A stretch of DNA of 64,000 nt, from IMG/VR virus record IMGVR_UViG_3300042516_005475, positions 166,048 to 230,047 of that record. One strand, given 5' to 3'. The notes beneath the pieces are model-generated. The model ran no database searches. It was not told where the DNA came from and worked only from the letters and a program-made list of their open reading frames with translations. The position numbers and the translations under genes were made by a program. Numbering within the stretch: position 1 is the stretch's first letter; the number at the start of each line of letters is the position of its first letter. Of the stretch, positions 1 to 64,000 are shown one piece after another.

Positions 1-432
1 ATTGCTCTCTTAGCAAAAGACAATGCAATTTACAATTGGTATAAAACTACTGAGAATAGTATTTGTACGGGTAACTCTATATATAGAGAAATTTCTGACC
101 ATTTCTCTAATGAAAAGCTCATCATCGAGGAAAGAATTGGTGTTAAACTAAGCGATTTATTTAAGCACAATCAATTTGATCTAATTAAACTAGATACTCA
201 AGGCTCTGAGTTAGATATTATACAGGGTGGTATGGATATATGTAAAGCAGCCAAAGGCATTATTATTGAAACCTCTATCAACAAATACAATGATGGAGCT
301 CCTTTATACGTGCAAGTAGTAGTGTTTATGAATAGTATAGGTTTTGAGCAGCGAGAAGAAATCGACATTTTCCACTATGGAAATGTTTATCAAAAAGACA
401 TTCTTTTCATTAAGAAAGGCTTGAATTCGTAA
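1..432 (+). CDS. FkbM-family methyltransferase, 5'-truncated by window edge
   Basis: Frame 1 is open from base 1; motifs SICTGNSIYRE, FDLIKLDTQGSELDIIQGG, IIIETS; paralog of 15962-16579. Confidence 0.85.
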   Translation: MALLAKDNAIYNWYKTTENSICTGNSIYREISDHFSNEKLIIEERIGVKLSDLFKHNQFDLIKLDTQGSELDIIQGGMDICKAAKGIIIETSINKYNDGAPLYVQVVVFMNSIGFEQREEIDIFHYGNVYQKDILFIKKGLNS

Positions 433-455
433 AAAAATCAGTTAAAATAAGTGTA

Positions 456-1130
456 ATGAAAAACAAAGTCGAGTTGCTTGGATTTTACGGAAATGACCAG
501 GTGCATGCCTGTTCTGCCTGGACATCAACTAGTCGAAACTTATCAGATGAAAAAATTGAAAGAATTCCTAAATTGCTCAAGATGCTTGCTGACGCAGGTC
601 ACCATACTCCTTTTGAAAAGTCTACTCTACACTTTTTGGTGGATACTGATATTGCTAGTCACATTCATCTCCTTAAGCATCGTATCGGTGTATCTATTAA
701 TGGAGAGTCTGCTCGGTACAAGGAAATAAAGGAAGACAAGTATCTTATTCCAGAAGATTGGAAAGATATTGAATCTAATTTTGTAGATGGAGATAGTAAT
801 AAGTTAGGTGTTCAAAATGATAAATGGGCAAAAATTCTTGAACATTATACTGAACTTGGCAATACTCTTTATCATCAATGCGTTAAAGACCTTGAGCCAA
901 CTTTAGGGCGCAAGCGAGCTAAGGAATCTGCTCGATTCTTCAAAACTTACAACTCTCAGATTCAGGCTGATATTTCCTTTAATTGGCGAAGCTTTTATCA
1001 CTTCCTTCAGCTTCGCAACAAGCCTGATGCACAGCTAGAGATTCGAGAAATTGCTGCAGAGATGTTGAATCAAGTTAAGAACATTGACGGCAATCCGTTC
1101 GAACATACCATTGCTGCATTTGAACTGTAA
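456..1130 (+). CDS. thyX: FAD-dependent thymidylate synthase
   Basis: GHHTPFEK, HLLKHRIGVSINGESARY (variant of the RHRxxxSxxxxSxR signature), NWRSFYHFLQLR, AQLEIREIA. Confidence 0.93.
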   Translation: MKNKVELLGFYGNDQVHACSAWTSTSRNLSDEKIERIPKLLKMLADAGHHTPFEKSTLHFLVDTDIASHIHLLKHRIGVSINGESARYKEIKEDKYLIPEDWKDIESNFVDGDSNKLGVQNDKWAKILEHYTELGNTLYHQCVKDLEPTLGRKRAKESARFFKTYNSQIQADISFNWRSFYHFLQLRNKPDAQLEIREIAAEMLNQVKNIDGNPFEHTIAAFEL

Positions 1131-1131
1131 T

Positions 1132-1665
1132 ATGAATAAACCAGAAGAAATTATTGTTGAATTGCCTGAATTTTACCGAACTACTAAGCTCGGTGATAAA
1201 CTGCTTGATATTATTCCATACGGGTGGCGTATGTATTACAAGTATCAAGACTTGCAGCATTGGATTATTAAGACTTATCAAAAGCTTCGCTATGGAGTTT
1301 CTGAAAGTGAGTGTTGGAATCTTAGCACAACAATCACCAGCTTTGTATTGCCTCGTCTCAAGCATTTTAAGAAGATGCAGAGATATGCTTATCCTCCTGA
1401 TATAACTCCAGAGCAATGGGAAGAGATCATTGATGAGTTGATCTGGACATTTGAGTTCATGAATAACGAAGGAGAGGTTCTCAATCCTTTCCCAGATGTA
1501 TGGAAGAATGAAGAAGAAGAGCTATGGGAATACTGCCAGAGGAAGAAAACTCCTGAAGAGAAAGAGGCTATTAATAAATGGTATGCTAAGCAACTTGAAC
1601 TTAATGAGCGTAAGAGAAGGGGTCTCGAGTTATTTGCTAAGTACTATGATGCTCTTTGGGACTAA
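1132..1665 (+). CDS. hypothetical phage protein
   Basis: ATG 1132 follows thyX stop by 1 nt; PPDITPEQWEEIIDELIWTFE...RGLELFAKYYDALWD. Confidence 0.7.
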   Translation: MNKPEEIIVELPEFYRTTKLGDKLLDIIPYGWRMYYKYQDLQHWIIKTYQKLRYGVSESECWNLSTTITSFVLPRLKHFKKMQRYAYPPDITPEQWEEIIDELIWTFEFMNNEGEVLNPFPDVWKNEEEELWEYCQRKKTPEEKEAINKWYAKQLELNERKRRGLELFAKYYDALWD

Positions 1666-1673
1666 ATAACTTT

Positions 1674-1883
1674 ATGAATCAAAACATTATTAGAGAGAAC
1701 AATGATTTCTCAGTAGATTATAAGGATACCTGTGTAGCCTGTAATGGTCCTTCAGAGGAGAACAAGAGTACCAATGTTACTTTACGCAAATTTTATGTAG
1801 AAGGTTCTGGGCAATTGTGTAGGAAGTGTTATTTTAATGTTTTTCCAGAGAAACCCTATTCAAATTATTCGAATCTTGGATAA
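1674..1883 (+). CDS. small CxxC...CxxC zinc-finger protein
   Basis: CVACNG...YVEGSGQLCRKCY; TAAATA at 1663-1668 lies 5 nt before ATG 1674. Confidence 0.6.
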   Translation: MNQNIIRENNDFSVDYKDTCVACNGPSEENKSTNVTLRKFYVEGSGQLCRKCYFNVFPEKPYSNYSNLG

Positions 1884-1891
1884 ATACCTAT

Positions 1892-3988
1892 GTGAAGTTT
1901 CAAGATTATCTCATTGAGTCCTGGAAAGATTATAAAGTAAGTAACAGCCCCAAAGTACTTTTGTACGACTTTTACTTGCTTAGTTATCTTTCCTCTCTTA
2001 TTTTAGATCCAGGTACCAGAAAAGATGTTGGTTTAACAGGTGTTGGTTATTCTGGTAAATTCTTTGGAAGAGAAGGTAAAGAGCTCGATGAAGATATTCA
2101 AAACGCACAGAGAAAGCTATTACCATTCTTAGGTAACAAGCTATCTCAGGCTTTATTTTTAGCCGTTTGCGCAGAGCTACGCCATGTATTAGATAGAAAT
2201 CAACAATGGAGTGAGTTTAAGCATACAAAGAACAAAACATTTAGAAACTATATAAGAAACTTAGAGTTCATGAATAATAAAGAACTCAAAGATTTCCAAT
2301 CTAAAAGAAACATAGAAAATCCAAGATTACAGGTTCAAAGCCAAGGTTATAAAACATCTTACCAGGCTGCAAAGAAGTCTATCAAAGAAACAGGTGGCAA
2401 TGTAATTGACTTTGCCAGAATGGCTGCAGACGCCTTTGAAGATTTAAACTGGTCAGCATCATACGGAGGAGATAAGTGGGCTGAAATTGCTAAAGGTTAT
2501 GTAGATTTGCGCCTGGCTCTCAACAATTATAATCCTGAGGCTCCCAGCCCTTCTTCTGAGTCAGCAGAAAGGTTAATTGCTGCTATTGATCATGCATTTG
2601 ATTTAGAGCACAATACTGGTACAGTATTAAACAAAGTAAAGTACTTTGATGTTAAGGGATATGATTGGATTAAGACTGCCTTGGATGATAAGAGAGATGC
2701 TAACATGTATGACATAGCCAAGAAGGCTAGTAGCGACATGAGAAAGCTAGGTCAAGAAGTGTTAAAGGTGGCTGGTATGCAGGATAAGCAGATGAAAAAA
2801 GTACCTGCAGAGGCTGGTATTCCAACAAAGAAAATAAAGCTGGCTGGGTTTACCTCGAAGAAATATGAAGGTGAACATATTAAAGATCTCAGCAGTCTTC
2901 CTATAGGTAGTCTCATAACAGATGATTATAGCGAGTATGTAGCTAAAGTTTTAAATATAAAAAATGCAGAGAAAAAGGTTACGGTTAAATTTATAGCTAT
3001 AAAAAATAAAAATGATGAAAAATGGTTAGGAAAAACTCATAGATATAGTTTTAACTATATTAAAGAAAAATTACACATAGTTAAAAAACAAGATGAGGCT
3101 AATCTCTTAAAAGATTACTTTGTAGATCCTAGTTATAAACCGGAAGTTACTAGCACTTCATCTGCCATAAAAATTGGTGACACAGTAAAAGTTAAGAATA
3201 ATAACATGGAGGGTACTGTAGAATTAATTAATAATGAGGGAGATAATGAAGCACCCTTAGTTCAAATTAAAGTAATTAAAGCTATTCACCCTGAGCTTGT
3301 AGGTATTAAAACCTGGTACCCAGCAGACCATCTTGAGAAGATATCTCCATCAAAGGTAGTTAAGCTACAAGGTTTTGGTAGTAAAAAGCCAGCAAAAAAT
3401 GAGGCATTATTATTTTCAACAGAAATTGAAAGCCCATATATGTTAACTATAGGTTCAATTCTAATTAATATCCATAGTTCTGATCTATATATTGTTCAAA
3501 TGGTTAATGGGCCTGGAAATTATATAAAGATAAAATTAGTTGCATCGAACGACGCTTTGGAGTTTCCTAATTATACTGAACCTGAATTATACAATGGTGC
3601 TACAATTGCGAGAGATTTTAGATTAATAAAAAACAAAGATAAGGAAAGAGCCTTTGCTTCATATGAGTTTATAAAATTATCTTCTGCGAGTAGAGAAGCA
3701 TCTAAGGCTGCCAAGGCAGATGAGCCAGCCCCTAGAGAAAGAGATGAAAATTTAAAAGTTGGTTTTTACTTTGTAATTAATAATGAAACAAACATTGTTC
3801 AAATAACAGCTCTTCCAAGAGGTTATGTTGAATATAAAATAGTAGCAGCTACTAAAAAATATAAAGAGTTGGAAGGTGTTTCTAGCGGTATGCCTAAAGA
3901 TATGTTCATAGATTCAATTGACTTTGCTATTAATCCTAAATCAACTGAATTTAATTACTATATTAGACAATTCAAAAATAAACGTTGA
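1892..3988 (+). CDS. large late protein, putative internal head protein; conserved N-terminal domain plus KOW/SH3-like repeats (paralog of 8767-12267)
   Basis: 698 aa; MKFQDYLIE leader; LYDFY, WSASYGGDKW, IDHAFDLEHNTG shared with 8767; IKIGDTVKVK-type repeats; TAAATA 1881-1886. Confidence 0.65.
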   Translation: MKFQDYLIESWKDYKVSNSPKVLLYDFYLLSYLSSLILDPGTRKDVGLTGVGYSGKFFGREGKELDEDIQNAQRKLLPFLGNKLSQALFLAVCAELRHVLDRNQQWSEFKHTKNKTFRNYIRNLEFMNNKELKDFQSKRNIENPRLQVQSQGYKTSYQAAKKSIKETGGNVIDFARMAADAFEDLNWSASYGGDKWAEIAKGYVDLRLALNNYNPEAPSPSSESAERLIAAIDHAFDLEHNTGTVLNKVKYFDVKGYDWIKTALDDKRDANMYDIAKKASSDMRKLGQEVLKVAGMQDKQMKKVPAEAGIPTKKIKLAGFTSKKYEGEHIKDLSSLPIGSLITDDYSEYVAKVLNIKNAEKKVTVKFIAIKNKNDEKWLGKTHRYSFNYIKEKLHIVKKQDEANLLKDYFVDPSYKPEVTSTSSAIKIGDTVKVKNNNMEGTVELINNEGDNEAPLVQIKVIKAIHPELVGIKTWYPADHLEKISPSKVVKLQGFGSKKPAKNEALLFSTEIESPYMLTIGSILINIHSSDLYIVQMVNGPGNYIKIKLVASNDALEFPNYTEPELYNGATIARDFRLIKNKDKERAFASYEFIKLSSASREASKAAKADEPAPRERDENLKVGFYFVINNETNIVQITALPRGYVEYKIVAATKKYKELEGVSSGMPKDMFIDSIDFAINPKSTEFNYYIRQFKNKR

Positions 3989-4018
3989 TTCTGCATAGAA
4001 CCCCGTTATAATACAGAA

Positions 4019-4411
4019 ATGAGCTATTATCTCTTTTTGGACGATGAACGCTTCCCTCAAGATGTCACTTGGGTGAAGCTCCCACCCCACAACTGGACCA
4101 TTGTTCGCAACTATGCTGACTTTGTGCGAACCATTGAGAACAAAGGTTTGCCTGTGGAAATTGCCTTTGATCATGACTTGGGACACGAGCATTATCAGGC
4201 CTATCATGCCGCTGCTAAGCCTGGACATGGAGTCATTGATTACAGCAGCTTCAAGGAGAAGACTGGTCTCGACTGCGCCAAGTGGCTCATTGAACATTGT
4301 AACGAGAAGAATTTGCCGTTCCCCAAGTATTATGTTCACTCCATGAACCCCATTGGCAAGCAGAATATCATCAACGCTGTCAATTCCTTCAAAAGATATT
4401 TGCAAAAGTAG
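4019..4411 (+). CDS. cyclic-phosphate-processing receiver (cREC-type REC) domain protein
   Basis: LFLDDER.P, IAFDHDLG, TGLDCAKWL, VHSMNPIG motifs of this stand-alone receiver family. Confidence 0.8.
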   Translation: MSYYLFLDDERFPQDVTWVKLPPHNWTIVRNYADFVRTIENKGLPVEIAFDHDLGHEHYQAYHAAAKPGHGVIDYSSFKEKTGLDCAKWLIEHCNEKNLPFPKYYVHSMNPIGKQNIINAVNSFKRYLQK

Positions 4412-4440
4412 TGGCGTTCCTTCAAAAAAGCAGCCATAAT
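4411..4440 (+). promoter_or_regulatory. early-type promoter driving the ncRNA cluster
   Basis: gtggcg-ttcc...-CATAAT followed by GATTGTAGAAAAT, matching promoters at 26128, 27200 and 27485. Confidence 0.65.
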
Positions 4441-4554
4441 GATTGTAGAAAATTTAGAACGGTAGTAACGTTCAACAGGTGCTGACAATACGTAGAAAAA
4501 GATAGTGTTGGCTAAGTGCGAGTTGTAGTGCCTCCAGCCTGTGTTCTTTTCAAT

Positions 4555-4873
4555 GCGATCGTAGCTCAACGGTAGAGCATCGGCCTTTAATAGGAGCGCT
4601 TATAGAGTGATCTATAAGATGAACCGAGCCATATGCGGGGACCTCCTTAGAGCCTTGAGTACCGTAAGGTAAAAATCTCAAGGATTGGACAATCCGCAGG
4701 AAACCAGTAGATTAGTACGCTGTTGGTCATAAATTGGGATCCTCAGAGACTTTACGCTTGGCATCTCTAAAAGAGATGATGATAAAGTCCAGACTACAAC
4801 GGAAACGGCTAGTGAAAACTAGAGTAGTAAGTTAAGCCGGGTGTTGTGGATTCGAATTCCACCGGTCGCACCA
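4555..4873 (+). tRNA. trnK: tRNA-Lys(UUU) interrupted by a group I intron; exons 4555-4587 and 4832-4873
   Basis: Acceptor GCGATCG/CGGTCGC, D arm GCTC/GAGC, anticodon stem TCGGC/GCCGG, spliced loop CT-TTT-AA, T arm GTGGA-TTCGAAT-TCCAC, encoded ACCA end. Confidence 0.9.
4588..4831 (+). ncRNA. group I intron, 244 nt, no ORF (IC3-like)
   Basis: P ATGCGGGGAC 4633, Q AATCCGCAGG 4691, R CCTCAGAGACTTTA 4741, S GATGATAAAGTCC 4778; P7 GACTTTA/TAAAGTC; P3 CCGAGC/GCTTGG; P1 CTT/GAG; terminal G 4831. Confidence 0.92.
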
Positions 4874-4972
4874 TATTTGCCAACAGGGCTCAGCTTGATG
4901 CTTTGGACAGATAACAAAGTCTGATAGAGAGGCTAGTGCAGAAAATCCTGTATAAACTGCACATTAATTTTT

Positions 4973-5047
4973 CGGCAAGAGTCCTGATCAGACATGGTAA
5001 AGTGCCTGCAGAGGGCACGAGGCAGGTTCAAGTCCTCCATCTTGCCG
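4973..5047 (+). ncRNA. tRNA-like structured RNA without a normal anticodon arm
   Basis: CGGCAAG/CTTGCCG stem, TGGTAAA D-loop-like segment, GTGCCT/GGGCAC hairpin, AGG-TTCAAGT-CCT T-arm. Confidence 0.6.
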
Positions 5048-5070
5048 TTCAATTTAGTTCTTTTACATTT

Positions 5071-5162
5071 GAGTTGGAGCTGTATCCGCAAGGACAGCAT
5101 GGTGTTAGTGAAAGCATTGGAAATGCAGTCTTTCACCGGACTACGACGGTTCCATCCAACTC
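5071..5162 (+). ncRNA. structured RNA with the same architecture as 4973-5047
   Basis: GAGTTGG/CCAACTC, GCAA-tetraloop hairpin, ATGG/CCAT, GTGAAAG/CTTTCAC. Confidence 0.55.
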
Positions 5163-5169
5163 TTTAAAT

Positions 5170-5311
5170 TTATCTGTAGCTCAGCGGTAAGAGCAGAGTT
5201 CCTAACTATGGGTAAAGCCCTTAAAAATCTTATGTTAGGTCGTAAAATTGCCTTGTACTGATATTTTACAAGTTGTAAAAGTAGCCGTTGGTTCGATTCC
5301 AACCAGATGAA
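5170..5311 (+). ncRNA. tRNA-like RNA with a ~90 nt structured segment replacing the anticodon/variable region
   Basis: Acceptor TTATCTG/CAGATGA, TA-GCTC-AGCGGTAA-GAGC D arm, GTTGG-TTCGATT-CCAAC T arm; middle has CCTAAC/GTTAGG and CTTGTA/TACAAG. Confidence 0.7.
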
Positions 5312-5406
5312 CAATTACGCCCGGAGAATACCCGATAAATAGGACACTTAATTTGGTTCCCCATCAGAGGATTAAAACGCCAATTAAAAGACCGGCGACA
5401 ATTTTA

Positions 5407-5539
5407 TGCCAGGAGAGCGCGAGTAATACGCCTTCAGCTAGATGTAGTAATTAGCGTCTAGCAACGAGAAGAACAAAGGAAACCGAAGTAATTACCGGCT
5501 AACCTTTTATAGGTGGATAAAGAACCACCCCTGACACCA
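5407..5539 (+). ncRNA. CCA-ending tRNA-like RNA
   Basis: TGCCAGG/CCTGACA (one mismatch) then CCA; GGTGG/CCACC hairpin in T-arm position; internal GCTAGATG/CGTCTAGC stem. Confidence 0.45.
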
Positions 5540-5566
5540 ATTTAACAAGACAGATAGACGTGTAAG

Positions 5567-5621
5567 TAAGCTTTGGAAGCCACCCATAAGTGGGTGACTG
5601 GGTTCGATTCCCAGGAGCTTA
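5567..5621 (+). ncRNA. 55-nt minimal tRNA-like element
   Basis: TAAGCTT/GAGCTTA acceptor, TGGAAG linker, CACCCA-TAAG-TGGGTG hairpin, CTGGG-TTCGATT-CCCAG T arm; inside an AACAAG/CTTGTT outer stem (5544-5678). Confidence 0.6.
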
Positions 5622-5739
5622 TTAGGGAACAAACTGCCATCTCGACGAGAGAGCGTAGGTGAAATCCTGAAACTTGTTTCAAATTTTATTTGCAGTTCCT
5701 GTTACTTTCAGTTAAACTAAACGTAGTAAAAATAAAAAA

Positions 5740-6042
5740 ATGAACAAAGAAATCGTTAACATCGTTCGGGACCGCAAGGGTAATCCTCGTGGTTATGTTG
5801 TCGCTACTAAGCTCGAGAATGGTAAGGTTGGCCTTGGCTGGTCTTATGTTAATGTTAAGGCTGGAGATCGCTTCGACAAGTATCTCGGCCAAAAGATCGC
5901 CATGAATCGAGCCTTTACTGGTACTGATAAGTTTGTGCCTCGTGACGTGATGAAGGTGATTGATCGGGTGTCTTCTCGCGCTGTGAAGTACTTCAAGGCT
6001 CCTATTGATGCCTACCCTCAGCAAGTTGTTACTGTTGCGTAA
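5740..6042 (+). CDS. hypothetical early protein
   Basis: Downstream of TTGCAG-17-TAAACT promoter; GWSYVN...DRFDK.LG.KIA. Confidence 0.65.
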   Translation: MNKEIVNIVRDRKGNPRGYVVATKLENGKVGLGWSYVNVKAGDRFDKYLGQKIAMNRAFTGTDKFVPRDVMKVIDRVSSRAVKYFKAPIDAYPQQVVTVA

Positions 6043-6057
6043 ACAATTGCTAATGTT

Positions 6058-6264
6058 ATGATTAAAATCCTTGTTGATCTCGATACTGAAGGTGACAGCT
6101 TCAGAGGTAATATGTCTGGAGAAGTCACCAAGATCTCTAGGGATATTGGTGAAATGATCTTGGAAGTAATTAGCAAAGATGCTACTTGTGTATCGCGAGA
6201 TATCATCGATGCTGGAGATAATAAAATTGGTGTAGTAACTATTACTAATCCTTGGAGGGAATAA
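6058..6264 (+). CDS. hypothetical protein
   Basis: 68 aa ORF co-oriented with neighbours. Confidence 0.55.
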   Translation: MIKILVDLDTEGDSFRGNMSGEVTKISRDIGEMILEVISKDATCVSRDIIDAGDNKIGVVTITNPWRE

Positions 6265-6286
6265 CTAAAAGGGCATAAATATCTTT

Positions 6287-7684
6287 ATGCCTGTTAACAG
6301 TAATGTAACAACTCCTAATTACCAAACTTTAGAGTATCAAAAGTTTGTCCAAATATATAATGATACTAGATTCCCTCCAATAACAAGTGTAAGATCTGAC
6401 TATTATAGCGGTACACAGATTGAGATATATGATAAGTATGCTGTATTAACTTTTGATATTGGGCAAAATGCAGCTCTAGGACCAGCTAATACGTTGCCGT
6501 TTGGAGATAATGCTGCTAGTGATGCCTTTGGTAGACTGAGAGTTTCTCTCCCATCTACCTTATTTAACTCTAAACAAAATAATGATAGTAATTCTTTACT
6601 CTATAGCACAGCAACTGTAAATACAGGTAGTTGGTATTTTGATAACAATAATGCCTGTACAGTCTTATCTGTTTCAGCAACAGGAGATGTTGCTATAAAG
6701 CAGTCAAAAAAGTATATGAATTATCAGCCTGGCAAATCCCAGCTGATATTCGAAACCTTTGTAATGCCTAACACAGCAGGCATAGTTAACAGAGTTGGTT
6801 TATTTGATAGCTCAACAACTTCTCCATATAGCAATAATATTGAGGGTTATTATTTTCAATGTAATAATGGAGTAAATTCTTTCCATATTGCTAATGTTGG
6901 TGACGAGCCAAGCCAAAGCGCTTTACAATCTGAATGGAACATAGACAAGCTTAACGGTACAGGTTTATCTGGTATAACATTAGATGTTACAAAAACCCAG
7001 ATTTTAGTAATAGATTACGAGTGGTTAGGGGTAGGGAGAGTTAGAATGGGGTTCTGTATTAATGGTATTATATTTTATTGTCATCAATTCGTTCATGCAA
7101 ATGAAGTCTCTCTTCCTTATCTCCAAGATCCAAACAAACCTATTAGATATGAAATTAGAAGCACAGGTGGAATAGGTTCATTAAAACAAATATGCGCTAG
7201 TGTTATGAGTGAAGGTGGAAGTGTTGATAACGCTATCCCGTTATCTATTGATACTGGGTTTGACAGTATTGGTAATATTTCAAGCAATACATTATGGCCA
7301 GCTATAACTGTTAGACTAAAAGATTCTTTTAAGAGTGTAGATATACAATTAAAAGACTTTGCTGCAATGGCTTTCTCAACTACTAATACTCTTGTAAGAG
7401 TAGTATCAAATGGTGTTATTTCTAATTCAGCAGCCTTTGTTGATATGAGCTCTGGGGCCTTGGAATATAGTATAGGCACTACTTCTACTACTCTTACTGG
7501 AGGTGTTATATTATTCAGCTCTTTTTTTAATAAGGCCAGCAATACTATTAGTCAATTAGGAGAGTCTTTATATAGTTTAGGTAGCAACATAAACGGCACC
7601 AAAGATACATTATCATTAGTATTAGTTCCATGTGGAGGAAATGAAAAGTATTTTGCTGCAATGAACTTCAAACAGTACCTATAA
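6287..7684 (+). CDS. putative virion structural protein (beta-rich)
   Basis: 465 aa S/T/N-rich; DAFGRLRVS, YQPGKSQL, DYEWLGVGRVRMGF; TAAATA 6276-6281. Confidence 0.6.
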   Translation: MPVNSNVTTPNYQTLEYQKFVQIYNDTRFPPITSVRSDYYSGTQIEIYDKYAVLTFDIGQNAALGPANTLPFGDNAASDAFGRLRVSLPSTLFNSKQNNDSNSLLYSTATVNTGSWYFDNNNACTVLSVSATGDVAIKQSKKYMNYQPGKSQLIFETFVMPNTAGIVNRVGLFDSSTTSPYSNNIEGYYFQCNNGVNSFHIANVGDEPSQSALQSEWNIDKLNGTGLSGITLDVTKTQILVIDYEWLGVGRVRMGFCINGIIFYCHQFVHANEVSLPYLQDPNKPIRYEIRSTGGIGSLKQICASVMSEGGSVDNAIPLSIDTGFDSIGNISSNTLWPAITVRLKDSFKSVDIQLKDFAAMAFSTTNTLVRVVSNGVISNSAAFVDMSSGALEYSIGTTSTTLTGGVILFSSFFNKASNTISQLGESLYSLGSNINGTKDTLSLVLVPCGGNEKYFAAMNFKQYL

Positions 7685-7729
7685 TTTAGTTGCCTTTCCT
7701 GTTCAGGTAAATTATACTGTAGGAAGAAT

Positions 7730-8746
7730 ATGGAACGTAAACTTGCTAGTGTTCGTAAGATTCAAGAAATTAAGCTCATCGAAGGTGCTGACAAGATTTG
7801 CGCCTACCGAGTTGATGGTTGGTGGGTTGTAGATAGTATTAATAAGTATAATGTTGGTGATCTTGTGGTCTACTACGAGATTGATAGCTTTCTACCAATC
7901 ACTCCTCAATTTGAGTTTCTCCGCAAGTCTTCATTCAAGAAGATGGGTGAACGTGAAGGCTTTAGGCTCAAGACTATTAAGCTCAAGGGCCAGCTCAGCC
8001 AAGGTCTCTTGACTAAAATTCCAATTGGTCTCATTGTACCTCCTAAGGAAAATGATGACATGACTGAGTTGCTCGGCATTATCAAGTATGAGCCTCCTAT
8101 TCCTGCTGAGCTAGCTGGTGAGATCAAGGGTTCGTTCCCTAGCTTCATCCCTAAGACTGATGAGGTTCGTATTCAGAACTTTGAAAGGGAAGTTGGGGTT
8201 TCTATCGCTAATGAGCGAGTTTACGCTACTGAGAAGGTTGATGGTACTAGCTTTACTTGTTATGTTAACAATGGTGAGTTTGGTGTTTGTGGTCGCAATT
8301 GGGAGTTGAAGGAGACTCAAGGTAACTCTCTTTGGCGAATGGCTAACAAGCTCAATCTTCGTGAGAAGCTCTTGAGTCTCAATCTTAACATTGCCTTGCA
8401 GGGTGAGTTGTTTGGTAGTGGAATTAATGGTAATTGGTACAAGCTCAATGATCACCGACTCATGTTCTTTACTGGATATGATATTGATAATCAAAAGCGA
8501 TTGCAGTTTAATGAGTTAATGAACTTGTTGGATAGTTTGCAGTTGGAAAGTGTTCCTGTTATTGATTATATTGCTACTATTCCAGATGGTACTATGGCTG
8601 AGATCGTTGAGTGGTCTTTGTTGTATGCTGAGTCTGAGAGTAATATTAATGCTGCTGTAGAGAACGAAGGTGTTGTTATTCGTGGTCTTGAGAAGGAGTT
8701 TAGCTTCAAGGCTATTAGTAACAAGTGGCTCCTTAGTGAAAAGTAA
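7730..8746 (+). CDS. RNA ligase (DRB0094/Rnl5-like, N-terminal OB domain)
   Basis: MERKLAS...IEGADKI OB domain; FIPKTDEVRIQN; TEKVDGTS; LQGELFG; EGVVIR; SFKAISNKWLL. Confidence 0.88.
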   Translation: MERKLASVRKIQEIKLIEGADKICAYRVDGWWVVDSINKYNVGDLVVYYEIDSFLPITPQFEFLRKSSFKKMGEREGFRLKTIKLKGQLSQGLLTKIPIGLIVPPKENDDMTELLGIIKYEPPIPAELAGEIKGSFPSFIPKTDEVRIQNFEREVGVSIANERVYATEKVDGTSFTCYVNNGEFGVCGRNWELKETQGNSLWRMANKLNLREKLLSLNLNIALQGELFGSGINGNWYKLNDHRLMFFTGYDIDNQKRLQFNELMNLLDSLQLESVPVIDYIATIPDGTMAEIVEWSLLYAESESNINAAVENEGVVIRGLEKEFSFKAISNKWLLSEK

Positions 8747-8766
8747 GGAGAGTTAATAAATATTCA

Positions 8767-11700
8767 GTGATGACACTGAGCAATTTCTTAACCGAGGCAG
8801 CAGTAAATTACAAGATTGGTAGTGGTAACCCAGAGAAGATGCTCTATGACTTTTATGTCTTGAGCTTCATCTCTACCATTAACTTAACACCTGAGAAGGC
8901 CAAGACTGGAACCTTTGGAGATCTTGGATTCCAGGGTGGGTTTCTCGGTAAATCTGATAGAGTCAAGGAGGACATTGAGTACGCTCAAGATGTCCTCCTT
9001 CCTGTGTTAAAAGAGAAGCTAGTAAAAGGTTTGTTTGTATCTATCTGTGCTGAAATCAGACACATAAAAGATAGACCACAAAGCTATAAAGACACACCAT
9101 TAGCAACATCCAAGGTATTCAGAGACTACTATCGCAATTATACTTTAATAGATAAAAGTTTACCAAAAGAGTTTGAGATAAAGAGATTAAGAGAGCCTAA
9201 AAGCGCTATTCCAAAGTCTGAAGCTTACAAGAGATCCTATCAGGCGGCAACAAAGGCTATTAAAGACACAAATTCTACTCCATATGAGTTTGTTCAGATG
9301 TGTGAATATGCCTTTAAGAACATGTCATGGGCTGCTAGTTACGGTGGTAAGAACTGGGCTGCTATTTGCGCTGGGTACAGATTGTTAGTAGATTCTAAGT
9401 CAAAGGATCAGGTATCTGTAGCTATTGACCATGCATATGACCTTGAGCATAACACAGGTGCGGCTCTTAACAAGGTAAAGGATTTCTACATTACTGATAA
9501 AAATGGTAGAGAAGACTTTGATTGGATGGGCAAAGCATTGGATCTCAAGCGCGACGCTAAGTCCATGAACAAGCTCATTGACAAGTGTAGCGGTGATATG
9601 AAGAGATTAGCCTTGCAGGCTATGGCCTTATCTCCAATTGACTACATGAAGAAGAAGACTCCAGCTCCAGAGACTGTGATGCAGCAAACAGCATCTAAAG
9701 TAGGTGGAGAGTACTTAAATGCCTTTAATGAAGGAGCACCTAAGAAGTATAGAACAAAAGAAACTAAAAAGGAAGAGAAGGCTGATTTAAGTGAAGTAAA
9801 GGTAGTTCCAGGCCCTAAGCATGGATTAACAGCAGTAACCAAATATCAAGAAGATAATGTTTATTATGATGAGTATTTAAAAACCTATGTGTATGTTGTT
9901 AAGAAAGTGCCAGAAACAAAATCTGGAATAATTGTAAAATTAGCTGCTATAACAAAAGAAACCCCTAAAGAGATTTTAAAGAAGCAAATTGATCTACACA
10001 ACAAAGGAAATAATACTTATGTTAGTATCGACATGAACTTATTAAATTTAAGTCCAACAGATTTAGCTAACTTTTTTAATGAGGAAATACCAGTAACATC
10101 AAACGTAACAAAATTTAAATTAGCTCCTGCGCCTAAAGACTCTTCACATGCTCCTTACATTTTTCAAAAAAACAAATATTATTATGATAGTTTTTTAAAT
10201 GTTTATGTAGAGTTTATTAAACCAGACCCTGATTCTAAACTTGGAATAATTGTTTCTTTAGTAGCAGTTACTCCAAATTCTGCTATTTCTCTACTTCAAA
10301 ATAAAATTAAGGCCTATAATAAAGAACATGCTTATTTGAATACCTATGTCGCTGCGGAAAACGACCTTATGGGAGTTAGCCCAAAGGATGAAGAATCCTT
10401 AAAAGCTGCTGTATCTGGTAAGACTCCAATTAAATCACCAGAAGATCAATACGAAAGAGAGGAAAAGCAGTCAAAAGAGTATATTAGCAAGCTAGTACCT
10501 AATGCTCCTATGCCTATCACTGGTAGTAAGGTTAATAAGTTTAGTGATGATAAAATTTATTATGACAGCAAGACAAAGGCTTATGTAAAATATAAACATA
10601 AGAGTGGCTGGACAGATCCTAAAATAATGGAATTGTATGCAACAACATATTTTTCGGATACAGCTTTATTAAAAAGAAAAATTGAACTGTTTAAAAAGGA
10701 ATTTGGTCAAAATAAACAATATGTAGCTGCAATAAAAGATATTATTGAGATTGATGAATCTGATACAAACAAAGTAAAACAAGTAGTAGATGGAGAGAAG
10801 TCTGAGGTTAAGAAGCCTAATTTAGATGTATATTTCGCAAAGTATAAATTTGGTGATAAGGTCTTTTTAGATGTTAAAAAATCTGTATCTGGTCAAGTAA
10901 TAGAGAACTTTTTTGAAGATAATGATGAGTATTACAAAATTAAAGTAATTGATAATGCATCATATACTGGCGCTAGTTCTCCTTATGGAATAGGTAAAAT
11001 CTTTACAAAAACTGCAAAGTATATAGATGACTTAAACCCAAAATACAAAGTAACTGACAGAGTAATTTTAATACAATCCGGTAGTGAAGGTATTATTGTT
11101 CAGACCCCATTCAAGCAAGACGCTACATCTAATTATCTTATTAAGATTACAAAAGCAGGAGAGTCAAATGCCTTTAAAAAAGGAGAAGAAATTGTAGTTA
11201 ATACCAGCCGTATCGCCCCTTTGAAGAGGGAGAATGCTAGCGCAAGAACTAATGCTATTAAGAAGCAGAGTGCTCCAGGTAATATACCGTCAGAGGCCTG
11301 GGATAAAATGAGCGAAAAAGTAAAGAACATCTTTGCTCCATATAAGAAAAACAAAAACACTTCTTATGTTTATTATACTGAGAAAGGAGGCAGACAATTA
11401 GGTTTGTATGGTGTAATTGAAAAATTTTACTACAGTCAGGTTGGCGGTACAGAATTACTTACAGTAGAATTTAGATATTTTGTTTCTGCTGCATCTCAAG
11501 CTTCTTTTACAACAATATCTGAGAATAATTTTAATAAACTACAAGATTACAAATCTGCTTTAGAAAGTGTAAATGATTCACCTCTTTACAATGCTCCTTC
11601 TCAAAACTTAGATTCTGCATTAATGCTAAAAGACTATCAAACTGATATTAATGGAGAGGTATTTTATCATATACCAGCTCAGCAATATGTAAAGGTTAAG

Positions 11701-12267
11701 TCAAAAGGGGCTGGAATTCATACAGGTATATACTTTTCAGTTGTTCCAGTAGCAAAGACTAAATTCACCCCAGCTTATTATACATTTAACTGGGCAGAAA
11801 TAACAGCAACAACTAAAGATTTGCAAGAATTATCTATCAAGGCAATAGAATATTTGAAAAAACACTCTGGTGATATTGTTAAAGAGTTAATGCCAAAAGA
11901 AAACCCAGATGAAGTTAAAACACCTGGAAAAGTAAAGCCTGTTGAGATGAATGCATATGAAAAGGAAATACCTGTTCATTATATAAAGAATGAAGACTTC
12001 TTAGAATTAATTGATGCTCAGGCACTATCTTCTCAGTCTGAAATCAGAAGAGATCAATTTTATTATGATGTTACAACAAAGTTAGTAGTAAGTCCAATAA
12101 CTTCTAAAAAGCAATTTGGTGATGCTAGTAAGACTTTAGATGTAGCACCATATGAAAAGATTTTAATTAACTATTCAGGAGAGAAAACACCTAGAGGAGA
12201 GAAAATTATAGTACCTAAAACAATGTCTGTGTATGTGACTGATTTGCATAAAATCCTAGATTATTAG
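8767..12267 (+). CDS. very large late protein, paralog of 1892-3988, putative internal head protein
   Basis: 1166 aa; MTLSNFLTE leader; LYDFY, WAASYGGKNW, IDHAYDLEHNTG; repeated YYDxxxxxYV and YKxGDxV modules; TAAATA 8757-8762. Confidence 0.65.
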   Translation: MMTLSNFLTEAAVNYKIGSGNPEKMLYDFYVLSFISTINLTPEKAKTGTFGDLGFQGGFLGKSDRVKEDIEYAQDVLLPVLKEKLVKGLFVSICAEIRHIKDRPQSYKDTPLATSKVFRDYYRNYTLIDKSLPKEFEIKRLREPKSAIPKSEAYKRSYQAATKAIKDTNSTPYEFVQMCEYAFKNMSWAASYGGKNWAAICAGYRLLVDSKSKDQVSVAIDHAYDLEHNTGAALNKVKDFYITDKNGREDFDWMGKALDLKRDAKSMNKLIDKCSGDMKRLALQAMALSPIDYMKKKTPAPETVMQQTASKVGGEYLNAFNEGAPKKYRTKETKKEEKADLSEVKVVPGPKHGLTAVTKYQEDNVYYDEYLKTYVYVVKKVPETKSGIIVKLAAITKETPKEILKKQIDLHNKGNNTYVSIDMNLLNLSPTDLANFFNEEIPVTSNVTKFKLAPAPKDSSHAPYIFQKNKYYYDSFLNVYVEFIKPDPDSKLGIIVSLVAVTPNSAISLLQNKIKAYNKEHAYLNTYVAAENDLMGVSPKDEESLKAAVSGKTPIKSPEDQYEREEKQSKEYISKLVPNAPMPITGSKVNKFSDDKIYYDSKTKAYVKYKHKSGWTDPKIMELYATTYFSDTALLKRKIELFKKEFGQNKQYVAAIKDIIEIDESDTNKVKQVVDGEKSEVKKPNLDVYFAKYKFGDKVFLDVKKSVSGQVIENFFEDNDEYYKIKVIDNASYTGASSPYGIGKIFTKTAKYIDDLNPKYKVTDRVILIQSGSEGIIVQTPFKQDATSNYLIKITKAGESNAFKKGEEIVVNTSRIAPLKRENASARTNAIKKQSAPGNIPSEAWDKMSEKVKNIFAPYKKNKNTSYVYYTEKGGRQLGLYGVIEKFYYSQVGGTELLTVEFRYFVSAASQASFTTISENNFNKLQDYKSALESVNDSPLYNAPSQNLDSALMLKDYQTDINGEVFYHIPAQQYVKVKSKGAGIHTGIYFSVVPVAKTKFTPAYYTFNWAEITATTKDLQELSIKAIEYLKKHSGDIVKELMPKENPDEVKTPGKVKPVEMNAYEKEIPVHYIKNEDFLELIDAQALSSQSEIRRDQFYYDVTTKLVVSPITSKKQFGDASKTLDVAPYEKILINYSGEKTPRGEKIIVPKTMSVYVTDLHKILDY

Positions 12268-12301
12268 TTGATTCTTAAAAATCATTGGTTATAATAATTA
12301 C

Positions 12302-12649
12302 ATGACTGTTGAACAATTAGCGAGAGATTATAAGCAGCTAATGGCTGTGACTAATTCTCTCGCTTCTGCCTTGCAGAGCATTGATATCTTTCAGAAGTAT
12401 AACGAAGAATCTACATTAGCTACTCGTAGAATCTGGAGCAATTATAACTGTTGGCTATACAAAGGTGAGGCTATTGCCAATGTTAATGCAGAACAGATAG
12501 AACTTTCAGTTGCAAAGTTTGAAGATTTAATGCATACTGTTAACAGCAACCAAGAGCTTAAAATGCTCTTGCAAGGCATTGAAATTGAAAAGATAAACGA
12601 ACCTGATATTCAAGATGAAGCACCAAATAGATACGATGACATCTATTAA
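12302..12649 (+). CDS. hypothetical protein
   Basis: 115 aa ORF 6 nt after a TATAAT box. Confidence 0.6.
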   Translation: MTVEQLARDYKQLMAVTNSLASALQSIDIFQKYNEESTLATRRIWSNYNCWLYKGEAIANVNAEQIELSVAKFEDLMHTVNSNQELKMLLQGIEIEKINEPDIQDEAPNRYDDIY

Positions 12650-12812
12650 TAACCTCGTTAAAGGATATGAGAATACCATTGGTATGCTTAGGATTCAAAA
12701 CGAGCAATTGCGAATAGATTTAGACGAACTACGTAAAGAAAATCTATTGTTGAGAGTAGAATTGTCTGAAATAACTAAAAAGAGAAAGAAGAAGGTTTTG
12801 AGCTTCCATTGA
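12615..12812 (+). CDS. small coiled-coil protein
   Basis: Heptad pattern LRIQNEQLRIDLDELRKENLLL. Confidence 0.5.
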   Translation: MKHQIDTMTSINNLVKGYENTIGMLRIQNEQLRIDLDELRKENLLLRVELSEITKKRKKKVLSFH

Positions 12813-13069
12813 AGAATGCCTTGTTTCTTGACACATCTTGGTACGGAATAGATTTGTGTGCCAAAAGAATTCTGAATTTCTCTGGACTTTCCTCTGCAGG
12901 TCCTTCATAATCTCTTTAATGAATGAGATGCTTGATGCTCAGGATAGCCTCTACGATGTTGCTTTCGTCTCTGCAGAAGAGTATTATGAGGAAATGCAGC
13001 CGTTAGATTTAAACTAATTTTAAACTACGTTATTTGTATTTTATTTGTATTTAGATTAAATATAACTGT

Positions 13070-13372
13070 ATGTTTTGCCGCATTTTAAGCCTTTTTAGAT
13101 CGAAGCAGATATTGTTTCTGAATGTTGATTCTTTTAAAGAAATTAGTAAGCAGAACATACAAATCTTAGAAAACCAAAAAACAATTATGGCAGCTATCGA
13201 TAACCTCAATGAAGCACTACAACGCCTAGCAAAGGCAACTGACACCGCAGTGACTGTTCTCAATACTCCTCACCCAACCGAGGAAGCTATTCAGGCTGCT
13301 GCTGACCTAGTTCAAGCTCAGGCTCAACGTCTCGAGTCTGCAAGCGATAATGATCCTAGCACAATCGCCTAA
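13070..13372 (+). CDS. hypothetical helical protein
   Basis: Ala/Gln-rich C-terminal half; start may be 13187. Confidence 0.5.
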   Translation: MFCRILSLFRSKQILFLNVDSFKEISKQNIQILENQKTIMAAIDNLNEALQRLAKATDTAVTVLNTPHPTEEAIQAAADLVQAQAQRLESASDNDPSTIA

Positions 13373-13378
13373 ATCGTA

Positions 13379-13407
13379 GCCGCTGGAGAAATCTGGCGGC
13401 ATTTTTT
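13379..13407 (+). terminator. intrinsic terminator
   Basis: GCCGCTGGA-GAAA-TCTGGCGGC then ATTTTTT. Confidence 0.85.
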
Positions 13408-13839
13408 ATGTTCAAAAATAAAGGGTTTACAATATTAGAGATACTCTTAACAGTAGCCCTTTTAGCAACATTAATTGGTGTAGTGTCCTTTAACTTCAAT
13501 AGTTTATCAGATTCTGCTCAATACAAAGAAGCCAAAGAGAATCTAAAGACTCACTTAATAAGTCAGAAGTATAAGGCTGCTTATGAGCAGAAGGAGATTG
13601 AAGTTGATCTGAGTGTGGCAACAAATGATCTTAACATAGTAGATGCCACTAAGATAGTATTCTTCTCTGATGGTTCAGTTGAAGAGAGCTATATAATAGT
13701 AAGCTCTTTAGATGGTAAATATACTAACAAGATAGTAATTAATGTTATAGGTTATGTATCAGAGCAAGATACTTTCGATATTCTACCTATTGAGTCTAAA
13801 GACAGGTTACCGATAGAAAATTATGAAGAGTCTTTTTAA
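13408..13839 (+). CDS. type IV pilin/pseudopilin-like protein
   Basis: KNKG|FTILEILLTVALLATLIGVV: prepilin cleavage site, F+1, E+5, hydrophobic helix. Confidence 0.8.
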   Translation: MFKNKGFTILEILLTVALLATLIGVVSFNFNSLSDSAQYKEAKENLKTHLISQKYKAAYEQKEIEVDLSVATNDLNIVDATKIVFFSDGSVEESYIIVSSLDGKYTNKIVINVIGYVSEQDTFDILPIESKDRLPIENYEESF

Positions 13840-15318
13840 ATGGATAAAGTGGCATTGCTATGATATATTTGTTTGTGAGCACGTCAAAGGAGAAGGTATT
13901 CTCGTTGACGTTGGACGTAACAAATGTTGGTGGTGTACTAAATGCGGTTTATTAATCGAAACTTGTAACGGACCTTTTTTCTTATGGAAATTGACGAATT
14001 TATTGAAACGGAAACTGGCAAAAAAGCCATAAAGGCAATTGAAGAGCAAAAGAAAGAACTCTATGATAATTGGGGGTACACTAAAGAAGAGCTCGATCAC
14101 ATTGAGTTGTGTATGCTTAGGATTACTAATGAGATGTATCTAACATCAGAAGAGTGGGAAGAAGATGCTAGGCATTACCTTAAGATTATTGATAAGTATC
14201 GCAAGCTATTACTTCAGATTGCTAATGCTGCAGGTGTAAAGAGTCCAGTTGTTGATAGTACAACTGTAATGGAAGAAGCTATGTTTTATACTTTGCCTCA
14301 AGAAGTTAGGCAGATAAAAGAAAGAGCAGACTGGAATTAGACGAGGTTCCTGCTGGCGGTTCCTACGGTTTGCAGCCATAATCTTTACACAATGAAGACG
14401 ATGCAAATGGAAAAAGCCCTCGACTCAATCTCCGAGCAGCTGTTTGATCGTAGCCGCTCGCTTTCAATGTTCAATCTCGAATGCCCTACTTGCGGTGGAA
14501 CCATCAGCAAGTTTCGAGACGAACTCTCTGAGCGCGAATACCGTATCTCGGGTATGTGCCAAAAGTGTCAGGATGAAGTCTTTTCCGAGATTCCTGAAGA
14601 ATAAGCTTGAGGTTCCTGAGCTTTCGGCCTATACTGATTATAGAAAATAAGATATGAACTTGTTTACTTACAACGAAACTGAAAACTGGTACGAGTACTT
14701 TGACAAAGTCAATCTGCAGCTCACAGTTTACTCTGTGGAAGTTGAAAGCAACTGTGTAACTGTTCTTAATGGTCGTTCACCTATTCTTCAGAAGAGTATG
14801 GAGATGGCTAAGTCTAATATTAACTGGACTAAAGAAGAATCTTTCGGTATTGAGTTCATTAAAATGTTGAATCACGCTATTTCTAATAACTAAAATGACA
14901 TCTATTATTACTGATGATTTTCTCCAAGAGAAGATCTGGCAGAACGAATCATTCGAAAACGCAAAGGCTGAGTTTATCAACCTTATTAAGTCAGTCAATA
15001 TCAATCAAAAGGATAAGATGAAGATGGTGCGAGAGGCTATGAATGTCTCTACAAAAATAAAGCTTGATCAGTATGCTTTGAATGCCAAGTTTAAGTTTGA
15101 AGGTTTGGGGGTTATCTAATATGAAGAATCTTTTATATATGTTAGCGGTCGCGATTGTAGTATTCCTAATAGAGGCTTTACTCATTAAGTACTTGTGGAA
15201 CTTGTTGTTTCCAGAAATGTTTAATGCTCCATTCTTGGATTTCTGGCAGGCCTTGAGTATTCTGTTGTTATGTAACATCTTGTTTAAGACTCACTCAATA
15301 AAGAAATCAGAAGATTGA
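13823..15318 (+). other. run of small hypothetical early ORFs (13823, 13984, 14392, 14654, 14895, 15121)
   Basis: Contiguous + strand ORFs with promoters at 14354 and 14607; 14392 has CPTC...CQKC; the last has two hydrophobic helices. Confidence 0.6.
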
Positions 15319-15322
15319 GAAT

Positions 15323-15350
15323 GGCTACAGAGAAATCTGTAGCCTTTTAT
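15323..15350 (+). terminator. intrinsic terminator
   Basis: GGCTACAG-AGAAAT-CTGTAGCC then TTTTATTTT. Confidence 0.85.
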
Positions 15351-15372
15351 TTTTTACATATAAATATCTAGT

Positions 15373-15960
15373 ATGATTGATGATGTTTTAACAAGAAGCT
15401 CTTATAAAAACATTTGCCTACAGCAAAGAGAAGAGGTTAAAAACGTGTTCCCTGTATTGTTAAATAACATACTACCAAATAGAATTATTGAAGTAGGTAC
15501 TGGACATGGTGGTTTAACATTGTTCTTAAGGGATAATTTACCATCAACCTCAGATGTTTATTCTTTTGATATTGTTGAAAGTGTTTATCATAAAGATTTA
15601 AGAGATAATAAAATTAATATTTTTAATGGAAATATTTTTGAAGAAAAAACAGATTGGAATGAATTTATTTTAAAACAAGAATGGGAGCATTTATTTAACG
15701 TTAGCCCCAAAATTGTTATATGTGATGGAGGTTTCAAGCGAGGAGAGTTTAATGGTTTAGCAAAATATTTAAATATTGGGGATATTATAATGCTGCATGA
15801 TTATAGTACTGATAGAGAGTCTTTTGAAAAGTTAAACGTTTGGAATTGGTTAGAGTGTCAATATTCAGAAATTAAAAAAAGCTGTGAAACTTATAACCTA
15901 ATACCTTACATGCACGAAGAATTTCTAAATGTAGCGTGGGGATGTTTTCAAAAAAAATAA
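15373..15960 (+). CDS. class I SAM-dependent methyltransferase (CmcI-like)
   Basis: IIEVGTGHGG, YSFDI, ICDGG, GDIIMLHD; exact TATAAATA at 15359-15366. Confidence 0.75.
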   Translation: MIDDVLTRSSYKNICLQQREEVKNVFPVLLNNILPNRIIEVGTGHGGLTLFLRDNLPSTSDVYSFDIVESVYHKDLRDNKINIFNGNIFEEKTDWNEFILKQEWEHLFNVSPKIVICDGGFKRGEFNGLAKYLNIGDIIMLHDYSTDRESFEKLNVWNWLECQYSEIKKSCETYNLIPYMHEEFLNVAWGCFQKK

Positions 15961-15961
15961 T

Positions 15962-16579
15962 ATGTCTTTACAATTAATAAAAAAACACATTACCCCTCTT
16001 TCAATTCTTGATATTGGAGCTAATCACGGCCAATTTTATTGTGAAGCAAGAAAGATTTTTCCAGATAGTTATTTTTATTTAATAGAGGGTAACCCATACT
16101 GCGAACCTGCTCTTAAAGGTTTTGAGATAGATTACACTATAGCTCTCTTAAGTGATAAAGAAAAAGAAGTAGATTTTTTTATAAGAAATGGAGAAACAAG
16201 TTGTACAGGAAATTCTATTTATAAAGAAGATTCTGATTTTTATAAAGAGGGAAGCTACTTTAAAAAACAACTTTTCACTAAAACTTTAGACTCTGTATTA
16301 CAAGAGAAAAGATTCGACTTAATAAAATTAGATGTACAAGGATCAGAATTAGATATAATAAGAGGTGGTTTAGATATAGTTAAAGCAGCAAAAGCCTTGC
16401 TTTTAGAGGTAGCAGTAACCGATTTTAACATAGGTGCACCTAAAAAAGAAGAAGTTTTTCAATACCTCGCTTCTATTGGTTTTGAGCCAGTAGAAAAAAT
16501 AGCTGATTTAAACCATCCTATTTTGCATACTTTAGTACAGCAGGATTTTTTATTCTTAAATAAATCATATGATAAATAA
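15962..16579 (+). CDS. FkbM-family methyltransferase
   Basis: ILDIGANHGQF, LIEGNP, FDLIKLDVQGSELDII, LLLEV. Confidence 0.9.
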   Translation: MSLQLIKKHITPLSILDIGANHGQFYCEARKIFPDSYFYLIEGNPYCEPALKGFEIDYTIALLSDKEKEVDFFIRNGETSCTGNSIYKEDSDFYKEGSYFKKQLFTKTLDSVLQEKRFDLIKLDVQGSELDIIRGGLDIVKAAKALLLEVAVTDFNIGAPKKEEVFQYLASIGFEPVEKIADLNHPILHTLVQQDFLFLNKSYDK

Positions 16580-17255
16580 TATTTCTATTGTAAGTGTTCT
16601 TTTCGACTATCCTGAGCACTATTACCCTACTTTTTATAATAACGCTAAAAAGTACTTTCCGCTGGAAAATATTCATGTTGCGAGATACTCAAAGCTAATG
16701 GAGTTTATTTGTTATTACGATAAGCTTTATTTTTATAAAATTGAAAAACTTCTAGAATATGTAAAAGATAACATAAAAACAGAATATATGTTATTTTTAG
16801 ATGCTACAGATACAAATTTTTTAAAAGACCCATCAAATTTAGAAACAGATTTTAAAAACTATAACTGTTCAATTTTATTTTGTGCAGAAAGGGGCTTGTG
16901 GCCACCTACAGATTATAATCACTTATATAGTAATAAGAGAGTAATTTCAGAAAAGAAATATTTAAACTCTGGAGCTTATTTTGGGTATACAAAAAAAATT
17001 ATTGAGTGTTTGGAAGAGATAATTCAAGACCCTAGAGCTCATAAAGATGATCAAGCAAAATGGGCTATACAATATTTACACAAAGAAGATATAGTAATAG
17101 ATCAAGAATGTAATATTTTCTTTAGTTCTTATTTAAACAAGAACGATGTAATTTTTCATGACACCCACCCTAGTTTAAATAATTTAAATGCTTATATTGT
17201 TCATGATAACGGCGGTTATACTGAAGATACTTTAAAATTGGTACCTTTCTTTTAA
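16569..17255 (+). CDS. GT-A glycosyltransferase resembling the PLOD (lysyl hydroxylase) GT domain
   Basis: LFLDATD, ILFCAERGLWP, YLNSGAYFGY, DDQ, IDQECNIF, HDNG. Confidence 0.7.
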   Translation: MINNISIVSVLFDYPEHYYPTFYNNAKKYFPLENIHVARYSKLMEFICYYDKLYFYKIEKLLEYVKDNIKTEYMLFLDATDTNFLKDPSNLETDFKNYNCSILFCAERGLWPPTDYNHLYSNKRVISEKKYLNSGAYFGYTKKIIECLEEIIQDPRAHKDDQAKWAIQYLHKEDIVIDQECNIFFSSYLNKNDVIFHDTHPSLNNLNAYIVHDNGGYTEDTLKLVPFF

Positions 17256-17258
17256 ATT

Positions 17259-18242
17259 ATGAAAACAATTAGAATTACTCGGCAAGGCTTCCCAAATCAT
17301 GGTCAACACAGCTGGCCATCCTACTTTAAATTTATTTTATCAAAAAAGTATAATGTTATTTTAGATCCTATAAACCCTGATATAATTATTCAAACGGATC
17401 TATGTAATGATAGTACAAAAGTAGATTCCTATACTAATCATTTACCTACTTATTTTAATGCTTCTGACAAAAATAAGAAATTTATTTACATCTCAGGAGA
17501 AGCTGCTGATTTTCATAGTGGTTTAATTAATAACGATAACTGTTGGTCTTTAGGCTATCAAAAATTTTCTCACCCTCGTTATTTAAGACAACCTTCCTGT
17601 GTACTTGATGTTTGGACCCTTTTTGATGAGGCTAGGGTTGTAGACTCTCCTTTGAATTGGCTGACTCAAAAGAGAAATTTTGAGCAAATTTCCAAGAGAA
17701 ATAATAAATTTTGCTGTATAACTCAATCAAGTAATGTTGAATATAGAGGCAAAGTATTCGATAAACTTACTGAATATAAAACTGTAGACTCCTCAGGACC
17801 TTGGAGACAAAACCTATCAGGTAACGAAACTCTTAATAAGTACCAATGGATTAACCCTATTTATACAGGCAGAATGGATGGTTTAACATACAGAGAAAAA
17901 ATAGAGTTCTTTAAAAAATACAAATTTAATATTGCAATACATTTAACTAACACTGATTATATTGTTCAAGAAAAAATATACCATTCATTTTTTAGTGGTT
18001 GTATACCAATATTTTTTGGTAATAAATACATTCTTGAAGAGGGTTTTAACCCAGATAGTTTTATAAATTTACATGATTACTCTGATTTAAATTCTTTTCT
18101 AGAGCTTGTAAAAAATATAGACAACGATCAGAATCTATATAAAAAGTATATTGAATCTCCAATTTTTATAAATAATAAGTTACCAGAGTATTTTGACTTT
18201 GATTACACATTATCATTTTTAGAAAAAATTATAGAAGCCTAA
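17259..18242 (+). CDS. GT10-like (alpha-1,3-fucosyltransferase-type) glycosyltransferase
   Basis: KFCCI...SN, YKTVDSSG, KYKFNIAI, DYIVQEKIYHSFFSGCIPIFFG. Confidence 0.75.
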   Translation: MKTIRITRQGFPNHGQHSWPSYFKFILSKKYNVILDPINPDIIIQTDLCNDSTKVDSYTNHLPTYFNASDKNKKFIYISGEAADFHSGLINNDNCWSLGYQKFSHPRYLRQPSCVLDVWTLFDEARVVDSPLNWLTQKRNFEQISKRNNKFCCITQSSNVEYRGKVFDKLTEYKTVDSSGPWRQNLSGNETLNKYQWINPIYTGRMDGLTYREKIEFFKKYKFNIAIHLTNTDYIVQEKIYHSFFSGCIPIFFGNKYILEEGFNPDSFINLHDYSDLNSFLELVKNIDNDQNLYKKYIESPIFINNKLPEYFDFDYTLSFLEKIIEA

Positions 18243-19009
18243 TGAAATATTGCTTTACCACCTTAGCTGTAGGAGAACCTTACGAATCTAAAACTAAAGA
18301 GTTCTTTTCAAATTTAATAACTCGTACTAGTAATTGTGATTTTTTTGTTACTACTACTAATACAGAACTATCTCATGAAAGCGATAGAGTTAAAATAAAT
18401 GTTATAAATCCACCATCTTTAAGAACTACTCATGATAGGCTTGGTTTTAACTTTCATTTAAATTTAAAATGTTTATCTCTTAAACATGTATTAAATCACC
18501 AAAAAGAAATGTTAAAACAGGATACTTCCTTTGAAAATTATGATTTTGTTATATTTTGCGACGGAGATTGGTCGATGCATGAGGAATTTTCTGAAGAAAA
18601 AATCCTTTCAATGCTAGAACGTTTAAAAAATGAAGATATTGATTTTCTCTTTGAAAGACCAGCTGGGATAGGGGGAGCAAAAAGTGACCCACAGCAATGT
18701 TTTTTTAGAAATAAATTAGAGGATTATGATGTTTTCTCTCATAACAAGTGGGATGAGGCTCATGTACCTAATGAACAGTTTCTAGTTTTTAAAAATAACA
18801 ACAAGTTTAAGTTTTTTGTACAAAGATGGGAAATGTTCCTTTGGTACTGTATTGCTAATGATATTACTAGTTACCCTGATGGGTTTGAGATTGGTGTTTC
18901 AGCGCACGAGGCTGATATGAAATATGCTTATTACGGTTATTTTAATTACCATTTAACAAACTGTTTTTCTTTTTTAAACAAATACGGAGATAAAAGTATT
19001 AGATTTTAA
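18242..19009 (+). CDS. putative glycosyltransferase
   Basis: FTTLAVGE..Y N-terminus, VIFCDGDW DxD motif, in GT operon. Confidence 0.55.
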   Translation: MKYCFTTLAVGEPYESKTKEFFSNLITRTSNCDFFVTTTNTELSHESDRVKINVINPPSLRTTHDRLGFNFHLNLKCLSLKHVLNHQKEMLKQDTSFENYDFVIFCDGDWSMHEEFSEEKILSMLERLKNEDIDFLFERPAGIGGAKSDPQQCFFRNKLEDYDVFSHNKWDEAHVPNEQFLVFKNNNKFKFFVQRWEMFLWYCIANDITSYPDGFEIGVSAHEADMKYAYYGYFNYHLTNCFSFLNKYGDKSIRF

Positions 19010-19947
19010 AGCCAATTATTTAAATTTAATATACTGTATGTCTTATCTAAAGAAGGTTTTAGAGAAAGATTCTTTTCATAATATTCTCTAGCATTTTTAG
19101 AAATAAAAGCTAATAATCTCTCATTAGATATAACTTCAAAATATTTCTCCATAAATTTATCAGCATGTTCTTTTGTACCTGTTCTATAAAGAGTCATATC
19201 ATGAGGTCTAGGTATAGATATATAATGATAGTTTGGGATTAACGGCTCACTTAAAATAGATTCATATTCATACCTAATTATAGGTACCCCGCACCCAAAA
19301 CATTCTACATCTCTATAACAAAACTCACCCCTACCGTCTATAGAAATAGCGAGTTTGTGAGTAATCAATTGATTAAAATAATCATTAGGGTTAGTAGGAG
19401 CAAAATCAGTTACATAATTTTTATCTAAGTGGGATAAAAATGATCTATCTTGAATAGATGTTCCTTTAAAAAATAAAGTATTGCTCTTTTCTTTAATATA
19501 TTGTCTCTTATAATAAAACATATCTAAATTATCAAAAAGAGACTGAAAATATATCCAAGGTTTATATTTGTAAAAGAATTCCCCTGCATGGGATTTTACC
19601 TTGCTAGGATTAAATTGAGAAAACAATATAGACTTACAAAATGGGTTTTCTTTCTCATTTAAAGAGGCGTGAGAGAAATCATCAGATACTGAAATAACAT
19701 GAAACTCTCCTGTGTCTGCGTTTTCAATTACATACTCACACTCTAACAAGAGAAAGTTGTTTGAAATACTGTTTTTTAATTGCACTTGCCATCTTTCTCT
19801 ATCAGCTCCCTCAAAATATCTATTTTCTTCAACCTCAAAATTTTTTTTTAAAAAATGAGTAAAACTATCCCAGAAAAAATTATAATTTCTAAAATATCTT
19901 GTTTTTTCATTGCAAGGATTATGTACTATAATTTTAGGTTTACCCAT
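19006..19947 (-). CDS. putative GT-B glycosyltransferase
   Basis: LFFKG, KLAISIDGRGEFCYRDVECFGCGVP, LIPNYHYI, IxKNAREYY. Confidence 0.6.
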   Translation of the reverse strand: MGKPKIIVHNPCNEKTRYFRNYNFFWDSFTHFLKKNFEVEENRYFEGADRERWQVQLKNSISNNFLLLECEYVIENADTGEFHVISVSDDFSHASLNEKENPFCKSILFSQFNPSKVKSHAGEFFYKYKPWIYFQSLFDNLDMFYYKRQYIKEKSNTLFFKGTSIQDRSFLSHLDKNYVTDFAPTNPNDYFNQLITHKLAISIDGRGEFCYRDVECFGCGVPIIRYEYESILSEPLIPNYHYISIPRPHDMTLYRTGTKEHADKFMEKYFEVISNERLLAFISKNAREYYEKNLSLKPSLDKTYSILNLNNWL

Positions 19948-20025
19948 AATAATACTGATACTTATATTAAGCCTATATTTTTCAAGCTAAGTTGATTATT
20001 TAAAATAAAGGACTATAATATTCCT

Positions 20026-20865
20026 ATGACCAAGGTAGAACATCAGGAGCTAATTAACAAACTTGCCATGATTGGCTATCATGCTGATGGAGAGGATAAA
20101 GATGCAGTATTCTTAGCCATTGCTGCTTCTTATTCATTACCTTATGAAAAGTTAGATATATTAAAACAGCATGCAGAAGAGGTGGTCAACAATCAAACAC
20201 TCTTGAATGTAGATCTAATTCTTGAAACCATCTAAATTAAAAGTATATCCAGGGTGTAAGATTAAGTTTGATCTAAAACACTCTCCTTACTTAAAGGGTT
20301 TGGGTACAATATTAGAAATTTATACTGGGGTAGGCATACCTTGTATCTATTCTGTTGAGATAGAAGAAGTAGAGGGGCACTACATTTATCAAGCCGGGGA
20401 TAGTATTTTTGTGTTTCAGCACGAAATTGAAAAACTAGTTTATTTTGTTTAACCTTCTTGATTCTTTATTTTCTCTCTATAAAATTATTTTATGAACAAA
20501 TTCGAATACTATTGTTGTTGGCTAGATGTTTTTAATGCTCAATCTCTGCAAGAGTTCCTCGATGAAAAGGGCTCTCAGGGATGGCAAATCGATAGAACTT
20601 TACCAAGTAAAGACCCTAACGATTATAAGACTCTGTTTATATTTAAAAAAGAACTGCGGGAAATAATTGATGTAATTACATGATTAAAGAAGATATTGAA
20701 CAATTAAAGTCTTATAGAGCTATGCTATCTAAGATTAGTGAGGTAGTAGAAGAGTTCTGTGATACAGAAGAAAGTACTACTCTCGATTGTATTTTAGAGA
20801 TGAAGGCTCAGCTTTTCGAGGCAAAGGCTCAGCTTCTCCGCAAAAGAAAAACGATTCAATTCTGA
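20026..20865 (+). other. four small hypothetical ORFs (20026, 20222, 20492, 20680)
   Basis: Closely packed 61-76 aa ORFs after TTGATT/TATAAT promoters. Confidence 0.55.
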
Positions 20866-20930
20866 AGAAAGGCTTGCCGTTCCTGGCAGGAACCTGTATA
20901 CTTTTTGTAGAAAAATTAATAAATAATTGT

Positions 20931-21200
20931 ATGCCTTACAATAACGATTTCAACCGTATTTCTAAGAGCTATACTTCTCTTAAGGAGAACGAGGCTGCAA
21001 TGAAGATGCTGTTTGAGAATTTTGATATTACTGAAGAAGAATTTAAGAATGCTCCTCTTATCTCTACAATTGAAGAAATGAACACGCTGCTAGAAAAGCG
21101 AGGCGATATTTCTTGTAGTGTTTCTATTAACGAGAGCAATGGTAAAGATACATCAGTTGTTACTTTGAAGTACTTGGCACAAGGAGAAGATATTGTATGA
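20931..21200 (+). CDS. hypothetical late protein
   Basis: Start moved to ATG 20931 (TAAATA 20920-20925, 5 nt upstream). Confidence 0.55.
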   Translation: MPYNNDFNRISKSYTSLKENEAAMKMLFENFDITEEEFKNAPLISTIEEMNTLLEKRGDISCSVSINESNGKDTSVVTLKYLAQGEDIV

Positions 21201-21640
21201 GTATTATTTTAGAGGCAGTTAAAGAGAGTATCTCCTTTAATTATAACAAAGGGGATAGAATCACGGTAACTAGTGCTTTCTTAAAAGACAAACGAAAACT
21301 AGATCCAAAGATTAGAGCTGATTTGCAGAGACTACTTCGTACCTGGCAGCGCAGAGGGGGAGTAGATTTTCCTATTTTCGAATTTAAGAACCGTAGAAAG
21401 TTTCCAATGGACTTTGGAGATAGCAGAGGAATAGTTAAATCTTGTATGCCTCAATATGGCATTGAATTGCGTAAGAGAGTACCTCCAGTACATCTTAACG
21501 TGTTTATTACTGAAACTAATCCTATCTTTGGTAACCCAAAGACTCCTAACCCCAAGGGTAAGCTATTCATTTTTGACCGAATTTTCGATAATTACGACAA
21601 ATATAGGAATTATATCTCAGAAAAATACGAAGGCTGCTAA
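21197..21640 (+). CDS. hypothetical protein
   Basis: 147 aa, ATGA-coupled to the upstream gene. Confidence 0.6.
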   Translation: MSIILEAVKESISFNYNKGDRITVTSAFLKDKRKLDPKIRADLQRLLRTWQRRGGVDFPIFEFKNRRKFPMDFGDSRGIVKSCMPQYGIELRKRVPPVHLNVFITETNPIFGNPKTPNPKGKLFIFDRIFDNYDKYRNYISEKYEGC

Positions 21641-21697
21641 CTTTTCCTGTTGCAGTTCCTGTCCGAGGCATCTATACTGAATACAGAAAATAAAATT

Positions 21698-22033
21698 ATG
21701 AACAACGACGAAGTTATTATCCACGGTGAGTGCATGGTGTTTAAGAGCTCCATCCCTCAGAAGGCTAAGAAGATGAAGACTGCTGCTCAGCCTTATGTTA
21801 TTGTGGCACCTAGCGAGACTACTGGTAACCACCACGTGGTCGACCTCAAGCCTGGTGTCGCATTCTACGAGTACGAAGACGTTCTCTTCATGGAGAACGA
21901 AGTCGAGACTACTATTCGCTGCGTGGTTGCTGATCGCCACGACGAGATTACTCTTTCTCCTGGTGTCTATGAGTTCGGCTCTCAGCAGGAGTATGACCCG
22001 TTCACTGCTCGCCTTCAGAAGGTCCGCGACTAA
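21698..22033 (+). CDS. small His-rich beta protein of the type found beside DUF6745
   Basis: IIHGE, SETTGNHHVV, HDEITLSPGVYE..QQEYDP; start moved to ATG 21698. Confidence 0.7.
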   Translation: MNNDEVIIHGECMVFKSSIPQKAKKMKTAAQPYVIVAPSETTGNHHVVDLKPGVAFYEYEDVLFMENEVETTIRCVVADRHDEITLSPGVYEFGSQQEYDPFTARLQKVRD

Positions 22034-22107
22034 GCAGAATTTAGTTGCAGTTCCTCTGAAATTCGCATACACTAAAACCGTAAATTAGATACACCTACAC
22101 AAACGAT

Positions 22108-22980
22108 ATGAAGATTGAAAAGCTGACGAAGAAGCAAGAGAAGGAACTCGAAGCCTTTTATAAGGAGTGTCTCGAGATTGGACGTTCTTGCGAACCTATT
22201 AATCACGAGATTGCTGAGGGTATTATCTCTGGCTTCTATAAGCGGCTCGATATGCAGGCTCCTAAGTTCGTTTACTTCCCGAGCCCTCATGCAATCCTCA
22301 AGAGCGATTCGTCTATCGACTTGAACATGTACTTTGGTGGCCAGCAATGGATTCACTGGAAGGCCTTGTACAAGTTCGCTGAGCGTATCGGTGTTGAGTT
22401 CTCTAAGGAAGACAGTCAGTTGCTTGACGAGTGGTTCAATGAGTCTAAGCATTTGCATTGGTGGTTCCCGTTTACTGATGTTTGCTACATTAGCGAGCGA
22501 CCTATTCGGTTGACTGTTAACGAGGCTGGTGCCTTGCATAACGAGAAGTTCAAGGCGATTGAGTATGCTGACGGTTGGGGTATGTATTACCTCAATGGTA
22601 TCAAGGTGCCGGAGTACCTGGTTGTTACTCCGAGCGAGGATCTTAGCATTGACTTCTTTTTGAAGGAGAAGAATGCTGATGTTAAGGCTGAGTTCGTTCG
22701 TAAGTTTGGTGTTGAGCGAATGCTCGACATGGGTAAGAAGGTTGATACTTACGAGAAGTACAAGCAGAAGGATTATCCTTACTGGCATGAGAGTCAGTAC
22801 GAGCTGTGGGATATGGCTAAGTTGTTCGAGGGTCTCGACTATCAGCCGTATGTTAAGATGGTTAATCAGACTACTGGCATCTGGCATGTTGAGGCAGTTA
22901 GTCCTAGTTGCCGTAACCTTAAGGATGCAATTAAGGAGCGGTTCGGAGGCAAAGAGATGAAGATCATCGCGATCAAGTAA
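22108..22980 (+). CDS. DUF6745-like protein
   Basis: WWFPF..VCYISERP, LHNE..KAIEYADGWG.YYLNGI.VP, NA.V..E.VRK.G.ER. Confidence 0.75.
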   Translation: MKIEKLTKKQEKELEAFYKECLEIGRSCEPINHEIAEGIISGFYKRLDMQAPKFVYFPSPHAILKSDSSIDLNMYFGGQQWIHWKALYKFAERIGVEFSKEDSQLLDEWFNESKHLHWWFPFTDVCYISERPIRLTVNEAGALHNEKFKAIEYADGWGMYYLNGIKVPEYLVVTPSEDLSIDFFLKEKNADVKAEFVRKFGVERMLDMGKKVDTYEKYKQKDYPYWHESQYELWDMAKLFEGLDYQPYVKMVNQTTGIWHVEAVSPSCRNLKDAIKERFGGKEMKIIAIK

Positions 22981-22985
22981 GTTCG

Positions 22986-23014
22986 AACCCTCGGTTAACA
23001 GCCGAGGGTTTTTT
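22986..23014 (+). terminator. intrinsic terminator
   Basis: AACCCTCGGT-TAACA-GCCGAGGGTT then TTTT. Confidence 0.85.
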
Positions 23015-23434
23015 GTATGAAAGACTTAAAGATTACAAAGGCTCTAAAGTACCAATCAGCTACACTCAGAGGAGATCTTGATATTGTGCTGTTTAGACAA
23101 TTACCTGATAATTTTGCTAATCATTTGTTAGATAGGTTATCTCACAGATTACTAGATAACACACCTAGGTATGGGTATCATGAGCTGATGGAAGAACAAA
23201 ATCGTATTAAAAATGAATCAAGAGCTATACCAACAGACAATTGACTTCAGAGAAAAGACTTCCAAAAGGGTTGGTAAACAACTCTCAAGAAAGGCTTATA
23301 GGGTACTTGACGAGGTTTTGTGGGGAAATCTCTATGAAACACTCTTTTGGGGACTAGACAAAGAAATTAGAGTAAGTTTGAGGAAGGAAAAAGCTTGAGG
23401 TTCCTGTGAGGTGCCTATAGACTACTTGTAACAA

Positions 23435-24574
23435 ATGAAGATTACCTACGACACGCTTTATTCTGCCGACAGTAAGAACAACATTCGCATTTGGCGAATG
23501 GAACAGGATGGTGCGCAGTACCACACTACTTCAGGCTTGGAAGATGGTAAGCAGGTCACTACAGAGTGGTCTACTGCTGAGCCTAAGAACACTGGCAAGG
23601 CTAACGCTACTACTGCTACTCAGCAGGCCACTCTAGAGATTGAATCTCAATACGCTAAGAAGCTCAAGAGCGGTTATTTCCGAAGCAAGAATGATGTCAA
23701 TAAGATTACCTTTATTGAGCCTATGCTTGCTCAACCACTACATAAGCTCGCTAAGCAGCCTGACTTTGCGAATGAGAAGTGGGGCTTGCAATGTAAGTTC
23801 AACGGTAATCGATGCATTGCTACTAAGAATGGATTGTTCTCTCGTACTGGAGAGAAGTACTATAGTGTCCCACACATCGAGGGAGCTCTTAAGAGTTTCT
23901 TTGAGGTATGTCCAGCAGCTGTGCTAGATGGAGAATTGTTTAACAATCATCTCCGTACTCAGCTTAACGAGATCAACAAGCTTATTCGTAAGTCTAAGCA
24001 TATTAGCCAAGAAGACTTTGCTAAGAGTGAAGAGCTTGTTAAGTTCTACATCTATGATGGATACAATTTCTGTGGTTATAATGAGCTTTCTGCCTATCAT
24101 CTTCGCAAGAAGGCAATTGATAACTTCTTGCTCACTTGTAAGCTCAAGTGTTTGGCTAGTGTAGAGACTATTGCTATCAATTCTACTGATCAGATGAAAG
24201 AAGAGTTTAATAGACTCTTGGCTGATCAACAAGAGGGCGCTATTTTGCGTTGGATGGATGCTCCTTACGAGCACAAGCGCTCTAAGTACCTTGTTAAGGT
24301 CAAGGTTGATGATGATAGCGAGGCTACTATTGTCGACATTACTGATGGAGATGGTAACTGGAAGGGTGCTGCTACTAATGTTACATTGAACTGGAAGGGT
24401 AAGGTGTTTGATGGTGTGTTCAAGGGCAAGTATGAGAAGCGAGCTGATATCCTCAAGGATAAGAAGAATTGGATTGGCAAGGAGGTTACCTTTCTCTACA
24501 TGGGTCTCACCGGACTCGGCACCCCGAATTTCGCCCGAGTCGACCCTGACAACTGCTTCAAAAATGACCGCTGA
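23435..24574 (+). CDS. ATP-dependent DNA ligase
   Basis: IEPMLAQ, KFNGNRC (KxDG-type motif I), LDGELF, EGAILR, KRSKYLVKVK, C-terminal OB fold. Confidence 0.88.
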   Translation: MKITYDTLYSADSKNNIRIWRMEQDGAQYHTTSGLEDGKQVTTEWSTAEPKNTGKANATTATQQATLEIESQYAKKLKSGYFRSKNDVNKITFIEPMLAQPLHKLAKQPDFANEKWGLQCKFNGNRCIATKNGLFSRTGEKYYSVPHIEGALKSFFEVCPAAVLDGELFNNHLRTQLNEINKLIRKSKHISQEDFAKSEELVKFYIYDGYNFCGYNELSAYHLRKKAIDNFLLTCKLKCLASVETIAINSTDQMKEEFNRLLADQQEGAILRWMDAPYEHKRSKYLVKVKVDDDSEATIVDITDGDGNWKGAATNVTLNWKGKVFDGVFKGKYEKRADILKDKKNWIGKEVTFLYMGLTGLGTPNFARVDPDNCFKNDR

Positions 24575-25705
24575 TGCGGTTCCTGCTGGAGGTTCCTGCC
24601 GGGAGACTGTATCATCTTTGTAATGAATGAGAATTTCGTCACTGTCGCAGATGTAATCGATTTCTTCAAAACGATTCCTCCTGATGCGAAGATTCGTGTT
24701 AAACAGGAATGCTCCCGTGGTTATGAAACGTATACAAAGTATGTTAATGCTGTTAAGTATACCACCTTCATTGACGGCATCGATTACTCTGAAAGAAATA
24801 ACTCTGTTGATTTTGGCATTTAATTAATATGATTACTCATTTTACTAATAAAGCCTGGTTGGTTACTTGGGAGTTTTTAGGGCCTCGTATGGGTTGTGTA
24901 AGCTATGGTATTCATGGCATTTACAACAAAGAGAATCTCGCTAAGGAGGCTGCGGAACTTCTTAAAAAGAACCACAATTGGCGAGAGCCTAATACTTTTG
25001 CCATAAAGGTGAAAGAGGTTAGTCTCGATGGAACTCACGAACTGTTTAACTACGTATATTAACATGAAAGTTTACGCTATTCTTGAACACGATGATGAAT
25101 ACGAAGTAGCTATTAGCAAGATCTTTAGCAATCGCAAAAAAGCTCGTAAGTATGTATTTGAAAAATACTATGCTAACTGCGATGCTTCAGATGCTAAAGT
25201 TATTAAAGATATTGATTATTGGATTGATGTTGTAAATGTTGAATAATATGAATAAAGAAAAACTGAAACTTACAAGTGAACAAGGACAAGCTATCATTTA
25301 TGGAAGGGATAGTAATTTCGTTACTACCCATAAAAAGATAGTTGGAAAGAGGAGATGGGTTCTTGTATATGAAATTGTAGTGCAACGTAAATCTGACGGC
25401 AAATACTTCAAAGATGTCTACGATATTGGAGCAACAGAAAATGAGGAACAAGCCCCATACGAATTCTCTGAGCCTAATTTCATAGAGGTAGAACCGGTAG
25501 AAACAACTATTATTGAATACATTTAACATGACTGATCAAGACTATAAGGTTATTAGCGCAATGCGTACTTACGGAGGCTCTTTTGTGCAGTCCTTGGGTA
25601 TTTGCGCGCTTCATGCAGATGCTAGTAACCTCGCCAAGATCAAGGCTACCTGGCCTGATTACTGGCAGGAGTATGTTGTGATGGCTGAACAAGACGAGAA
25701 GAGAG

Positions 25706-26110
25706 GTGTTCATGATAGCTAAGTTTAGAGTCTGGGATGAGAAGTATAACTGTTGGAGCAAAGAGTCTCTCTTGCTCTATCCTGGTGAAGAGGTAATCAG
25801 GCAAGGCCGAGTTATCCAATGGTATACTGGTAAAGATGATAAGACTGGTAAAGAGATTTACCAAGGTGATATTATTCAAGGTCAATTTGATTTCGGACCG
25901 GCAGGGTTTATGGAGCATTTGTCAGTTGTTAAATGGGATAACGATGATGGTTATCAATGGAGCTATTGGGCTATGTCTACTGTGGAGGTTGTTGGTAACA
26001 TCTTTGAGCTGCCTTGTAGCAAGCCTAAAGCATTCGATCACAACGGAGAATGTTTGACTTGCGATGCCTGGGCGACCGACTGCCCCTTCATCGGCTGTAA
26101 AGTAAAGTAA
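25706..26110 (+). CDS. YopX-family protein
   Basis: KFRVWD, QWYTG.DDK.GKEIYQGDII, EVVGNIFE. Confidence 0.85.
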   Translation: MFMIAKFRVWDEKYNCWSKESLLLYPGEEVIRQGRVIQWYTGKDDKTGKEIYQGDIIQGQFDFGPAGFMEHLSVVKWDNDDGYQWSYWAMSTVEVVGNIFELPCSKPKAFDHNGECLTCDAWATDCPFIGCKVK

Positions 26111-26578
26111 CTTTTGGCGGTTCCTGCTTGAGGATCCGGGCAGGAACCGCCATAATGATTGCAGAAAATAAGATCTGACATGAAATACAAATACAACAAA
26201 GAAAATCTGGTTAAGGCCTTCAAGAATCTCGCTGAATGGGCTGAGAATCTCGATGCTAAGACTGACAAGGATGTGATTGGAACTGCCTGGGTCCAGTTGG
26301 AAAGTCTCACTACCGAGATCCAAGATAATCACGATGACATCTTTGGTACTGAGGGTTACGAAGCAACCATTCTCGGTAAAGACTAAGAAATATGAAACTG
26401 ATTGATGTTGATAACGCCGAGGTTGAAGTGGAAGATAGTTGGCAAGATGAATGTCCCCAATGTGGTGACACGAATGTGGAATGTTTCTATGTGCCAAACT
26501 GGGCTGCAACTCGTTGTTATGACTGCCTGGTTAACGAAGCGATAAAGTTTAATTACAAAATTCAAGATAACTAAAAAT

Positions 26579-26953
26579 ATGGCTACTCGATCATACATTG
26601 GACGGCTTAAGAACGAAACTGTCAAGTACATCTATTGTCACTTTGACGGCTACCCTCGGCACAATGGTAAGTTGCTGTTGCAAAACTACACTGACCCTGC
26701 TGATGTTGATGAACTCATTGAACTTGGTGATATGAGTGGTCTCAATGAGAATATTGAGATGTGTAATTATTATGGCCGTGACAGGAAAGAGAAGGGTTAT
26801 GTCTATAGGACTGCACAGAGTCTCAGCGAGTTCGAGAAAGAGCTTGAACATGTTAATTATCTTTATTACTTTAGTGAAGGTAATTGGTATGTGATGGGTG
26901 GAGAGTATAAGAGCTGGGCTATGGTTACCCCTCGAGTCTGCTGCTGCGATTAA
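26579..26953 (+). CDS. hypothetical phage protein
   Basis: MATRSYIG...YIYCHFDGYP...G..LL..Y. Confidence 0.7.
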   Translation: MATRSYIGRLKNETVKYIYCHFDGYPRHNGKLLLQNYTDPADVDELIELGDMSGLNENIEMCNYYGRDRKEKGYVYRTAQSLSEFEKELEHVNYLYYFSEGNWYVMGGEYKSWAMVTPRVCCCD

Positions 26954-28815
26954 TATGATTGTTAGGGTTAACTGAAACGGAACCAAACGATAATAACATA
27001 TACCCACGATGGAAGAACAACCACTCAACCCTTACGATTATTCAAACGAATATTTGAATCAATATGGAATTACTGACGTAGATGGTTTCAGGAAGTCTCA
27101 AAAAAGAAATCAAGTTATCTATGAAAAAGTGTTTCTAACGGCTTACCAAAATTTGACGGGCTCAGCAGCGGGCCTGGGTGAGATTCTCCAACTCCCTGCT
27201 GGAGGTTCCCCTGAGGAACCTTCATAATGATTGCAGAAAATAAGATATGAAAGATTTACAAGATAAGAGAGGGTGGATGATATGACTAACAAAGATCGAT
27301 TGCGTCTGATTAATGCTATTACTACTATACAAGGTACTTGTAGTGCAAAACACTTTGTTAGTACAGTTGCAGATTGTCGTTGGATTATCAATATCCTTTC
27401 AAACACCGAGCTAAGCAGCGAGTCTGTAAAAATTGAACTCGACTTGTTTAAAAAGTTGGCCCCTGAATTCGCTGAAATTTCTGCTTGAGGTTCCTGGCAG
27501 GAACCGCCATAATGATTGCAGAAAATAAGATATGACTAACGATCAAGTTCCCTTTGTGCCTACTCGCGACGATCTCATTGGTTACATCAGCGACACCTAC
27601 AAGGAGATCAACGGCTTTCGCCCTCACCCTATCTGGTCTGAGATCTCTTACGAGCAGCTGGACAAGTGGGGTCGTGAGCTGGCTACTGAGGTTGATACGC
27701 ATCGCAAGAGCGAAGTGAAGCGCGAGCGCATTGCTCGTAACCTTCGCCGGGCTCAGCAGAAGGCCTGGGATGAGAAGAAGCGCTCTTATTTCACCCCGGT
27801 CAACTTCACTATTGGTCAACTCGTCTCCGCTATCTAATGAAAACTATGAAGACTCCTAAAACTAAGATTGACAAGGCTGCTAAGAAGTATGATTACGTAG
27901 TTATTGGTCGCTTTGATCACGACGACCGCGGTATGGGTGATATGAGCTACAGAAAAGCTATTTTGTATACCGCTGACGAACTCAACGAGGTTATTAAAAA
28001 AAGTGGACATTCTTGGATTGTGAAAGTGTATAAGGTTGGAGAAGAGTTTAATATCTCGTTCAAAGTCGAAAAAGCTAATTAATATGAAGACCCCTACTAT
28101 CAAATACGTTGACGGCATTCGCCAATATTTTGTTGAGGCTCCTTTGGTTGACAAGTATGGTAGCATTACTGCTGCTCGTACGGACAAAGACACTGCTCAA
28201 GCCTTGCTGCTAGAGAACGAAGCAATTACTAAGGGAGGTCACATTTATTATTTCGCCTTGAAGCACATTGGTCTCAATGTTTACTCTGTTAAGCTTCGCC
28301 CTAAGGGTTCGATTGACACTTACATTGTCGAAAGCTTTGAGAAACATCTTATCAACGAAGGACCTGAAGGAGGTCTCCCCACTGCTCGGTATTAATTAAA
28401 CTAAAGCCTCTTGGAAATATGAAATTGAAAACAGGAAAGTATATGCTCCTAGGCAACCCAAACTCTCTATTTGGCCCAGACATCCGATATGCTGATACTC
28501 TCAAGGGACTAAAGCTCAAGGCCTGGGAGAAGGATGAGATAAAGCGAGGTACGAATGCTTTGTTTGTTGCTCGGGATACTAAGATTGTTAGGGTTAACTG
28601 CAACGGAACCAAACGATAATAATAACATATGAAAGAAACTGTTACAATTAGCAAAGAAGAATACGAAAGCCTCTTGGAGGACAGTAACAAGCTCTTGGCA
28701 CTTGAGGGTGCTGGAGTTGATAACTGGGAGGGTTATGATGAAGCTATGGAAATGATGAGAGAAATGAATGAGGAAGATAGTAGCAATTAAAAAATCTTAA
28801 GTTATAATCTCTCTT

Positions 28816-29337
28816 ATGAGCGAACAAACTTATATGAAGCTCGGTGATAAGGTTAAGAGGCCTACTCTTAGCGCTAATAATATTAACCGCTCTAACAAGT
28901 CATTTGTTAGGATGGTTGACAGCTATCAGAAATGGAATGAGTCTATCACTGCTGATGAGCCTCGCGAGACCTATGAGAAGGACATCTTTGAGTGTCTCTT
29001 TGAACCTGACTTGGATGGTTATAATTTGGCAGAGCATCTGAAGAGTAAGGTTTATCTTGAGCCTGATGCCTCGCTTGTAGAGATTTTGGATGATATGATC
29101 TTCGTCAAGAGGGCTCTAGAAGATGATTTGATTGCTCAATGGGTAGAGGAGAACTTTTTGACTGTCCCCGAAGATGTTATCGGTAAGAAGGTTAATGGTA
29201 AGGCTGGGTTTAAGACGCTAAACGGATACTATATTACTGCTATTCATCAGAAGAGGTATCAAGTTGTTATTAGTGAATCAACAGAGAAGAAGAACAATGG
29301 CTACTTCGTAAATTACGAGACACTTGTATTTGTATGA
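28816..29337 (+). CDS. hypothetical protein
   Basis: 173 aa ORF 7 nt after TATAAT. Confidence 0.6.
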   Translation: MSEQTYMKLGDKVKRPTLSANNINRSNKSFVRMVDSYQKWNESITADEPRETYEKDIFECLFEPDLDGYNLAEHLKSKVYLEPDASLVEILDDMIFVKRALEDDLIAQWVEENFLTVPEDVIGKKVNGKAGFKTLNGYYITAIHQKRYQVVISESTEKKNNGYFVNYETLVFV

Positions 29338-30468
29338 TTGAGTCTATTAAAAAGGCTATACCTCAACCTTACTTAAGGCAGAAGATTTCTCTTGTTACAA
29401 GTATTAAACTAAATCAAAGTTGTGATATTGAGCAGGACTTGTCTACTAATATTAGAGACAATATTTGTTCTCATTTGTTCTGGGAACTTAAGAGAGAAGA
29501 TTCTAATTTCTTGCATAATGTTAATATCTATTAAAAATGCTATTCATGAGGCAGAGTCTCGGGCTTACTTTAGGCAGAACCTATCTGTTAATAACAATAT
29601 TAGAATGTATCTTAATTCTAATATTAAAAGAGACTTGTGTACTAATATCAGAGACAATCTTCATTCTCCTTTGTTCTGGGAATTGATAAGAGACTTCGAT
29701 TAATCTCAACATTAATGAATACTGCTAAAGAGTTTAGTGCTAATCATAAAATTCATACCAGACTCTATACGGATTTGCGGTTGAGTATGTTTGATGTGTT
29801 TAATTTTAATTGTTCACCAACGAGTAAAGAACTCTTAAAAAGTATATCTGATAATCTTAGACCCATTAACTTTATTAGCAATCAGATATATAGTAACTTA
29901 AATATTGAAAAATATGAATGAGATATCAATATCTATTAATAAAGAAATAATTGAAATGACTAATCAAGTTGATGTTATGATTGAAATGGCAAAAGATTCT
30001 GACAAATTAGAGAGTGAGAATTTTATTGCAAAACTAAACAATATTCCTTGGCCTGAGCCATTAGATCCTCCAACTACTACTGCTGAGGCAGAAGCCAGAC
30101 AAAGAAGGTTTGAAGATGATATCAATTAATAAAGAAATAGGTAAATACATTAATGGTTTAAAGGATTAATATGGAAGAATGTAAAGCTGCTGTACCTACG
30201 AAGAAAAACATGGGGCACTTCATACGCAAGTGGTATTATGGAGCTCTCTTTTGGATGTATTTGAACATATGGTGTCGGTATTGTTATCGCCATGTTATGC
30301 GATGGATGCATAAGTTTAATTTTCACCACACCACTGTAGTTAATATTGTAGAAGAAAAGAATGAATTGACAGGTAAACATCAACGCAAGCATTTGTGGTG
30401 TCAATGGTGTGGATTGCGAGGCGACATTTTAAAGTTTAATCATGATGAGTAATTGAATAAATAATATT

Positions 30469-31706
30469 ATGTTCAACGAATTAGCTAACTCTCTTATTCA
30501 AGAGAGTTTCCACCCAATCAGAGCTAAAGAGCGTATAAAAAAGTTAATTGAGACCCCTCAAGGAGCATTCCAATATGCTTTAAAAATTAAAAAAGGTAGA
30601 GCACCAGAAGTTGAGCCTATTATTTTAAAAAAAGCCTCTACAGCTATTCAATATGCTGCATTTATTATTAAAGGTAGATGGCCAGAGGCAGAGCCAATAA
30701 TATTAAAAAATGCTGCTACAGCTTACAATTATGCGCTTAATGTAATAGACGGTAGATGGCCAGAAGCTGAGCAAGTAATATTACAAAGCAATAATGCTTC
30801 TATCGCGTCATCTTATGCTGCGTTTGTAATAAATGGTAGATGGCCAGAGGCTGAACCAATAATTAAAGATAATCCTAGCGCTTCTCTCTCCTACGCAAAA
30901 TATTTACTAAAGGAAAGATTCCCAGCTGGAGAAAAAGCAATAAAAGAGAGCCCCGCACATGCAAAAGACTATGCTATTTTTGTTCTAAGAGATAGATGGC
31001 CTGAAGCTGAGCCTACTATTAAAAAGGATGAAGAACAATGGGAAAGTTATAAAGATTACTTTGGAATAGAGGAAGAAGATTAATATGCCATTAAAACCTA
31101 TTAATACTAAACCTAGAATAGATAAACTAAAGAAATGGCCTTATCATGCATATTATATTGCTAAAGATATTAAAAAAGGCAGATGGCCAGAAGCTGAACC
31201 TTATATCAAAAACGATGCCAGATGGGCATATTTCTATGCCAGAGACATCATCAAAGGCAGATGGCCAGAGGCTGATTCTGTGATCATGAATTCCAGATGG
31301 GCTGTAGCATACCTCACCATTATTTAATATGCCACTAAAACCTCTTAAAACTAAAGAAAGATTAAATGCTAAGATAGCTGAGATAAAATCATTACAACAT
31401 CGTTATAGTGCTGCTTCGGTCGCTAGAATGTCTTTTGAATTAGCTAATGGTATTGAAATACGCATACCAGAACTAGAACCCTTTATATTTAAAGATCATT
31501 GGGCTGCATATGAATATGTTAGATCAGTAGTAAAGAAACCTTTGCCAGAAGCTGAACCAATCATTCTAGATGACCCATGGACTGCCTTTTATTATGCTGT
31601 TAAAATTAAAAAAGAGAGATGGCCAGCAGCAGAACAAGTACTAAAAAACAACCAGTTAGAAGGTTTTTGGAACAAATATAAAGAAAAATTCAATATTAAA
31701 GACTAA
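30469..31706 (+). CDS. three tandem WPEAEP helical-repeat genes (30469-31083, 31085-31327, 31329-31706)
   Basis: ~24 aa unit A..YA..VIKGRWPEAEP.I; TAA-T-ATG junctions; TAAATA 30458-30463. Confidence 0.75.
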
Positions 31707-31788
31707 TTTGCCAGCCTCGCTGAATAAATCTGCCGCAAAAAAAAGCTTGAACTGCCTGTGAAAAGTTATAGAGATAATAAATATAAAC

Positions 31789-32094
31789 ATGAGCAACATC
31801 AATGACCCAATTTTCGAGGCTTATAGAGATATGGATCGTTCAGCAGGATTTAGAAGATTCATGGCTAGTCAACAAAACAAACCAGAGACTAATTCAGAAG
31901 AACAATCTAGCTGGGCAGATAAAATCTCTGCGACATCTGAACATGGACAAATGGTAGCTAATAAACTAAAAGAAATATTCAAAGAGAATCACGGATTATC
32001 ACCAGCATTGTGGGGAAGAGCCTTGAAGATATGCAATGAGTTAACTAAACTAATTGATGAAGCTAATTCAAATATGGGGAAAATGATTAAATAA
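31789..32094 (+). CDS. hypothetical late protein
   Basis: TAAATA 31778-31783; MSNINDPIFE leader. Confidence 0.6.
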   Translation: MSNINDPIFEAYRDMDRSAGFRRFMASQQNKPETNSEEQSSWADKISATSEHGQMVANKLKEIFKENHGLSPALWGRALKICNELTKLIDEANSNMGKMIK

Positions 32095-32104
32095 TAAGAA
32101 AAAG

Positions 32105-32133
32105 AAGAGCCCTCTGTTTCGAGGGCTTTTTTT
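32105..32133. terminator. probable bidirectional terminator
   Basis: A-run, AGAGCCCTC/GAGGGCTTT hairpin, T-run between convergent genes. Confidence 0.75.
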
Positions 32134-32878
32134 ATCGTCTATTAGAATTAATTGAAGATTGTACATTTCTCATAGTAGTATTTCTTCTGTTACCTACATC
32201 ACTAGACATGTTACGCAATTCATCTGCACTTAAATTACCTTGCTTTAAACGCTCTCTTTTTAGTCTCAAATCTTGCAAGTCTGCTAACATTTGTTTGTAC
32301 TTCTCTTTAATTTCTGGAGAAAGCTTAGGGTCTTTTAATTTATTGTTTATACTTGCCTCTTGTTGCGCGTATGGATCAGGCTCTTGATTAGGGGTTTGCT
32401 GGGATTGGGATTGATAAGCACTTACTGGAGTCCCGCAATTAAGGCAAAATCTATCTCCAGAGTTTAATTTAGAACCGCAGTTACCACAAAAGCCTCCTGC
32501 TTGTTGCTGTTGTTGATTCTGATTAGATCTTTGCTGTTGTTGATTCTGATTAGTCTGCTGTTGTTGATTCTGATTAGATCTTTGCTGTTGTTGATTCTGA
32601 TTAGTCTGCTGTTGAGTTGGTGTACTATTGTTCAAAGCTTCATAAGCAGCCTGTATTTTAATAAAATCATTATGAGTATCTCTCCCTGAGGTGTCAGGAT
32701 GATATTGTATAGATAATTTTCTAAAAGATTTCTTTAATTCATCTTTGGATAAATTACCAGCATTATTAATACCATATTGCTGCATTATTTGTATAGCCTC
32801 ATCTCTTGAATAAGTTTCTTCCAAAAAAATATTACTGCCAAATAAAACCTCATCAATTAAAGAGCTTAAAAGTCTCAT
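32132..32878 (-). CDS. J-domain (DnaJ-like) protein with Q/N repeat and zinc ribbon
   Basis: LKKSFRKLSIQYHPD...FIKIQAAYEAL; Q/N tract; FCGNCG...FCLNCG. Confidence 0.85.
   Translation of the reverse strand: MRLLSSLIDEVLFGSNIFLEETYSRDEAIQIMQQYGINNAGNLSKDELKKSFRKLSIQYHPDTSGRDTHNDFIKIQAAYEALNNSTPTQQQTNQNQQQQRSNQNQQQQTNQNQQQQRSNQNQQQQQAGGFCGNCGSKLNSGDRFCLNCGTPVSAYQSQSQQTPNQEPDPYAQQEASINNKLKDPKLSPEIKEKYKQMLADLQDLRLKRERLKQGNLSADELRNMSSDVGNRRNTTMRNVQSSINSNRR
32506..32614. repeat. alternating 27/24-nt tandem repeat encoding the Q/N tract
   Basis: gattagatctttgctgttgttgattct and gattagtctgctgttgttgattct units. Confidence 0.85.
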
Positions 32879-32946
32879 AAGAATATTTATGAAATTTTCC
32901 TAAAAAAGCTTGAACTGCCTGTGAAAAGTTCATATCATAAGTAGGA

Positions 32947-33243
32947 ATGTTTAAAGAAGACGACTCCATCCAACCGTTCACTGGCTCCATCGATGCACTC
33001 CTTGAGCAATCTATGATGCTAGATCCTAATGCTATTGCTCTTCAGGTAGAAGAAGAAAAGTATAATCTGGGTATGTTGGAAATTATGCGTATGTTCGAAT
33101 GTACTTACGAAGAGGCTGAGTTCTTGTTCAATGAGGCTCAACAGCAAATGATCAAACAAGAGCTTGAGGCGCTCATCGCTGAGGGTAAAGTAAAGATCGT
33201 CGGAACCGATGAAAGTGGGAATACCCTGTATGCCTCTGCCTGA
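32947..33243 (+). CDS. hypothetical acidic protein
   Basis: 98 aa after TTGAAC-17-TATCAT promoter. Confidence 0.55.
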   Translation: MFKEDDSIQPFTGSIDALLEQSMMLDPNAIALQVEEEKYNLGMLEIMRMFECTYEEAEFLFNEAQQQMIKQELEALIAEGKVKIVGTDESGNTLYASA

Positions 33244-33313
33244 GTTTCCCGGAGAAACTTCTTGAGGTTCCCCACGTTCGCCTCCATAATGTATGGGTAG
33301 TTAAGAACATCAT

Positions 33314-34222
33314 ATGGACCTCAACATTACCAAATCCGACTTCATCCGCGTTGCCGACGTCAAGATCAGCGATATCTTTTATCGCCGTCTTCAGACCGGC
33401 ATTACTAAGATCGACGAGTTCATGAGCGGTGGTTTCTTGCCTGGCTCTAGCTTTACTCTGGCTGCTTCGCCTGGTACTGGTAAGACTACTCTTATGCTGC
33501 AGATCCTTGAGTCTCTTGCTAAGCAAGGCTACAAGGTTGGTTACATCTCCGGTGAGGAGAATATTATGCAGGTTGCCTATACCTGTCAGCGTATCAAGGT
33601 TGAGAACGTTATGGTTCGCAACGAGACTAACATTAACGAGATTAAGAAGGTGATGCAAGACTTCGATCTTATCATCATTGACAGCTTTCAGTGCTTGACT
33701 GGCGATGTTAATATGAGCTCTGTTGAGCGTGAGAAGTATATCCTCAAAGAGCTGTTGCCTGAGGCTAAGTCTACTGAGTGTGTCATTGGCTTCATTATGC
33801 ATATGACTAAGGATGGTAAGAACATGAAGGGTTCTACTTTGGTTCCGCATTCTGTTGACGCTAACCTTACTCTCGATATTGACGAAGAAGGTGATGACGG
33901 CACTCGCGTTCTTGGTACTCAGAAGAATCGCTTTGGCTCTCTCAACCAGGTCAGCTTGTACATGGGTTCTACTGGTTATGACTTTGATGCCAAGATTGAG
34001 GTGTTCAATGCTGAGAAGAAGGCTGCCCCTAAGAAGGACCGCAAGGCTGCTGACATGGAGAAGATTATGAATCTCGGCAATGAGTTTACTATTGAGCAGG
34101 TTATGCCTATTGCTAACGGAGACTATTGCCGCGCTCAGTACTTGCTGCGTAACTTGCTCAGTAGCAACAAGCTGACTAAGAGCGGTCGCGGCAATGAGGC
34201 TAAGTTTCAGGTCATTAACTAA
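33314..34222 (+). CDS. radA: RadA/Sms-like RecA-family ATPase lacking N-terminal Zn finger and Lon-like domain
   Basis: GGFLPGS, ASPGTGKTT, YISGEE, IIIDSFQ, PHSVD, KNRFG. Confidence 0.85.
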   Translation: MDLNITKSDFIRVADVKISDIFYRRLQTGITKIDEFMSGGFLPGSSFTLAASPGTGKTTLMLQILESLAKQGYKVGYISGEENIMQVAYTCQRIKVENVMVRNETNINEIKKVMQDFDLIIIDSFQCLTGDVNMSSVEREKYILKELLPEAKSTECVIGFIMHMTKDGKNMKGSTLVPHSVDANLTLDIDEEGDDGTRVLGTQKNRFGSLNQVSLYMGSTGYDFDAKIEVFNAEKKAAPKKDRKAADMEKIMNLGNEFTIEQVMPIANGDYCRAQYLLRNLLSSNKLTKSGRGNEAKFQVIN

Positions 34223-34255
34223 TCAACAATAACAAACTATAACATAACAAACTAT

Positions 34256-34657
34256 ATGAAACGTAATAACAAAGCTGGTTTTACTCTCGTTGAGCTGATG
34301 ATTAGTGTCGTTATCTTTTTCATCGTTATCTCAACCATTATTGGTATTAGTGGCATTATTATTGGCAAGAGCGACGGTAAGCGAGTTGGTACTATTACTA
34401 AATTCAGTCACAAGGGCTTGTTTGTTAAGAGCTACGAAGGCGAACTCAATATGGGTGGTTTTCGCGATCGTACTGACAGTGAAGGTAAGCATAGCGTTGT
34501 TGGCAACGTTTGGGAGTTTAGCTGCAGCAATCCTGAGGTTGCTAAGAAGTTGGATAATTTGCTTGGCAAGCAAGTCGTTATTCAGTATCATCAGAGCTTC
34601 AAAGGGTTCAAGATGGATACTAGCTATGATGTTGTTAGCGTAGAGGAAGTGAAATAA
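34256..34657 (+). CDS. prepilin-type N-terminal domain fused to an OB-like domain
   Basis: KAG|FTLVELMISVVIFFIV; G.RVG.ITKFSHKG..VKSYEGEL C-terminal domain. Confidence 0.75.
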   Translation: MKRNNKAGFTLVELMISVVIFFIVISTIIGISGIIIGKSDGKRVGTITKFSHKGLFVKSYEGELNMGGFRDRTDSEGKHSVVGNVWEFSCSNPEVAKKLDNLLGKQVVIQYHQSFKGFKMDTSYDVVSVEEVK

Positions 34658-37600
34658 ATGAGACTCAAAGAGACTGGCGAATACAAAGAGCCAATTAGTC
34701 TCAAGTATGGCCAGAGCTTGTTCGTAGATATGTGGGATAAGTATTACCTCTACGAAGAATGCTCTGGTACATCTTTTGACTTTAGATTGAATAGATACTT
34801 AGAAGATAGGTCTCGTAGTATAAATTACTTTAATTCTAACTATATTAAGATGATTATAAAATGGAATCGTTAAAGAATAAATTCTACAACGAGTTGGATC
34901 TTAAATTAAGTGCCAATTTAACTAATCGTATGGATAATAAGTTGGCAAATAATTTTTATGGTTATTTGCTAAACAAGCTCAATTATAGTTTGTATTGGCA
35001 GCTTGATTTAGTTTACTGTAATCGAATTGCTGACGAGATACACTTATCCTTAACAGATGAAAAATGAGGCTCAAAATATGTCTATTATTCTAATGTTAGA
35101 AGACAAGTTAGTAGAAAGAGTTCGTAAAGATGTTCTCAAAAAGAGTATCAAGATAGACCCAAAAGTTGACGATCTACTTTATATTAATTTGAGTAGATCT
35201 ATTGTATCGTTAGATATACAATTAAGCGATGAGTTGATGGGATGGTAGAGATACTATGAAAAACATGAAGGGTAAATCTATAAAAGGTAAAATGATAATG
35301 AGACAGATGGCTGTCAAAGATTCTTTCTTTAATAATATCTCTAAACAATTAGGTAGAGGGTACAAGTGGAAGATTTATATTGATTTTGGTAATGATTTGT
35401 TTATTATAGAAGAAGCTAGTGATGAGATACATAAGAGCCTTTCTATAGAAAACTACAAAAAGAAGCTATGAAGCCAATCAAGAAAAAATTATTTGCATTG
35501 TACTTAGATAACCGATTGTATCAGGTTTTAAGTACGCAAATGTTTTTTGATGTTCATTGGGATATTTCAGGAAAATTGTTTAATGATTTGCATGATAAAA
35601 TGTTAACGGTTAGTCAAAGAGTTGAAAATAGACTAGTCAAAGAGAGGCGAATAGGAGAAGTATGACATCCATTAAAGGCAAACTACTAGAGCCAGATAAT
35701 AATGCTCTCTATAGTCTCGATTTAATCTCTAAGATTAATAATTTGTACAATAATATTCCAAAACATATAGATGGCCTTTTTCTTTTTAGGCAGCTATCAT
35801 TGATGTTGTCAGAAGAAATTAACGATGGCTTAAAAGATGAAATCAAGAAAAGAAAACTCTCTAAAAGAAAAACTATTTAACAAACTGCGAATAAAATTAG
35901 AGAGTAATCTGCTCTCTACCGTCTGTTCTGATCCTATTATCATCGACAATTTCAAAATAATCAGGAGACATAATTTGAGGCTAGCAATTAGGATTCGCAA
36001 TAGTACACTTATACCATATGTATATAAAGAATAAAGAGTCTATAATTTGTGCATTAAATCCTGTTTTTATTTCTACTATATTGGGCAGAGCGTTGAATGT
36101 AAAAGTTGACTGTAAACTTATAAGTGCATTACACTTTGCCTTGTCTGAAGAGCTTTTAAGTAAAGTTAGGATTAATATTTCTCAAGGAATATCGGACGAA
36201 TTATATGAAGAAAAAAAGCAAATCAATTAGTAAAAAAATTCTCCTCAATCAATTTAAGTTTCAAGATCAATTAGAAAATACAAGGCAGAAGTACTTTCAT
36301 AAAGAATTACGTATAGACTTCGAGATAAGCCTTTATAATAGGTTATATGTTCAGCTGACTTATGACTACCTGTAAAGTAAACATTCGTAAAGTGCTTTTA
36401 AGTCAAGTTAAAAAGCTGAAGCTTAACCTTGAAATTAATACATCTAAACGATTAGATAATAGTTTATATTGGGATCTCACTAAAAGAGAGAACCACATGT
36501 ATATTATTTTTTATCTACGTCCCAAAGCCATTTACAATGAACAGCTTAAAAAAGATTTATATTGATTCACTTGAACAAAATTTATTTCGTAAGACACAAA
36601 ATACTCTTGATAGAAAGATTGTGTCTGAAATGATTAAAAATATTAATCTATCTTTAGTGTGGGCTGTGCATGATGAGCTATATATAAACCCAATTAAACG
36701 TGAAAATGTCTCTAAGATCAAAAATTAATCGCTCTCTGGCTAGTCCATGTACTGATGATAGATTTAAAGAACTAAACAAAATAAGCACTAAAATTATTGC
36801 CACTTTACATACTCAATTGTATAATAATATCCAACAAACATTAGATCATCAAATATTCGTGGGACTATTAGGTATAAAACATGACATCAACAAAGAATAA
36901 AATTGTTAGTAGCGTTAGTCTTCACCTTGACACTTGTTTGTATAAACAAACAAATCAAAAAGATTATTTAAAATTGGTTGGTACTTTAGACGATAATTTA
37001 CATGAATTGTTACTTAATCAAATGTGCCTAAAGATTCATAGCAAACTCTTGTTTAACAGAGAAAACTTTATATACCTAAACTTTGAGGTGTTCTAGCAAA
37101 TGTGCCTAGATCTTCATAACAAACTCTTATTTAACAGTGAAACCTATATACCTTAAACTTTGCGGCACTCTATCTAAGTACATTAACAAACATGTTACTC
37201 TAGATAGATATTATGTCAGCCCTTATTATGGCAGCCCTTATTTTATTACCAAATATGATATTTCAAATAGTTCTTATAAACAATTGAAACATAAATTTGA
37301 TGATGAACTATTCGATGTAACCTACAACAATATTAACAATGCCATTAAGAAAGAACTGCTTAAAACTATTCATCGCTAATATTTTTGAAAAGGTGAATCA
37401 TGACAACCTGAAGGATATTTGCCCTAAACTTCTCTCCGAAATTTTAGTTGACTATGAGGTCAAGGTAGCCCATAATATAGCCAATCACATAGAGTTAGCA
37501 ACCTTTAGCCATATTATTGAGGATCATGAACTCGTGCGCTGGTAAAGTATCAGTCAGAAAAGAAATTAATCGGGTGATATATAGTACTTACGCTATATCT

Positions 37601-40600
37601 AAGTTGACAAAATCAAAGAGAGATGTTATAGAATCAAAACTATTCTACAATACAGACTTACCCTACAATACTGTACATTGGCATTTATATCATGAGCTTA
37701 AGACAGGAAATTGAAATGAGAATGTTAGAGAGTAAGCGTAATATGTGTGCTCATTACACATTGAATGCTTTCTCAAATGCTAAGCCTAAAAACAAAATAG
37801 AGCAAAAAATATGGGGAGATAATTCTATTTCTGATCTTATTCAATTGCTAGAATACAATTTACGAGAACATCTATATGACTAAACAAAAAAGACAACCAG
37901 TAAATTTCTCTTGCTTCGATAACCTATACGTGACTTCTGAAAAGTTGTTGCTTAATTCTTTGTATTATACTTTAAATGATAACATTCAAATAAAGCTTTA
38001 TAATAACATATATAATAATTTTAATCGCAATTTAAGGACTCAACTAAAAAATGAAGGCTATCGCTCGTAAATTAACTTTTTTAAATGGGACCCCTTATCG
38101 AGTTAAATGTGGTAAGAAGTTGTTCTATTATTTAGAATTAATATTTCATAAAAAATTAGGACAAGAATCTGTGAGTAGAATTAATGTACAATTAGTAAAT
38201 GAATTACTAAACAATGAAAAGCGTTAAAATTCTAATTATAACTAATGCATTTTTTCATGCTAGTATTAGAAATGCTGTCGTCTCTAAATTAAAAGATGAA
38301 GCTATATCAGATCTAGAAGTTAAAATGTGGACTGACCTATATGGATTAATATGGTCTAATGTTTATGAACCTTTAAGCAGTGAACTCAATAAAAACTGAA
38401 ATAACTAATAAAGTACTTTATCATTGGAGTATAAAGTATAATAAGATTCTCTCATCTGATGCTCTCATTAGTTATTGGAGAAATAATCCATTTGCCTTTG
38501 TTAACGATGCCTTGTTCGTTGGCTTAAATGATAAACAAAATGAAGAAATCTGATAACATCAAGAAACAACTACAAGGGTTTAAAGACACAATCTACAAGG
38601 TCTACTACATGAAACAAACATCTTCTTTCAATAGGTGTATTGACTTATATGGTGAACTCAGCCATAATCTTAACAGCAATTTAACTAATCACACTGAGAG
38701 GCAATTAAAAAATGAAAGAAGAAACGCACATTTTAAAACTGGAAAAAGAGCGCAGAAGGCTCTATACTAGAATAAACAATAGCTGTGGAGTAGTTACAGC
38801 TATGTTGCAAACACCCTTTTATTATAAAGAGCTCTATCAACCAATAGAATTTGCAATGATCATAGAGAATGAATTAGAAAATGAAATCGATTAGACTAAA
38901 AATGATAGTTAAAATGCACTTCAGCAGAGATACTCGAATTAAAATTACTCCTGAAACTGTAGAAAAACTATACAACCCCTTATGGGCTAATCTACAAGTT
39001 AACATCTCACGAAATTTAGCCAATAAATTGATATTCAAAAATATTTTAGAAGACTATGAAAAATAAAGAGGTTCTCCATAAAATGAATGAGCAACGCAAT
39101 TGGGCTATTGGTAGATGCAATCCTATTATTGATAAAATTATTAACCGAGAGATTTTACTAAATAGTTTTGTAGATTTTAGTTTTCAAATGCGGTCGCTTA
39201 ATGTTAATGTAATGAGAGATTTGTTAAATGAAACCTAAAACCCTCAGATTTAAAATACAAGATCAAATCAATGATAGCTTCTGTACTACCCGAACTCTGG
39301 GCAGAAACGATAAGTGGGAAGAATTAGATAGTACTTTGTTATTTTTCTTATATTATGAGTTAGAGCATATTATTCAGCATTCTTTATCAGAGGAGTTAAA
39401 TGAAGCCAAAATATCTTAGACACAAAATAAACGAGAAATTACATGCTCATCGTTTTAGAATCATTTTACATGAGCAAATAATAGATTTGTCTAGGCAAGA
39501 TTTATATAGAAAGTTAGCTAACCCATTGTATGATAATAGCCTTGAGGATACAATAGGGTGGGAATTGAGAAAACAAATAAAGAATGAAATCAAAAAACAT
39601 TAGACAAAAAATACAAGAGAACTTATTTGATCTTCGTTTTAGAATTGCCTTACAAGAGCAAATAATAGACTTGCTTAAAGATCAATTAATTAAAAAGTTA
39701 GCTAATCCATTGTATACTAATAGCCTTGAGGATATAATAGACTCTGAACTTAGAAAACAAATACTGAATGAAGCCAATTAAAACTAGTTTAAACGTACTT
39801 TATCTTTACCATTCATTGACAGAATTGAGTACTATTGTTCGTAACAAGTTATCCAATGAGCTTTATCACCCTTTATTTGTTAATATTGATAGGGGCATTA
39901 GCATGATAAAGAGGAGAGAACTTAAAAAATGAAGCCAATTAAAGATAAACTTAGAGAAAAGCTATTCTATAACTGTTATTATAGATTTAGCAATGAGTAC
40001 TATAAAAAGGTATCGTATGGATGCTATGTTAGGGTGTCAGGCAAACTAAACATTGAACTCAAAGAAAAATGTGATGAGGTAAATTATCAAGTAAGTGAAC
40101 AATTACTCTGGAGCAATGAAAACAAAAAGAAACTTATATTTTAACATATCCAATAAGGCAGTAGTTATGGGTCAAAAATTACACCTCAGTGTGAGTAAAC
40201 AAACTAACTTAGAATACTTTCAACCAGTTGAAGTTAAACTAAATTGTGCTTTGCATAAAAACTTAGAGGCTCAATTGTTCTACGTTATAAAAGACTCATT
40301 AGTTCATCATAAAACAATTTCAACATAAATGAAACCTTTAACTAAAGAAATACATTCAAAATTGATTTGTAAATTAGAAACAAAATTGAATAGACCATAT
40401 TATAGTAACCTAAAAAACGAGCCAAGATGGAAACTACAAAATGCATTTAATGTTGTTTATAATGACCTAGACCAAATAAACAAAAGGTTAGAACACTTCT
40501 GAATGCTTATAATATTATCTATGACTTTAATCACTCATAAAATAATGGAAAGGCTAGTGAGCAAAATGGAAATGAATCTGTATAGAGCCATGTATTACTC

Positions 40601-40927
40601 TCTCAAAAACAAATGTTACACTCGCTTTCAAAACCAATTCAACTCCGAATTGTATCACCTTATACACAATAGATTAAACTTCTCCATTAGGAGCAACTTA
40701 AGAGAAGAATGAAACCATTAACAGTTAGCATAATTAATAAACTATACAATGAATTGGAAACTAATTTGTATAATGCCTTGTATTGGAACACTAAAGCTAA
40801 TGCATATACCGCTTTACAATCAAGACTCTTTGCTGGGTTATATATCGAGTTGAATAATAGATTAAACGAAACTGTTGATAATAACCTCTTTGATGAGCAA
40901 TTAAAACTTCATAACCATACCAATTAA
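34658..40927 (+). other. tandem array of 30+ translationally coupled ~55-80 aa helical mini-genes
   Basis: Continuous overlapping ORFs, many starting MK(P/S)(I/L)K.K(L/I), with L..xLYxxL periodicity and ATGA-type overlaps. Confidence 0.7.
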
Positions 40928-40965
40928 AGGAAGATTAGTTAAGAGAGGCATATTAAATAACCTAT

Positions 40966-42260
40966 ATGTCTCTTAAACCATTAAAGACTAAAGAGCGATT
41001 AGATGCCTTGAAGAACAATCCAAAGGCATTATTAGCTTTTTGCAAAGATGTATTAAAGGCTCCATGGCCAGAGGCTGAACCATACATCTTAAAAGATACT
41101 ATGGTTGCTATGCATTATGCCTATCATGTTAAACAGAAGCTATGGCCTGAGTTAGAAAATATACTAGATGGTACTAGATATATGCCAATGTATAACTGGA
41201 ACATGAGATATTTTACCTATTAATATGCCTCTTAAATCAATCAAACTAAAAGATAGATTACAAAAGAAAAAGAAAGATCCTTTTGAAATCATTAATTTTT
41301 GCAGATACACTATAATGGGTCGCTGGCCAGAAGTTGAACCTTTTTTACTAAAACATAAAGATCCTTTTTGGGCATTGTTATATGCCAGAGACATCATCAA
41401 AGGGCGATGGCCAGAAGCAGAACCTCTTATCATGAAAGAGGCATACATGGCATACAAGTACGCTAGAGATGTAATCAAAGGACCTTGGCCTGAAGCCGAG
41501 AAACATATTAAACGAGATGCTGCTGCCTGGAGCGAATATACAAAAAAGGTACTAAACAACTCATAACATATGCCCCTAAAACCAATAAAGACTAAAGAGA
41601 GATTTGAAAATCTTATAAAAACTCCTAGAGGTGTTGTTACATATGCTGAGCATAAAAAAACGCCTGTACCTGATCTTGAGCATGTAATATTACTAGATGA
41701 CTTGGCAATCTATTGGTATGCCTATTATGTTTTACACCGCAGATGGCCAAAGGGAGAACAGATATTGTTGAGAGGAGCTTTTCCTATATGGGGACCAAAT
41801 GCCTATGTTCTAAGCAGATATGCAGAAAATATAATAAAAAATCGTTGGCCAGAGGCTGAACCATTTATTAAAAAAGATTCATCAGAATGGGAAAATTACT
41901 CAAACAACTTTAACATTCAAGACTAATATGCCCCTCAAACCAATAAAGACTAAAGAAAGATTAGAACAAGTAAAGAAAGATGCAGGATTAGCATATTATT
42001 TTGCTAAAGATGTAATCAAGGATCGTTGGCCAGAAGTTGAACCTATTATTATGCAGGATGCCTGGTGGGCATGGAAGTATGCTGTAGACGTTATTAGAGC
42101 ACCATGGCCAGAGGCTGAACATGTTATCTCTAAAAAATCTATGCCTGCTTATAATTATGCTGTATTGGTAATAAAAGATAAATGGCCACCTGGAGAAAAA
42201 GCTATTAATAAATTAGCCTACTCCAAAAAAGGATATAAACATTTTGTAGACAATTTATAA
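40966..42260 (+). CDS. four tandem WPEAEP helical-repeat genes (40966, 41225, 41570, 41928)
   Basis: M(P/S)LK(P/S)(I/L)K.K(E/D)R N-termini, RWPEAEP.I repeats, TAAATA 40954-40959. Confidence 0.75.
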
Positions 42261-42422
42261 ACTAAAGGAGCAATGAATAAAGAATTCTCTATTAAACAAT
42301 ACACCTTGTCACAAAAGATCATGATGATACTAATAACACTAGTTGTTACTGTATTACCCATACTGTTCTGGATGTGGATCACATCATACCTAATCAAATG
42401 TAACAAAGATGTCATGATGAAA

Positions 42423-43169
42423 TTAAAAAGGAAATAATTCACATTGTCTGGATGCAGGGTAATTTTGAGTAACATCCAAAAATTCATGCTGTTCCATTTT
42501 TACAAACTTGTCCCAGCAATTGTAATGCTCAAAATAATATGAAAAAAATAATTCAGGAAAGAAATTTGGCCCGTTAAAATTGTGCTTCCAGGCATACATT
42601 TTTTCTGAAAATTCTGGGCTGTACAGCTTGTCAAATAAATTAAAATAATTATGAAAAGAGTTGGGCAGTATAAAACTTGTGTCCATAAAAAATTTAGGTG
42701 CATCGAGGAACATGTTGTAGCTACAGTTGGCATAAAAATTTTCCTTATTTAATGTTGTTAAATCTGGAAAAGTTATGATGTGACAAGAGTCATAACGCCC
42801 TCTAATAATAAAGTCATATTGAGACCAATCAAATAAATTACTAACATTCTGCAAACCATGCAATTGAGAGAAATGCATCTGATTGTTGGTAGTTCTGCCT
42901 CCTGCATTATTAAAATTAAATCCATGCAGTTTGATTAATTCTGGGTAGTCAGCCACATGCTGCTGCATTAATAATCGCTGAGGAGCATATGCCTCCATAA
43001 TTTTTGTCTCTGTTTCTTGTTTGTTCTGTTCACTGGTGTACCAACATTGACAATATACATCTGTAGAGTACTTGCTGATGATTTTATCAATTAGATAATC
43101 TTTGGAGTTGTTGTTTCTAAACAACCCACTGAGAAGTAATGCAATTTTCATGATGGTACTTATCTTCAC
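42423..43169 (-). CDS. putative glycosyltransferase-like protein
   Basis: KIALLLSGLFRN, DVYCQCW, YDFIIRGRYD, FFPELFF. Confidence 0.55.
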   Translation of the reverse strand: MKISTIMKIALLLSGLFRNNNSKDYLIDKIISKYSTDVYCQCWYTSEQNKQETETKIMEAYAPQRLLMQQHVADYPELIKLHGFNFNNAGGRTTNNQMHFSQLHGLQNVSNLFDWSQYDFIIRGRYDSCHIITFPDLTTLNKENFYANCSYNMFLDAPKFFMDTSFILPNSFHNYFNLFDKLYSPEFSEKMYAWKHNFNGPNFFPELFFSYYFEHYNCWDKFVKMEQHEFLDVTQNYPASRQCELFPF

Positions 43170-43558
43170 AAGAAAATTATTGCAAAGAGTATAATGGAGA
43201 TGTAGACGTTATAATAATACTACAAGTATAGGTACCTGCCTAACAACATGGTACAGAATCATGTGACCATCTGCAGCACTCAAGGAGAACGGCAGAGAAT
43301 AAAAAGGATCTGCGTATATTCTTTGATGCCTATCCCCAGAAGTCAACTAGGAACCTCAAAAATGTTTCCACACACCTGAGCCTTTCCTGTTGATCTGTGT
43401 ACTGAGAGCCTGTATACTGTATACAGTGACAATGAATCACCGATAGTACGCATAGTTGCAATAGCGCTCGAGAAGGGCTGCAGAACATGGGTCCACTATG
43501 TTGACTATCAAACACAAACAAAATAGGAGCTCGCTGAGCCTAGTGACTAGCAAACCAT

Positions 43559-44036
43559 ATGGAAGAAACTGAAACTGAACCTACTATTACGATTGTGCTT
43601 GGAGCTGACATGAAGCCTGCCAGAAAGCCTATTGAGTTTCACCGTGTGTTGGATAGTGATGAGACGTTTGGATCGGTCTATGAAGAATATCCTTGTCTTT
43701 GGAAGTACATTGAGCTTATCTGTAAGGAGTATCTTGGAACCAAGACATTAGACTTGATGTATGCCTACGACAATCCTAAAGATCGCTCTAGAGGTAGGCT
43801 CTTTCTTGGTCAGTGGAACGATGGCTATGTAGAGCGCTAATATGACGTCCAAATATAATAGCTTAGACTATGAGCTAGAGTCTCGACTAAGGACAAGATT
43901 GTTTGATGCTACTGAAAAGAAACTAAACATGAATCTATTTGAAGTGTTGTCAAAGTCTTATAGCAATAGGCTATATGTAAACAATACAATTGCATTTCAC
44001 AATCCACTATGGGATGAACTTAAACAAAGCAACTAA
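43559..44036 (+). other. two small hypothetical ORFs (43559-43840, 43842-44036)
   Basis: Co-oriented ORFs; the second resembles the mini-gene array. Confidence 0.5.
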
Positions 44037-44239
44037 CTAATATGAAGATCGTTATCTATAATACTAAACGTAAGAGCTGGACGTTCAAGCCTACTACTAA
44101 GGTTAAGATCTCTAGTAAGCTCTACAACCGCAAGCGGCATAAGCAAGTGCTAACGCCAGTAGAGGTAGATGAGTGCTATAGTGACATGTGAGCTATAGAG
44201 CCAAGTGTCTGAGATCTGCATCCTGTGTTCTGAAACCGT

Positions 44240-44491
44240 AAACGGGGCCGTGAAACACAAACGGGTCTCAGACACCCCCAGGGGTCTAGGACACAAACGG
44301 GGATATAGAACCAAGGGGCTAGAATCCACATATAGTAGAGAAGGCAAGCTAATAGGTAGGAACCGCATGCTCCAAACTTTTGGCAAAATTTTTTTTGGAT
44401 TTTCTATATGGATTTTCCTATAGGGCCGCAATTGCTCCAAACTTTTGGCAAATTTTTTTGGAATTTTTCTATGGATTTTCTGTATGGCCCC
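44240..44491. repeat. non-coding repeat region: three AAACGGG units and two ~65-bp tandem copies
   Basis: AAACGGG at 44240, 44259, 44295; TGCTCCAAACTTTTGGCAAA...TGGATTTT from 44368 and 44433. Confidence 0.75.
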
Positions 44492-44970
44492 TCTTTTGCT
44501 CTCTGCTGCCTCTCTGTAACATTGATATCTGCTTCGTTGTTTCTCTGAAAGTCTGATGTTCTGATATTCTGATGATATGTGAGTCTGTTTATTATTGAGT
44601 CTGAATCTCTCTTATTCTCGGCTTGTGATGCCTTCGGCACATAGGAGAATCTTTTTTATCAGGTAAGATAAGTAATAGTATGTATAGTGCTCCTAGTGGA
44701 ATAGTGATGAACGATTATGACCATGAGCCAATGTCATTAATTGCGCAAAAGTGGTTGGGTAAAAACAGGCGCAAGAAGAAAAAGAGAGTTTCTGAATCTT
44801 TTGCTAATTATTATCGTCGATATAATGCCTAATAATTGTGAATGACAATAGTTGGTTAATATTGGGACATGAATATAGTTTAATTAACTCGGTAGAGACA
44901 AGGTAGTATATACTATGGATCTGGGTTTGAGCTATAAAAAAAATCTTATTCAGACTAAATATTAGTAGAT

Positions 44971-45345
44971 ATGATCACATCTTTTTTAAACTCGGTTGAT
45001 TTGCCAACGGTATCTGGAATTAACTCAACATCTGGATTGCCAGCTGGTATTGCTTATGAGGCTGGCATTGCTGGTTCATCTATATTGTACACCTTGCCAA
45101 CTTCTACTCTTGGTACTACTTTTACATTAATTACCTTGAGTGTAGCTGGTAATACTACTAACAGGATTAGACTCAACAAATCTTATAGTGGTCAGACACT
45201 TGGTTTTATTAATCAGGACCGTTCTTCTTTCTTATTCACCTATACATCAGGTGGAACTGCAACAGCCTCTCTGACTGCAACAGCCAACTATTACGACAAT
45301 GTTGGACCAGTGCAGCGTAGATTGGTACAAGGTTACGAAGCCTAA
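44971..45345 (+). CDS. S/T/G-rich late protein, probably virion-associated
   Basis: TAAATA 44956-44961; beta-rich composition. Confidence 0.55.
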   Translation: MITSFLNSVDLPTVSGINSTSGLPAGIAYEAGIAGSSILYTLPTSTLGTTFTLITLSVAGNTTNRIRLNKSYSGQTLGFINQDRSSFLFTYTSGGTATASLTATANYYDNVGPVQRRLVQGYEA

Positions 45346-45362
45346 TACCATTATAAACAATG

Positions 45363-45390
45363 AACCCGCCAAGAACATTGGCGGGTTTTT
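45363..45390. terminator. terminator between convergent genes
   Basis: AACCCGCCAA/TTGGCGGGTT then TTT. Confidence 0.8.
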
Positions 45391-45391
45391 A

Positions 45392-45697
45392 TTAGTCTTT
45401 TTTAGGCTTTGGCGAGCCTGGAGGTCTTGGTGGTCCGAAGCTTCTGAGAAGTTTACGATCTTCTTCACTTACATTTTTGCGTTCCTCTGGATCTAGCTTT
45501 CCGTCTTTATTTGTATCGTATTTGCTAACAATAGCATCTCTTTGTTTCTTTTGTTCCTCAGTTAACTTGGGACGTCTAGGTGCCTTATCATGTACACGTT
45601 CCTCTAAAGGAGGAGGTCGTTGACCTGGTGCATGTTCCTTAGGAACCTGAGCCACTAAAGTTGTGGCTGCCAATAGGGATAAGAATAACATTTTCAT
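45392..45697 (-). CDS. secreted Pro-rich single EF-hand protein
   Basis: Signal peptide MKMLFLSLLAATTLVA; loop YDTNKDGKLDPEER. Confidence 0.7.
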   Translation of the reverse strand: MKMLFLSLLAATTLVAQVPKEHAPGQRPPPLEERVHDKAPRRPKLTEEQKKQRDAIVSKYDTNKDGKLDPEERKNVSEEDRKLLRSFGPPRPPGSPKPKKD

Positions 45698-45750
45698 ATC
45701 TATAGGTACTTAGCTCATCTAGAACATTGCTTAAACATTCTCATTAAACT

Positions 45751-46578
45751 TTAAACATCTACACCTAATATCTTTAGGTACTTTTCTGTATCTGCTTTGC
45801 TCATTTTTTTATCATCAGCATCAAAGCCTTCTCTAATAACACCATCTGGGCTATCAGATTCAGGATCAGTTCCTGGAGCAATGTCTACTAATACAGCACA
45901 AGACTGTACGTTCCTCTTTGGAAATGCCTGTTGTAGTTCCTGTAGCTTTTGTTCACTCTTAGGTTTAGCAAAGTAGAAGGTAATCAATTGATTTTCAAAG
46001 TAATCCTTCCAGTGATCATCATTCTTATAGGTGATGCACCAGGCACAATCCTTCTTGCCATCCTTGCCTGTTCGGTGAGCAAATTCACTCAGGCCTAACT
46101 TACGAGCAGCGCTGTGATTCAATGGAGCAACTACTAAGGCATCATTGTTATCCAAGTAGACTTCCACTTCACCTTCTGATTGAGATCTGCTTGGATTAGC
46201 TTTTACTTGTTGATTAGCCTGTGTTACCTTTTTCTGAAGATCCTCATATGTTGGATACTTCTCAATATTAGAGTCTTCACCAGCAATAGAGCCGCTATTA
46301 ACCATGGCAATGAACTCAGTAACAGCATTTCTCAATTGATCCCAATCAAATGGAGCATTAGGTTCTTTTGTTTTGAGATATTGACGGCCAATCCATCCAA
46401 CGAACTTCTTTGTTGGTGTATTATCAGACTGAAGAATCTGATTGAATTCTTCTTGGTCTATCTTTTTACCGGCTAGCATTTGCTTGAGCTGAGCCTTGTT
46501 TTCATTGACCAAAATATTTGAACGGTTGTGATTAACGTACCCTTCAAACATTAAGCTATTAATTGATTGATTCTTCAT
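45751..46578 (-). CDS. hypothetical late protein with WC-motif domain, putative internal head protein
   Basis: IEKYPTYEDL, LVVAPLNHSAARKLG, WCITY...HW..Y. Confidence 0.55.
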   Translation of the reverse strand: MKNQSINSLMFEGYVNHNRSNILVNENKAQLKQMLAGKKIDQEEFNQILQSDNTPTKKFVGWIGRQYLKTKEPNAPFDWDQLRNAVTEFIAMVNSGSIAGEDSNIEKYPTYEDLQKKVTQANQQVKANPSRSQSEGEVEVYLDNNDALVVAPLNHSAARKLGLSEFAHRTGKDGKKDCAWCITYKNDDHWKDYFENQLITFYFAKPKSEQKLQELQQAFPKRNVQSCAVLVDIAPGTDPESDSPDGVIREGFDADDKKMSKADTEKYLKILGVDV

Positions 46579-46579
46579 A

Positions 46580-47731
46580 TTAAAATTCTTGTTCTGGGTT
46601 AGAGCTATTTTTCCAGTTATTATAAGTTTCTCTGGCTCTTGCCACTAACTTATCCATGATATTTTTGGCTTCACCACCACCTGTATTAACCTTTTTGATT
46701 ACTTCTGCTGGATGTCTTAATAGATCTTTTACAATGAATGGTATTAGATGTTGATCTTTAACCTCGATTAACTTGCGGAAGTTATTGTATACTTCTTCTC
46801 CACTCATTAGTTCTAGTACTTCTTGATCTAGAGTTTCACGATCTAACTCACTTTGAGTAGCAATATCATAGGTTAACCAATTGTAGATGCCTTTAACAAT
46901 CTCATGTACAAGGATTGGAAAGTTAGCTCCACGAGCCTTGATTGTGCTATCGTTTTCTACTTCTACAGAGCCAACAGCAGCACTATTAGCAAAGGCTCTG
47001 GACATCTCAATCATTGGCATGCCATAGTAACTCATAGTAGTACCAGCGCAAACAATGCCGTACATCTTAGGCAATTGTGGGTTAATTTGAGTTAGCTTGT
47101 CTTCTACTAAATGGAATAGGTAGAATTTATTGACTGCATTACCTTGGGTTAATGTTTTGGCAAAAGAACGTTTGGCCAAGATGTCTGGATCTAGTTCTGG
47201 TTTAACAAATTCTGTGGCTAATTGTTGAGTATCTTTCTCTGATGTGGATAGCTTGCCGTTTTTAGCCTTTAATTCATTCTCTGTTATAGCATTGCTCAAG
47301 TTAGGGGTATCTAATTTAGCATCAATAATTAGCATGCCTTCAGCAACCATTTCTTTTACTGCCTTGAATTCAGGCAAATCTAATACAGTTTCAACAGCTA
47401 ATGTTTGTAATTCATCCTTATAATTCTCTTCTGCTTGAACAGTATTAAGGAAGTTAGTGAGGATGATATTGTATAAAGAGCTAAAGGATGAGTGCTTCTT
47501 ATGCAAGGCTTCTAAGGACAGGCCAAGGTATTTGGCTAATCGTTCTACTGAGCGTTTGTATGTAGCGCTTGTGATGAGCTCTAAGTAGGCCTGATTGTCT
47601 GCATCTAGAGAAGGGTACATGCCTGTTACAATTTCTTTCTCATGAGATGGTAAGTTCTCTACATAATCCTTTTTGGAGGGATGCATGTACTTGCCACCAA
47701 ATGGTAAATCTAGAGCTTCTTTTAGTTTCAT
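46580..47731 (-). CDS. hypothetical late protein
   Basis: 383 aa; IKARGANFPILVHEIVKG motif. Confidence 0.6.
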   Translation of the reverse strand: MKLKEALDLPFGGKYMHPSKKDYVENLPSHEKEIVTGMYPSLDADNQAYLELITSATYKRSVERLAKYLGLSLEALHKKHSSFSSLYNIILTNFLNTVQAEENYKDELQTLAVETVLDLPEFKAVKEMVAEGMLIIDAKLDTPNLSNAITENELKAKNGKLSTSEKDTQQLATEFVKPELDPDILAKRSFAKTLTQGNAVNKFYLFHLVEDKLTQINPQLPKMYGIVCAGTTMSYYGMPMIEMSRAFANSAAVGSVEVENDSTIKARGANFPILVHEIVKGIYNWLTYDIATQSELDRETLDQEVLELMSGEEVYNNFRKLIEVKDQHLIPFIVKDLLRHPAEVIKKVNTGGGEAKNIMDKLVARARETYNNWKNSSNPEQEF

Positions 47732-47732
47732 A

Positions 47733-47999
47733 TTATTTGCGAGCGTTTAAAAAGGCTGCTACATCTGGACTGATTGGACCTTTATCGGTGGCCTGTGGTC
47801 TAGGCTTTACATCTGGGCGAGTTGGTTGAAGAGGGTGTCTCTTAGGTGCTAATGGCTTTTGTGGGCCTGGAGTTGGTAGAGGTTTTGTATCTGGTTTAAT
47901 ATCAGGCTCAACCTCTGGCTCTTCAACAGGTGCTGCTGGAGCCTCAAACAAGGTTTTGCTTAATAAATTATTGACTAAATCGTCAAAGTTATCTTTCAT
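47733..47999 (-). CDS. small Pro-rich protein
   Basis: TLFE|APAAP...PE/KP/TP-rich; coupled to 46580 gene. Confidence 0.6.
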   Translation of the reverse strand: MKDNFDDLVNNLLSKTLFEAPAAPVEEPEVEPDIKPDTKPLPTPGPQKPLAPKRHPLQPTRPDVKPRPQATDKGPISPDVAAFLNARK

Positions 48000-49360
48000 G
48001 GTTTCTTATATTTATCTTTTACAGATGGTGTTTGTGGCGTCTTTTTAATATCTGCTGCTGGGTAGCCTGTTGGTTTAATTGTTGGTTGTTGAGAGGCTTC
48101 AACTAATTCAAACTGTGTTACACCACCTGGCATTCTAATAGCATATAGTTTCTTGCCTGATAATGGAACTCTTAATACTATTCTATTTCTCTTTTGGGCA
48201 ATGGCTGGTAATTGTAAAAAGTAATTGATCCACTTGGGCAATACCTTAGTATTATGAGCACCAAAGTATCTGAACTCAACTGTTTTATATTTGGCAAAGG
48301 CCTTTATGTTAGTACCAGCATAACGATCAGCGCTATTAATTGTTTCTAATAGTTCTTTATTAGACATCTGAAAAGGCTTTGGTTTATCCTGCCCACCATA
48401 TTTAACTCTTAAAATAACACTAATTAAGTTCTTTGAAACTTCATTTCTCAATTTTGCAAAGCCTAAATCTCTTCTTACCTTAGAGGCTTTTAAATCTGAC
48501 TCTACTTGCTCTTCATCTACTAGTGTTGTCATCGCCAGTAAATCGAAAGCATCAAAGTCTTTGGGTGTTCCAATGTGTATATGTAAACCAGTACCACTAT
48601 CGGTAATCTGATGGTCTACGAAGGCTGAGACCAAGTCTACTTGATCCATATTCTCTCTCTTTAAAATAGGAGATCTAATCTCTGTATTTGGACCGTCTGG
48701 ACCAATTGTCCACATATTAGGATCATATCGTTCATCTCTTTTGATGCTAATAGATTTGTTAAGAACATTAATAGCCTCATAGCAGCTAGCTTCTGGGTCT
48801 ACATCAACTTCAACTTCTACAAAGTCTTGCCAATTGTTATCAGCGATATACTCAAAGAATTCGTCTGTATTATCGTATTTGTCTCTTCTTTCCCAATAGG
48901 CGTAATTGTAATCAACATCACTTAATTTTTCTTGATATTCTTTTAATTCTCTTTCGTAGTCTTCTTCATTATTGTATGCGCTTAAATTTGGCTCAGCGTA
49001 CACATCAGTAAATGTGTCTTGAGACATTGGTCCATAGATATCATCATATCTGCTTATATCCCCTCTTCCGTATCTTTTCCATTGGATAGCAGCATCATTT
49101 CTTTTTTCTTCTAGCCAAGACAAATATTCAGCCTCTAAGTCTCTATTGCGACCACCTCTCCAAGAACCATTCAAGGCTTCTAATATATCGTCTTTCTCAA
49201 CTTCTTTGCTTGTTGTATTCGGTAGATATTCATACTCTACTCCGAATGTACCTTCTGGGATAGAGTGCTGCTCAGCCATTTTATTCTTGATCTGCTCTAT
49301 CTTTGCAAATGGAACTGGGCCCTCTTGTAGCAGGCTATTATATAAGTCTTTAAACTTCAC
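47996..49360 (-). CDS. amidoligase (COOH-NH2 ligase type 2)-like protein with acidic insertion
   Basis: TFGVEYEY, EIRSPIL, GTGLHIHIG, YKTVEFRYF; GTG start. Confidence 0.75.
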   Translation of the reverse strand: MKFKDLYNSLLQEGPVPFAKIEQIKNKMAEQHSIPEGTFGVEYEYLPNTTSKEVEKDDILEALNGSWRGGRNRDLEAEYLSWLEEKRNDAAIQWKRYGRGDISRYDDIYGPMSQDTFTDVYAEPNLSAYNNEEDYERELKEYQEKLSDVDYNYAYWERRDKYDNTDEFFEYIADNNWQDFVEVEVDVDPEASCYEAINVLNKSISIKRDERYDPNMWTIGPDGPNTEIRSPILKRENMDQVDLVSAFVDHQITDSGTGLHIHIGTPKDFDAFDLLAMTTLVDEEQVESDLKASKVRRDLGFAKLRNEVSKNLISVILRVKYGGQDKPKPFQMSNKELLETINSADRYAGTNIKAFAKYKTVEFRYFGAHNTKVLPKWINYFLQLPAIAQKRNRIVLRVPLSGKKLYAIRMPGGVTQFELVEASQQPTIKPTGYPAADIKKTPQTPSVKDKYKKP

Positions 49361-49409
49361 GTAATTATTTATTGCCTTTGGTAGATAGGCCCTTATAATA
49401 CCTCGTAGA

Positions 49410-49823
49410 GTGAAGAGATTAAAGAAGAACTTTGAGATTAAGCTCGATCAGACGTCTAAAGGGCCATGGAAGAGGTTCAAGACTGGCTCACATTTTCAGT
49501 ACATGGCGTACTATGAAGATATAGAGATCGGTAACATATCTGTTTTTAAAAATGGAATAAACGTTTATGTTAACACTGTTTTTATAAAAACCAATTATAG
49601 AGGCAATGGCTTTGGATATCAATTGTATGAATTTGCTTTTAAGCAGCATGGATGTCTGAGTACATTTTATTTTAGTGCCTCTGATGACGCAAAGCGTGTA
49701 TGGAAAAAGTTAATTAAAAAATACAGATATGAAACCGACTTCTTTAAAGAGACCTTAACTATTTACTGTGCTGATGATAAACTATCAGATAAAAGTGCAG
49801 CTTCTTTAAATGCTAAAGCCTGA
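49410..49823 (+). CDS. GNAT-family acetyltransferase
   Basis: VFIKTNYRGNGFGYQLYE; A..VWKKL. Confidence 0.75.
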   Translation: MKRLKKNFEIKLDQTSKGPWKRFKTGSHFQYMAYYEDIEIGNISVFKNGINVYVNTVFIKTNYRGNGFGYQLYEFAFKQHGCLSTFYFSASDDAKRVWKKLIKKYRYETDFFKETLTIYCADDKLSDKSAASLNAKA

Positions 49824-50383
49824 GCAACATGTCCTTGATCAAGCAAAAAGGTTTCTTTTGGAATGAATCCAACCAACTTTAATGATTCAAGTGTTTGTGG
49901 ATTGCTCATAGCGTTGAGCAACTTAGCTGCTGAAGGCCTACCATATGCAATAATTTCTGCTTGAATCTCTCTTCCAATAGTAACAGTAAATTCGTTGTTG
50001 GCATTAGCCTCAAACATTTGATCATCTGTATAACCTGGAATTCTAGTTGGCTCACAAATCTCATATAGCTCAGCAATGAGCTTATTTAAGATAGCTAGCT
50101 CTTGTCTATTAAGATTAAAGGCATGAGCAGTATCTTCAAGAGTAGATTCTAGCTCAATAATTTCAGCCTCAAGATTTAAAATGACGTGCGGTAATGCAGA
50201 AATCTGCTTTAAATGCTTTAGCTCTTCTAATTTAGCCTTATGCTTCAATTCTGCTACCTTTTCCAAGGCTGCTGCGCGCTTGCGTCCTTCTAGAAACCCT
50301 TTGAGAGTCTTTAGCTTCTCCCAGGGAGTACTACCAATAACCTGATAACGATAATTAAATTCTGAATTTAAATTAGATGCCAT
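49763..50383 (-). CDS. coiled-coil protein adjacent to fibre genes
   Basis: MASNLNSEFNYRYQVIGSTPWEK; long heptad region. Confidence 0.6.
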   Translation of the reverse strand: MASNLNSEFNYRYQVIGSTPWEKLKTLKGFLEGRKRAAALEKVAELKHKAKLEELKHLKQISALPHVILNLEAEIIELESTLEDTAHAFNLNRQELAILNKLIAELYEICEPTRIPGYTDDQMFEANANNEFTVTIGREIQAEIIAYGRPSAAKLLNAMSNPQTLESLKLVGFIPKETFLLDQGHVAQALAFKEAALLSDSLSSAQ

Positions 50384-50472
50384 ACAATATATGTATTAAG
50401 CAGTTAGAGAGTATCCAGCTGCTGTACGATAATATTAGCTTATTTTTAATATTTCTAAAAGGTAAATTTATT

Positions 50473-51861
50473 TTAGGCTGTTGTTGAGTAACCAGCGGCA
50501 CCTAAACCAGATCTTGATGTCCCAATTTGGGTTGCAGAATCAGTAGCTATTACCCCTAAATTAGATACAAGATTTGTAATACTAACAGTTGAACCAGAGG
50601 AGTTTTCCCCATATCCAAAAATAGCCTTATCCCCACCATAGCTAGCAGCTGCAAGTCCATACCTAGCGGTACCTACCCCTGTTGTATTCGTTGCAATTAC
50701 CCCTGTATTAGATACTAGATTAGAAACACTAACAACTCCACCCTGTTGACTATTAGTAGTACCAAAACCAAAAATAGCCTTATCAGTGCTATACTTCGCA
50801 GCTCCAAGGTGAGTTCTCGCTGTTCCAACCCCTGTTGTATCAGTAGATACTACCCCTGTGTTAGATACTAGATTTGACATACTAACAGTTACAGAAAAGC
50901 TTGTAGACCCGTAAGCAAAAATAGCTTTATCAGTACCGTAACCTGTTCCTGCTAATCCGTATCTTGCTGTTCCGACCCCTGTTGTATCAGTAGATACTAC
51001 CCCAGTGTTTGATACGAGGTTAGTTATAGCAGTTGAAACAAAAGAGTCTGAAAAACCATAACCAAATATAGCTTTATCTGTACCATAACTACAAGCCCGA
51101 GTGTTTTCTCTACTTGTACCTACTCCTGTTACATCAGTAGATACTACACCAGTGTTTGAGACGAGGTTAGTCATAGATAAAATGGTATTATTATAACCGT
51201 ATCCAAATATTCCTTTATCTATACCATAAGTAGCTGCACCAAGTGTGCTTCTAGCAGTACCAACTCCCGTTACATTACTAGCAACGACTCCTGAGCTGGA
51301 TACTAAATTTTTTAAAGATAAGTAAGAACCACCACCATCACTTCCATAGGCAAATATCGCCTTTTGTGTAGGCGTACTAGCAGCGCCTGACGGTGTTGGA
51401 GTTGGTGTAACTGTAGAGGTTGGAGTAACAGTATTGGTTGGAGTAACTGTAATGGTTGGTGTAACTGTTGGTGTTACAGAGTTAGTCGGTGTAACTGTAA
51501 TGGTTGGTGTAACTGTTGGTGTTACAGAGTTAGTCGGTGTAACTGTGATGGTTGGTGTTACCGTAATTGTCGGAGTCGGAGTCGGTGTGATGTTATAACC
51601 AGAAACAATTGTATCACCAGCAGTAGTATTTATTGTAAAAGTATCCCCGTATATGAAAGCTGTATTTGAATAATTAAAACCTATTACCCCTTGATTTGGA
51701 CTTAAAGCGGTTGGGTCCCACCCGTCAATTAAACCATAAACTTTATTTGTATAAGCTGTAACACCACCTATAGTAACAAAAGAATTAAACGGTATAAATG
51801 TGTCTGTGTAGCAGAACACATAATTATATCTCGGATCTTTGAATACTAAATTCGCAGCCAT
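50473..51861 (-). CDS. putative fibre/adhesin: Thr-Pro linker plus Kelch-like beta-propeller
   Basis: TPTxTV repeats; ~6 repeats of DKAIFGYG...TNLVSNTGVV.TD.TGVGTAR; TATTTA 51867-51872. Confidence 0.7.
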   Translation of the reverse strand: MAANLVFKDPRYNYVFCYTDTFIPFNSFVTIGGVTAYTNKVYGLIDGWDPTALSPNQGVIGFNYSNTAFIYGDTFTINTTAGDTIVSGYNITPTPTPTITVTPTITVTPTNSVTPTVTPTITVTPTNSVTPTVTPTITVTPTNTVTPTSTVTPTPTPSGAASTPTQKAIFAYGSDGGGSYLSLKNLVSSSGVVASNVTGVGTARSTLGAATYGIDKGIFGYGYNNTILSMTNLVSNTGVVSTDVTGVGTSRENTRACSYGTDKAIFGYGFSDSFVSTAITNLVSNTGVVSTDTTGVGTARYGLAGTGYGTDKAIFAYGSTSFSVTVSMSNLVSNTGVVSTDTTGVGTARTHLGAAKYSTDKAIFGFGTTNSQQGGVVSVSNLVSNTGVIATNTTGVGTARYGLAAASYGGDKAIFGYGENSSGSTVSITNLVSNLGVIATDSATQIGTSRSGLGAAGYSTTA

Positions 51862-51888
51862 GTAGTTATTTATGGTTCGTAAGATTTA

Positions 51889-54165
51889 TTAACTCAAGGA
51901 GTATCCAGCTGCTGCTAAAGCATATCTTACAGTACCAACACCAGTTGTATCAGTTGCAACCACACCAGTGTTTGAAACTAAGTTAGTAATAGAAACAAAA
52001 ACATAACTACTACTGAAACCGTAACCAAATATTGCCTTATCTCCTCCATATCCAGCTGCTGCTAAGCCGTATCTAGCAGTACCAACACCAGTTGTATCAG
52101 TTGCAACTGTTCCAGTATTATTTACCAAATTAGTCATAGAAAAACTTGAAAACAGTTGACCACCATACCCAAATATTGCTTTATCAGTTCCATAACTAGC
52201 TGCAGCTAGACCTTCTCTAGAAGTCCCTACACCCTCAGTATTACCAGCAAAAACTCCAGTGTTAGATACTAAATTAGTCACTGATCCTAGAGTACTCATA
52301 GCATTATCTACACCATACCCAAATATAGCTTTATCTGTGCCGTAACTAGCAGCAGCTAAGTTAGCTCTTGATGTACCAGCCACTTGAACATCATTAGCAA
52401 CAATACCCGCATTTGAAACTAAATTACTATAGGATAAACCAAAATCAGCCGTACCATAAGCAAATACAGCTTTATCAGTACCATATGTAGCAGCAGCTCT
52501 ACCTATTCTACTAGTTCCAACACCTGTTGTATCAGCTGCAACTACGCCTGTATTACTTACCAAATTTGTCATAGATACAGCAACACTAGTTTTACCATAA
52601 CCAAAAATAGCTTTATCAGTACCATATCCAGCAGCAGCTAAGTAAGATCTTGATGTTCCAACACCTGTTGTATCAGCTGCAACCACGCCTGTATTAGACA
52701 CAAGATTAGTAATAGAAGTATTACCTCCATCCCCTTCACCAAACCCAAAAATTGCTCTTTGAGTGCCTGCAGCTGCCGCTGCAGATGGTGTAGGTGTTGG
52801 TGTAACTGTGTTGGTTGGTGTAACTGTAATTGTTGGTGTAACTGTGTTAGTTGGTGTAACAGTTGGTGTAACAGAGTTGGTCGGGGTAACAGTATTGGTT
52901 GGTGTTACTGTAACTGTTGGTGTAACTGTGTTAGTTGGTGTAACAGTTGGTGTAACAGAGTTGGTCGGGGTAACAGAGTTGGTAGGTGTTACTGTTGGTG
53001 TAACTGTTGGAGTAACAGAGTTGGTAGGAGTAACAGAGTTGGTAGGTGTAACAGAGTTGGTAGGTGTAACAGTAGGGGTTACAGTTTTGGTTGGTGTAAC
53101 AGTAGGGGTTACAGTTTTGGTTGGTGTAACAGTAGGGGTTACAGTTTTGGTTGGTGTAACAGTAGGGGTTACAGTAGGGGTAACTGCAGGTACAGGTTCA
53201 GAAAAATCTAAAACCAATGATACCATTCTTGGGGATACCTGAATAGCACTAATTGCATTACCGTAAGCATCATAACCGTTAACAACAACAGTGGAAAGAG
53301 CTGGAAAGTTAACATCATCGTTATATAATGGAACGTAATTACCTATTTGAGATAACTGAATTGGTAATGGAGCAGAGTAATCTAATACTGTAGCAGGATC
53401 AATGTTGTAAACTAATGAGGCTGTTCTTGGAAATACTTGTACAGCAGATAGCGCATTACCGTATGCATCATAACCATTAACAACAACTGTAGAAAGAGCT
53501 GGGTAAGTAACATTCCCAGCATACAGCTGAGCATAATTTGTTACCTGCTGTAATTGGATTGGATTTGCAGCAGTTTGGTTCCATGTTAAAGTTGATAAGG
53601 ATTTAACAAGTTGCAATTGTCTAGGAAATATTTGTACTGCGCTTATGGCAGTACCATAAGCATTGTAACCATTTACTACAATGCAACTCAAAGGATCAAT
53701 GCCATTTGTAACCTGTACATAATTAGTTACCTGAGATAATTGTATGGGACTAGGCATTGTTACGTTTAAAGCAGATACCACCTCAGTTACAAGACTAATG
53801 GTTCGAGGGAATATTTGTACATGTGCAATTTGATTGCCATAGGCATTGTAACCTTCTACAATAGTTGTTGATAGTGCAGGAAATGTCGCATCATTATTAT
53901 ACAAAGGAATATAGTTAGTTACTTGAGACAGCTGTATGGGGTTTGGTATGGTAGGGTTGGTTGCAACATCGTTTGCGTACCTTACTAATTTTACAGTTCT
54001 AGGGAATACTTGAACAGCAGATAAGGCGTTACCGTATGCATCATAACCATTAACAACGATGGTGCTAAGAGGAGGGAAAGCTGGATCGTTAATCACTACA
54101 TAATTTGTCACCTGTGACAATTGAATGGGTAGTGGTTCGTTAAGATTAAGATCTGTTAAAAGCAT
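51889..54165 (-). CDS. putative fibre/adhesin: N-terminal repeats, Thr-Pro linker, Kelch-like propeller
   Basis: ~4 PIQLSQVTNY...VVNGYDAYGNA.SAVQVFPR repeats; VTPTNS tract; DKAIFGYG repeats; start moved to 54165. Confidence 0.7.
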   Translation of the reverse strand: MLLTDLNLNEPLPIQLSQVTNYVVINDPAFPPLSTIVVNGYDAYGNALSAVQVFPRTVKLVRYANDVATNPTIPNPIQLSQVTNYIPLYNNDATFPALSTTIVEGYNAYGNQIAHVQIFPRTISLVTEVVSALNVTMPSPIQLSQVTNYVQVTNGIDPLSCIVVNGYNAYGTAISAVQIFPRQLQLVKSLSTLTWNQTAANPIQLQQVTNYAQLYAGNVTYPALSTVVVNGYDAYGNALSAVQVFPRTASLVYNIDPATVLDYSAPLPIQLSQIGNYVPLYNDDVNFPALSTVVVNGYDAYGNAISAIQVSPRMVSLVLDFSEPVPAVTPTVTPTVTPTKTVTPTVTPTKTVTPTVTPTKTVTPTVTPTNSVTPTNSVTPTNSVTPTVTPTVTPTNSVTPTNSVTPTVTPTNTVTPTVTVTPTNTVTPTNSVTPTVTPTNTVTPTITVTPTNTVTPTPTPSAAAAAGTQRAIFGFGEGDGGNTSITNLVSNTGVVAADTTGVGTSRSYLAAAGYGTDKAIFGYGKTSVAVSMTNLVSNTGVVAADTTGVGTSRIGRAAATYGTDKAVFAYGTADFGLSYSNLVSNAGIVANDVQVAGTSRANLAAASYGTDKAIFGYGVDNAMSTLGSVTNLVSNTGVFAGNTEGVGTSREGLAAASYGTDKAIFGYGGQLFSSFSMTNLVNNTGTVATDTTGVGTARYGLAAAGYGGDKAIFGYGFSSSYVFVSITNLVSNTGVVATDTTGVGTVRYALAAAGYSLS
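52790..53190. repeat. Thr-Pro (mucin-like) coding repeat; shorter copy at ~51374-51590
   Basis: GGTGTAAC(A/T)G-based 12/18/30-nt units encoding TPTV, TPTNS, TPTKT. Confidence 0.85.
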
Positions 54166-54210
54166 ACAGTTACATATATTTATCGTAGAGGAGAATAAAT
54201 AATTAAGCAT

Positions 54211-55134
54211 ATGAACAGCATTTTCGATGAGTATTACGAAACTTTAATCAAAGAGGCTATTGGTTTGAATGAAATGCCAGTAAGCCGCATTGCCTCTGAT
54301 TTAACATCTTTTAAGCCAAGCAAAGAGCTTGGCTCATATTCAATTACAGATATAACAGGTGAGGATGAAGAAAAAATTAAACAGGTACTTGTTAAGGTTG
54401 GTGAATATGTAATTGACAATCTTAAAGAACCATCTTCTGCTTCAAGAAAAGAGTATCAAGATGTAGTCGCTGAATTTATTAGAAAGGCTATTAATGACGT
54501 ATTCCCCGATTCCAAAAAGGCTTCAGGAGGCAAGCCTTTTACTGCCAGAGATTACTATGCTGCAAGAGCTATTATCAAGGCTTTCGAAGACCAGAATATT
54601 ATTAACACCAATGATACTGGTGGTAAGATTGAAAAAGGCTCTGTTGAAAAAGATGAGCTACCTCAAACAGTAGCTGACATTACTCAGGACGTTTCAAATG
54701 AAGTAGAGGCTAAGGTACAAGATGATTTGGATGATACCAAGGAAAAGCAAGAAGAGACTCAAGTAGAAGTTGGTGAGATAGGTTTAGTCAAAGGTGATAA
54801 GTTTGAACCAACAGCAGTATATTCTGTTGATGAGACATCTGATAAAGAAAATCTAAGCCCATTAGAGAAGTATGCTCTTGATTATGTTGAACCTGAAACA
54901 AGTGGCATTGATATTGTAAAGATGCTTAAAAACTCAATTAAGCTCAGAAACAAAGAAAACGAAATCAGAGATCTATTAGATTCTCTTGTGAAGAAAGGTA
55001 TTTTAGCCAAGACTGGTGATGATGAAGATTCTGGCAGAGGAGTTTCAAAGACTGGAGATGATTCAGTTGAGGATATATTAAAGGGCATGGGGCCAAGAGA
55101 GAATCCCGAAACTGGAGTTCTAGGCGATTTATAA
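54211..55134 (+). CDS. acidic late protein, putative internal head protein
   Basis: TAAATA 54196-54201; ...YETLIKE leader; D/E-rich. Confidence 0.55.
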   Translation: MNSIFDEYYETLIKEAIGLNEMPVSRIASDLTSFKPSKELGSYSITDITGEDEEKIKQVLVKVGEYVIDNLKEPSSASRKEYQDVVAEFIRKAINDVFPDSKKASGGKPFTARDYYAARAIIKAFEDQNIINTNDTGGKIEKGSVEKDELPQTVADITQDVSNEVEAKVQDDLDDTKEKQEETQVEVGEIGLVKGDKFEPTAVYSVDETSDKENLSPLEKYALDYVEPETSGIDIVKMLKNSIKLRNKENEIRDLLDSLVKKGILAKTGDDEDSGRGVSKTGDDSVEDILKGMGPRENPETGVLGDL

Positions 55135-55356
55135 TAACTACTTGGTAATGGATATCAATAAAAAAATTGATGCTTATCTAAAAGAGGGTAGGCCAGTTGA
55201 TGCAGACTTTATAATTGAAATTTATAAACACGCAAAAACAACCTACCCTGAAAAGGAGTTCAAGGATATTCAGAAAGATTTAAAAGTTTTAGTTAAACTG
55301 TTGAAAAAGAGCGGGACTGATAATACAATTGTTAAAATTAAAAAGTCCCGCTTAAA

Positions 55357-55806
55357 ATGAACGATGAATTAAATCTTACCTGGGCTGATGTTGAACAGGG
55401 TGTAAACATTATTATTAATAGAATCGGTAACAAGAAATATGACTATGTTGTTGGAATTGCAAATGGCGGTCTTATTCCTGCTACATTAATTGCCAAAAGA
55501 CTTAAGCTAAAGACCATGTCAGTTGGATTAGAGTCTTACGAAAATAAAGACTTTAAGAATGTTACTCTCTGGTCTGAAATTAATAAGAGGTTGTATATTT
55601 TACAACAACAAGGCTTATGTTTACTTGTTGACGACATAAGCGACTCTGGCAAATCTTTTAACTATATCAAGAATGCCTACTTGAAAAAAGAAGAAATTAT
55701 TTGCGATACTGCATCTTTAGTTGTAAAGCCAAAGACAACATTCATGCCTGATTATTTTGCAATGAGTGTGCATACTGACACTTGGGTTAAGTTTCCTTGG
55801 GAATAA
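55357..55806 (+). CDS. purine phosphoribosyltransferase (Gpt/Hpt-like)
   Basis: VVGIANGGLIPA, LLVDDISDSGKS, DTWVKFPWE. Confidence 0.88.
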   Translation: MNDELNLTWADVEQGVNIIINRIGNKKYDYVVGIANGGLIPATLIAKRLKLKTMSVGLESYENKDFKNVTLWSEINKRLYILQQQGLCLLVDDISDSGKSFNYIKNAYLKKEEIICDTASLVVKPKTTFMPDYFAMSVHTDTWVKFPWE

Positions 55807-55807
55807 T

Positions 55808-56317
55808 ATGGCCTCACAGAAAGATATTGACAAGGCATACTTGCGTATGTGTGTAGAGTGGGCTAGACTATCTACAGCTCGTCGACGCAAGGTTGGCTGT
55901 CTAATTGTTAAAAGTGGCCAGATAATCTCTGATGGTTATAATGGTACTCCTAAAGGGTTTGATAACAATTGTGAAGAAGAAGTTAATGGAGAGCTAGTAA
56001 CAAAATCAATTGTTCTTCATGCGGAGAGTAACGCCATTACTAAACTAGCTAAATCTAATAATTCTTCTGATGGTGCCACCTTATATGTTACTTGCTCTCC
56101 GTGCTTTGAATGTAGTAAGCTTATTATCCAGGCTGGTATAAAGAGAGTAGTACATTGCCACTTTTATCGAAATACAAGTGGCTTAGTGTTGCTTGATCAA
56201 GCTAATATTGAATGGAGTTTTTATGATCTTAGCTCAGAATTCTCTGCTGACCATTTTCAATCGATATTGCATTCTTCTTCTCGTTCACAGGAGGGTAAGC
56301 AGCAGTTGCAGCAGTAG
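55808..56317 (+). CDS. dCMP deaminase
   Basis: GYNGTPKG, LHAESNAI, YVTCSPCFECSKLIIQAGI; start moved to ATG 55808. Confidence 0.92.
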   Translation: MASQKDIDKAYLRMCVEWARLSTARRRKVGCLIVKSGQIISDGYNGTPKGFDNNCEEEVNGELVTKSIVLHAESNAITKLAKSNNSSDGATLYVTCSPCFECSKLIIQAGIKRVVHCHFYRNTSGLVLLDQANIEWSFYDLSSEFSADHFQSILHSSSRSQEGKQQLQQ

Positions 56318-58700
56318 GCATTGTATTCTCTCTGCCTAATGTTCTTACATCATCTGCAGATGCCATTAATGTTAATGGCAGATTTCTGAATTGATGAGAA
56401 TGTCTTCCAACATTAACTGGAATCTTTTCAGTAAAGTAAAGAGTAAAGTTACAAGGATCTCCACCACAGTTTAACACCCCGCGATAGTTAACATTTGGTA
56501 AAACATATCCCTCTAAGAACACTTCTTCAGTTTCCTGAAACTCAATAGGAGCAGTAATATGCTGTACAGTAAGTTCTCCTTCAACGTGAGCACTTCCAGC
56601 TACTACAATATTTTGGGTAATGCCTAGATTACTATCAACTAATACCTGTTTACCTTGAGATTGTCTTAATACTAATATATCGGATGAGATAGATAGTCTC
56701 TTTTTAGCATTAATATTAACTTCATTATTAGAAGCAATGTTAACTTGTTCTCCAGTTAAGTTTGTAATTGACCCAGCTATATCAACTGGACCATAGGATT
56801 TAAGAGCGACCCCACCTGAACCAACAAGTACATTCCATCTGTTACAAACGTTTAAATTATATGTACCACCTGGCAAGTCTTCTACATTAACATACTCCAT
56901 CATAGGAGATTCTTTTTGACTTATATATACACCTTGAGCAGCAACTATAACCTCGTTGTTGGTTATTTTACCGGTGTTATCATATCTAATATTAGGTAAA
57001 TCGTTCATTACTAATCCAATAGTTTCAAGTTTATGTTTAGTAATTTGAATGATCTTGGATCCACCTAACCCCATTTGTTTCTCTAAGGCTGTAATCTCAT
57101 TAATCTTAGATTCAAACTTTAGCTTTAAAGCATCCTTCTTATCTTCTACTGCCCAAATACCATCTTGAGTTGAAGGAGAAATACCTGTACCGTTACATAC
57201 TGGGCATGGACCACTTCCCAAGAAGTTTCTTGGTTGTGCTGGTGGCTGTATTAATTGAGACGGTACATTGTAATTGTAAACAATAATATTCTGACCTAGA
57301 TAACCAGTAGCTCGTCTTACACTAAAGCTAGAGTCGTTAATCATATTATAAGCAGTTGTCCAATTACCACCCATTGGATTAGTTGCTGTAATAATTGCTG
57401 TGCTATTAACTGGTATATAAAGTGAGAATGTTTCTCTTCTGCTCCATATAGCTGGTCTGTTAGCTGCTGAACAAACAGGGCATTTAGCATATGAACCAGA
57501 TTGGTTTTGTAGAGGGGAGGTATATGGGAACAAATTATTATATGAACCTGTTTGATTGCATCTCTGTATTTCAAATAATTGCTTTACTGCTGCAATTTCT
57601 TCAGCAATATCTTTCCATTGTTGAATAGCTGACTTGTTAAAGTTACCTATCTTTTCAAAATGATCACCTCTAATAATCTCATCATGATCTTTTTCAGTGT
57701 ATTCATTCTTATACCCTCGAGTTGTTTCAAAAGAATCTGCTAGTGTTAAATTTTGTTTGTTTTGAGTGTTAAGTTCAATAGTAGCCTGGTTGTTCATTTC
57801 TCTATATGAACCATTATAGGCTGTCATTCTTATAGCCTCTTTATTGTCAGTATTAACTACTTCTATAGTACCACCCTTTTGGTTTAGCACCATTTTACCT
57901 CTATAGGTTTCAGTATCTGGAGTATAACCCTGAGTATCAGCTGGATTAACATTGTTGTAATCTCCTGGATAGTCTACTGGGTAAGTTTCTAGATTGCCTT
58001 GATAAACACCTAACCAATCCTGAGTACCGTAGTGAGCTGCGAATACAACTGGGTAATTAGCATCACCTTCTCTAAAGAATACCCAAACGTGAGCTCCAAC
58101 ATCAGGAATAGCAAATTGACCTTTAGTACAATTTGAATAGGTGTGTGGTTTATATAAATGAGTATATGGATTGACTCTATTAGGGTTACCTGTAGATATT
58201 ACTCCTGTGTTTGTATTATATGTTTTGCTAAAGGCATCTGATGGTTGTAATTCGTTAATTTCATATATTCTGCCATACTTCTCTCCAGTACCATCAACGT
58301 TAAGAGAGTATTTTGAATTAGCAGATAAAGTTGGTATAGATGTATCAACTCTGTTAGAATCTGATATAGAAGCTTTACTATCCCAATTATAATACTTGCC
58401 AGATGCACCACCGCTAACAACTGGCAAGGCTACTTCAGCCCAAGGTAATAACCTTTTAATTTCCTCATTAACTGAGGTTAGAGAAGATTCAATGTTGTTA
58501 CCCATGAATCTAAAATTCTTATCTGTATTCTCTTGCTTGAAGCTGCTATAAACAGTTTGAGAGATATGAGGCACCCATACCTTTACTCTGCCTCTTTTTT
58601 GAGGATCATTGTTCTGAACAACAATGCCGAGATAATGACCGTAATAATACGGTAGTTGTTTTCTACTGGGGCTACCTTCTAATGCGTTAGAATATCTCAT
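56229..58700 (-). CDS. baseplate hub/spike protein (T4 gp5/VgrG-like)
   Basis: GIVVQNNDPQKRGRVKVWVP, IPDVGAHVWVFFREGDANYPV OB fold; beta-helix repeats; CPVC Zn-finger insert. Confidence 0.75.
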   Translation of the reverse strand: MRYSNALEGSPSRKQLPYYYGHYLGIVVQNNDPQKRGRVKVWVPHISQTVYSSFKQENTDKNFRFMGNNIESSLTSVNEEIKRLLPWAEVALPVVSGGASGKYYNWDSKASISDSNRVDTSIPTLSANSKYSLNVDGTGEKYGRIYEINELQPSDAFSKTYNTNTGVISTGNPNRVNPYTHLYKPHTYSNCTKGQFAIPDVGAHVWVFFREGDANYPVVFAAHYGTQDWLGVYQGNLETYPVDYPGDYNNVNPADTQGYTPDTETYRGKMVLNQKGGTIEVVNTDNKEAIRMTAYNGSYREMNNQATIELNTQNKQNLTLADSFETTRGYKNEYTEKDHDEIIRGDHFEKIGNFNKSAIQQWKDIAEEIAAVKQLFEIQRCNQTGSYNNLFPYTSPLQNQSGSYAKCPVCSAANRPAIWSRRETFSLYIPVNSTAIITATNPMGGNWTTAYNMINDSSFSVRRATGYLGQNIIVYNYNVPSQLIQPPAQPRNFLGSGPCPVCNGTGISPSTQDGIWAVEDKKDALKLKFESKINEITALEKQMGLGGSKIIQITKHKLETIGLVMNDLPNIRYDNTGKITNNEVIVAAQGVYISQKESPMMEYVNVEDLPGGTYNLNVCNRWNVLVGSGGVALKSYGPVDIAGSITNLTGEQVNIASNNEVNINAKKRLSISSDILVLRQSQGKQVLVDSNLGITQNIVVAGSAHVEGELTVQHITAPIEFQETEEVFLEGYVLPNVNYRGVLNCGGDPCNFTLYFTEKIPVNVGRHSHQFRNLPLTLMASADDVRTLGRENTMPTAATAAYPPVNEKKNAISIENGQQRILS

Positions 58701-58705
58701 ATTAA

Positions 58706-59962
58706 TTAACCTTGCTTCGGAACATTGCTATTTATAGCATTTTTAATGTTATTATAGGCTCTTGCTGTACCTGAAGTAACATCAGATACAACACTAGTTG
58801 CTGTATTGCTAGCAGCAGTAGCAACAGTACTTGTAGCTGTATTCACACTCTTATTAACAGTAGAAGGTAAGCCAGTTACAGAATTAAAAAAGTCTTTTGG
58901 TCCTTTAGCAGAGAAACCGCTAGCGGCTTGTACAACTTGATTCTCTAAATTGTTTACAACACTATCAGCAGCAACATTAGCTACCATATCCACAATAGGG
59001 CCACCCTTTGAAAGCTTCTTTTTATTTCTAGGGGATAAGGTATTGCATATCTTATTAATATTACTGTTTACTTCAGATGTTAACTTGGCTGTATAAAAAT
59101 TTGTATTCTTAACATCTTTTATTATATCTAAACTTCCAGTAACAGAAGTCGTTAAAGTCTTTCTTTTAAAATCTAACGTACCCAGCAATGATATTTCTGC
59201 ATTAAGATGCTTGTTAATTTTCTTATTAAGTTCAATAGCACCAGCAGCACCAGCACTTGTTATAACACCATTAACACTCACACCGTTAGGTATACTAGGT
59301 GTTATGCCTCCAAATGGAATGTTTGGAGAGGATATATTACTAAGTAAAGAACTTACAGCACTACGCAAACAATTTTTAATACCTAATCTTAAAGTACCTT
59401 TTATTTGAGTCAAACTACCTCTTACTGCAACAGTAGCAATACCAAATGAGGATTTTGCAAAATTACCTACAGCTCCAACAGCTCCTGTTACACCATTTTG
59501 AATGGTATTACCTGATACTAATCCAGACACAGTTGATTTGGCTCCACCAACTGTAGATACAACTGCCCCTTTTAAGGAAGCTGAACCACCTCTAACAAAC
59601 CCACCTATAGAGCCTCTCACACCATCACCTGAAACAGCTCCACCAATAGCCCCACCCAAAGTGTTGATTGCTACATTATTTAATTTTGTACGAGCAGCAC
59701 CTGAGGCAGCGGTTATGCCATCTTTAACCACCCCATTTGGATTCTTTACTAATGTCTTTACTGAACCAACTAAACCTTTTACATTGGCATTAATCGGAGG
59801 CAAAGGAGGAGCAGCTATGTTTATGCCAGTCTTAGCGTTGAGTTGATCGGTTAAAGACTGTGGAACAGATGTAACTCTTCCAATCTTCTCATCAACAGCG
59901 CTGATAGTCTTAGTAATATTCTTACTAAAATTTACAGGGTTAAACTTTTCTAATGCAGCCAT
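58706..59962 (-). CDS. G/A/S/T-rich structural protein (baseplate/tail module)
   Basis: 418 aa upstream of gp5-like gene; TATTTA 59969-59974. Confidence 0.5.
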   Translation of the reverse strand: MAALEKFNPVNFSKNITKTISAVDEKIGRVTSVPQSLTDQLNAKTGINIAAPPLPPINANVKGLVGSVKTLVKNPNGVVKDGITAASGAARTKLNNVAINTLGGAIGGAVSGDGVRGSIGGFVRGGSASLKGAVVSTVGGAKSTVSGLVSGNTIQNGVTGAVGAVGNFAKSSFGIATVAVRGSLTQIKGTLRLGIKNCLRSAVSSLLSNISSPNIPFGGITPSIPNGVSVNGVITSAGAAGAIELNKKINKHLNAEISLLGTLDFKRKTLTTSVTGSLDIIKDVKNTNFYTAKLTSEVNSNINKICNTLSPRNKKKLSKGGPIVDMVANVAADSVVNNLENQVVQAASGFSAKGPKDFFNSVTGLPSTVNKSVNTATSTVATAASNTATSVVSDVTSGTARAYNNIKNAINSNVPKQG

Positions 59963-60010
59963 TTAAATTATTTATTTGATTCTCTGAGTTTTGACACTAT
60001 AATGACAGAG

Positions 60011-60835
60011 ATGAATATTAAAGTATCTCATGAAGTACCTATTAAGCTCCTTGATTATTCTCGAAACTTTAACGATTATGACTACTGTCTGGTACACCTA
60101 CTGGATCAGAAACCGGAGTATAAGAAATATTATCAGTCTTGTAAACTCTATGACCGAGAATTGCTCTTGGATAATAGTATTTTCGAGCTTGGTAAGGCTT
60201 TCGATTCTGATAAGTTTGCTGAAAAGGTTGTAGAAATTGAACCTACTTATTACATTGTTCCTGACTCTCTGCAGAACTGTGAAGAGACTATTAGCAATTG
60301 GAAGAGTTTCGTTGCTAAGTATAATGACTTGCCTGGACTTAAAATTGGTGTCGTGCAAGGCAATACCTGGCGAGAACTTAAGTATTGCTATCAGTTCATG
60401 AACGAACATGCTGACTATATTGCAATCTCGTTCGATTATGCGTATTATTTGGTTACTGGAGAGTCTCCTACTAATAACAAGCTCGAGCTCTGGTGCTCTG
60501 GACGTCAACGACTCATTCAGCAACTTATGGATAGTGGCATCTGGAATACAAAGAAGCCTCATCACTTGCTTGGTTGTTCATTGGCTAAGGAGTTTAAGGC
60601 CTATATCGGTCAAACATCTATTCGCTCCGTCGATACTTCGAACCCAGTTGTTGCAGCCTTGCATAATCTCAAGTATAACGGTGATCTTGGATTGAAGACT
60701 AAACCGAGTACCAAGTTGGCTGATCTTATTGACTCTGAAGTTAGCAATGAGCAAATGGATCTTGTTGAGTACAATGTTGGAGCCTTTAAGGAGATCCTTG
60801 GGCGTCCCTCTGATAACTTCCTTCGAAAATTTTAA
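60011..60835 (+). CDS. TGT-fold protein, putative 7-deazaguanine-DNA transglycosylase (DpdA-like)
   Basis: LLLDNS.FELG, IVPD, GVVQG, HHLLGCS, SVDTS; context with QueF; ATG 60002 overlaps the -10 box so 60011 preferred. Confidence 0.65.
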   Translation: MNIKVSHEVPIKLLDYSRNFNDYDYCLVHLLDQKPEYKKYYQSCKLYDRELLLDNSIFELGKAFDSDKFAEKVVEIEPTYYIVPDSLQNCEETISNWKSFVAKYNDLPGLKIGVVQGNTWRELKYCYQFMNEHADYIAISFDYAYYLVTGESPTNNKLELWCSGRQRLIQQLMDSGIWNTKKPHHLLGCSLAKEFKAYIGQTSIRSVDTSNPVVAALHNLKYNGDLGLKTKPSTKLADLIDSEVSNEQMDLVEYNVGAFKEILGRPSDNFLRKF

Positions 60836-60838
60836 ACT

Positions 60839-61768
60839 ATGAAGAAATGGATAGCATTTTTCTCTAAGTCAGGAAGCGAGATTGCTGAATTAAGCAATCG
60901 ATTGGGACGGTGGCCTGATCTCATCGTTACTAATCGTAATGATGTAAATGATTGTAATTTAGCATTAGTTCAATACATTCAGAACAACTTAGATAAGATT
61001 GAATATATTAAGAACGATCCATCTGAATTAGATTATACAAATGCAATAAACTCTTTCTGGAGTACAGATTTGTTTATTACATTGCATGGATACATGCGGA
61101 TCATTCCAAAGAAGATTTGTGAGACTTATGAGATTTATAATGGGCACCCTGGGTTAATTACTAAGTACCCTGAACTCAAAGGTAAAGATCCACAGCGCAA
61201 GGCCTGGCTTGGCGCATATAAGACTTCTGGTTGTGTAATTCATAAGGTTACTGCAGAGGTTGATGATGGTGAGGTTCTTGCTGAAGTTGAAGTTCCAATT
61301 GGTGGGACACTTGATGATACAATTAGCATCTTGCATAAGAACTCTATTGATTTGTGGGAAAATTTCTTGAGAGATAAGCTTATAGAGAAATCTAAAATTA
61401 CAACTGATTATAGAGAACTTGTAAGAAATCATGATTACTCAGTTGAATATTGTGAACATCATTACCCGGAGACTATGCAAGAGCTGAGACGTTTGCAAAA
61501 AGAAGAGTTTCGACTATTCTGTAAAAAGCAGTTTGATTATGGCCCTGGTAATATCTCGGTTGGTCAAGACACAACTACTGCAGATGGTAAGAGAGTTTCT
61601 CTCTGCTCTATCGTCTTTAGATGCAATGATAAAGTTCAGCGTTTGTTAAATCTTGTGGTTAAGAATAATAAGTCTGCTCAGAACGAACCTGTTATGGATG
61701 CTTTCGAGGATCTTTCTCTTTACGGAAAGATTGCAAAAATAGTTGATAAAGGTGTGTGGGGCAAGTAA
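60839..61768 (+). CDS. PurN-like formyltransferase (DpdN-like) fused to a DUF1599-like domain
   Basis: FFSKSGS, LHGYMRII, IYNGHPG, GCVIHKVTAEVDDG; C-terminal KKQFDYG...RCNDK..RL.NL...D.FEDL..YG. Confidence 0.8.
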   Translation: MKKWIAFFSKSGSEIAELSNRLGRWPDLIVTNRNDVNDCNLALVQYIQNNLDKIEYIKNDPSELDYTNAINSFWSTDLFITLHGYMRIIPKKICETYEIYNGHPGLITKYPELKGKDPQRKAWLGAYKTSGCVIHKVTAEVDDGEVLAEVEVPIGGTLDDTISILHKNSIDLWENFLRDKLIEKSKITTDYRELVRNHDYSVEYCEHHYPETMQELRRLQKEEFRLFCKKQFDYGPGNISVGQDTTTADGKRVSLCSIVFRCNDKVQRLLNLVVKNNKSAQNEPVMDAFEDLSLYGKIAKIVDKGVWGK

Positions 61769-61777
61769 AATCAAAGC

Positions 61778-62464
61778 ATGAGAAAGCTGTTTACGTTTAC
61801 TGGCGCTCAGAGTACTGGTAAGACTACTTTGCTTAATAAGGTAAAAGAATTGTATCCTAATCGATTTGAATATGTAACTGAGGTAACTCGTCGTATTCAG
61901 CGATTAGGAGTTTCTATTAATGATAATGCTAAAAACTATGATTTGACTCAGTCTCTTATTATTGGAGATCATTTGATTAACTACATGAAGGTGCATGAGC
62001 AACGTGAAGAGAATGTTACTGATATCTTGCTCGATCGTTGCATTGTAGATGGTTACATTTATACAAAGTACTTTTATGAGCAAGATAAAGTGTCTCGTAC
62101 AGTAATGGACTTTGCTGAATATTGGTTTAAAGAACTAACTCCTAAATATGATGTTATTTTCTATACTAATCCTTCTGATGTTAAACTTGTTGATGACGGG
62201 GTTCGTAGTACTAGTAGTGGTTTTCGAGAAAGAATTATTGAACTCTATAATACAGAATTTATCGATAAATATGATAATATCTGTACGTTAAATGGCTCTG
62301 TTGAAGAACGTATAGAAGTTATGAAAATTGGAATGTTGTATAGTCAATGTAACAACTGCAATATTATGATTGATCTGGATGCTAGCAAGCCCATTCGGAA
62401 GCAAAATAATTATTCAGAATCTGCTGGACAATTGTGTGAAGGCTGCTATAATAATCAAAAATAA
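61778..62464 (+). CDS. P-loop nucleotide kinase-like ATPase (AAA_28/NadR-type) with C-terminal Zn ribbon
   Basis: TFTGAQSTGKTTL, LLDRCIVD, DDGVRS; CNNC...LCEGC. Confidence 0.75.
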   Translation: MRKLFTFTGAQSTGKTTLLNKVKELYPNRFEYVTEVTRRIQRLGVSINDNAKNYDLTQSLIIGDHLINYMKVHEQREENVTDILLDRCIVDGYIYTKYFYEQDKVSRTVMDFAEYWFKELTPKYDVIFYTNPSDVKLVDDGVRSTSSGFRERIIELYNTEFIDKYDNICTLNGSVEERIEVMKIGMLYSQCNNCNIMIDLDASKPIRKQNNYSESAGQLCEGCYNNQK

Positions 62465-62467
62465 ATT

Positions 62468-63358
62468 ATGAGTGACATTACAAAACATCTTGGTAAGACT
62501 AGTGCCTATAAGGCTACTTACGACAAGTCTTTGCTTGTTCGTGAACCTCGTCAACGCAATCGTACCTATCTTGGTATTCAAAACGAGAGTCTTCCGTTCG
62601 TTGGATATGATATCTGGAATGCCTTTGAGGTGTCGACTTTGCTTTCTAATGGGTGCCCTGTTAGTGTAATTGCTAAGGTTACGTATAACTGTGACTCTGA
62701 ATACATTGTTGAGTCAAAGTCTATTAAGCTCTACTTTAACTCCTTTAATATGGAGAAGCGAGCTCATATCAATACTGTTGAAGATGCTATTGAGTTCATC
62801 GAAGAGACTGCTAGTCAAGACCTTTCTGATCTTCTTGAAACTAATGTAATTGTTACTTGCTTTAAGACTAGTCAGTATGTTGTTAATGATAATCTTGCTG
62901 GTTATCCTGTTCTAGAGAATGAGGTGATGTATGGTGTTGACGAAGAGTTTACTAGCTACTCTGAGAATCCTTTGCTCTTGAAGATTAGTGATGTAACTAA
63001 GAAGCCTGTTAAGCAGTACTTTAACTCTAAGCTATTGAAGTCTAACTGTAAGGTTACTAGTCAGCCTGACTGGGGTGATGTGTATATTTACTTGAAGTCT
63101 GATAAGCTTGTTGATAAAACTTCTCTGCTTAAGTATATTGTTTCATTCCGTGATGAGTGTCACTTCCATGAAGAGATTTGTGAAGCTATCTATAAACGAC
63201 TTTGGGATAATTTTGAACCAGAAGAGTTGTTAGTGTTTTGCTTCTATGTTCGTCGTGGTGGTATTGATATTAATCCTATTCGAGCATCGAATATTAATCT
63301 AATCGATAATGATATGATTGATCCGTATTTGCCGTTTATTCGAACTGGCAGACAGTAA
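62468..63358 (+). CDS. queF: NADPH-dependent preQ0 reductase (two-domain type)
   Basis: DIWNAFEVS, VESKSIKLYFNSFN, LKSNCKVTSQPDWG, FHEEICE, RRGGIDINP.R. Confidence 0.95.
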   Translation: MSDITKHLGKTSAYKATYDKSLLVREPRQRNRTYLGIQNESLPFVGYDIWNAFEVSTLLSNGCPVSVIAKVTYNCDSEYIVESKSIKLYFNSFNMEKRAHINTVEDAIEFIEETASQDLSDLLETNVIVTCFKTSQYVVNDNLAGYPVLENEVMYGVDEEFTSYSENPLLLKISDVTKKPVKQYFNSKLLKSNCKVTSQPDWGDVYIYLKSDKLVDKTSLLKYIVSFRDECHFHEEICEAIYKRLWDNFEPEELLVFCFYVRRGGIDINPIRASNINLIDNDMIDPYLPFIRTGRQ

Positions 63359-63360
63359 AC

Positions 63361-63397
63361 AAAGAAAAGGCCGATCTTTCGATCGGCCTTTTTTATT
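63361..63397. terminator. bidirectional intrinsic terminator
   Basis: AAAAGGCCGATC-TTTC-GATCGGCCTTTT between convergent queF and capsid gene. Confidence 0.9.
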
Positions 63398-63418
63398 GAA
63401 CTACTATTGCTTCTAAGA

Positions 63419-64000
63419 TTAGAAGTATACAACAGATGTTGCTGGGGTGAAGGCAATGCCAAGACCCTTAACAACAACCAATGTATAGTACAAGTTAGCA
63501 CCAAAGATGTTATCGACAACACCATAACGTGTTAGCAAGCCAACACGAGGAGCGAAGTCGTTAGGACCGATTGTGCGTTGTACCATTACTGGGATGTATG
63601 GACAATAGATAATACCAGTGTCATAGAACTCTGGTCCCTTATAACCCAATAGTGCGTACTCAACTGTGGTACGTTGACCTGTTAGGTTTTGAGCATCGGT
63701 ACGAGTATCGCGGTAGACTTGGAAACGACCACCAACTGTACCAACCTTAGCAACACCTGTTGGTTGAGTGTTAACGTTACCGTCAACAGTCATCCAGCTG
63801 AACTCAGGAAGAGCCTCGAGAATAGCGCAAACTCTTGGAGTAGCGATAATGAAGTTAGCAGCACCACGGCGGTTACGAACTGCAATTCTGTTTGCTTCAA
63901 CGATCAACTTCTGATAGAAGTCGCGATTACGCTCAGCCAACCAGCGACCGTCAGCAGCAGAAGCTGTCCAGCTTGTTACGGAACCGTAAGAAGCATACTT
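63419..64000 (-). CDS. gp23: major capsid protein, T4 gp23 family, C-terminal part running off the window
   Basis: ADGRW..ER, RRGAANFIIATP, VGTVGGRFQVY.D, GYKG...DTGIIYCPYIP, P..GLLTRYG; frame open to 64000. Confidence 0.93.
   Translation of the reverse strand, partial: KYASYGSVTSWTASAADGRWLAERNRDFYQKLIVEANRIAVRNRRGAANFIIATPRVCAILEALPEFSWMTVDGNVNTQPTGVAKVGTVGGRFQVYRDTRTDAQNLTGQRTTVEYALLGYKGPEFYDTGIIYCPYIPVMVQRTIGPNDFAPRVGLLTRYGVVDNIFGANLYYTLVVVKGLGIAFTPATSVVYF

What the first reader, a model, noticed from the sequence alone, without database searches (positions are those of the whole stretch)
15373..19947. Late glycosylation/methylation island matched by mucin-like fibres
Seen: four GT-like and two methyltransferase genes behind an exact TATAAATA, another FkbM at 1-432 and a GT-like gene at 42423; two fibre-like proteins carry long Thr-Pro tracts. 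Known: Thr/Pro-rich linkers are common O-glycosylation sites; FkbM-type enzymes often O-methylate sugars. Inference: phage-encoded virion glycan coat; host-surface remodelling is the alternative.
Basis: partly seen in the sequence, partly recalled or inferred. Interest (0 to 1): 0.6.

Follow-up and report, generated by a model that had tools for sequence, protein, structure and literature searches.

The report
Phage sugar-coating genes for mucin-like fibres
A 230-kb lake-water phage carries a six-gene block of sugar-adding and sugar-methylating enzymes that, judged from related phages, is the variable part of a phage-encoded system that probably coats its threonine/proline-rich tail fibres with sugars, started by an enzyme family otherwise known from mucin-type glycosylation in protists.

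Summary
The observation mostly holds. Window 15373-19947 encodes two SAM methyltransferases (a CmcI/FtsJ-like one and an FkbM) and four glycosyltransferases: PLOD-type GT, GT10, a GT6/GT8-like GT-A fold and a GT-B fold. None has a membrane segment. The block has 28.6% GC against 36.0% for the genome. A second FkbM (1-432) and two fibre proteins with (VTPT)n tracts (50473-51861, 51889-54210, next to the baseplate hub) are real. The "GT-like" gene at 42423 has no support.

The main evidence lies outside the window. The same genome encodes a GT60 polypeptide GlcNAc-transferase (PF11397, 246 bits) and a two-domain HtrL/GT2 enzyme. Both sit inside the tail/baseplate gene run, between four more TP-tract proteins.

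In 79 related viral loci, TP-rich ORFs lie directly upstream of GT60: 165 upstream against 1 downstream. Homologues of all six island genes occur there between GT60 and HtrL/GT2.

So the island is most likely a displaced, variable glycan-elaboration module for O-glycosylating virion fibres. XacN1, an isolated phage with the same GT60, has Schiff-positive virion proteins.

No biochemical evidence exists for this phage. I rate it a new variant of known phage/giant-virus virion glycosylation.

The parts
15323..15352 (+). Intrinsic-terminator-like hairpin (9-bp stem, 5 G-C pairs) with a T-run. It separates the island from the upstream small genes.
15359..15366 (+). Exact TATAAATA, 6 nt before the first start codon. 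It is a possible T4-type late promoter element.
15373..15960 (+). Class-I SAM methyltransferase, 195 aa. It is FtsJ/CmcI-like and a probable sugar O-methyltransferase.
   Evidence: FtsJ 27.3 bits; homologues hit PF04989; 11 homologues inside GT60-HtrL modules.
15962..16579 (+). FkbM-family methyltransferase, 205 aa.
16569..17255 (+). Stand-alone PLOD-type glycosyltransferase domain (GT-A), 228 aa.
   Evidence: PF25342 5e-18; phrog_61..
17259..18242 (+). GT10-family (fucosyltransferase-type) glycosyltransferase, 327 aa.
   Evidence: PF00852 4e-11; 32% identity to the S-SKS1 fucosyltransferase; 71-75% identical copies in 9 viral contigs.
18242..19009 (+). GT-A fold glycosyltransferase, GT6/GT8-like retaining type, with an invariant DxD. 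255 aa, no Pfam family.
19006..19947 (-). GT-B fold glycosyltransferase (GT4/GT90-like), 313 aa, convergent with the other five genes.
1..432 (+). C-terminal part of a second FkbM methyltransferase. The gene starts 176 nt before the window. It ends a cluster that includes an RmlA-like gene.
50473..51861 (-). Fibre-like protein, 462 aa. It has a (VTPT)n tract at residues about 87-165 and about six C-terminal 48-aa repeats. Proposed glycan acceptor.
51889..54210 (-). Fibre-like protein, 773 aa. It has five N-terminal repeats of about 95 aa, a (VTPT)n tract at residues about 338-479, and C-terminal 48-aa repeats. Proposed glycan acceptor.
56229..58700 (-). gp5/VgrG-like baseplate hub. Included as context: it places the two TP-tract proteins in a tail module.
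   Evidence: phrog_430. PF04717 4.9e-11.

Best explanation
The island is the variable 'elaboration and capping' module of a phage-encoded, cytoplasmic protein O-glycosylation system. The system's targets are the Thr-Pro tracts of tail-fibre and baseplate-associated proteins.

Proposed mechanism:
1. The TP-tract proteins are made late, together with the tail genes.
2. A soluble GT60-family polypeptide alpha-GlcNAc-transferase (genome 83184-84473, outside the window) attaches the first sugar. The acceptor is most simply Thr in the (x-T-P-T)n tracts.
3. The adjacent two-domain HtrL_YibB/GT2 enzyme (genome 84470-86146) adds a conserved core.
4. The four window GTs (PLOD-type, GT10, GT6/8-like GT-A, GT-B) extend or branch the glycan. 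Deoxyhexose and fucose-type sugars are likely, because the phage also carries RmlA-, RmlB- and RmlD-like genes.
5. The two window methyltransferases and the second FkbM O-methylate the terminal sugars.

The result would be mucin-like, protease-resistant, extended glycosylated linkers on the fibres.

What is shown:
- The enzyme family and fold assignments.
- The absence of membrane segments.
- The positions of the genes.
- The conserved synteny.

What is inferred:
- The acceptor.
- The order of steps.
- The sugars.
- The biological role.
For: Family assignments:
- Searches give the island enzyme families and folds.
- GT60: PF11397 8.4e-73, 246 bits against a cut-off of 21, and phrog_24687 4.8e-159.
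- GT60 enzymes start mucin-type O-glycosylation on Thr in Dictyostelium and T. cruzi, and modify Hyp on Skp1 (PMC8724618 and PMC6939170).

Position in this genome:
- One + strand run reads: tail sheath, tail tube, gp25- and gp6-like wedge, two TP-tract ORFs, GT60, HtrL/GT2, two ORFs, then TP-tract ORFs of 1242 and 3533 aa.
- Seven TP-tract proteins in the genome carry about 2,100 aa of tract and about 900 Thr.

Related loci:
- In 79 loci there are 165 TP-rich ORFs in 434 kb upstream of GT60, all on its strand, against 1 in 740 kb downstream.
- 61 of the 69 loci with at least 1 kb of upstream sequence have a TP-rich ORF ending less than 400 nt before GT60.
- The GT60 to HtrL/GT2 interval holds a variable module of 2 to at least 9 GT/MT genes.
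- Homologues of all six island genes occur in that interval. The PLOD-GT/GT10/GT-A/MT cassette does so in 8 of the 9 loci found with GT10; the ninth is cut off upstream.
- The ORF6 family occurs fused to FkbM.

Other support:
- Island GC is 28.6% against 36.0% for the genome, which fits a mobile module.
- No hydrophobic segment occurs in any of the enzymes or fibres: maximum Kyte-Doolittle 19-residue mean 1.26.
- XacN1 has a GT60 49% identical and an HtrL/GT2 42% identical to this phage's, lying beside baseplate wedge genes and a 3313-aa protein with PT tracts. Its virions give at least two Schiff-positive protein bands.
- The TATAAATA copy before the island is one of 12 gene-proximal copies. 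Four others precede morphogenesis genes.
Against: - There are no glycoproteomic or expression data for this phage or its close relatives.
- The window island lies 98 kb from the GT60 core and about 30 kb from the window's own fibres, so its link to them rests on synteny in other phages.
- The 79 loci are not independent. At 70% GT60 identity they fall into 3 lineages including this phage's. Two of these show the TP linkage and one (L021-L023) does not.
- Several of the families (HtrL_YibB, GT25, GT9 in XacN1, Rml genes, FkbM) are typical of LPS and O-antigen loci.
- The Schiff-positive XacN1 bands were not identified.
- The HtrL/GT2 C-terminal domain weakly hits a T-even DNA glucosyltransferase PHROG (4.7e-6).
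- The TP-tract proteins have not been shown to be in virions.
Confidence: 0.62

Rival explanations
1. Host-envelope remodelling. The enzymes would modify host LPS core, O-antigen or capsule precursors during infection, for example to block superinfection or to change the surface of the lysing cell. The TP-tract proteins would be plain flexible linkers.
For: HtrL_YibB, GT25, GT2 and FkbM families and RmlA/B/D-like genes are typical of LPS and O-antigen clusters. XacN1 has a GT9 gene next to its cluster whose best hit is to its host.
Against: No membrane-spanning protein, flippase, polymerase, ligase or polyprenol-phosphate priming transferase occurs in the island or in the GT60 locus, and all the enzymes are soluble. 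GT60 is a polypeptide-acting family that was absent from all 14 control prokaryote genomes. The core genes sit inside the tail-fibre gene run, with a strongly one-sided linkage to TP-rich ORFs.
Confidence: 0.15
2. The virion is glycosylated, but on other proteins. The glycans would go on capsid, tail tube or sheath proteins, as at the C-termini of capsid and tail-tube subunits in mycobacteriophages, and not on the TP tracts.
For: This is the only phage precedent with mapped sites (Freeman et al. 2023, as summarised in PMC12619734). The XacN1 glycoprotein bands are unidentified. The L021-L023 lineage has GT60 without TP-rich neighbours.
Against: GT60 enzymes act on Thr-rich mucin repeats or on a Pro-derived residue. 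The tight, same-strand adjacency of TP-rich ORFs to GT60 would have no explanation.
Confidence: 0.12
3. DNA hypermodification. The GTs and MTs would decorate modified bases in phage DNA to evade restriction.
For: Phage GTs that build glycans on DNA are known (Pyle et al. 2024, cited in PMC12619734). There is a weak PHROG hit of the HtrL/GT2 C-terminal domain to beta-glucosyl-HMC alpha-glucosyltransferase.
Against: The genome has no ThyA/dCMP-hydroxymethylase family gene and uses ThyX. The families present (GT60, GT10, PLOD-GT, GT6-like) are protein- or glycan-acting. The genes lie in the fibre module.
Confidence: 0.04

Closest known systems
Mucin-type O-glycosylation started by GT60 polypeptide alpha-GlcNAc-transferases in protists (Dictyostelium, Trypanosoma cruzi), and the cytoplasmic Skp1 Hyp-glycosylation pathway (PhyA, Gnt1, bifunctional PgtA, AgtA)
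   Same: The same initiating enzyme family (PF11397/GT60). The acceptors are Thr/Pro-rich repeats. As in the Skp1 pathway, the enzymes are soluble and cytoplasmic, and the initiator is followed by a two-domain glycosyltransferase and then by further soluble GTs, including a fucosyltransferase-type step.
   Different: This system is encoded by a bacteriophage and linked to virion fibre genes. The extension module is hypervariable and includes O-methyltransferases. No prolyl hydroxylase is linked to GT60 in 88 loci, although the genome has two P4H-like genes elsewhere. The acceptor and the sugars are untested.
Mycobacteriophage virion glycosylation (Freeman et al. 2023, Cell Host Microbe; described in PMC12619734)
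   Same: Phage-encoded glycosyltransferases modify virion structural proteins in the host cytoplasm.
   Different: There, short C-terminal sites on capsid and tail-tube subunits are modified by one or two GTs. Here, long mucin-like TP tracts on fibres are the candidates, the initiator is GT60, at least 7 GT domains and 3 methyltransferases are present, and sugar-nucleotide genes are also encoded.
Xanthomonas jumbo phage XacN1 and relatives (Xoo-sp13, Stenotrophomonas CM1 and RAS14)
   Same: Orthologous GT60 (45-51% identity across the four isolates) and, in XacN1, HtrL/GT2 (42%). In XacN1 the cluster lies next to baseplate wedge genes and a giant protein with PT tracts. Schiff-positive virion proteins were reported for XacN1.
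   Different: The XacN1 module holds a carbamoyltransferase and a GT9 rather than GT10, PLOD-GT and FkbM. Its PT tracts are short. The paper did not connect ORF334 to GT60 or to particular proteins.
Chlorovirus PBCV-1 capsid glycosylation (A064R, A061L, A075L) and Mimivirus fibril glycosylation clusters (PMC9614988)
   Same: Virus-encoded soluble GTs and SAM methyltransferases build methylated deoxyhexose-containing glycans on virion surface proteins. Mimivirus fibrils are glycosylated by variable gene clusters. ORF6 resembles A075L in fold.
   Different: Those viruses have eukaryotic hosts. PBCV-1 glycans are N-linked to the capsid protein, and there is no GT60 initiator or TP-tract acceptor.
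Lysogenic-conversion O-antigen modification operons (gtrABC type)
   Same: Phage-encoded glycosyltransferases.
   Different: Those systems are membrane-embedded (flippase, bactoprenol GT, serotype GT) and belong to temperate phages. Nothing comparable is present here.

Membership tests
GT60 / Pfam PF11397 polypeptide alpha-GlcNAc-transferase (core enzyme, genome 83184-84473) | Full-length match to the family profile above the curated cut-off | tested here: met
   246.3 bits against a cut-off of 21, covering profile positions 2-44 and 101-350 of 352.
GT60 / Pfam PF11397 polypeptide alpha-GlcNAc-transferase (core enzyme, genome 83184-84473) | Transfers GlcNAc from UDP-GlcNAc to Thr or Hyp of a polypeptide | not testable with these tools
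   Inferred only from the family (PMC8724618, PMC6939170) and from adjacency to TP-tract ORFs.
GT10 fucosyltransferase (17259-18242) | Match to the catalytic C-terminal domain PF00852 above the cut-off | tested here: met
   43.3 bits against 23.9, residues 158-298. 32% identity to the annotated fucosyltransferase of phage S-SKS1.
GT10 fucosyltransferase (17259-18242) | Uses GDP-fucose as donor | not testable with these tools
   No GDP-fucose synthesis gene was identified. The NAD-dependent epimerase/dehydratase-family genes score best as the dTDP-glucose dehydratase and dTDP-dehydrorhamnose reductase types.
FkbM methyltransferase (15962-16579; 1-432) | Match to PF05050 / TIGR01444 above the cut-offs | tested here: met
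   58.2 bits against 22.7 and 60.3 against 37.7 for the island copy. 49.3 bits for the second copy.
PLOD (LH3) glycosyltransferase domain (16569-17255) | Match to PF25342 above the cut-off | tested here: met
   65.6 bits against 27.
PLOD (LH3) glycosyltransferase domain (16569-17255) | Fusion to a 2OG-Fe(II) lysyl hydroxylase domain, as in PLOD enzymes and the cyanophage phrog_61 proteins | tested here: not met
   The 228-aa protein covers only the GT part (phrog_61 positions 262-402 of 689).
GT-A retaining glycosyltransferases of GT6/GT8 type (18242-19009) | GT-A fold with a conserved DxD | tested here: met
   pLDDT 92.9. Foldseek probability 1.0 and TM about 0.5 to alpha-1,3-GalT, GTA/GTB and BoGT6a. 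D107 and D109 are invariant in 33 sequences.
GT-A retaining glycosyltransferases of GT6/GT8 type (18242-19009) | Sequence membership of a curated family | tested here: not met
   No Pfam, NCBIfam, PHROG or PDB-sequence hit. About 12% identity to the structural matches.
GT-B glycosyltransferases (19006-19947) | Two-Rossmann GT-B fold | tested here: met
   pLDDT 93.7. Foldseek probability 1.0 to MshA, WaaG, SdgB, POGLUT1 and A075L. Atlas neighbours carry PF13524 and PF05686.
T4-type late promoter | TATAAATA placed as a -10 element ahead of late genes | tested here: inconclusive
   The motif is exact, and other copies precede tail tube, wedge, protease and hub genes. But it lies 6 nt from the ATG, the octamer is not enriched overall, and no late sigma factor was sought.
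Mycobacteriophage-type virion glycosylation | Glycans demonstrated on virion proteins | not testable with these tools
   The only data are Schiff staining of the distant relative XacN1.
gtrABC-type serotype conversion | Membrane-embedded flippase and GT components | tested here: not met
   No hydrophobic segment in any island or core enzyme.

The most novel reading that the evidence does not exclude
A large clade of freshwater (and some plant-pathogen) jumbo myoviruses would run a eukaryote-like, GT60-initiated mucin-type O-glycosylation pathway in the bacterial cytoplasm. The pathway would have a conserved core and a hypervariable, horizontally exchanged extension/methylation cassette, so that fibre glycans diversify like O-antigens. 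This would be a glycan layer of phage-host (or phage-grazer or phage-protease) adaptation not yet described. It would also raise the question of an evolutionary link between phage and protist pp-alpha-GlcNAc-transferases.
Probability: 0.35. Interest if true: 0.85.

Novelty: new variant of a known kind. Interest (0 to 1): 0.7.

Why it matters
Phage virion glycosylation has been demonstrated only in mycobacteriophages and hinted at in a few jumbo phages. If the reading here is right, abundant lake phages carry mucin-like, heavily O-glycosylated and O-methylated tail fibres, built by their own enzymes and started by a family thought of as protist-specific.

That would affect several questions:
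- how fibres resist proteases and stay extended;
- how phages stick to or avoid surfaces and grazers;
- how host range is read from fibre sequences alone.

It would also give a soluble bacterial-cytoplasm toolkit for mucin-type glycoengineering. The idea is directly testable because cultured phages (XacN1, Xoo-sp13, CM1, RAS14) carry the same core enzymes.

Tried and rejected
- blastn of the island against 50,697 phage records found no match.
- Sequence searches of the PDB with GT60, the ORF5 profile and the ORF6 profile found nothing useful. Folds were needed instead.
- NCBIfam gave nothing for the four GTs or for GT60.
- The 42423 gene has no family. Only four 'hypothetical' homologues were found, and there is no profile similarity to the ORF5 GT-A family. 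I rejected it as part of the system.
- Sigma-70-type promoter scan of the island: 32 sites against 30 expected, so uninformative.
- Hyp rather than Thr as the acceptor: the genome has two P4H-like 2OG oxygenases, but neither they nor the Rml or GT2 genes have homologues within 10 kb of GT60 in 88 related loci. Hyp is therefore not favoured, though not excluded.
- DNA glycosylation via hydroxymethyl-pyrimidines: no ThyA-family gene.
- Literature searches for GT60 in phages, for mucin-like or glycosylated jumbo-phage fibres, and for Thr/Pro-rich phage fibres found no description of this system. The library is limited to open-access papers. Freeman et al. 2023 is not held and is cited second-hand.
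- The 'moraphage' paper (PMC12619734) mentions core GTs in a different aquatic lineage but gives no link to TP tracts.
- Not used: read laying, complex prediction and the large representative-protein search. No claim here rests on binding, on expression or on absence of relatives.

Full report
**Context.** The window is bases 166048-230047 of a 230,047-bp IMG/VR virus record estimated complete. The genome has 36.0% GC. It is a T4-superfamily-like jumbo myovirus:
- tail sheath at genome 57158-59656 and tail tube at 60349-61248;
- gp25-like and gp6-like baseplate wedge genes at 72449-74738;
- head maturation protease;
- gp5/VgrG-like hub in the window at 56229-58700(-);
- RNA ligase, DNA ligase and ThyX.

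Near-identical DNA of the island occurs in at least 20 lake-water or freshwater metagenome studies. The host is unknown.

**The observation.** Six tightly packed genes fill 15373-19947. Five are on the + strand and the sixth is convergent, overlapping the fifth by 4 nt.
- Pfam and NCBIfam identify an FtsJ-like class-I SAM methyltransferase, an FkbM methyltransferase, a PLOD-type GT domain and a GT10 domain. All four score above the curated cut-offs.
- The remaining two have no family hit. Each belongs to a family of hundreds of metagenomic 'hypothetical proteins'.
- With 33-sequence alignments both fold confidently, at pLDDT 92.9 and 93.7.
- ORF5 is a GT-A fold nearest the GT6 enzymes alpha-1,3-galactosyltransferase, blood-group GTA/GTB and BoGT6a, and has an invariant DxD.
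- ORF6 is a GT-B fold nearest MshA, WaaG, the protein O-GlcNAc transferases SdgB and GtfA, POGLUT1 and chlorovirus A075L.

So 'four GTs and two methyltransferases' is correct. The island is also a compositional island. Every gene has 27-30% GC, against 36% for the genome and 35-41% in the flanks.

The ORF at 1-432 is the end of a second FkbM gene.

The two Thr-Pro proteins are at 50473-51861(-) and 51889-54210(-). Their tracts are imperfect DNA tandem repeats with periods of 12-84 nt. Their C-termini carry about six 48-aa repeats that match the uncharacterised phrog_15511.

The gene at 42423 has no detectable relation to glycosyltransferases.

**The promoter claim.**
- TATAAATA sits at 15359-15366. 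It follows a good terminator-like hairpin at 15323-15344 and lies only 6 nt before the ATG.
- The octamer is not over-represented: 5 in the window against 10 expected, and 26 in the genome against about 50 expected from base composition.
- Its placement is nevertheless non-random. Twelve of the 26 copies end within 60 nt upstream of a start codon, often 6-10 nt away.
- Four of those precede the tail tube, gp25-like wedge, head maturation protease and baseplate hub genes.

Late expression is therefore plausible but unproven.

**What links the island to the fibres.** A search of viral contigs with the GT10 protein found nine loci with 71-75% identical copies.
- In these loci the PLOD-GT, GT10, ORF5-type GT-A and ORF1-type methyltransferase genes are kept as a cassette, while the flanking genes have nothing in common with the window.
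- There the cassette lies between two genes. One has a strong PF11397 match (1.5e-65). The other is a roughly 560-aa HtrL_YibB+GT2 protein. The whole block is bordered by several ORFs with long (x-T-P-T)n tracts.
- PF11397 is the Gnt1/GT60 family. The link between that Pfam entry and CAZy GT60 is from my own knowledge.
- GT60 enzymes are polypeptide alpha-GlcNAc-transferases. They start mucin-type O-glycosylation on Thr-rich repeats in Dictyostelium and T. cruzi, and they modify hydroxyproline of Skp1 in a cytoplasmic pathway (PMC8724618, PMC6939170).

The window's own genome has this enzyme at 83184-84473 (246 bits; phrog_24687 4.8e-159), followed immediately by the HtrL/GT2 protein at 84470-86146. 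The pair lies inside the contiguous + strand tail module. That module runs from the wedge genes, through TP-tract ORFs of 770 and 579 aa, GT60, HtrL/GT2 and two more ORFs, to TP-tract ORFs of 1242 and 3533 aa. Genome-wide, seven proteins carry about 2,100 residues of TP tract with about 900 threonines.

**Generality.** GT60 has at least 132 relatives in IMG/VR, and 80 loci were fetched.
- Leaving out the copy of this same phage, TP-rich ORFs number 165 in 434 kb upstream of GT60, all on its strand, against 1 in 740 kb downstream.
- 61 of the 69 loci with at least 1 kb of upstream sequence have a TP-rich ORF ending less than 400 nt before GT60.
- The usual order is: TP-rich ORFs, GT60, a variable module, HtrL/GT2, then a 125-aa ORF.
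- The variable module ranges from two genes (a GT25 and an unknown 293-aa protein) to nine or more. It includes SAM methyltransferases and GT2-like, GT10 and GT7-like enzymes.
- Homologues of each of the six window genes occur inside that interval in some loci. One ORF6 homologue is fused to an FkbM domain.

In the window's genome the interval is empty, and the island sits 98 kb away. So the island looks like a relocated copy of this exchangeable module, which fits its low GC.

*Caveat.* The loci are related. At 70% GT60 identity they form three lineages. Two of them, including this phage's, show the TP linkage. The third (L021-L023) does not.

**Other glyco-genes of the phage.**
- An RmlA-like nucleotidyltransferase at genome 159495-160268.
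- An RmlB-like dTDP-glucose 4,6-dehydratase at 146184-147125 (357 bits, just under the equivalog cut-off).
- A weak RmlD-like reductase.
- Two GT2 genes next to a P4H-like 2OG oxygenase at 12846-15719(-), which is 5 kb from another TP-tract ORF.
- A second P4H-like gene.

Together with the CmcI/rhamnosyl-O-methyltransferase affinity of the ORF1 family, these suggest O-methylated 6-deoxyhexoses in the glycan, as in chlorovirus and mimivirus glycans (PMC9614988).

**Mechanism and alternatives.**
- None of the island or core enzymes, nor the fibre proteins, has a hydrophobic segment. Any glycosylation must therefore be direct, sequential and cytoplasmic, as for chlorovirus capsid glycans, Skp1 and mycobacteriophage virions.
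- I found no flippase, polymerase or priming transferase in the island or the GT60 locus. That argues against host LPS or capsule remodelling, although several of the families are common in such loci.
- The genome lacks a ThyA/dCMP-hydroxymethylase gene, and the families present are not DNA-acting. That argues against DNA hypermodification.
- Thr is the simplest acceptor. No prolyl hydroxylase is linked to GT60 in 88 loci, but Hyp is not excluded.

**Experimental anchor.** The only cultured phages with this GT60 are Xanthomonas phages XacN1 and Xoo-sp13 and Stenotrophomonas phages CM1 and RAS14, at 45-51% identity.
- In XacN1, GT60 (ORF334) and HtrL/GT2 (ORF330, 42%) bracket a carbamoyltransferase and two unknown genes.
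- They lie next to a GT9 gene and a 3313-aa protein. That protein follows the baseplate wedge genes and carries PT tracts near its C-terminus.
- The XacN1 paper reports at least two Schiff-positive glycoprotein bands in virions. It suggests the phage GTs make them, but does not identify the proteins or the enzyme family (PMC5852040).

**Verdict.** The finding becomes sharper. It is a GT60-initiated, mucin-type O-glycosylation system for TP-tract tail fibres, with a conserved core in the fibre module and a mobile elaboration/methylation cassette, of which the window island is one copy.

Virus-encoded virion glycosylation is known in mycobacteriophages, chloroviruses and mimiviruses, so this is a new variant rather than a new category. 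I found no paper describing the GT60/TP-tract system in phages. My confidence in the mechanism is about 0.6. The enzyme assignments are much firmer than the acceptor assignment.

Noticed in passing
window 13408-13839 (+): A 143-aa protein with a prepilin-type N-terminal methylation motif (PF07963, 21.8 bits against a cut-off of 21.2): a phage-encoded pilin-like protein just upstream of the island.
   Followed up: no
genome 161110-161490, about 4.6 kb before the window start (locus L102:11110-11490): A SET-domain protein (PF00856, 5e-10), i.e. a possible protein lysine methyltransferase. It lies in the same cluster as the RmlA-like gene and the second FkbM.
   Followed up: no
genome 12846-15719 (-) and 6118-7494 (-) (locus L018): A P4H-like 2OG-Fe(II) oxygenase followed by two GT2 genes, 5 kb from a seventh TP-tract protein on the same strand. 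This could be a second, hydroxyproline-directed glycosylation route.
   Followed up: partly
window 1892-3988 (+) and 8767-12267 (+): Two large paralogous proteins (698 and 1166 aa) share an N-terminal domain of about 300 aa (phrog_20946, function unknown). They flank a virion structural protein (6287-7684) and an RNA ligase (7730-8746).
   Followed up: no
whole genome; window copies at 15359 and 58729-58736 (-): TATAAATA is depleted overall, yet nearly half of its copies lie 6-60 nt before start codons, often 6-10 nt before. That spacing would give leaderless or near-leaderless late transcripts if the motif is a T4-type -10 element.
   Followed up: partly
window 50815-51558 and 52452-53175: The TP tracts and the 48-aa C-terminal repeats of the fibre genes are imperfect DNA tandem repeats (periods 12, 18, 30, 48, 84, 141 and 147 nt). 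This suggests that tract length changes by slippage or recombination.
   Followed up: partly
loci L021-L023 and L047: One GT60 lineage (54% identical to this phage's enzyme) has HtrL before GT60 and no TP-rich neighbour. L047 has a Ser-Gly-Thr repeat ORF in the place of the TP-rich ORF.
   Followed up: partly
proteins P0167, P0213 and P0238 (homologues of window 19006-19947): Natural fusions of the ORF6-type GT-B enzyme with an FkbM methyltransferase (P0167) and with a HAD-type acid phosphatase domain PF03767 (P0213, P0238).
   Followed up: no
genome 22426-23532 (locus L103:2426-3532): A 368-aa protein behind a TATAAATA with a weak hit to the PhuZ tubulin PHROG (E 6e-4).
   Followed up: no
window 47996-49360 (-): A 454-aa amidoligase-like protein (phrog_2443, 4e-9) near the fibre genes.
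   Followed up: no

What the first reader, a model, noticed from the sequence alone, without database searches (positions are those of the whole stretch)
30469..42260. Seven WPEAEP repeat proteins in two clusters with a shared N-terminal tag
Seen: ~24-aa repeats in varying copy number; six genes start M(P/S)LK(P/S)(I/L)(K/N)(T/L)K, and the seventh (30469) has the related HPIRAKERI after a capsid-targeting-like leader. The tag resembles the MKPIKxKL starts of the adjacent mini-gene array. Both clusters follow TAAATA. Inference: variable alpha-solenoid binders, possibly co-packaged through the tag.
Basis: partly seen in the sequence, partly recalled or inferred. Interest (0 to 1): 0.65.

Follow-up and report, generated by a model that had tools for sequence, protein, structure and literature searches.

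The report
Phage late-gene helical repeat protein clusters
A lake-water T4-like giant phage carries seven copies of an undescribed, virus-only family of short helical-repeat proteins with a variable surface. They sit in two late-gene operons, and one copy has what looks like a T4-style signal for being packed into the capsid.

Summary
Seven + strand genes (30469-31706 and 40966-42260) encode 2 to 6 copies of a repeat with the signature RWPEAEP. The period is 26 residues, not 24. Six start with MPLKP(I/L)(K/N)xK(E/D)R(L/F). The seventh has the same motif behind a 12-residue leader.

The genome is a 230-kb T4-like myovirus from lake metagenomes, with homologs of gp21, gp23, gp43 and gp55. The family is large: at least 1,329 clusters, all unnamed. 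It is almost entirely viral, has no Pfam model and is nearly absent from cultured phages. AlphaFold gives a regular helix-hairpin solenoid. Framework positions are conserved and one face of helix A is hypervariable.

TAAATA is the core of a genome-wide T4-type late-promoter motif 11-12 nt before the ATG. It also heads the capsid and portal genes. Within each cluster the genes are joined by TAA-T-ATG.

The 30469 leader ends in a gp21-type (L/I)xE site. That site falls exactly where homology to residue 2 of the paralogs begins, and it belongs to a leader class enriched among late genes.

The "tag" is best read as the N-terminus of the mature module (free heptapeptide plus capping helix), not a packaging signal. 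Its resemblance to the mini-gene array is weak. Function is inferred, not shown.

The parts
30456..30463 (+). Late-promoter-like element AATAAATA heading cluster 1. TAAATA starts 11 nt before the ATG at 30469.
   Evidence: Genome-wide motif (A/C)ATAAATA + 5-6 nt + ATG at 57 of 329 ORFs, including the gp23 capsid gene and a portal-sized gene. A gp55 late sigma homolog is present. The motif is kept in relative L210.
30469..31083 (+). 204-aa paralog: 12-residue leader, tag-like segment, 6 repeats and an acidic C-terminal cap. pI 5.9.
   Evidence: AF2 pLDDT 82, all helix hairpins. Orthologs of 183-196 aa at 44-50% identity.
30469..30504 (+). Leader codons 1-12 (MFNELANSLIQE), read as a CTS-like propeptide ending in an I-Q-E site.
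   Evidence: After a cut behind E12 the new N-terminus aligns residue for residue with residue 2 onward of the six tagged paralogs. The leader is nearly invariant in orthologs. The leader class is enriched in late-motif ORFs, 23/57 against 45/272, p = 1.3e-4. T4 gp24 and Alt N-termini have the same pattern.
31085..31327 (+). 80-aa tagged paralog with 2 repeats. pI 9.8.
   Evidence: Joined to the previous gene by TAA-T-ATG. Near-identical ortholog in L210.
31329..31706 (+). 125-aa tagged paralog with 3 repeats (the first degenerate) and an 11-residue insertion after the tag.
   Evidence: TAA-T-ATG junction.
40954..40959 (+). TAAATA late-promoter-like core heading cluster 2, 12 nt before the ATG at 40966.
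   Evidence: Kept in relative L211 although the upstream genes differ.
40966..41223 (+). 85-aa tagged paralog (starts MSLKP) with 2 repeats.
   Evidence: Ortholog in L211.
41225..41566 (+). 113-aa tagged paralog with 3 repeats.
   Evidence: Orthologs P0001-P0007 at 71-93% identity; the six whose sequences were read (P0001-P0005, P0007) keep the tag.
41570..41926 (+). 118-aa tagged paralog with 3 repeats and one 34-residue spacing.
   Evidence: Ortholog in L211.
41928..42260 (+). 110-aa tagged paralog with 3 repeats.
   Evidence: AF2 pLDDT 94. Residues 1-7 are coil (first ten residues average pLDDT 65), residues 8-15 form a capping helix, followed by three 12+7-residue helix hairpins and a terminal helix.

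Best explanation
These seven genes are a lineage-specific expansion of a large, undescribed family of 26-residue helix-hairpin (alpha-solenoid) repeat proteins that is essentially restricted to viruses. In this T4-like lake phage they form two operons. Each is headed by a T4-type late promoter placed so close to the ATG that the mRNA would have little or no leader. The downstream genes are translationally coupled through TAA-T-ATG junctions.

Each repeat has a conserved framework: Y7, A8, R15, W16, P17, E18, E20 and I23. Five or six hypervariable positions (2, 3, 6, 9, 10 and 22) mostly lie on one face of the long helix. Repeat number and gene content turn over between close relatives. The most likely reading is a set of diversified protein-binding modules made late in infection.

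One paralog (30469) carries a 12-residue T4-style capsid-targeting propeptide. I infer that it enters the prohead core, is cut after Glu12 by the gp21-type protease, and is delivered with the DNA.

The shared 'tag' is the N-terminus of the mature module: a free, strongly conserved heptapeptide plus the capping helix of the solenoid. All paralogs inherited it by duplication. It is not itself the packaging signal. The free heptapeptide may still be a docking motif for an unknown common partner.

Shown: genes, repeats, family size and viral range, predicted fold, variable face, promoter motif statistics, leader statistics.
Inferred: late transcription, cleavage, packaging, binding function.
For: - Genes and repeats.
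- T4-like genome: Peptidase_S77 (gp21) E = 3e-34; Gp23 at both record ends; gp43-type polymerase and gp6-type wedge; gp55 homolog E = 3.5e-9.
- Family size and range: 1,329 clusters at E <= 1e-3 in the 112-357 aa band, all unnamed. 64 IMG/VR stretches, often with 78-nt spacing and tandem paralogs. ESM Atlas clusters are 80-100% viral. Of 80 bacterial or archaeal pattern hits scanned, 3 have more than one motif and only one has the 26-residue spacing.
- Fold: pLDDT 82 and 94. The best structural neighbours are designed helical repeats and HEAT proteins.
- Variable face: entropy 3.3-4.1 bits at positions 2, 3, 6, 9, 10 and 22, against 0.2-1.3 bits at the framework positions, over 1,165 repeat units.
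- Turnover between relatives.
- Late motif.
- No Shine-Dalgarno use and TAA-T-ATG junctions.
- Leader: exact junction, conservation in orthologs, enrichment among late-motif ORFs p = 1.3e-4, T4 gp24/Alt pattern, and similar leaders on other family members (14/48 against 84/591, p = 0.008).
- Literature: T4 internal proteins share only a CTS and are diverse anti-defence proteins (PMC3012670). gp21 cuts after Glu and removes N-terminal propeptides (PMC5694885).
- Tag selected at the protein level.
Against: - There are no expression or proteome data. All 24 runs that hold this DNA are DNA runs.
- (L/I)xE is a short motif: 12.8% of internal 13-residue windows have one. The cleavage specificity of this phage's protease is unknown.
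- The protease-leader complex prediction gave no answer.
- Only one of the seven proteins has the leader, so packaging would not explain the other six.
- The extreme conservation of charged tag residues (K4, K9, R11) and of a heptapeptide modelled as disordered goes beyond what a structural cap needs.
- No binding partner is known. A hypervariable face is compatible with binding but does not prove it.
- The late-promoter reading rests on analogy with T4. Such a short distance to the ATG is unusual for T4 itself.
Confidence: 0.45

Rival explanations
1. The N-terminal tag is a targeting signal, shared with the mini-gene array, that brings all these small proteins into the capsid, directly or by docking on the 30469 protein.
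For: - The first seven residues are modelled as a free peptide yet are the most conserved part, under protein-level selection.
- Both clusters carry the late motif.
- Precedents exist for N-terminal signals shared by otherwise diverged packaged proteins: the T4 CTS (PMC3012670) and SPN3US gp53/gp54 (PMC5694885).
- Two mini-genes are the best non-family matches to the tag profile.
Against: - The tag has no (L/I)xE site and does not resemble the leader class used by about ten late ORFs of the same genome.
- In 30469 the tag lies behind the leader.
- Residues 8-15 are a confident capping helix.
- Mini-gene matches reach only 5-7 bits, and only 3 of about 32 mini-genes start MKPIK.
- No ORF within the array (34658-40927) carries the late motif.
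- In relative L211 cluster 2 is not next to such an array.
Confidence: 0.15
2. The proteins are structural or assembly parts of the virion (scaffold accessory, decoration, fibre or baseplate adaptor or chaperone) rather than binders of host factors.
For: - Late-promoter motif shared with the capsid, portal and other large structural-size genes.
- Solenoids often act as assembly adaptors (general knowledge).
- The window also holds baseplate genes at 45-60 kb.
Against: - Gene number, order and repeat number differ between near-identical relatives.
- The family is almost absent from cultured T4-like phages.
- The clusters lie among small accessory genes, not inside the structural modules.
Confidence: 0.15
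3. The tag is only a passive by-product of tandem duplication together with the TAA-T-ATG restart junction. It would be kept by a nucleic-acid-level need for re-initiation without Shine-Dalgarno pairing, not by protein function.
For: - Four of five junctions are TAA-T-ATG followed by A-rich codons.
- The genome does not use Shine-Dalgarno sequences: 7.5% of genes against 6.9% at random positions.
Against: - Invariant Leu3 and Arg11 use four codons each, from both codon families, and Pro2 uses three. The constraint is therefore on the peptide.
- The first gene of cluster 2 and the leader-bearing gene keep the motif without such a junction.
Confidence: 0.05

Closest known systems
T4 internal proteins (IPI, IPII, IPIII) and Alt, which carry a capsid targeting sequence
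   Same: - T4-type head genes are present.
- A short N-terminal leader ends in (L/I)xE in a late gene.
- The loci are plastic, and the body of the protein is free to diversify.
- The known role of T4 IPs is counter-defence after injection (PMC3012670, PMC5694885; T4 gp24 and Alt N-termini read).
   Different: - There is no sequence similarity to any T4 IP.
- Only one of the seven paralogs has the leader.
- The body is a repeat solenoid, not a small globular protein.
- Packaging and cleavage are untested.
HEAT / ARM / PBS-lyase-HEAT-like solenoids and de novo designed helical repeat proteins (DHRs)
   Same: Stacked helix-turn-helix repeats. VIA-align gives Z = 8.1, rmsd 2.3 A over 95 residues to a designed repeat protein (9k7u_A), Z = 5.5 to DHR49, and Z = 6.9 to the PP2A A subunit.
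   Different: - The period is 26 residues (12+7-residue helices), against about 37-47 for HEAT and 42 for ARM (general knowledge).
- No Pfam repeat model matches at E <= 1.
- There is no PDB sequence match and no Foldseek match at E <= 0.001.
- The Z values are within the range expected for unrelated helical repeats.
SPN3US gp53/gp54: paralogous ejection proteins with identical N-terminal propeptides
   Same: Paralogs in a giant phage that keep a common N-terminus while the rest diverges. The N-terminus contains protease motifs ending in Glu (PMC5694885).
   Different: - They belong to a different phage group and protease family (S80, motif A-x-E).
- There is no repeat architecture.
- Here the shared N-terminus lacks a matching cleavage motif.
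Ankyrin-repeat gene expansions of poxviruses and giant viruses
   Same: Virus-encoded repeat scaffolds in many tandem paralogs, with variable repeat number and a variable surface, thought to bind host proteins (general knowledge, not tested here).
   Different: A different repeat (33 residues) in eukaryotic viruses, with no sequence relation. BFVD hits to ankyrin proteins are insignificant.
Pfam PF05798 (Phage_FRD3, T4 Frd.3) and PF13693 (HTH_35)
   Same: Long family members give sub-threshold or partial hits to a roughly 30-residue stretch of these models. T4 Frd.3 has one segment like IIRNRYPEL.
   Different: - None of the seven window proteins reaches Pfam's cut-off. The only such hit is HTH_35 on 41928, at 13 bits against a cut-off of 25.
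- FRD3 hits stay below the cut-off (27.6 against 28.1 bits).
- The single over-cut-off HTH_35 score has no individual stretch that passes.
- This is motif-level likeness only.

Membership tests
Unnamed viral 26-residue 'RWPEAEP' repeat family (metagenomic) | Tandem units of 26 residues with the framework Y7, A8, R15, W16, P17, E18, E20, I23 | tested here: met
   22 units in the window. The same framework and a dominant 26-residue spacing hold in 258 proteins and 1,165 units.
Unnamed viral 26-residue 'RWPEAEP' repeat family (metagenomic) | Significant full-length sequence similarity to other members | tested here: met
   42 hits down to E = 6e-54. 1,329 hits at E <= 1e-3.
Unnamed viral 26-residue 'RWPEAEP' repeat family (metagenomic) | Lineage-specific N-terminal head shared by tandem paralogs, followed by a variable number of repeats | tested here: met
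   This is seen in at least five other IMG/VR lineages. One 85-kb contig alone has more than 25 listed ORFs with one shared head. Here the head is the MPLKPIK tag.
HEAT / ARM repeat families (Pfam PF02985, PF13646, PF00514) | Match to the family profile above its cut-off | tested here: not met
   No such Pfam family at E <= 1 for any of the seven proteins.
HEAT / ARM repeat families (Pfam PF02985, PF13646, PF00514) | Solenoid of antiparallel helix pairs | tested here: met
   AF2 models. Z = 6.9 to the PP2A A subunit and 6.8 to symplekin. This is fold-class likeness only.
T4-type CTS-bearing packaged proteins | The genome encodes a T4-type prohead protease and core-based head assembly | tested here: met
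   Peptidase_S77 at 115 bits and Gp23 at 183 and 140 bits.
T4-type CTS-bearing packaged proteins | N-terminal leader of about 10 residues ending in (L/I)xE | tested here: met
   Met for 30469 only (I-Q-E at residues 10-12). Not met for the six tagged proteins.
T4-type CTS-bearing packaged proteins | Late transcription | tested here: inconclusive
   A late-promoter-like motif and a gp55 homolog are present, but no RNA data exist.
T4-type CTS-bearing packaged proteins | Presence in the virion and removal of the leader by the protease | not testable with these tools
   This needs virion mass spectrometry. The complex prediction gave no answer.
Pfam PF05798 Phage_FRD3 | Profile match above the gathering score | tested here: not met
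   No hit for the window proteins. Long relatives stay at or below 27.6 bits against a cut-off of 28.1.

The most novel reading that the evidence does not exclude
The RWPEAEP repeat family is a widespread class of phage proteins that are packed into the capsid and injected. It would act as a natural library of binders on a fixed scaffold, which T4-like and giant phages diversify by changing repeats and duplicating genes to neutralise host defence or take over host factors. The lineage-specific N-terminal heads would be the sorting signals. Many of them look like T4 capsid-targeting leaders, and here the leader is on 30469. The conserved MPLKPIK peptide would be a second, unknown docking signal.
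Probability: 0.2. Interest if true: 0.75.

Novelty: new variant of a known kind. Interest (0 to 1): 0.5.

Why it matters
The family is large: at least 1,329 clusters at 90% identity in one length band alone. It is almost exclusively viral, repeatedly expanded in tandem in large phages, and has no Pfam model, no solved structure and no literature.

Its very regular 26-residue hairpin, with five or six variable surface positions per repeat, resembles engineered binder scaffolds. If some members are injected with the DNA, as the T4-like leader on 30469 and on many relatives suggests, the family would be a new source of phage counter-defence or host-takeover proteins. It would also be a compact natural scaffold for binder design.

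The work also exposes the late-promoter grammar of an uncultured lake phage, which appears to make leaderless late messages and not to use Shine-Dalgarno sites.

Tried and rejected
- **Pfam and PHROGs** on the seven proteins gave nothing usable. There was no significant Pfam hit. PHROG 11280 and 6091 matched only one repeat-length stretch and have unknown function.
- **Cultured phages.** Megablast and tblastn against 50,697 records found no match for the window DNA or for the 204-aa protein. A consensus-like relative found only Salicola phage SCTP-2 gp435 at E = 3e-3, which has two degenerate repeats inside a 648-aa protein.
- **Structure searches.** The PDB profile search found nothing. Foldseek against PDB and BFVD found nothing at E <= 0.001.
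- **Literature.** No paper contains the motif.
- **Tag against other lineages' heads** (hhalign): only the first repeat aligns, so no homology of the tag was shown.
- **Complex prediction** of the gp21 homolog with residues 1-45 of the 30469 protein returned no answer (score 0.01). It counts neither for nor against binding.
- **Sigma-70 promoter and terminator scans** of 28-45 kb were not above shuffles.
- **Pattern scan of bacterial genomes.** Of the 80 scanned, 3 have more than one motif. These are mostly chance hits in GC-rich genomes.
- **Read laying.** The 'skip' joint 41436>41924 carries letters identical to the 3' end of gene 31085, so it is cross-mapping of cluster 1, not a deletion. 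Raised depth at 41221-41421 is multi-mapping of the conserved repeat.
- **DNA mimicry rejected.** Six of the proteins are basic (pI 8.8-9.8).
- **Failed or uninformative calls.** With one protein it returned only the same phage.
- **Not used.** The large representative search was left out, because the word search already gave a large family.
Full report
**1. What is in the sequence**

Seven + strand ORFs lie in two tight clusters, 30469-31706 and 40966-42260. They encode 204, 80, 125, 85, 113, 118 and 110 residues. They carry 6, 2, 3, 2, 3, 3 and 3 copies of a repeat whose signature is G-R-W-P-E-A-E-P. The repeat period is 26 residues, not about 24. A search of the whole 230,047-bp record finds these seven genes and no others.

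Six proteins begin MPLKP(I/L)(K/N)xK(E/D)R(L/F/I). The 204-aa protein has the same motif at residues 13-23, behind a 12-residue leader. The motif is held at the protein level. Across 15 genes from this phage and two close relatives, invariant Leu3 and Arg11 each use four codons and Pro2 uses three.

**2. The genome**

The window is the last 64 kb of an IMG/VR virus record that CheckV rates as complete. The phage is T4-like:
- a Peptidase_S77 (gp21) prohead protease;
- a Gp23 capsid gene split across the two record ends, so the record is a permuted whole genome;
- a gp43-type DNA polymerase and a gp6-type baseplate wedge;
- a homolog of the T4 late sigma factor gp55.

The same DNA is present in at least 24 lake-water metagenome runs. 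None of them is an RNA run.

**3. The family**

No Pfam model matches. PHROG matches are weak, cover one repeat, and have no assigned function. Cultured phages lack the family apart from a marginal hit in Salicola phage SCTP-2. No paper contains the motif.

The family is nevertheless large:
- 42 relatives were found for a 113-aa member.
- 1,329 clusters at E <= 1e-3 were found for the 204-aa member within its length band. All are unnamed or 'hypothetical'.
- A back-translated GRWPEAEP pattern finds 64 stretches in IMG/VR. Many lie on contigs of 190-480 kb, often with matches 78 nt apart.
- The same pattern in 596 Gb of bacterial and archaeal genomes gives mostly single chance hits. Of the 80 loci scanned, 3 have more than one motif and only one has the 26-residue spacing.
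- ESM Atlas neighbours are 80-100% viral.

In several other phage lineages the family is also expanded in tandem. In each lineage the paralogs share their own N-terminal head, followed by a variable number of repeats. The 'shared tag' is therefore a local case of a family-wide architecture.

**4. Fold**

AlphaFold2 with family alignments gives pLDDT 82 for the 204-aa protein and pLDDT 94 for the 110-aa protein. Each repeat is a 12-residue helix, a short turn at G-R-W-P, and a 7-residue helix. The repeats stack into a solenoid.

Foldseek finds nothing significant in the PDB or BFVD. VIA-align finds only generic neighbours. The best is a designed helical repeat protein (Z = 8.1, rmsd 2.3 A, 95 residues). 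Then come DHR49, the PP2A A subunit and symplekin, at Z between 5.5 and 6.9. By the tool's own calibration these values show fold class, not kinship.

**5. Repeat anatomy**

I analysed 1,165 distinct units from 258 proteins.
- Nearly fixed: positions 7 (Y, 95%), 8 (A), 15 (R), 16 (W), 17 (P), 18 (E), 20 (E, 98%) and 23 (I).
- Close to random: positions 2, 3 and 6 at 3.9-4.1 bits, and positions 9, 10 and 22 at 3.3-3.5 bits.

Positions 2, 3, 6, 9 and 10 follow the i, i+1, i+4, i+7, i+8 rule, which places them on one face of the long helix. This is the layout of a binding scaffold. Binding itself is inferred.

Six window proteins are basic and one is mildly acidic, so DNA mimicry is unlikely.

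Close relatives differ in gene number, order and repeat number within both clusters, while every member keeps the tag.

**6. Regulation**

TAAATA is not a chance neighbour.
- It lies within 40 nt upstream of 73 of 313 crude gene calls, against about 2.4% expected.
- Its position peaks sharply 11-13 nt before the ATG.
- The extended form (A/C)ATAAATA heads 57 of 329 ORFs. These include the capsid gene, a portal-sized gene and many large structural-size genes. They also include both cluster heads, at 30458 and 40954.
- Relatives keep it even where the upstream genes differ.

With a gp55 homolog present, I read this as the T4-type late promoter (TATAAATA in T4, from general knowledge). The spacing would put the transcript start at or next to the ATG. 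That step is inferred.

The genome shows no Shine-Dalgarno signal: 7.5% of genes against 6.9% at random positions. Four of the five intra-cluster junctions read TAA-T-ATG, which suggests termination-reinitiation coupling.

**7. The leader of 30469**

The first 12 residues end in I-Q-E. A cut after Glu12 would leave an N-terminus that aligns residue for residue with residue 2 onward of the six tagged paralogs.

- Orthologs that are only 44-50% identical overall keep the leader almost unchanged.
- T4 gp24 and Alt, both known gp21 substrates, have the same kind of N-terminus (PMC5694885).
- In this genome, an (L/I)xE site ending at residues 6-18 occurs in 23 of 57 late-motif ORFs against 45 of 272 others (p = 1.3e-4). 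It occurs in 12.8% of internal windows.
- About ten late ORFs share a pattern like M-x-F-(D/N)-x-L-x-x-x-L-L-E.
- Across the wider family, 14 of 48 distinct N-termini have such a site against 84 of 591 control ORFs (p = 0.008).

T4 internal proteins are diverse counter-defence proteins that share only a capsid targeting sequence (PMC3012670). It remains unproven, because the motif is short and no proteome exists.

**8. The tag**

In the 110-aa model, residues 8-15 form a confident helix that caps the first repeat. Residues 1-7 are coil, and the first ten residues average pLDDT 65.

The tag has no (L/I)xE site, and in 30469 it sits behind the leader. Profile comparison with the heads of other lineages aligns only the first repeat.

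I read the tag as the N-terminus of the mature module. The free heptapeptide is conserved beyond what capping needs, so a docking role for an unknown partner stays open.

**9. The mini-gene array**

About 32 overlapping ORFs of 54-80 residues fill 34658-40927. They form a weakly related paralog family.

Only three start MKPIK. The tag profile gives them at most 7.4 bits, although they are the best non-family matches. No ORF inside the array carries the late motif. In relative L211, cluster 2 is not next to such an array. The link is weak.

**10. Mechanism and rivals**

Best reading (confidence 0.45): these are late-expressed, diversified solenoid binders. One copy is sorted into the prohead by a cleavable leader and injected. 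The tag is the conserved N-terminus of the mature module.

Rivals:
- the tag is a packaging signal (0.15);
- the proteins are structural or assembly adaptors (0.15);
- the tag is a nucleic-acid restart element (0.05; contradicted).

**11. Novelty**

The fold class and the idea of CTS-sorted, plastic phage proteins are known. The 26-residue repeat family, its size and viral restriction, and its link to T4-like leaders are not described. I rate it a new variant of a known kind, with interest 0.5.

**12. Procedure notes**

- No genetic code other than table 11 was used.
- The read laying stretch was 37000-43000, which is 6,001 letters and one over the operators' advice. It ran.
- The large representative search was not used.
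- The one complex job gave no answer and is not counted as evidence.

Noticed in passing
Whole genome G000; in the window e.g. 30456-30463, 31776-31783, 40954-40959: A genome-wide motif (A/C)ATAAATA sits 5-6 nt before the ATG of 57 of 329 ORFs, including the capsid and portal-sized genes. It is probably a T4-type late promoter giving leaderless or near-leaderless late mRNAs. A gp55 homolog lies at G000:C1:28740-29048.
   Followed up: partly
Whole genome G000: There is no Shine-Dalgarno signal upstream of genes (7.5% against 6.9% at random positions). This suggests a host with SD-independent initiation, possibly Bacteroidota. The host was not determined.
   Followed up: partly
window 34658-40927 (plus 43842-44036): An array of about 32 overlapping ORFs of 54-80 aa forms a weakly related helical paralog family with lysine-rich N-termini. 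No Pfam hit for the two tested. One lake population (run X22) lacks the copy at 39584-39781 (a 184-nt skip between tandem paralogs).
   Followed up: partly
window 34256-34657 (+): A 133-aa phage protein has a prokaryotic N-terminal methylation motif (PF07963, E = 1.3e-7), i.e. a type IV pilin-like N-terminus. It lies directly before the mini-gene array.
   Followed up: no
window 32132-32878 (-): A protein with a DnaJ domain, a zinc ribbon and a long Q/N-rich repeat lies between the clusters. It has the late motif and an N-terminal L-I-D-E site. It is absent from the otherwise syntenic relative L210.
   Followed up: no
G000:C1 124460-124825(-), 163537-163905(-), 152548-152844(+), 149225-149815(-), 131835-133226(+), 111801-112544(+), 136235-136816(+); window 47733-47999(-), 54211-55134(+), 31789-32094(+): A class of late-motif ORFs has N-termini like M-x-F-(D/N)-x-L-x-x-x-L-L-E, resembling T4 propeptides or capsid-targeting sequences. 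They are candidate prohead-processed or packaged proteins. A cytidyltransferase-like ORF (G000 23525-24151, minus strand) starts MKTFNEIYEA but has no late motif in the scan.
   Followed up: partly
G000:C1 1-762(-) and 229547-230008(-) (window 63500-63961): The major capsid gene (Gp23 family) is split across the two ends of the record. The 'linear' record is therefore a circularly permuted complete genome.
   Followed up: partly
window 42400: Contigs from all four lake runs laid on the stretch carry one extra T after 42400 relative to the window. It lies in the short spacer after cluster 2. This is either an assembly error or a fixed difference.
   Followed up: no
L047, L037, L042, L053, L041, L032 (IMGVR_UViG_3300035181_001867, 84.9 kb): One viral contig carries more than 25 listed tandem ORFs of the same repeat family. 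All start with the same head of about 45 residues, which begins M-K-L-R-D-L-F-E-A, a T4 CTS-like start.
   Followed up: partly
L211 504-839: A relative's contig encodes a 111-aa protein of MORN-like repeats (recurring D-G-P-A-V-E-Y/F units) and a YopX protein just upstream of its cluster 2.
   Followed up: no

What the first reader, a model, noticed from the sequence alone, without database searches (positions are those of the whole stretch)
34658..40927. 6.3-kb accordion of 30+ overlapping helical mini-genes
Seen: back-to-back 55-80 aa ORFs, AT-rich, overlapping stop/start, recurrent MK(P/S)(I/L)KxK(L/I) starts and L-xxx-LY-xx-L periodicity, yet highly divergent. One pair is a recent duplicate (39400 and 39584 share RFRI.L.EQIIDL...KLANPLY.NSLED.I..ELRKQI.NE). 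Satellites at 23017-23398, 29334-29921 and 43842. Inference: a diversifying library on one amphipathic-helix scaffold, e.g. inhibitors or decoys of host defence sensors.
Basis: partly seen in the sequence, partly recalled or inferred. Interest (0 to 1): 0.75.

Follow-up and report, generated by a model that had tools for sequence, protein, structure and literature searches.

The report
Tandem array of single-helix mini-genes
A 230-kb lake phage carries 34 back-to-back, overlapping genes for ~65-residue one-helix proteins with a leucine every fourth residue; similar arrays occur in other phages next to DUF6745 genes, and their function is unknown but plausibly lies in phage-host conflict.

Summary
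Window 34658-40927 holds 34 contiguous + strand ORFs of 54-80 aa. Shuffled sequence gives about 4 such ORFs.

They are coding. All 27 orthologue pairs with a relative 17% diverged in DNA stay open, against about 4 expected under neutrality. dN/dS is 0.55 in the called frame and 0.81 and 1.18 in the other two frames.

About 26-31 of the 34, plus 2 clear and 2-4 weaker satellites, form one very divergent family. The hydrophobic period is exactly 4.0 residues, not 3.5-3.6. AlphaFold2 predicts one continuous helix.

26 of 33 junctions put the next start codon in the +1 frame inside the previous gene's tail. This explains the recurrent MKxIK starts and suggests relay translation.

It is not an active accordion. 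Five related genomes have colinear arrays of 33-36 old units. Turnover is by whole-unit cassettes, including one exact 184-nt unit.

Arrays of the same design, with cleaner (x-x-Q-L)n repeats, occur in three unrelated phage contigs. They sit next to DUF6745 genes, and in other phages the DUF6745 protein carries the repeat as an internal insert.

Function is untested. The closest analogue is the tunable tetrapeptide-repeat counter-defence protein gp54 of mycobacteriophage Tweety.

The parts
33314..34222 (+). KaiC/RadA/DnaB-like P-loop ATPase, conserved left flank and probable first gene of the transcription unit
   Evidence: Pfam PF06745 1.8e-15; 91% identical orthologue flanks the array in L002; dN/dS 0.12
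34256..34657 (+). 133-aa protein with a prepilin-type N-terminal methylation motif, directly upstream of the array
   Evidence: PF07963 1.3e-07; conserved in L002, L010, L012
34658..40927 (+). Array of 34 tandem mini-genes (m01-m34), 54-80 aa each
   Evidence: coding shown
34658..34873 (+). m01, 71 aa, outlier (no family signal)
   Evidence: hhalign 7.2 with orthologue profile
34861..35067 (+). m02, 68 aa, family member
   Evidence: hhalign 79.1
35057..35248 (+). m03, 63 aa, weak member; absent from L002 and L012
   Evidence: hhalign 18.3
35256..35471 (+). m04, 71 aa, outlier
   Evidence: hhalign 12.3 / 10.7
35468..35665 (+). m05, 65 aa, member, MKPIKKKL start
   Evidence: hhalign 59.2
35662..35880 (+). 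m06, 72 aa, member
   Evidence: hhalign 26.6
35837..36034 (+). m07, 65 aa, member
   Evidence: hhalign 35.8
36018..36230 (+). m08, 70 aa, member
   Evidence: hhalign 39.7
36205..36375 (+). m09, 56 aa, weak member
   Evidence: hhalign 14.0; 93% identical orthologue in L002
36362..36565 (+). m10, 67 aa, weak member
   Evidence: hhalign 17.1
36537..36728 (+). m11, 63 aa, member (pairs with m02)
   Evidence: phmmer 8.9e-05 to m02; hhalign 23.0
36700..36900 (+). m12, 66 aa, member (GTG start as listed; an ATG lies 2 codons in)
   Evidence: hhalign 37.4
36881..37096 (+). m13, 71 aa, member
   Evidence: hhalign 48.1
37137..37379 (+). m14, 80 aa, member; follows the only gap (40 nt)
   Evidence: hhalign 22.6
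37339..37545 (+). m15, 68 aa, marginal
   Evidence: hhalign 12.1 with orthologue profile; 94% identical orthologue in L002
37517..37714 (+). m16, 65 aa, marginal
   Evidence: hhalign 15.7 with orthologue profile
37692..37883 (+). m17, 63 aa, outlier
   Evidence: hhalign 11.0
37876..38070 (+). m18, 64 aa, member; duplicated in L002 and L012
   Evidence: hhalign 43.8
38051..38227 (+). m19, 58 aa, weak member
   Evidence: hhalign 16.0
38214..38399 (+). m20, 61 aa, member
   Evidence: hhalign 37.9
38380..38553 (+). m21, 57 aa, weak member
   Evidence: hhalign 20.0
38528..38770 (+). m22, 80 aa, weak member, most basic (net +11)
   Evidence: hhalign 15.3
38712..38894 (+). m23, 60 aa, marginal
   Evidence: hhalign 11.8; 93% identical orthologue in L002
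38881..39066 (+). m24, 61 aa, weak member; canonical 14-nt junction
   Evidence: hhalign 18.7
39056..39238 (+). m25, 60 aa, marginal; duplicated in L002
   Evidence: hhalign 12.4 with orthologue profile
39228..39419 (+). m26, 63 aa, weak member
   Evidence: hhalign 14.5
39400..39603 (+). m27, 67 aa, member; paralogue of m28
   Evidence: phmmer 6.4e-22 to m28; hhalign 24.7
39584..39781 (+). m28, 65 aa; exact 184-nt cassette present here but absent from 99%-identical genomes L010 and L011 and from a lake contig
39768..39932 (+). m29, 54 aa, member
   Evidence: hhalign 42.6
39929..40144 (+). m30, 71 aa, member
   Evidence: hhalign 62.7
40095..40328 (+). m31, 77 aa as listed (GTG start; true start may lie further in), member
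   Evidence: hhalign 39.2
40329..40502 (+). m32, 57 aa, member
   Evidence: hhalign 54.7
40503..40712 (+). m33, 69 aa, member
   Evidence: hhalign 75.5
40709..40927 (+). m34, 72 aa, best family representative; predicted single helix, residues 4-71
   Evidence: hhalign 115.5; AF2 pLDDT 93.7
40966..42260 (+). Four genes of a ~35-aa 'RWPEAEP' repeat family, directly downstream; their N-termini (MPLKPIKTKERL) resemble those of the minis
   Evidence: no Pfam or PHROG name
21650..22033 (+). 127-aa conserved gene that precedes the DUF6745 gene here and in L024
22108..22980 (+). DUF6745 protein without a repeat insert. In relatives from other phages the (x-x-L-x)n repeat is inserted at about residue 70
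   Evidence: PF20530 3.6e-14; alignment A3; AF2 pLDDT 88, dropping to 59 at residues 71-80
23017..23244 (+). Satellite mini-gene, borderline member, directly after the DUF6745 gene
   Evidence: hhalign 13.6; position syntenic with the L024 array
23213..23398 (+). Satellite mini-gene, clear member
   Evidence: jackhmmer 6e-13; hhalign 35.6
29334..29921 (+). Three small ORFs (29334-29534, 29422-29703, 29715-29921): weak or borderline members, upstream of the second RWPEAEP cluster
   Evidence: hhalign 17.9, 15.4, 12.1
30469..31706 (+). Three further RWPEAEP-repeat genes
43842..44036 (+). Satellite mini-gene, clear member (duplicated in L002)
   Evidence: jackhmmer 1e-18; hhalign 68.0

Best explanation
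WHAT IT IS (confidence about 0.85). The region is a translated tandem multigene family in an uncultured 230-kb freshwater phage. Each unit encodes a ~65-residue, mostly basic, soluble protein with three parts: a short N-terminal motif (MKxIKxKL), about 10-13 tetrads with Leu/Ile at every fourth residue, and a short 'L-x-N-E' tail. Each protein is predicted to be one uninterrupted alpha-helix about 10 nm long.

HOW IT IS MADE (inferred, about 0.6). The ATPase gene, the pilin-like gene, the 34 minis and 4 RWPEAEP genes form one + strand unit without internal gaps. In most junctions the next ATG lies in the +1 frame inside the previous gene's tail: the codons AAT GAA (N-E) read A-ATG-AA in that frame. 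The previous stop lies inside codons 4-5 of the next gene (ATT AAA or ATT AGA). A terminating ribosome could therefore re-start a few bases upstream and pass down the array like a relay. The phage uses no Shine-Dalgarno sites, so A-rich unstructured starts probably also allow direct initiation. This dual coding accounts for much of the recurrent N-terminus.

HOW IT EVOLVES (shown). Units are old, individually conserved orthologues under weak purifying selection. Change is slow birth and death of whole units at the conserved junctions.

WHAT IT DOES (inferred, about 0.35-0.4). The minis are free-standing versions of the L-every-4 repeat. In many other phages that repeat sits as a variable-length insert inside DUF6745 proteins. 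In three lineages mini arrays lie directly beside a DUF6745 gene that lacks the insert. In the cleaner arrays two tetrad positions (Q-L) are fixed, and the other two are filled with Y, D, N, R, H, W and S. I read the family as a panel of rigid helical rods with a fixed Leu spine and varied faces. These rods would bind protein partners in phage-host conflict (counter-defence or host takeover), alone or together with the DUF6745 protein. This is by analogy with the tunable tetrapeptide-repeat counter-defence protein gp54 of phage Tweety.

The single confidence value given for this explanation (0.4) refers to the whole statement including the functional part.
For: Coding:
- 34 long ORFs against about 4 in shuffles.
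- All 27 orthologue pairs are intact at 16.9% DNA divergence. Neutral simulation gives a mean of 4.1 and a maximum of 12 of 27.
- dN/dS is 0.545 (CI 0.48-0.63) in frame, against 0.81 and 1.18 out of frame.
- Leu is the best-conserved residue (0.87), and the tetrad phase 0 position is the best-conserved phase.

Family and fold; period 4.0 with z about 14; single helix with pLDDT 93.7; pI mostly 9-10 and no hydrophobic segments.

Junctions. No Shine-Dalgarno use: 11 of 130 large ORFs against a 10% background.

Evolution:
- Colinear arrays of 33-36 units in the window, L002, L010, L011 and L012.
- An exact 184-nt unit is the only structural difference between 99%-identical genomes, and it is also skipped in a lake contig.

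Wider class:
- L015 has 25 minis. L016 has about 30 minis with 17-nt overlaps, next to a DUF6745-family gene (hhalign probability 99.7). L024 has the same 114-aa gene, a DUF6745 gene, then 8 minis with 29-nt overlaps and an MNFTKPIKTKL start.
- The tetrad has two fixed and two variable positions.
- The profile hits 3-6 stretches in DUF6745 proteins that carry (xxQL)n or (SSLx)n inserts.

Analogue: Tweety gp54 (PMC2884959; PMC9262239).
Against: - There is no evidence of transcription, translation or any activity. No RNA run was listed.
- Selection is weak, and several units have dN/dS of 0.8-1.2.
- In this window the tetrad is degenerate. The fixed/variable contrast seen in L015, L016 and L024 is much weaker here, and variable-face positions are only slightly less conserved than the Leu spine.
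- Similarity to the DUF6745 inserts could be convergence of a simple periodic repeat rather than homology.
- The main array lies about 12 kb from this genome's DUF6745 gene.
- A period of 4.0 fits no known helical packing, so the single-helix model may be incomplete.
- Tweety gp54 is not homologous, and its repeat is A-A-x-x between two domains, which the minis lack.
Confidence: 0.4

Rival explanations
1. Packaged internal proteins. The minis, and the RWPEAEP proteins that share their N-terminal K-P-I-K-x-K motif, would be targeted into the capsid by that motif. They would then be injected with the DNA, like the small basic internal proteins of T4 that share a capsid-targeting sequence (own knowledge).
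For: Two unrelated families share the N-terminal motif, and it is almost confined to N-termini in this genome (9 N-terminal occurrences). RWPEAEP genes do not overlap their upstream neighbour, so dual coding cannot explain the motif there. The minis are small and mostly basic.
Against: No virion proteome is available. No protease cleavage motif was established. The array lies in a block of replication-type and accessory genes, not among head genes. The L016 and L015 arrays have different N-termini (MENLNKKI, MNKQL). A-rich starts are also expected for initiation without Shine-Dalgarno sites.
Confidence: 0.12
2. Nucleic-acid-binding or regulatory proteins. This would be a lineage-specific expansion of small basic helices acting on DNA or RNA as structural binders, chaperones or specific regulators, comparable to the ~35-copy zinc-ribbon expansion of Bacillus phage G (PMC7824862).
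For: Most units have pI 9-10 and net charge +4 to +11. They are co-transcribed with a RecA/KaiC-like ATPase. Expansion to about 35 copies in a jumbo phage has a precedent.
Against: There is no known nucleic-acid-binding motif and no Pfam or PHROG hit. About a quarter of the units are neutral or acidic. The conserved feature is a Leu spine, not a basic face.
Confidence: 0.12
3. By-product without a protein function. 12-nt periodic, AT-rich DNA expanded by unequal recombination. The ORFs would be passengers, and any role would lie at the DNA or RNA level, or there would be none.
For: 12-nt periodic coding DNA keeps more than one frame open in L015 and L016. Selection is weak (dN/dS 0.55). No expression data are available. 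The locus is dispensable in related phages.
Against: dN/dS is frame-specific. 27 of 27 ORFs are intact against about 4 expected under neutrality. Starts and stops are preserved at every junction in five genomes. In this window only the called frame is open (34 runs against 7 on the other strand), and no DNA-level repeat remains except one pair.
Confidence: 0.07
4. Subunits of a phage-built assembly. The rods would co-assemble with each other, or inside the superhelical RWPEAEP repeat proteins, into a structure such as a scaffold, filament or ruler, rather than targeting host proteins.
For: A Leu ridge that winds once per ~36 residues (period 4.0) would need a partner that wraps around it. RWPEAEP repeat genes follow both mini clusters in the window. 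If relay translation operates, products would be roughly equimolar.
Against: RWPEAEP genes lie elsewhere in L002, and none was found in the 54-kb L024 fragment, although that fragment is only 15% complete. Structural parts are rarely this variable in copy number between close relatives.
Confidence: 0.15

Closest known systems
Mycobacteriophage Tweety gp54 (tetrapeptide-repeat counter-defence protein; PMC2884959, PMC9262239)
   Same: Both are phage proteins built on a 4-residue repeat with two fixed and two variable positions. The variable positions are rich in G/W/S/Y-type residues. Repeat number differs between related phages, and in Tweety it tunes escape from the Phrann gp29/gp30 defence. 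The DUF6745 proteins with an (xxQL)n or (SSLx)n insert copy this domain-repeat-domain layout.
   Different: There is no sequence relation (no Pfam hit; hhalign probability 0.2). Tweety's repeat is A-A-x-x in one 374-aa protein. Here the repeat is x-x-(Q)-L, and in the window it stands alone as about 34 separate one-helix genes.
DUF6745 (PF20530) proteins carrying an L-every-4 repeat insert
   Same: The window's family profile matches 3-6 stretches in each of these proteins (E down to 6e-19). A DUF6745 gene is the direct neighbour of mini arrays in the window, L016 and L024.
   Different: The minis contain no DUF6745 domain. The similarity is confined to a simple periodic repeat and could be convergent. 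DUF6745 itself has no known function or solved analogue.
Poxvirus-type 'genomic accordion' (transient amplification of a host-range gene; own knowledge)
   Same: Both involve tandem copies of a small viral gene with copy-number differences between close relatives.
   Different: Accordion copies are near-identical and recent. Here the paralogues are so diverged that only one pair is visible as DNA repeats, at 77% identity. The array is colinear across genomes about 9-17% diverged in DNA.
Lineage-specific expansions in jumbo phages, e.g. ~35 zinc-ribbon genes in Bacillus phage G (PMC7824862)
   Same: Both show a similar copy number, small proteins, a jumbo phage and unknown roles.
   Different: The fold differs (single helix, no metal site). 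The units here are strictly tandem, with a chain of out-of-frame overlaps.
T4 internal proteins with a shared capsid-targeting sequence (own knowledge)
   Same: Both are small, mostly basic proteins that share a short N-terminal motif but are otherwise diverse, encoded at variable loci.
   Different: T4 has three, not dozens. Here there is no evidence of packaging or proteolytic processing, and the N-terminal motif is partly explained by overlap with the upstream gene.
Canonical coiled coils (heptad or hendecad repeats)
   Same: Both are long helices with regularly spaced leucines.
   Different: The period here is 4.0, with no power at 3.5-3.67. On a standard helix such a stripe winds steeply right-handed, which no described coiled coil does (own knowledge).

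Membership tests
Genomic accordion (recent tandem gene amplification) | Copies are near-identical in DNA | tested here: not met
   Only one pair is detectable, at 77-78% identity. All others are below detection.
Genomic accordion (recent tandem gene amplification) | Copy number changes quickly between close isolates | tested here: inconclusive
   One 184-nt unit differs between 99%-identical genomes. Otherwise there are 33-36 colinear units across genomes about 9-17% diverged in DNA.
Tweety gp54-like tetrapeptide-repeat counter-defence proteins | Sequence homology to gp54 | tested here: not met
   No Pfam hit for gp54. gp54 compared with the DUF6745 family (not with the minis) gives hhalign probability 0.2. 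The repeat is A-A-x-x against x-x-Q-L.
Tweety gp54-like tetrapeptide-repeat counter-defence proteins | Unique N- and C-terminal domains flank the repeat | tested here: not met
   The minis have only about 10 N-terminal and 8 C-terminal residues. The feature is met by the DUF6745 relatives.
Tweety gp54-like tetrapeptide-repeat counter-defence proteins | Two fixed and two variable positions per tetrad | tested here: inconclusive
   Clear in L015 and L016 (Q 57%, L 59-76%; other positions have entropy 3.3-3.6 bits). Degenerate in the window.
Tweety gp54-like tetrapeptide-repeat counter-defence proteins | Neutralises a defence system | not testable with these tools
   Needs a cultured host and phage.
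DUF6745 (PF20530) | Match to the Pfam model above its cut-off | tested here: not met
   The four minis scanned (m02, m05, m27, m34) have no Pfam hit at E of 0.1 or below, apart from one sub-threshold chance hit for m27. The neighbouring gene 22108-22980 does match (53 bits).
Heptad coiled coil / classical amphipathic helix | Hydrophobic period of 3.5-3.6 | tested here: not met
   z is -1 to -2 at 3.5-3.6, and z is 13.8 at 4.0.
T4-type internal proteins | Shared N-terminal targeting peptide | tested here: inconclusive
   A K-P-I-K-type N-terminus is shared by the minis and the RWPEAEP family, but it is also forced by gene overlap.
T4-type internal proteins | Present in virions and processed by the head protease | not testable with these tools
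   No virion proteome is available.
RiPP precursor arrays (e.g. prochlorosin-type; own knowledge) | Conserved leader, a Cys/Ser/Thr-rich variable core, and an adjacent modifying enzyme | tested here: not met
   Cys is 1.2% of residues. No modifying-enzyme family was found among the neighbours scanned. The core is a regular helix repeat.

The most novel reading that the evidence does not exclude
Phages of several lineages would carry a previously undescribed system: arrays of 8-36 relay-translated genes for rigid one-helix 'tetrad' proteins with a fixed (Q)-L spine and two free positions per turn. These would be a built-in panel of binders that works with, or evolved from, the variable-length repeat of DUF6745 proteins to neutralise host defence or takeover targets. 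Whole units would be swapped as cassettes at the conserved out-of-frame junctions.
Probability: 0.2. Interest if true: 0.85.

Novelty: new variant of a known kind. Interest (0 to 1): 0.62.

Why it matters
If the minis are made and bind targets, they would be a natural minimal binder scaffold: one helix with two variable positions per turn. They would also be a new class of phage accessory genes, tied to the widespread but uncharacterised DUF6745 family. No paper in the searched library mentions DUF6745.

The 23-step chain of +1-frame overlaps is an unusually clean natural test bed for termination-reinitiation in a phage that uses no Shine-Dalgarno sites.

The 4.0-residue leucine period is a structural puzzle, because no described helical packing explains it.

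Ecologically, the phage recurs in many lake metagenomes, so population data on cassette turnover are within reach.

Tried and rejected
- Megablast of the array against 50,697 phage records found no match.
- tblastn of a large neighbouring protein found only a 33%-identity fragment in a 595-kb uncultured phage.
With the ATPase it found nothing in viral contigs. The relatives came instead from the protein database and the look-up of encoding contigs.
- Pairwise phmmer alone links only 9 of 561 pairs, so iteration and profiles were needed.
- Pfam, PHROGs and PDB gave nothing for the minis, the RWPEAEP family or the 127-aa neighbour.
- Fold searches with the DUF6745 model found only other DUF6745 predictions. 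No solved analogue was found.
- No RNA run was listed.
- A test of whether indels are multiples of three was uninformative. Many 1-2 nt gaps were probably alignment noise.
- The DNA pattern (CARTTA-N6)x4 in IMG/VR mostly hit other tetrapeptide repeats in large proteins, so it is not a prevalence estimate.
- The last word-indexed search, with the broad alignment A5, returned only 18 proteins, so the true spread of the class remains unknown.
- Readings rejected: a polyprotein made by serial frameshifting (it would need +1 shifts at every junction, there is no slippery motif, and each unit has its own ATG and N-terminal motif); stop-codon reassignment (frames differ between units, and all three stop codons are used); genes on the minus strand (no minus-strand ORF over 56 aa in the ORF listing; 7 stop-free runs of at least 54 codons, the longest 73, against 34 on the + strand).

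Full report
**Source.** The window is the last 64 kb of a 230,047-bp IMG/VR virus record that is estimated to be complete. The same sequence is held by at least 24 lake-water metagenome runs. No cultured relative was found.

- Between 34658 and 40927 the + strand carries 34 ORFs of 54-80 aa. They tile the region without any gap over 40 nt.
- The region has 34 stop-free runs of at least 54 codons on the + strand. Shuffles give a mean of 3.9 (maximum 9), and the - strand has 7. The region is about 30% GC.

**Are they genes?** A relative (L002; 232-kb contig; flanking ATPase 91% identical) has a syntenic array.
- 27 units are reciprocal best hits at 49-94% protein identity.
- At the observed 16.9% DNA divergence, neutral mutation would leave about 4 of 27 ORFs without a new stop (maximum 12 in 2000 trials). 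All 27 are open.
- dN/dS is 0.545 (bootstrap CI 0.48-0.63) in the called frame, against 0.81 and 1.18 in the two other frames. The flanking genes give 0.12 and 0.28.
- The units are therefore protein-coding and under weak purifying selection.
- No RNA run could be listed, so expression itself is not shown.

**Are they one family?**
- Plain pairwise comparison links few of them.
- Iterated profiles join 16-19 array ORFs plus 23213-23398 and 43842-44036. There is no false hit among 1045 six-frame ORFs of the whole genome.
- Against the family profile, 26 of 34 single sequences exceed the 99th percentile of 795 other small ORFs.
- With orthologue profiles, every unit except m01, m04 and m17 exceeds all controls.
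- No members lie in the other 166 kb of the genome.

**What do the proteins look like?**
- Hydrophobic residues recur with a period of exactly 4.0 (z about 14). There is nothing at 3.5-3.6.
- AlphaFold2, run on a 62-sequence alignment, gives a single helix over residues 4-71 with pLDDT 93.7.
- The proteins are hydrophilic and mostly basic, with no membrane segment.
- Between orthologues, Leu is the best-conserved residue (0.87). The Leu phase is the best-conserved tetrad position (0.77 against 0.66-0.72).
- On an ideal helix a period of 4.0 makes the Leu ridge wind right-handed about once per 36 residues. This is my own geometry and was not tested. It matches no described coiled coil.

**Junction anatomy.**
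- 26 of 33 junctions overlap by 3n+2 nt, and 23 of these are consecutive, so each gene is in the +1 frame of the one before.
- The next ATG is formed by the previous gene's tail codons AAT GAA (N-E). The previous stop lies in the next gene's codons 4-5, ATT AAA or ATT AGA.
- This dual coding explains both the 'L-x-N-E' tails and much of the MK(P/S)IK start.
- The phage shows no Shine-Dalgarno signal. 11 of 130 large ORFs have one, against a 10% background. From general knowledge this fits a Bacteroidota-type host.
- Translation by termination-reinitiation along the array is therefore plausible, but it is inferred.
- No internal terminator or gap separates the ATPase (33314), the pilin-like gene (34256), the minis and the four RWPEAEP genes (to 42260).

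**Dynamics.**
- Arrays in five genomes are colinear. The window, L010 and L011 are 99% identical, L012 about 91% and L002 about 85%. They hold 33-36 units, with occasional loss, gain or duplication of whole units.
- The only structural difference between the window and the 99%-identical L010 and L011 is one exact 184-nt unit, m28. A contig from another lake run skips the same 184 nt.
- m28 is only 77% identical to its neighbour m27. This is therefore cassette loss or import, not a fresh duplication.
- Phages whose ATPase is 85%, 61% or 50% identical carry other genes at this place.
- The locus is thus an accessory region with slow birth and death, not an active accordion.

**A wider class.** A profile search of 1.8 billion representative proteins gave 75 hits.
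- The short hits are orthologues from this clade, plus a few distinct minis.
- The top hits are 340-720-aa proteins, each matched in 3-6 stretches. Most are DUF6745 proteins with a central (x-x-Q-L)n or E-L-Y-N-type repeat.
- Following two of the distinct minis led to contigs with the same design. L015 is 5.4 kb and consists of nothing but 25 minis. L016 comes from a 275-kb phage and has about 30 minis with 17-nt overlaps.
- A DNA pattern scan added L024, with 8 minis, 29-nt overlaps and an MNFTKPIKTKL start.
- In these arrays the tetrad is Q (57%), then L (59-76%), then two free positions rich in D, Y, N, R, H, W and S.
- The window's units align to them end to end but are far more degenerate.

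**Link to DUF6745.**
- The window's own DUF6745 gene (22108-22980) lacks the repeat. It is followed at once by the satellites 23017-23398.
- L024 has the same three-part module: a homologue of 21650-22033, then a DUF6745 gene, then 8 minis.
- In L016 the array abuts a DUF6745-family gene (hhalign probability 99.7).
- In the family alignment the repeat insert enters at about residue 70 of the window's protein. There the AF2 model (pLDDT 88, pTM 0.80) dips to pLDDT 59.
- A spring-water siphovirus has an (S-S-L-x)n insert at the same place.
- DUF6745 has no solved analogue and no literature in the searched library.

**Function.** Nothing here tests it.
- The nearest described case is Tweety gp54. 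It is a phage protein with 40-48 A-A-x-x tetrads between two domains, and its repeat number tunes escape from a prophage defence (PMC2884959, PMC9262239).
- It is an analogue only, not a homologue.
- My preferred reading is a panel of helical rods that bind partners in phage-host conflict, possibly together with DUF6745. I put this at roughly 0.35-0.4.
- The rivals are packaged internal proteins, nucleic-acid binders, parts of a phage-built assembly, and functionless by-products. All remain open and are listed with their tests.

**Verdict.** The 'one scaffold' idea holds. 'Accordion' and 'diversifying' do not hold as stated. The anti-defence role is plausible but untested. The design has four distinctive features: stand-alone period-4 helices, long relay-style arrays, recurrence in unrelated phages, and a neighbourhood link with DUF6745. 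I could not find it described anywhere in the searched literature.

Noticed in passing
window 4577-4812 and 5170-5311: A group I intron (RF00028, 70.9 bits) and, about 360 nt downstream, a tRNA match spread over 142 nt. ARAGORN called no tRNA in the window.
   Followed up: no
window 30469-31706 and 40966-42260: Seven genes of an unnamed family built from ~35-residue repeats ending in R-W-P-E-A-E-P. There is no Pfam or PHROG name. Both clusters sit just downstream of a mini-gene cluster. The N-termini (MPLKPIKTKERL) resemble those of the minis although these genes do not overlap their neighbours. In L002 the family lies upstream of the ATPase instead.
   Followed up: partly
window 34256-34657: A 133-aa phage protein with a prepilin-type N-terminal methylation motif (PF07963). 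It is conserved next to the KaiC/RadA-like ATPase in all relatives that carry the array.
   Followed up: no
whole genome G000: There is no Shine-Dalgarno enrichment upstream of 130 large ORFs (8% against a 10% background), and G is depleted before starts. This suggests a host group that initiates without Shine-Dalgarno sites, such as Bacteroidota.
   Followed up: partly
L015 and L016 (whole arrays): The +1 frame of the (x-Q-L-x)n coding DNA is also open. It reads as hydrophobic (L/I/V)-I-N-F repeats and was sometimes called as 120-130-aa 'membrane proteins'. This is a by-product of 12-nt periodic DNA.
   Followed up: partly
L018-L137 (IMG/VR loci): Many large viral proteins, including some from giant-virus MAGs, carry other tetrapeptide repeats (T-G-N-V / T-G-D-V, V-T-D-T, N-C-N-x) encoded by the same 12-nt periodic DNA pattern.
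   Followed up: no
L004/L005 1-7726: A relative whose ATPase is 61% identical has four tandem carbamoyltransferase genes plus ThyX upstream of the ATPase, and methyl- and glycosyltransferases where the window has the array.
   Followed up: no
window 39037-39070: Contigs from three lake runs diverge from the window exactly at the m24/m25 junction, with loose ends on both sides. This points to co-occurring strains with a different unit at that position.
   Followed up: no
window 44380-44640: Short internal duplication of an F-L-D/E-F-x-Y-G-F-S-like ORF segment in a gene-poor stretch between the last satellite and the minus-strand structural genes.
   Followed up: no
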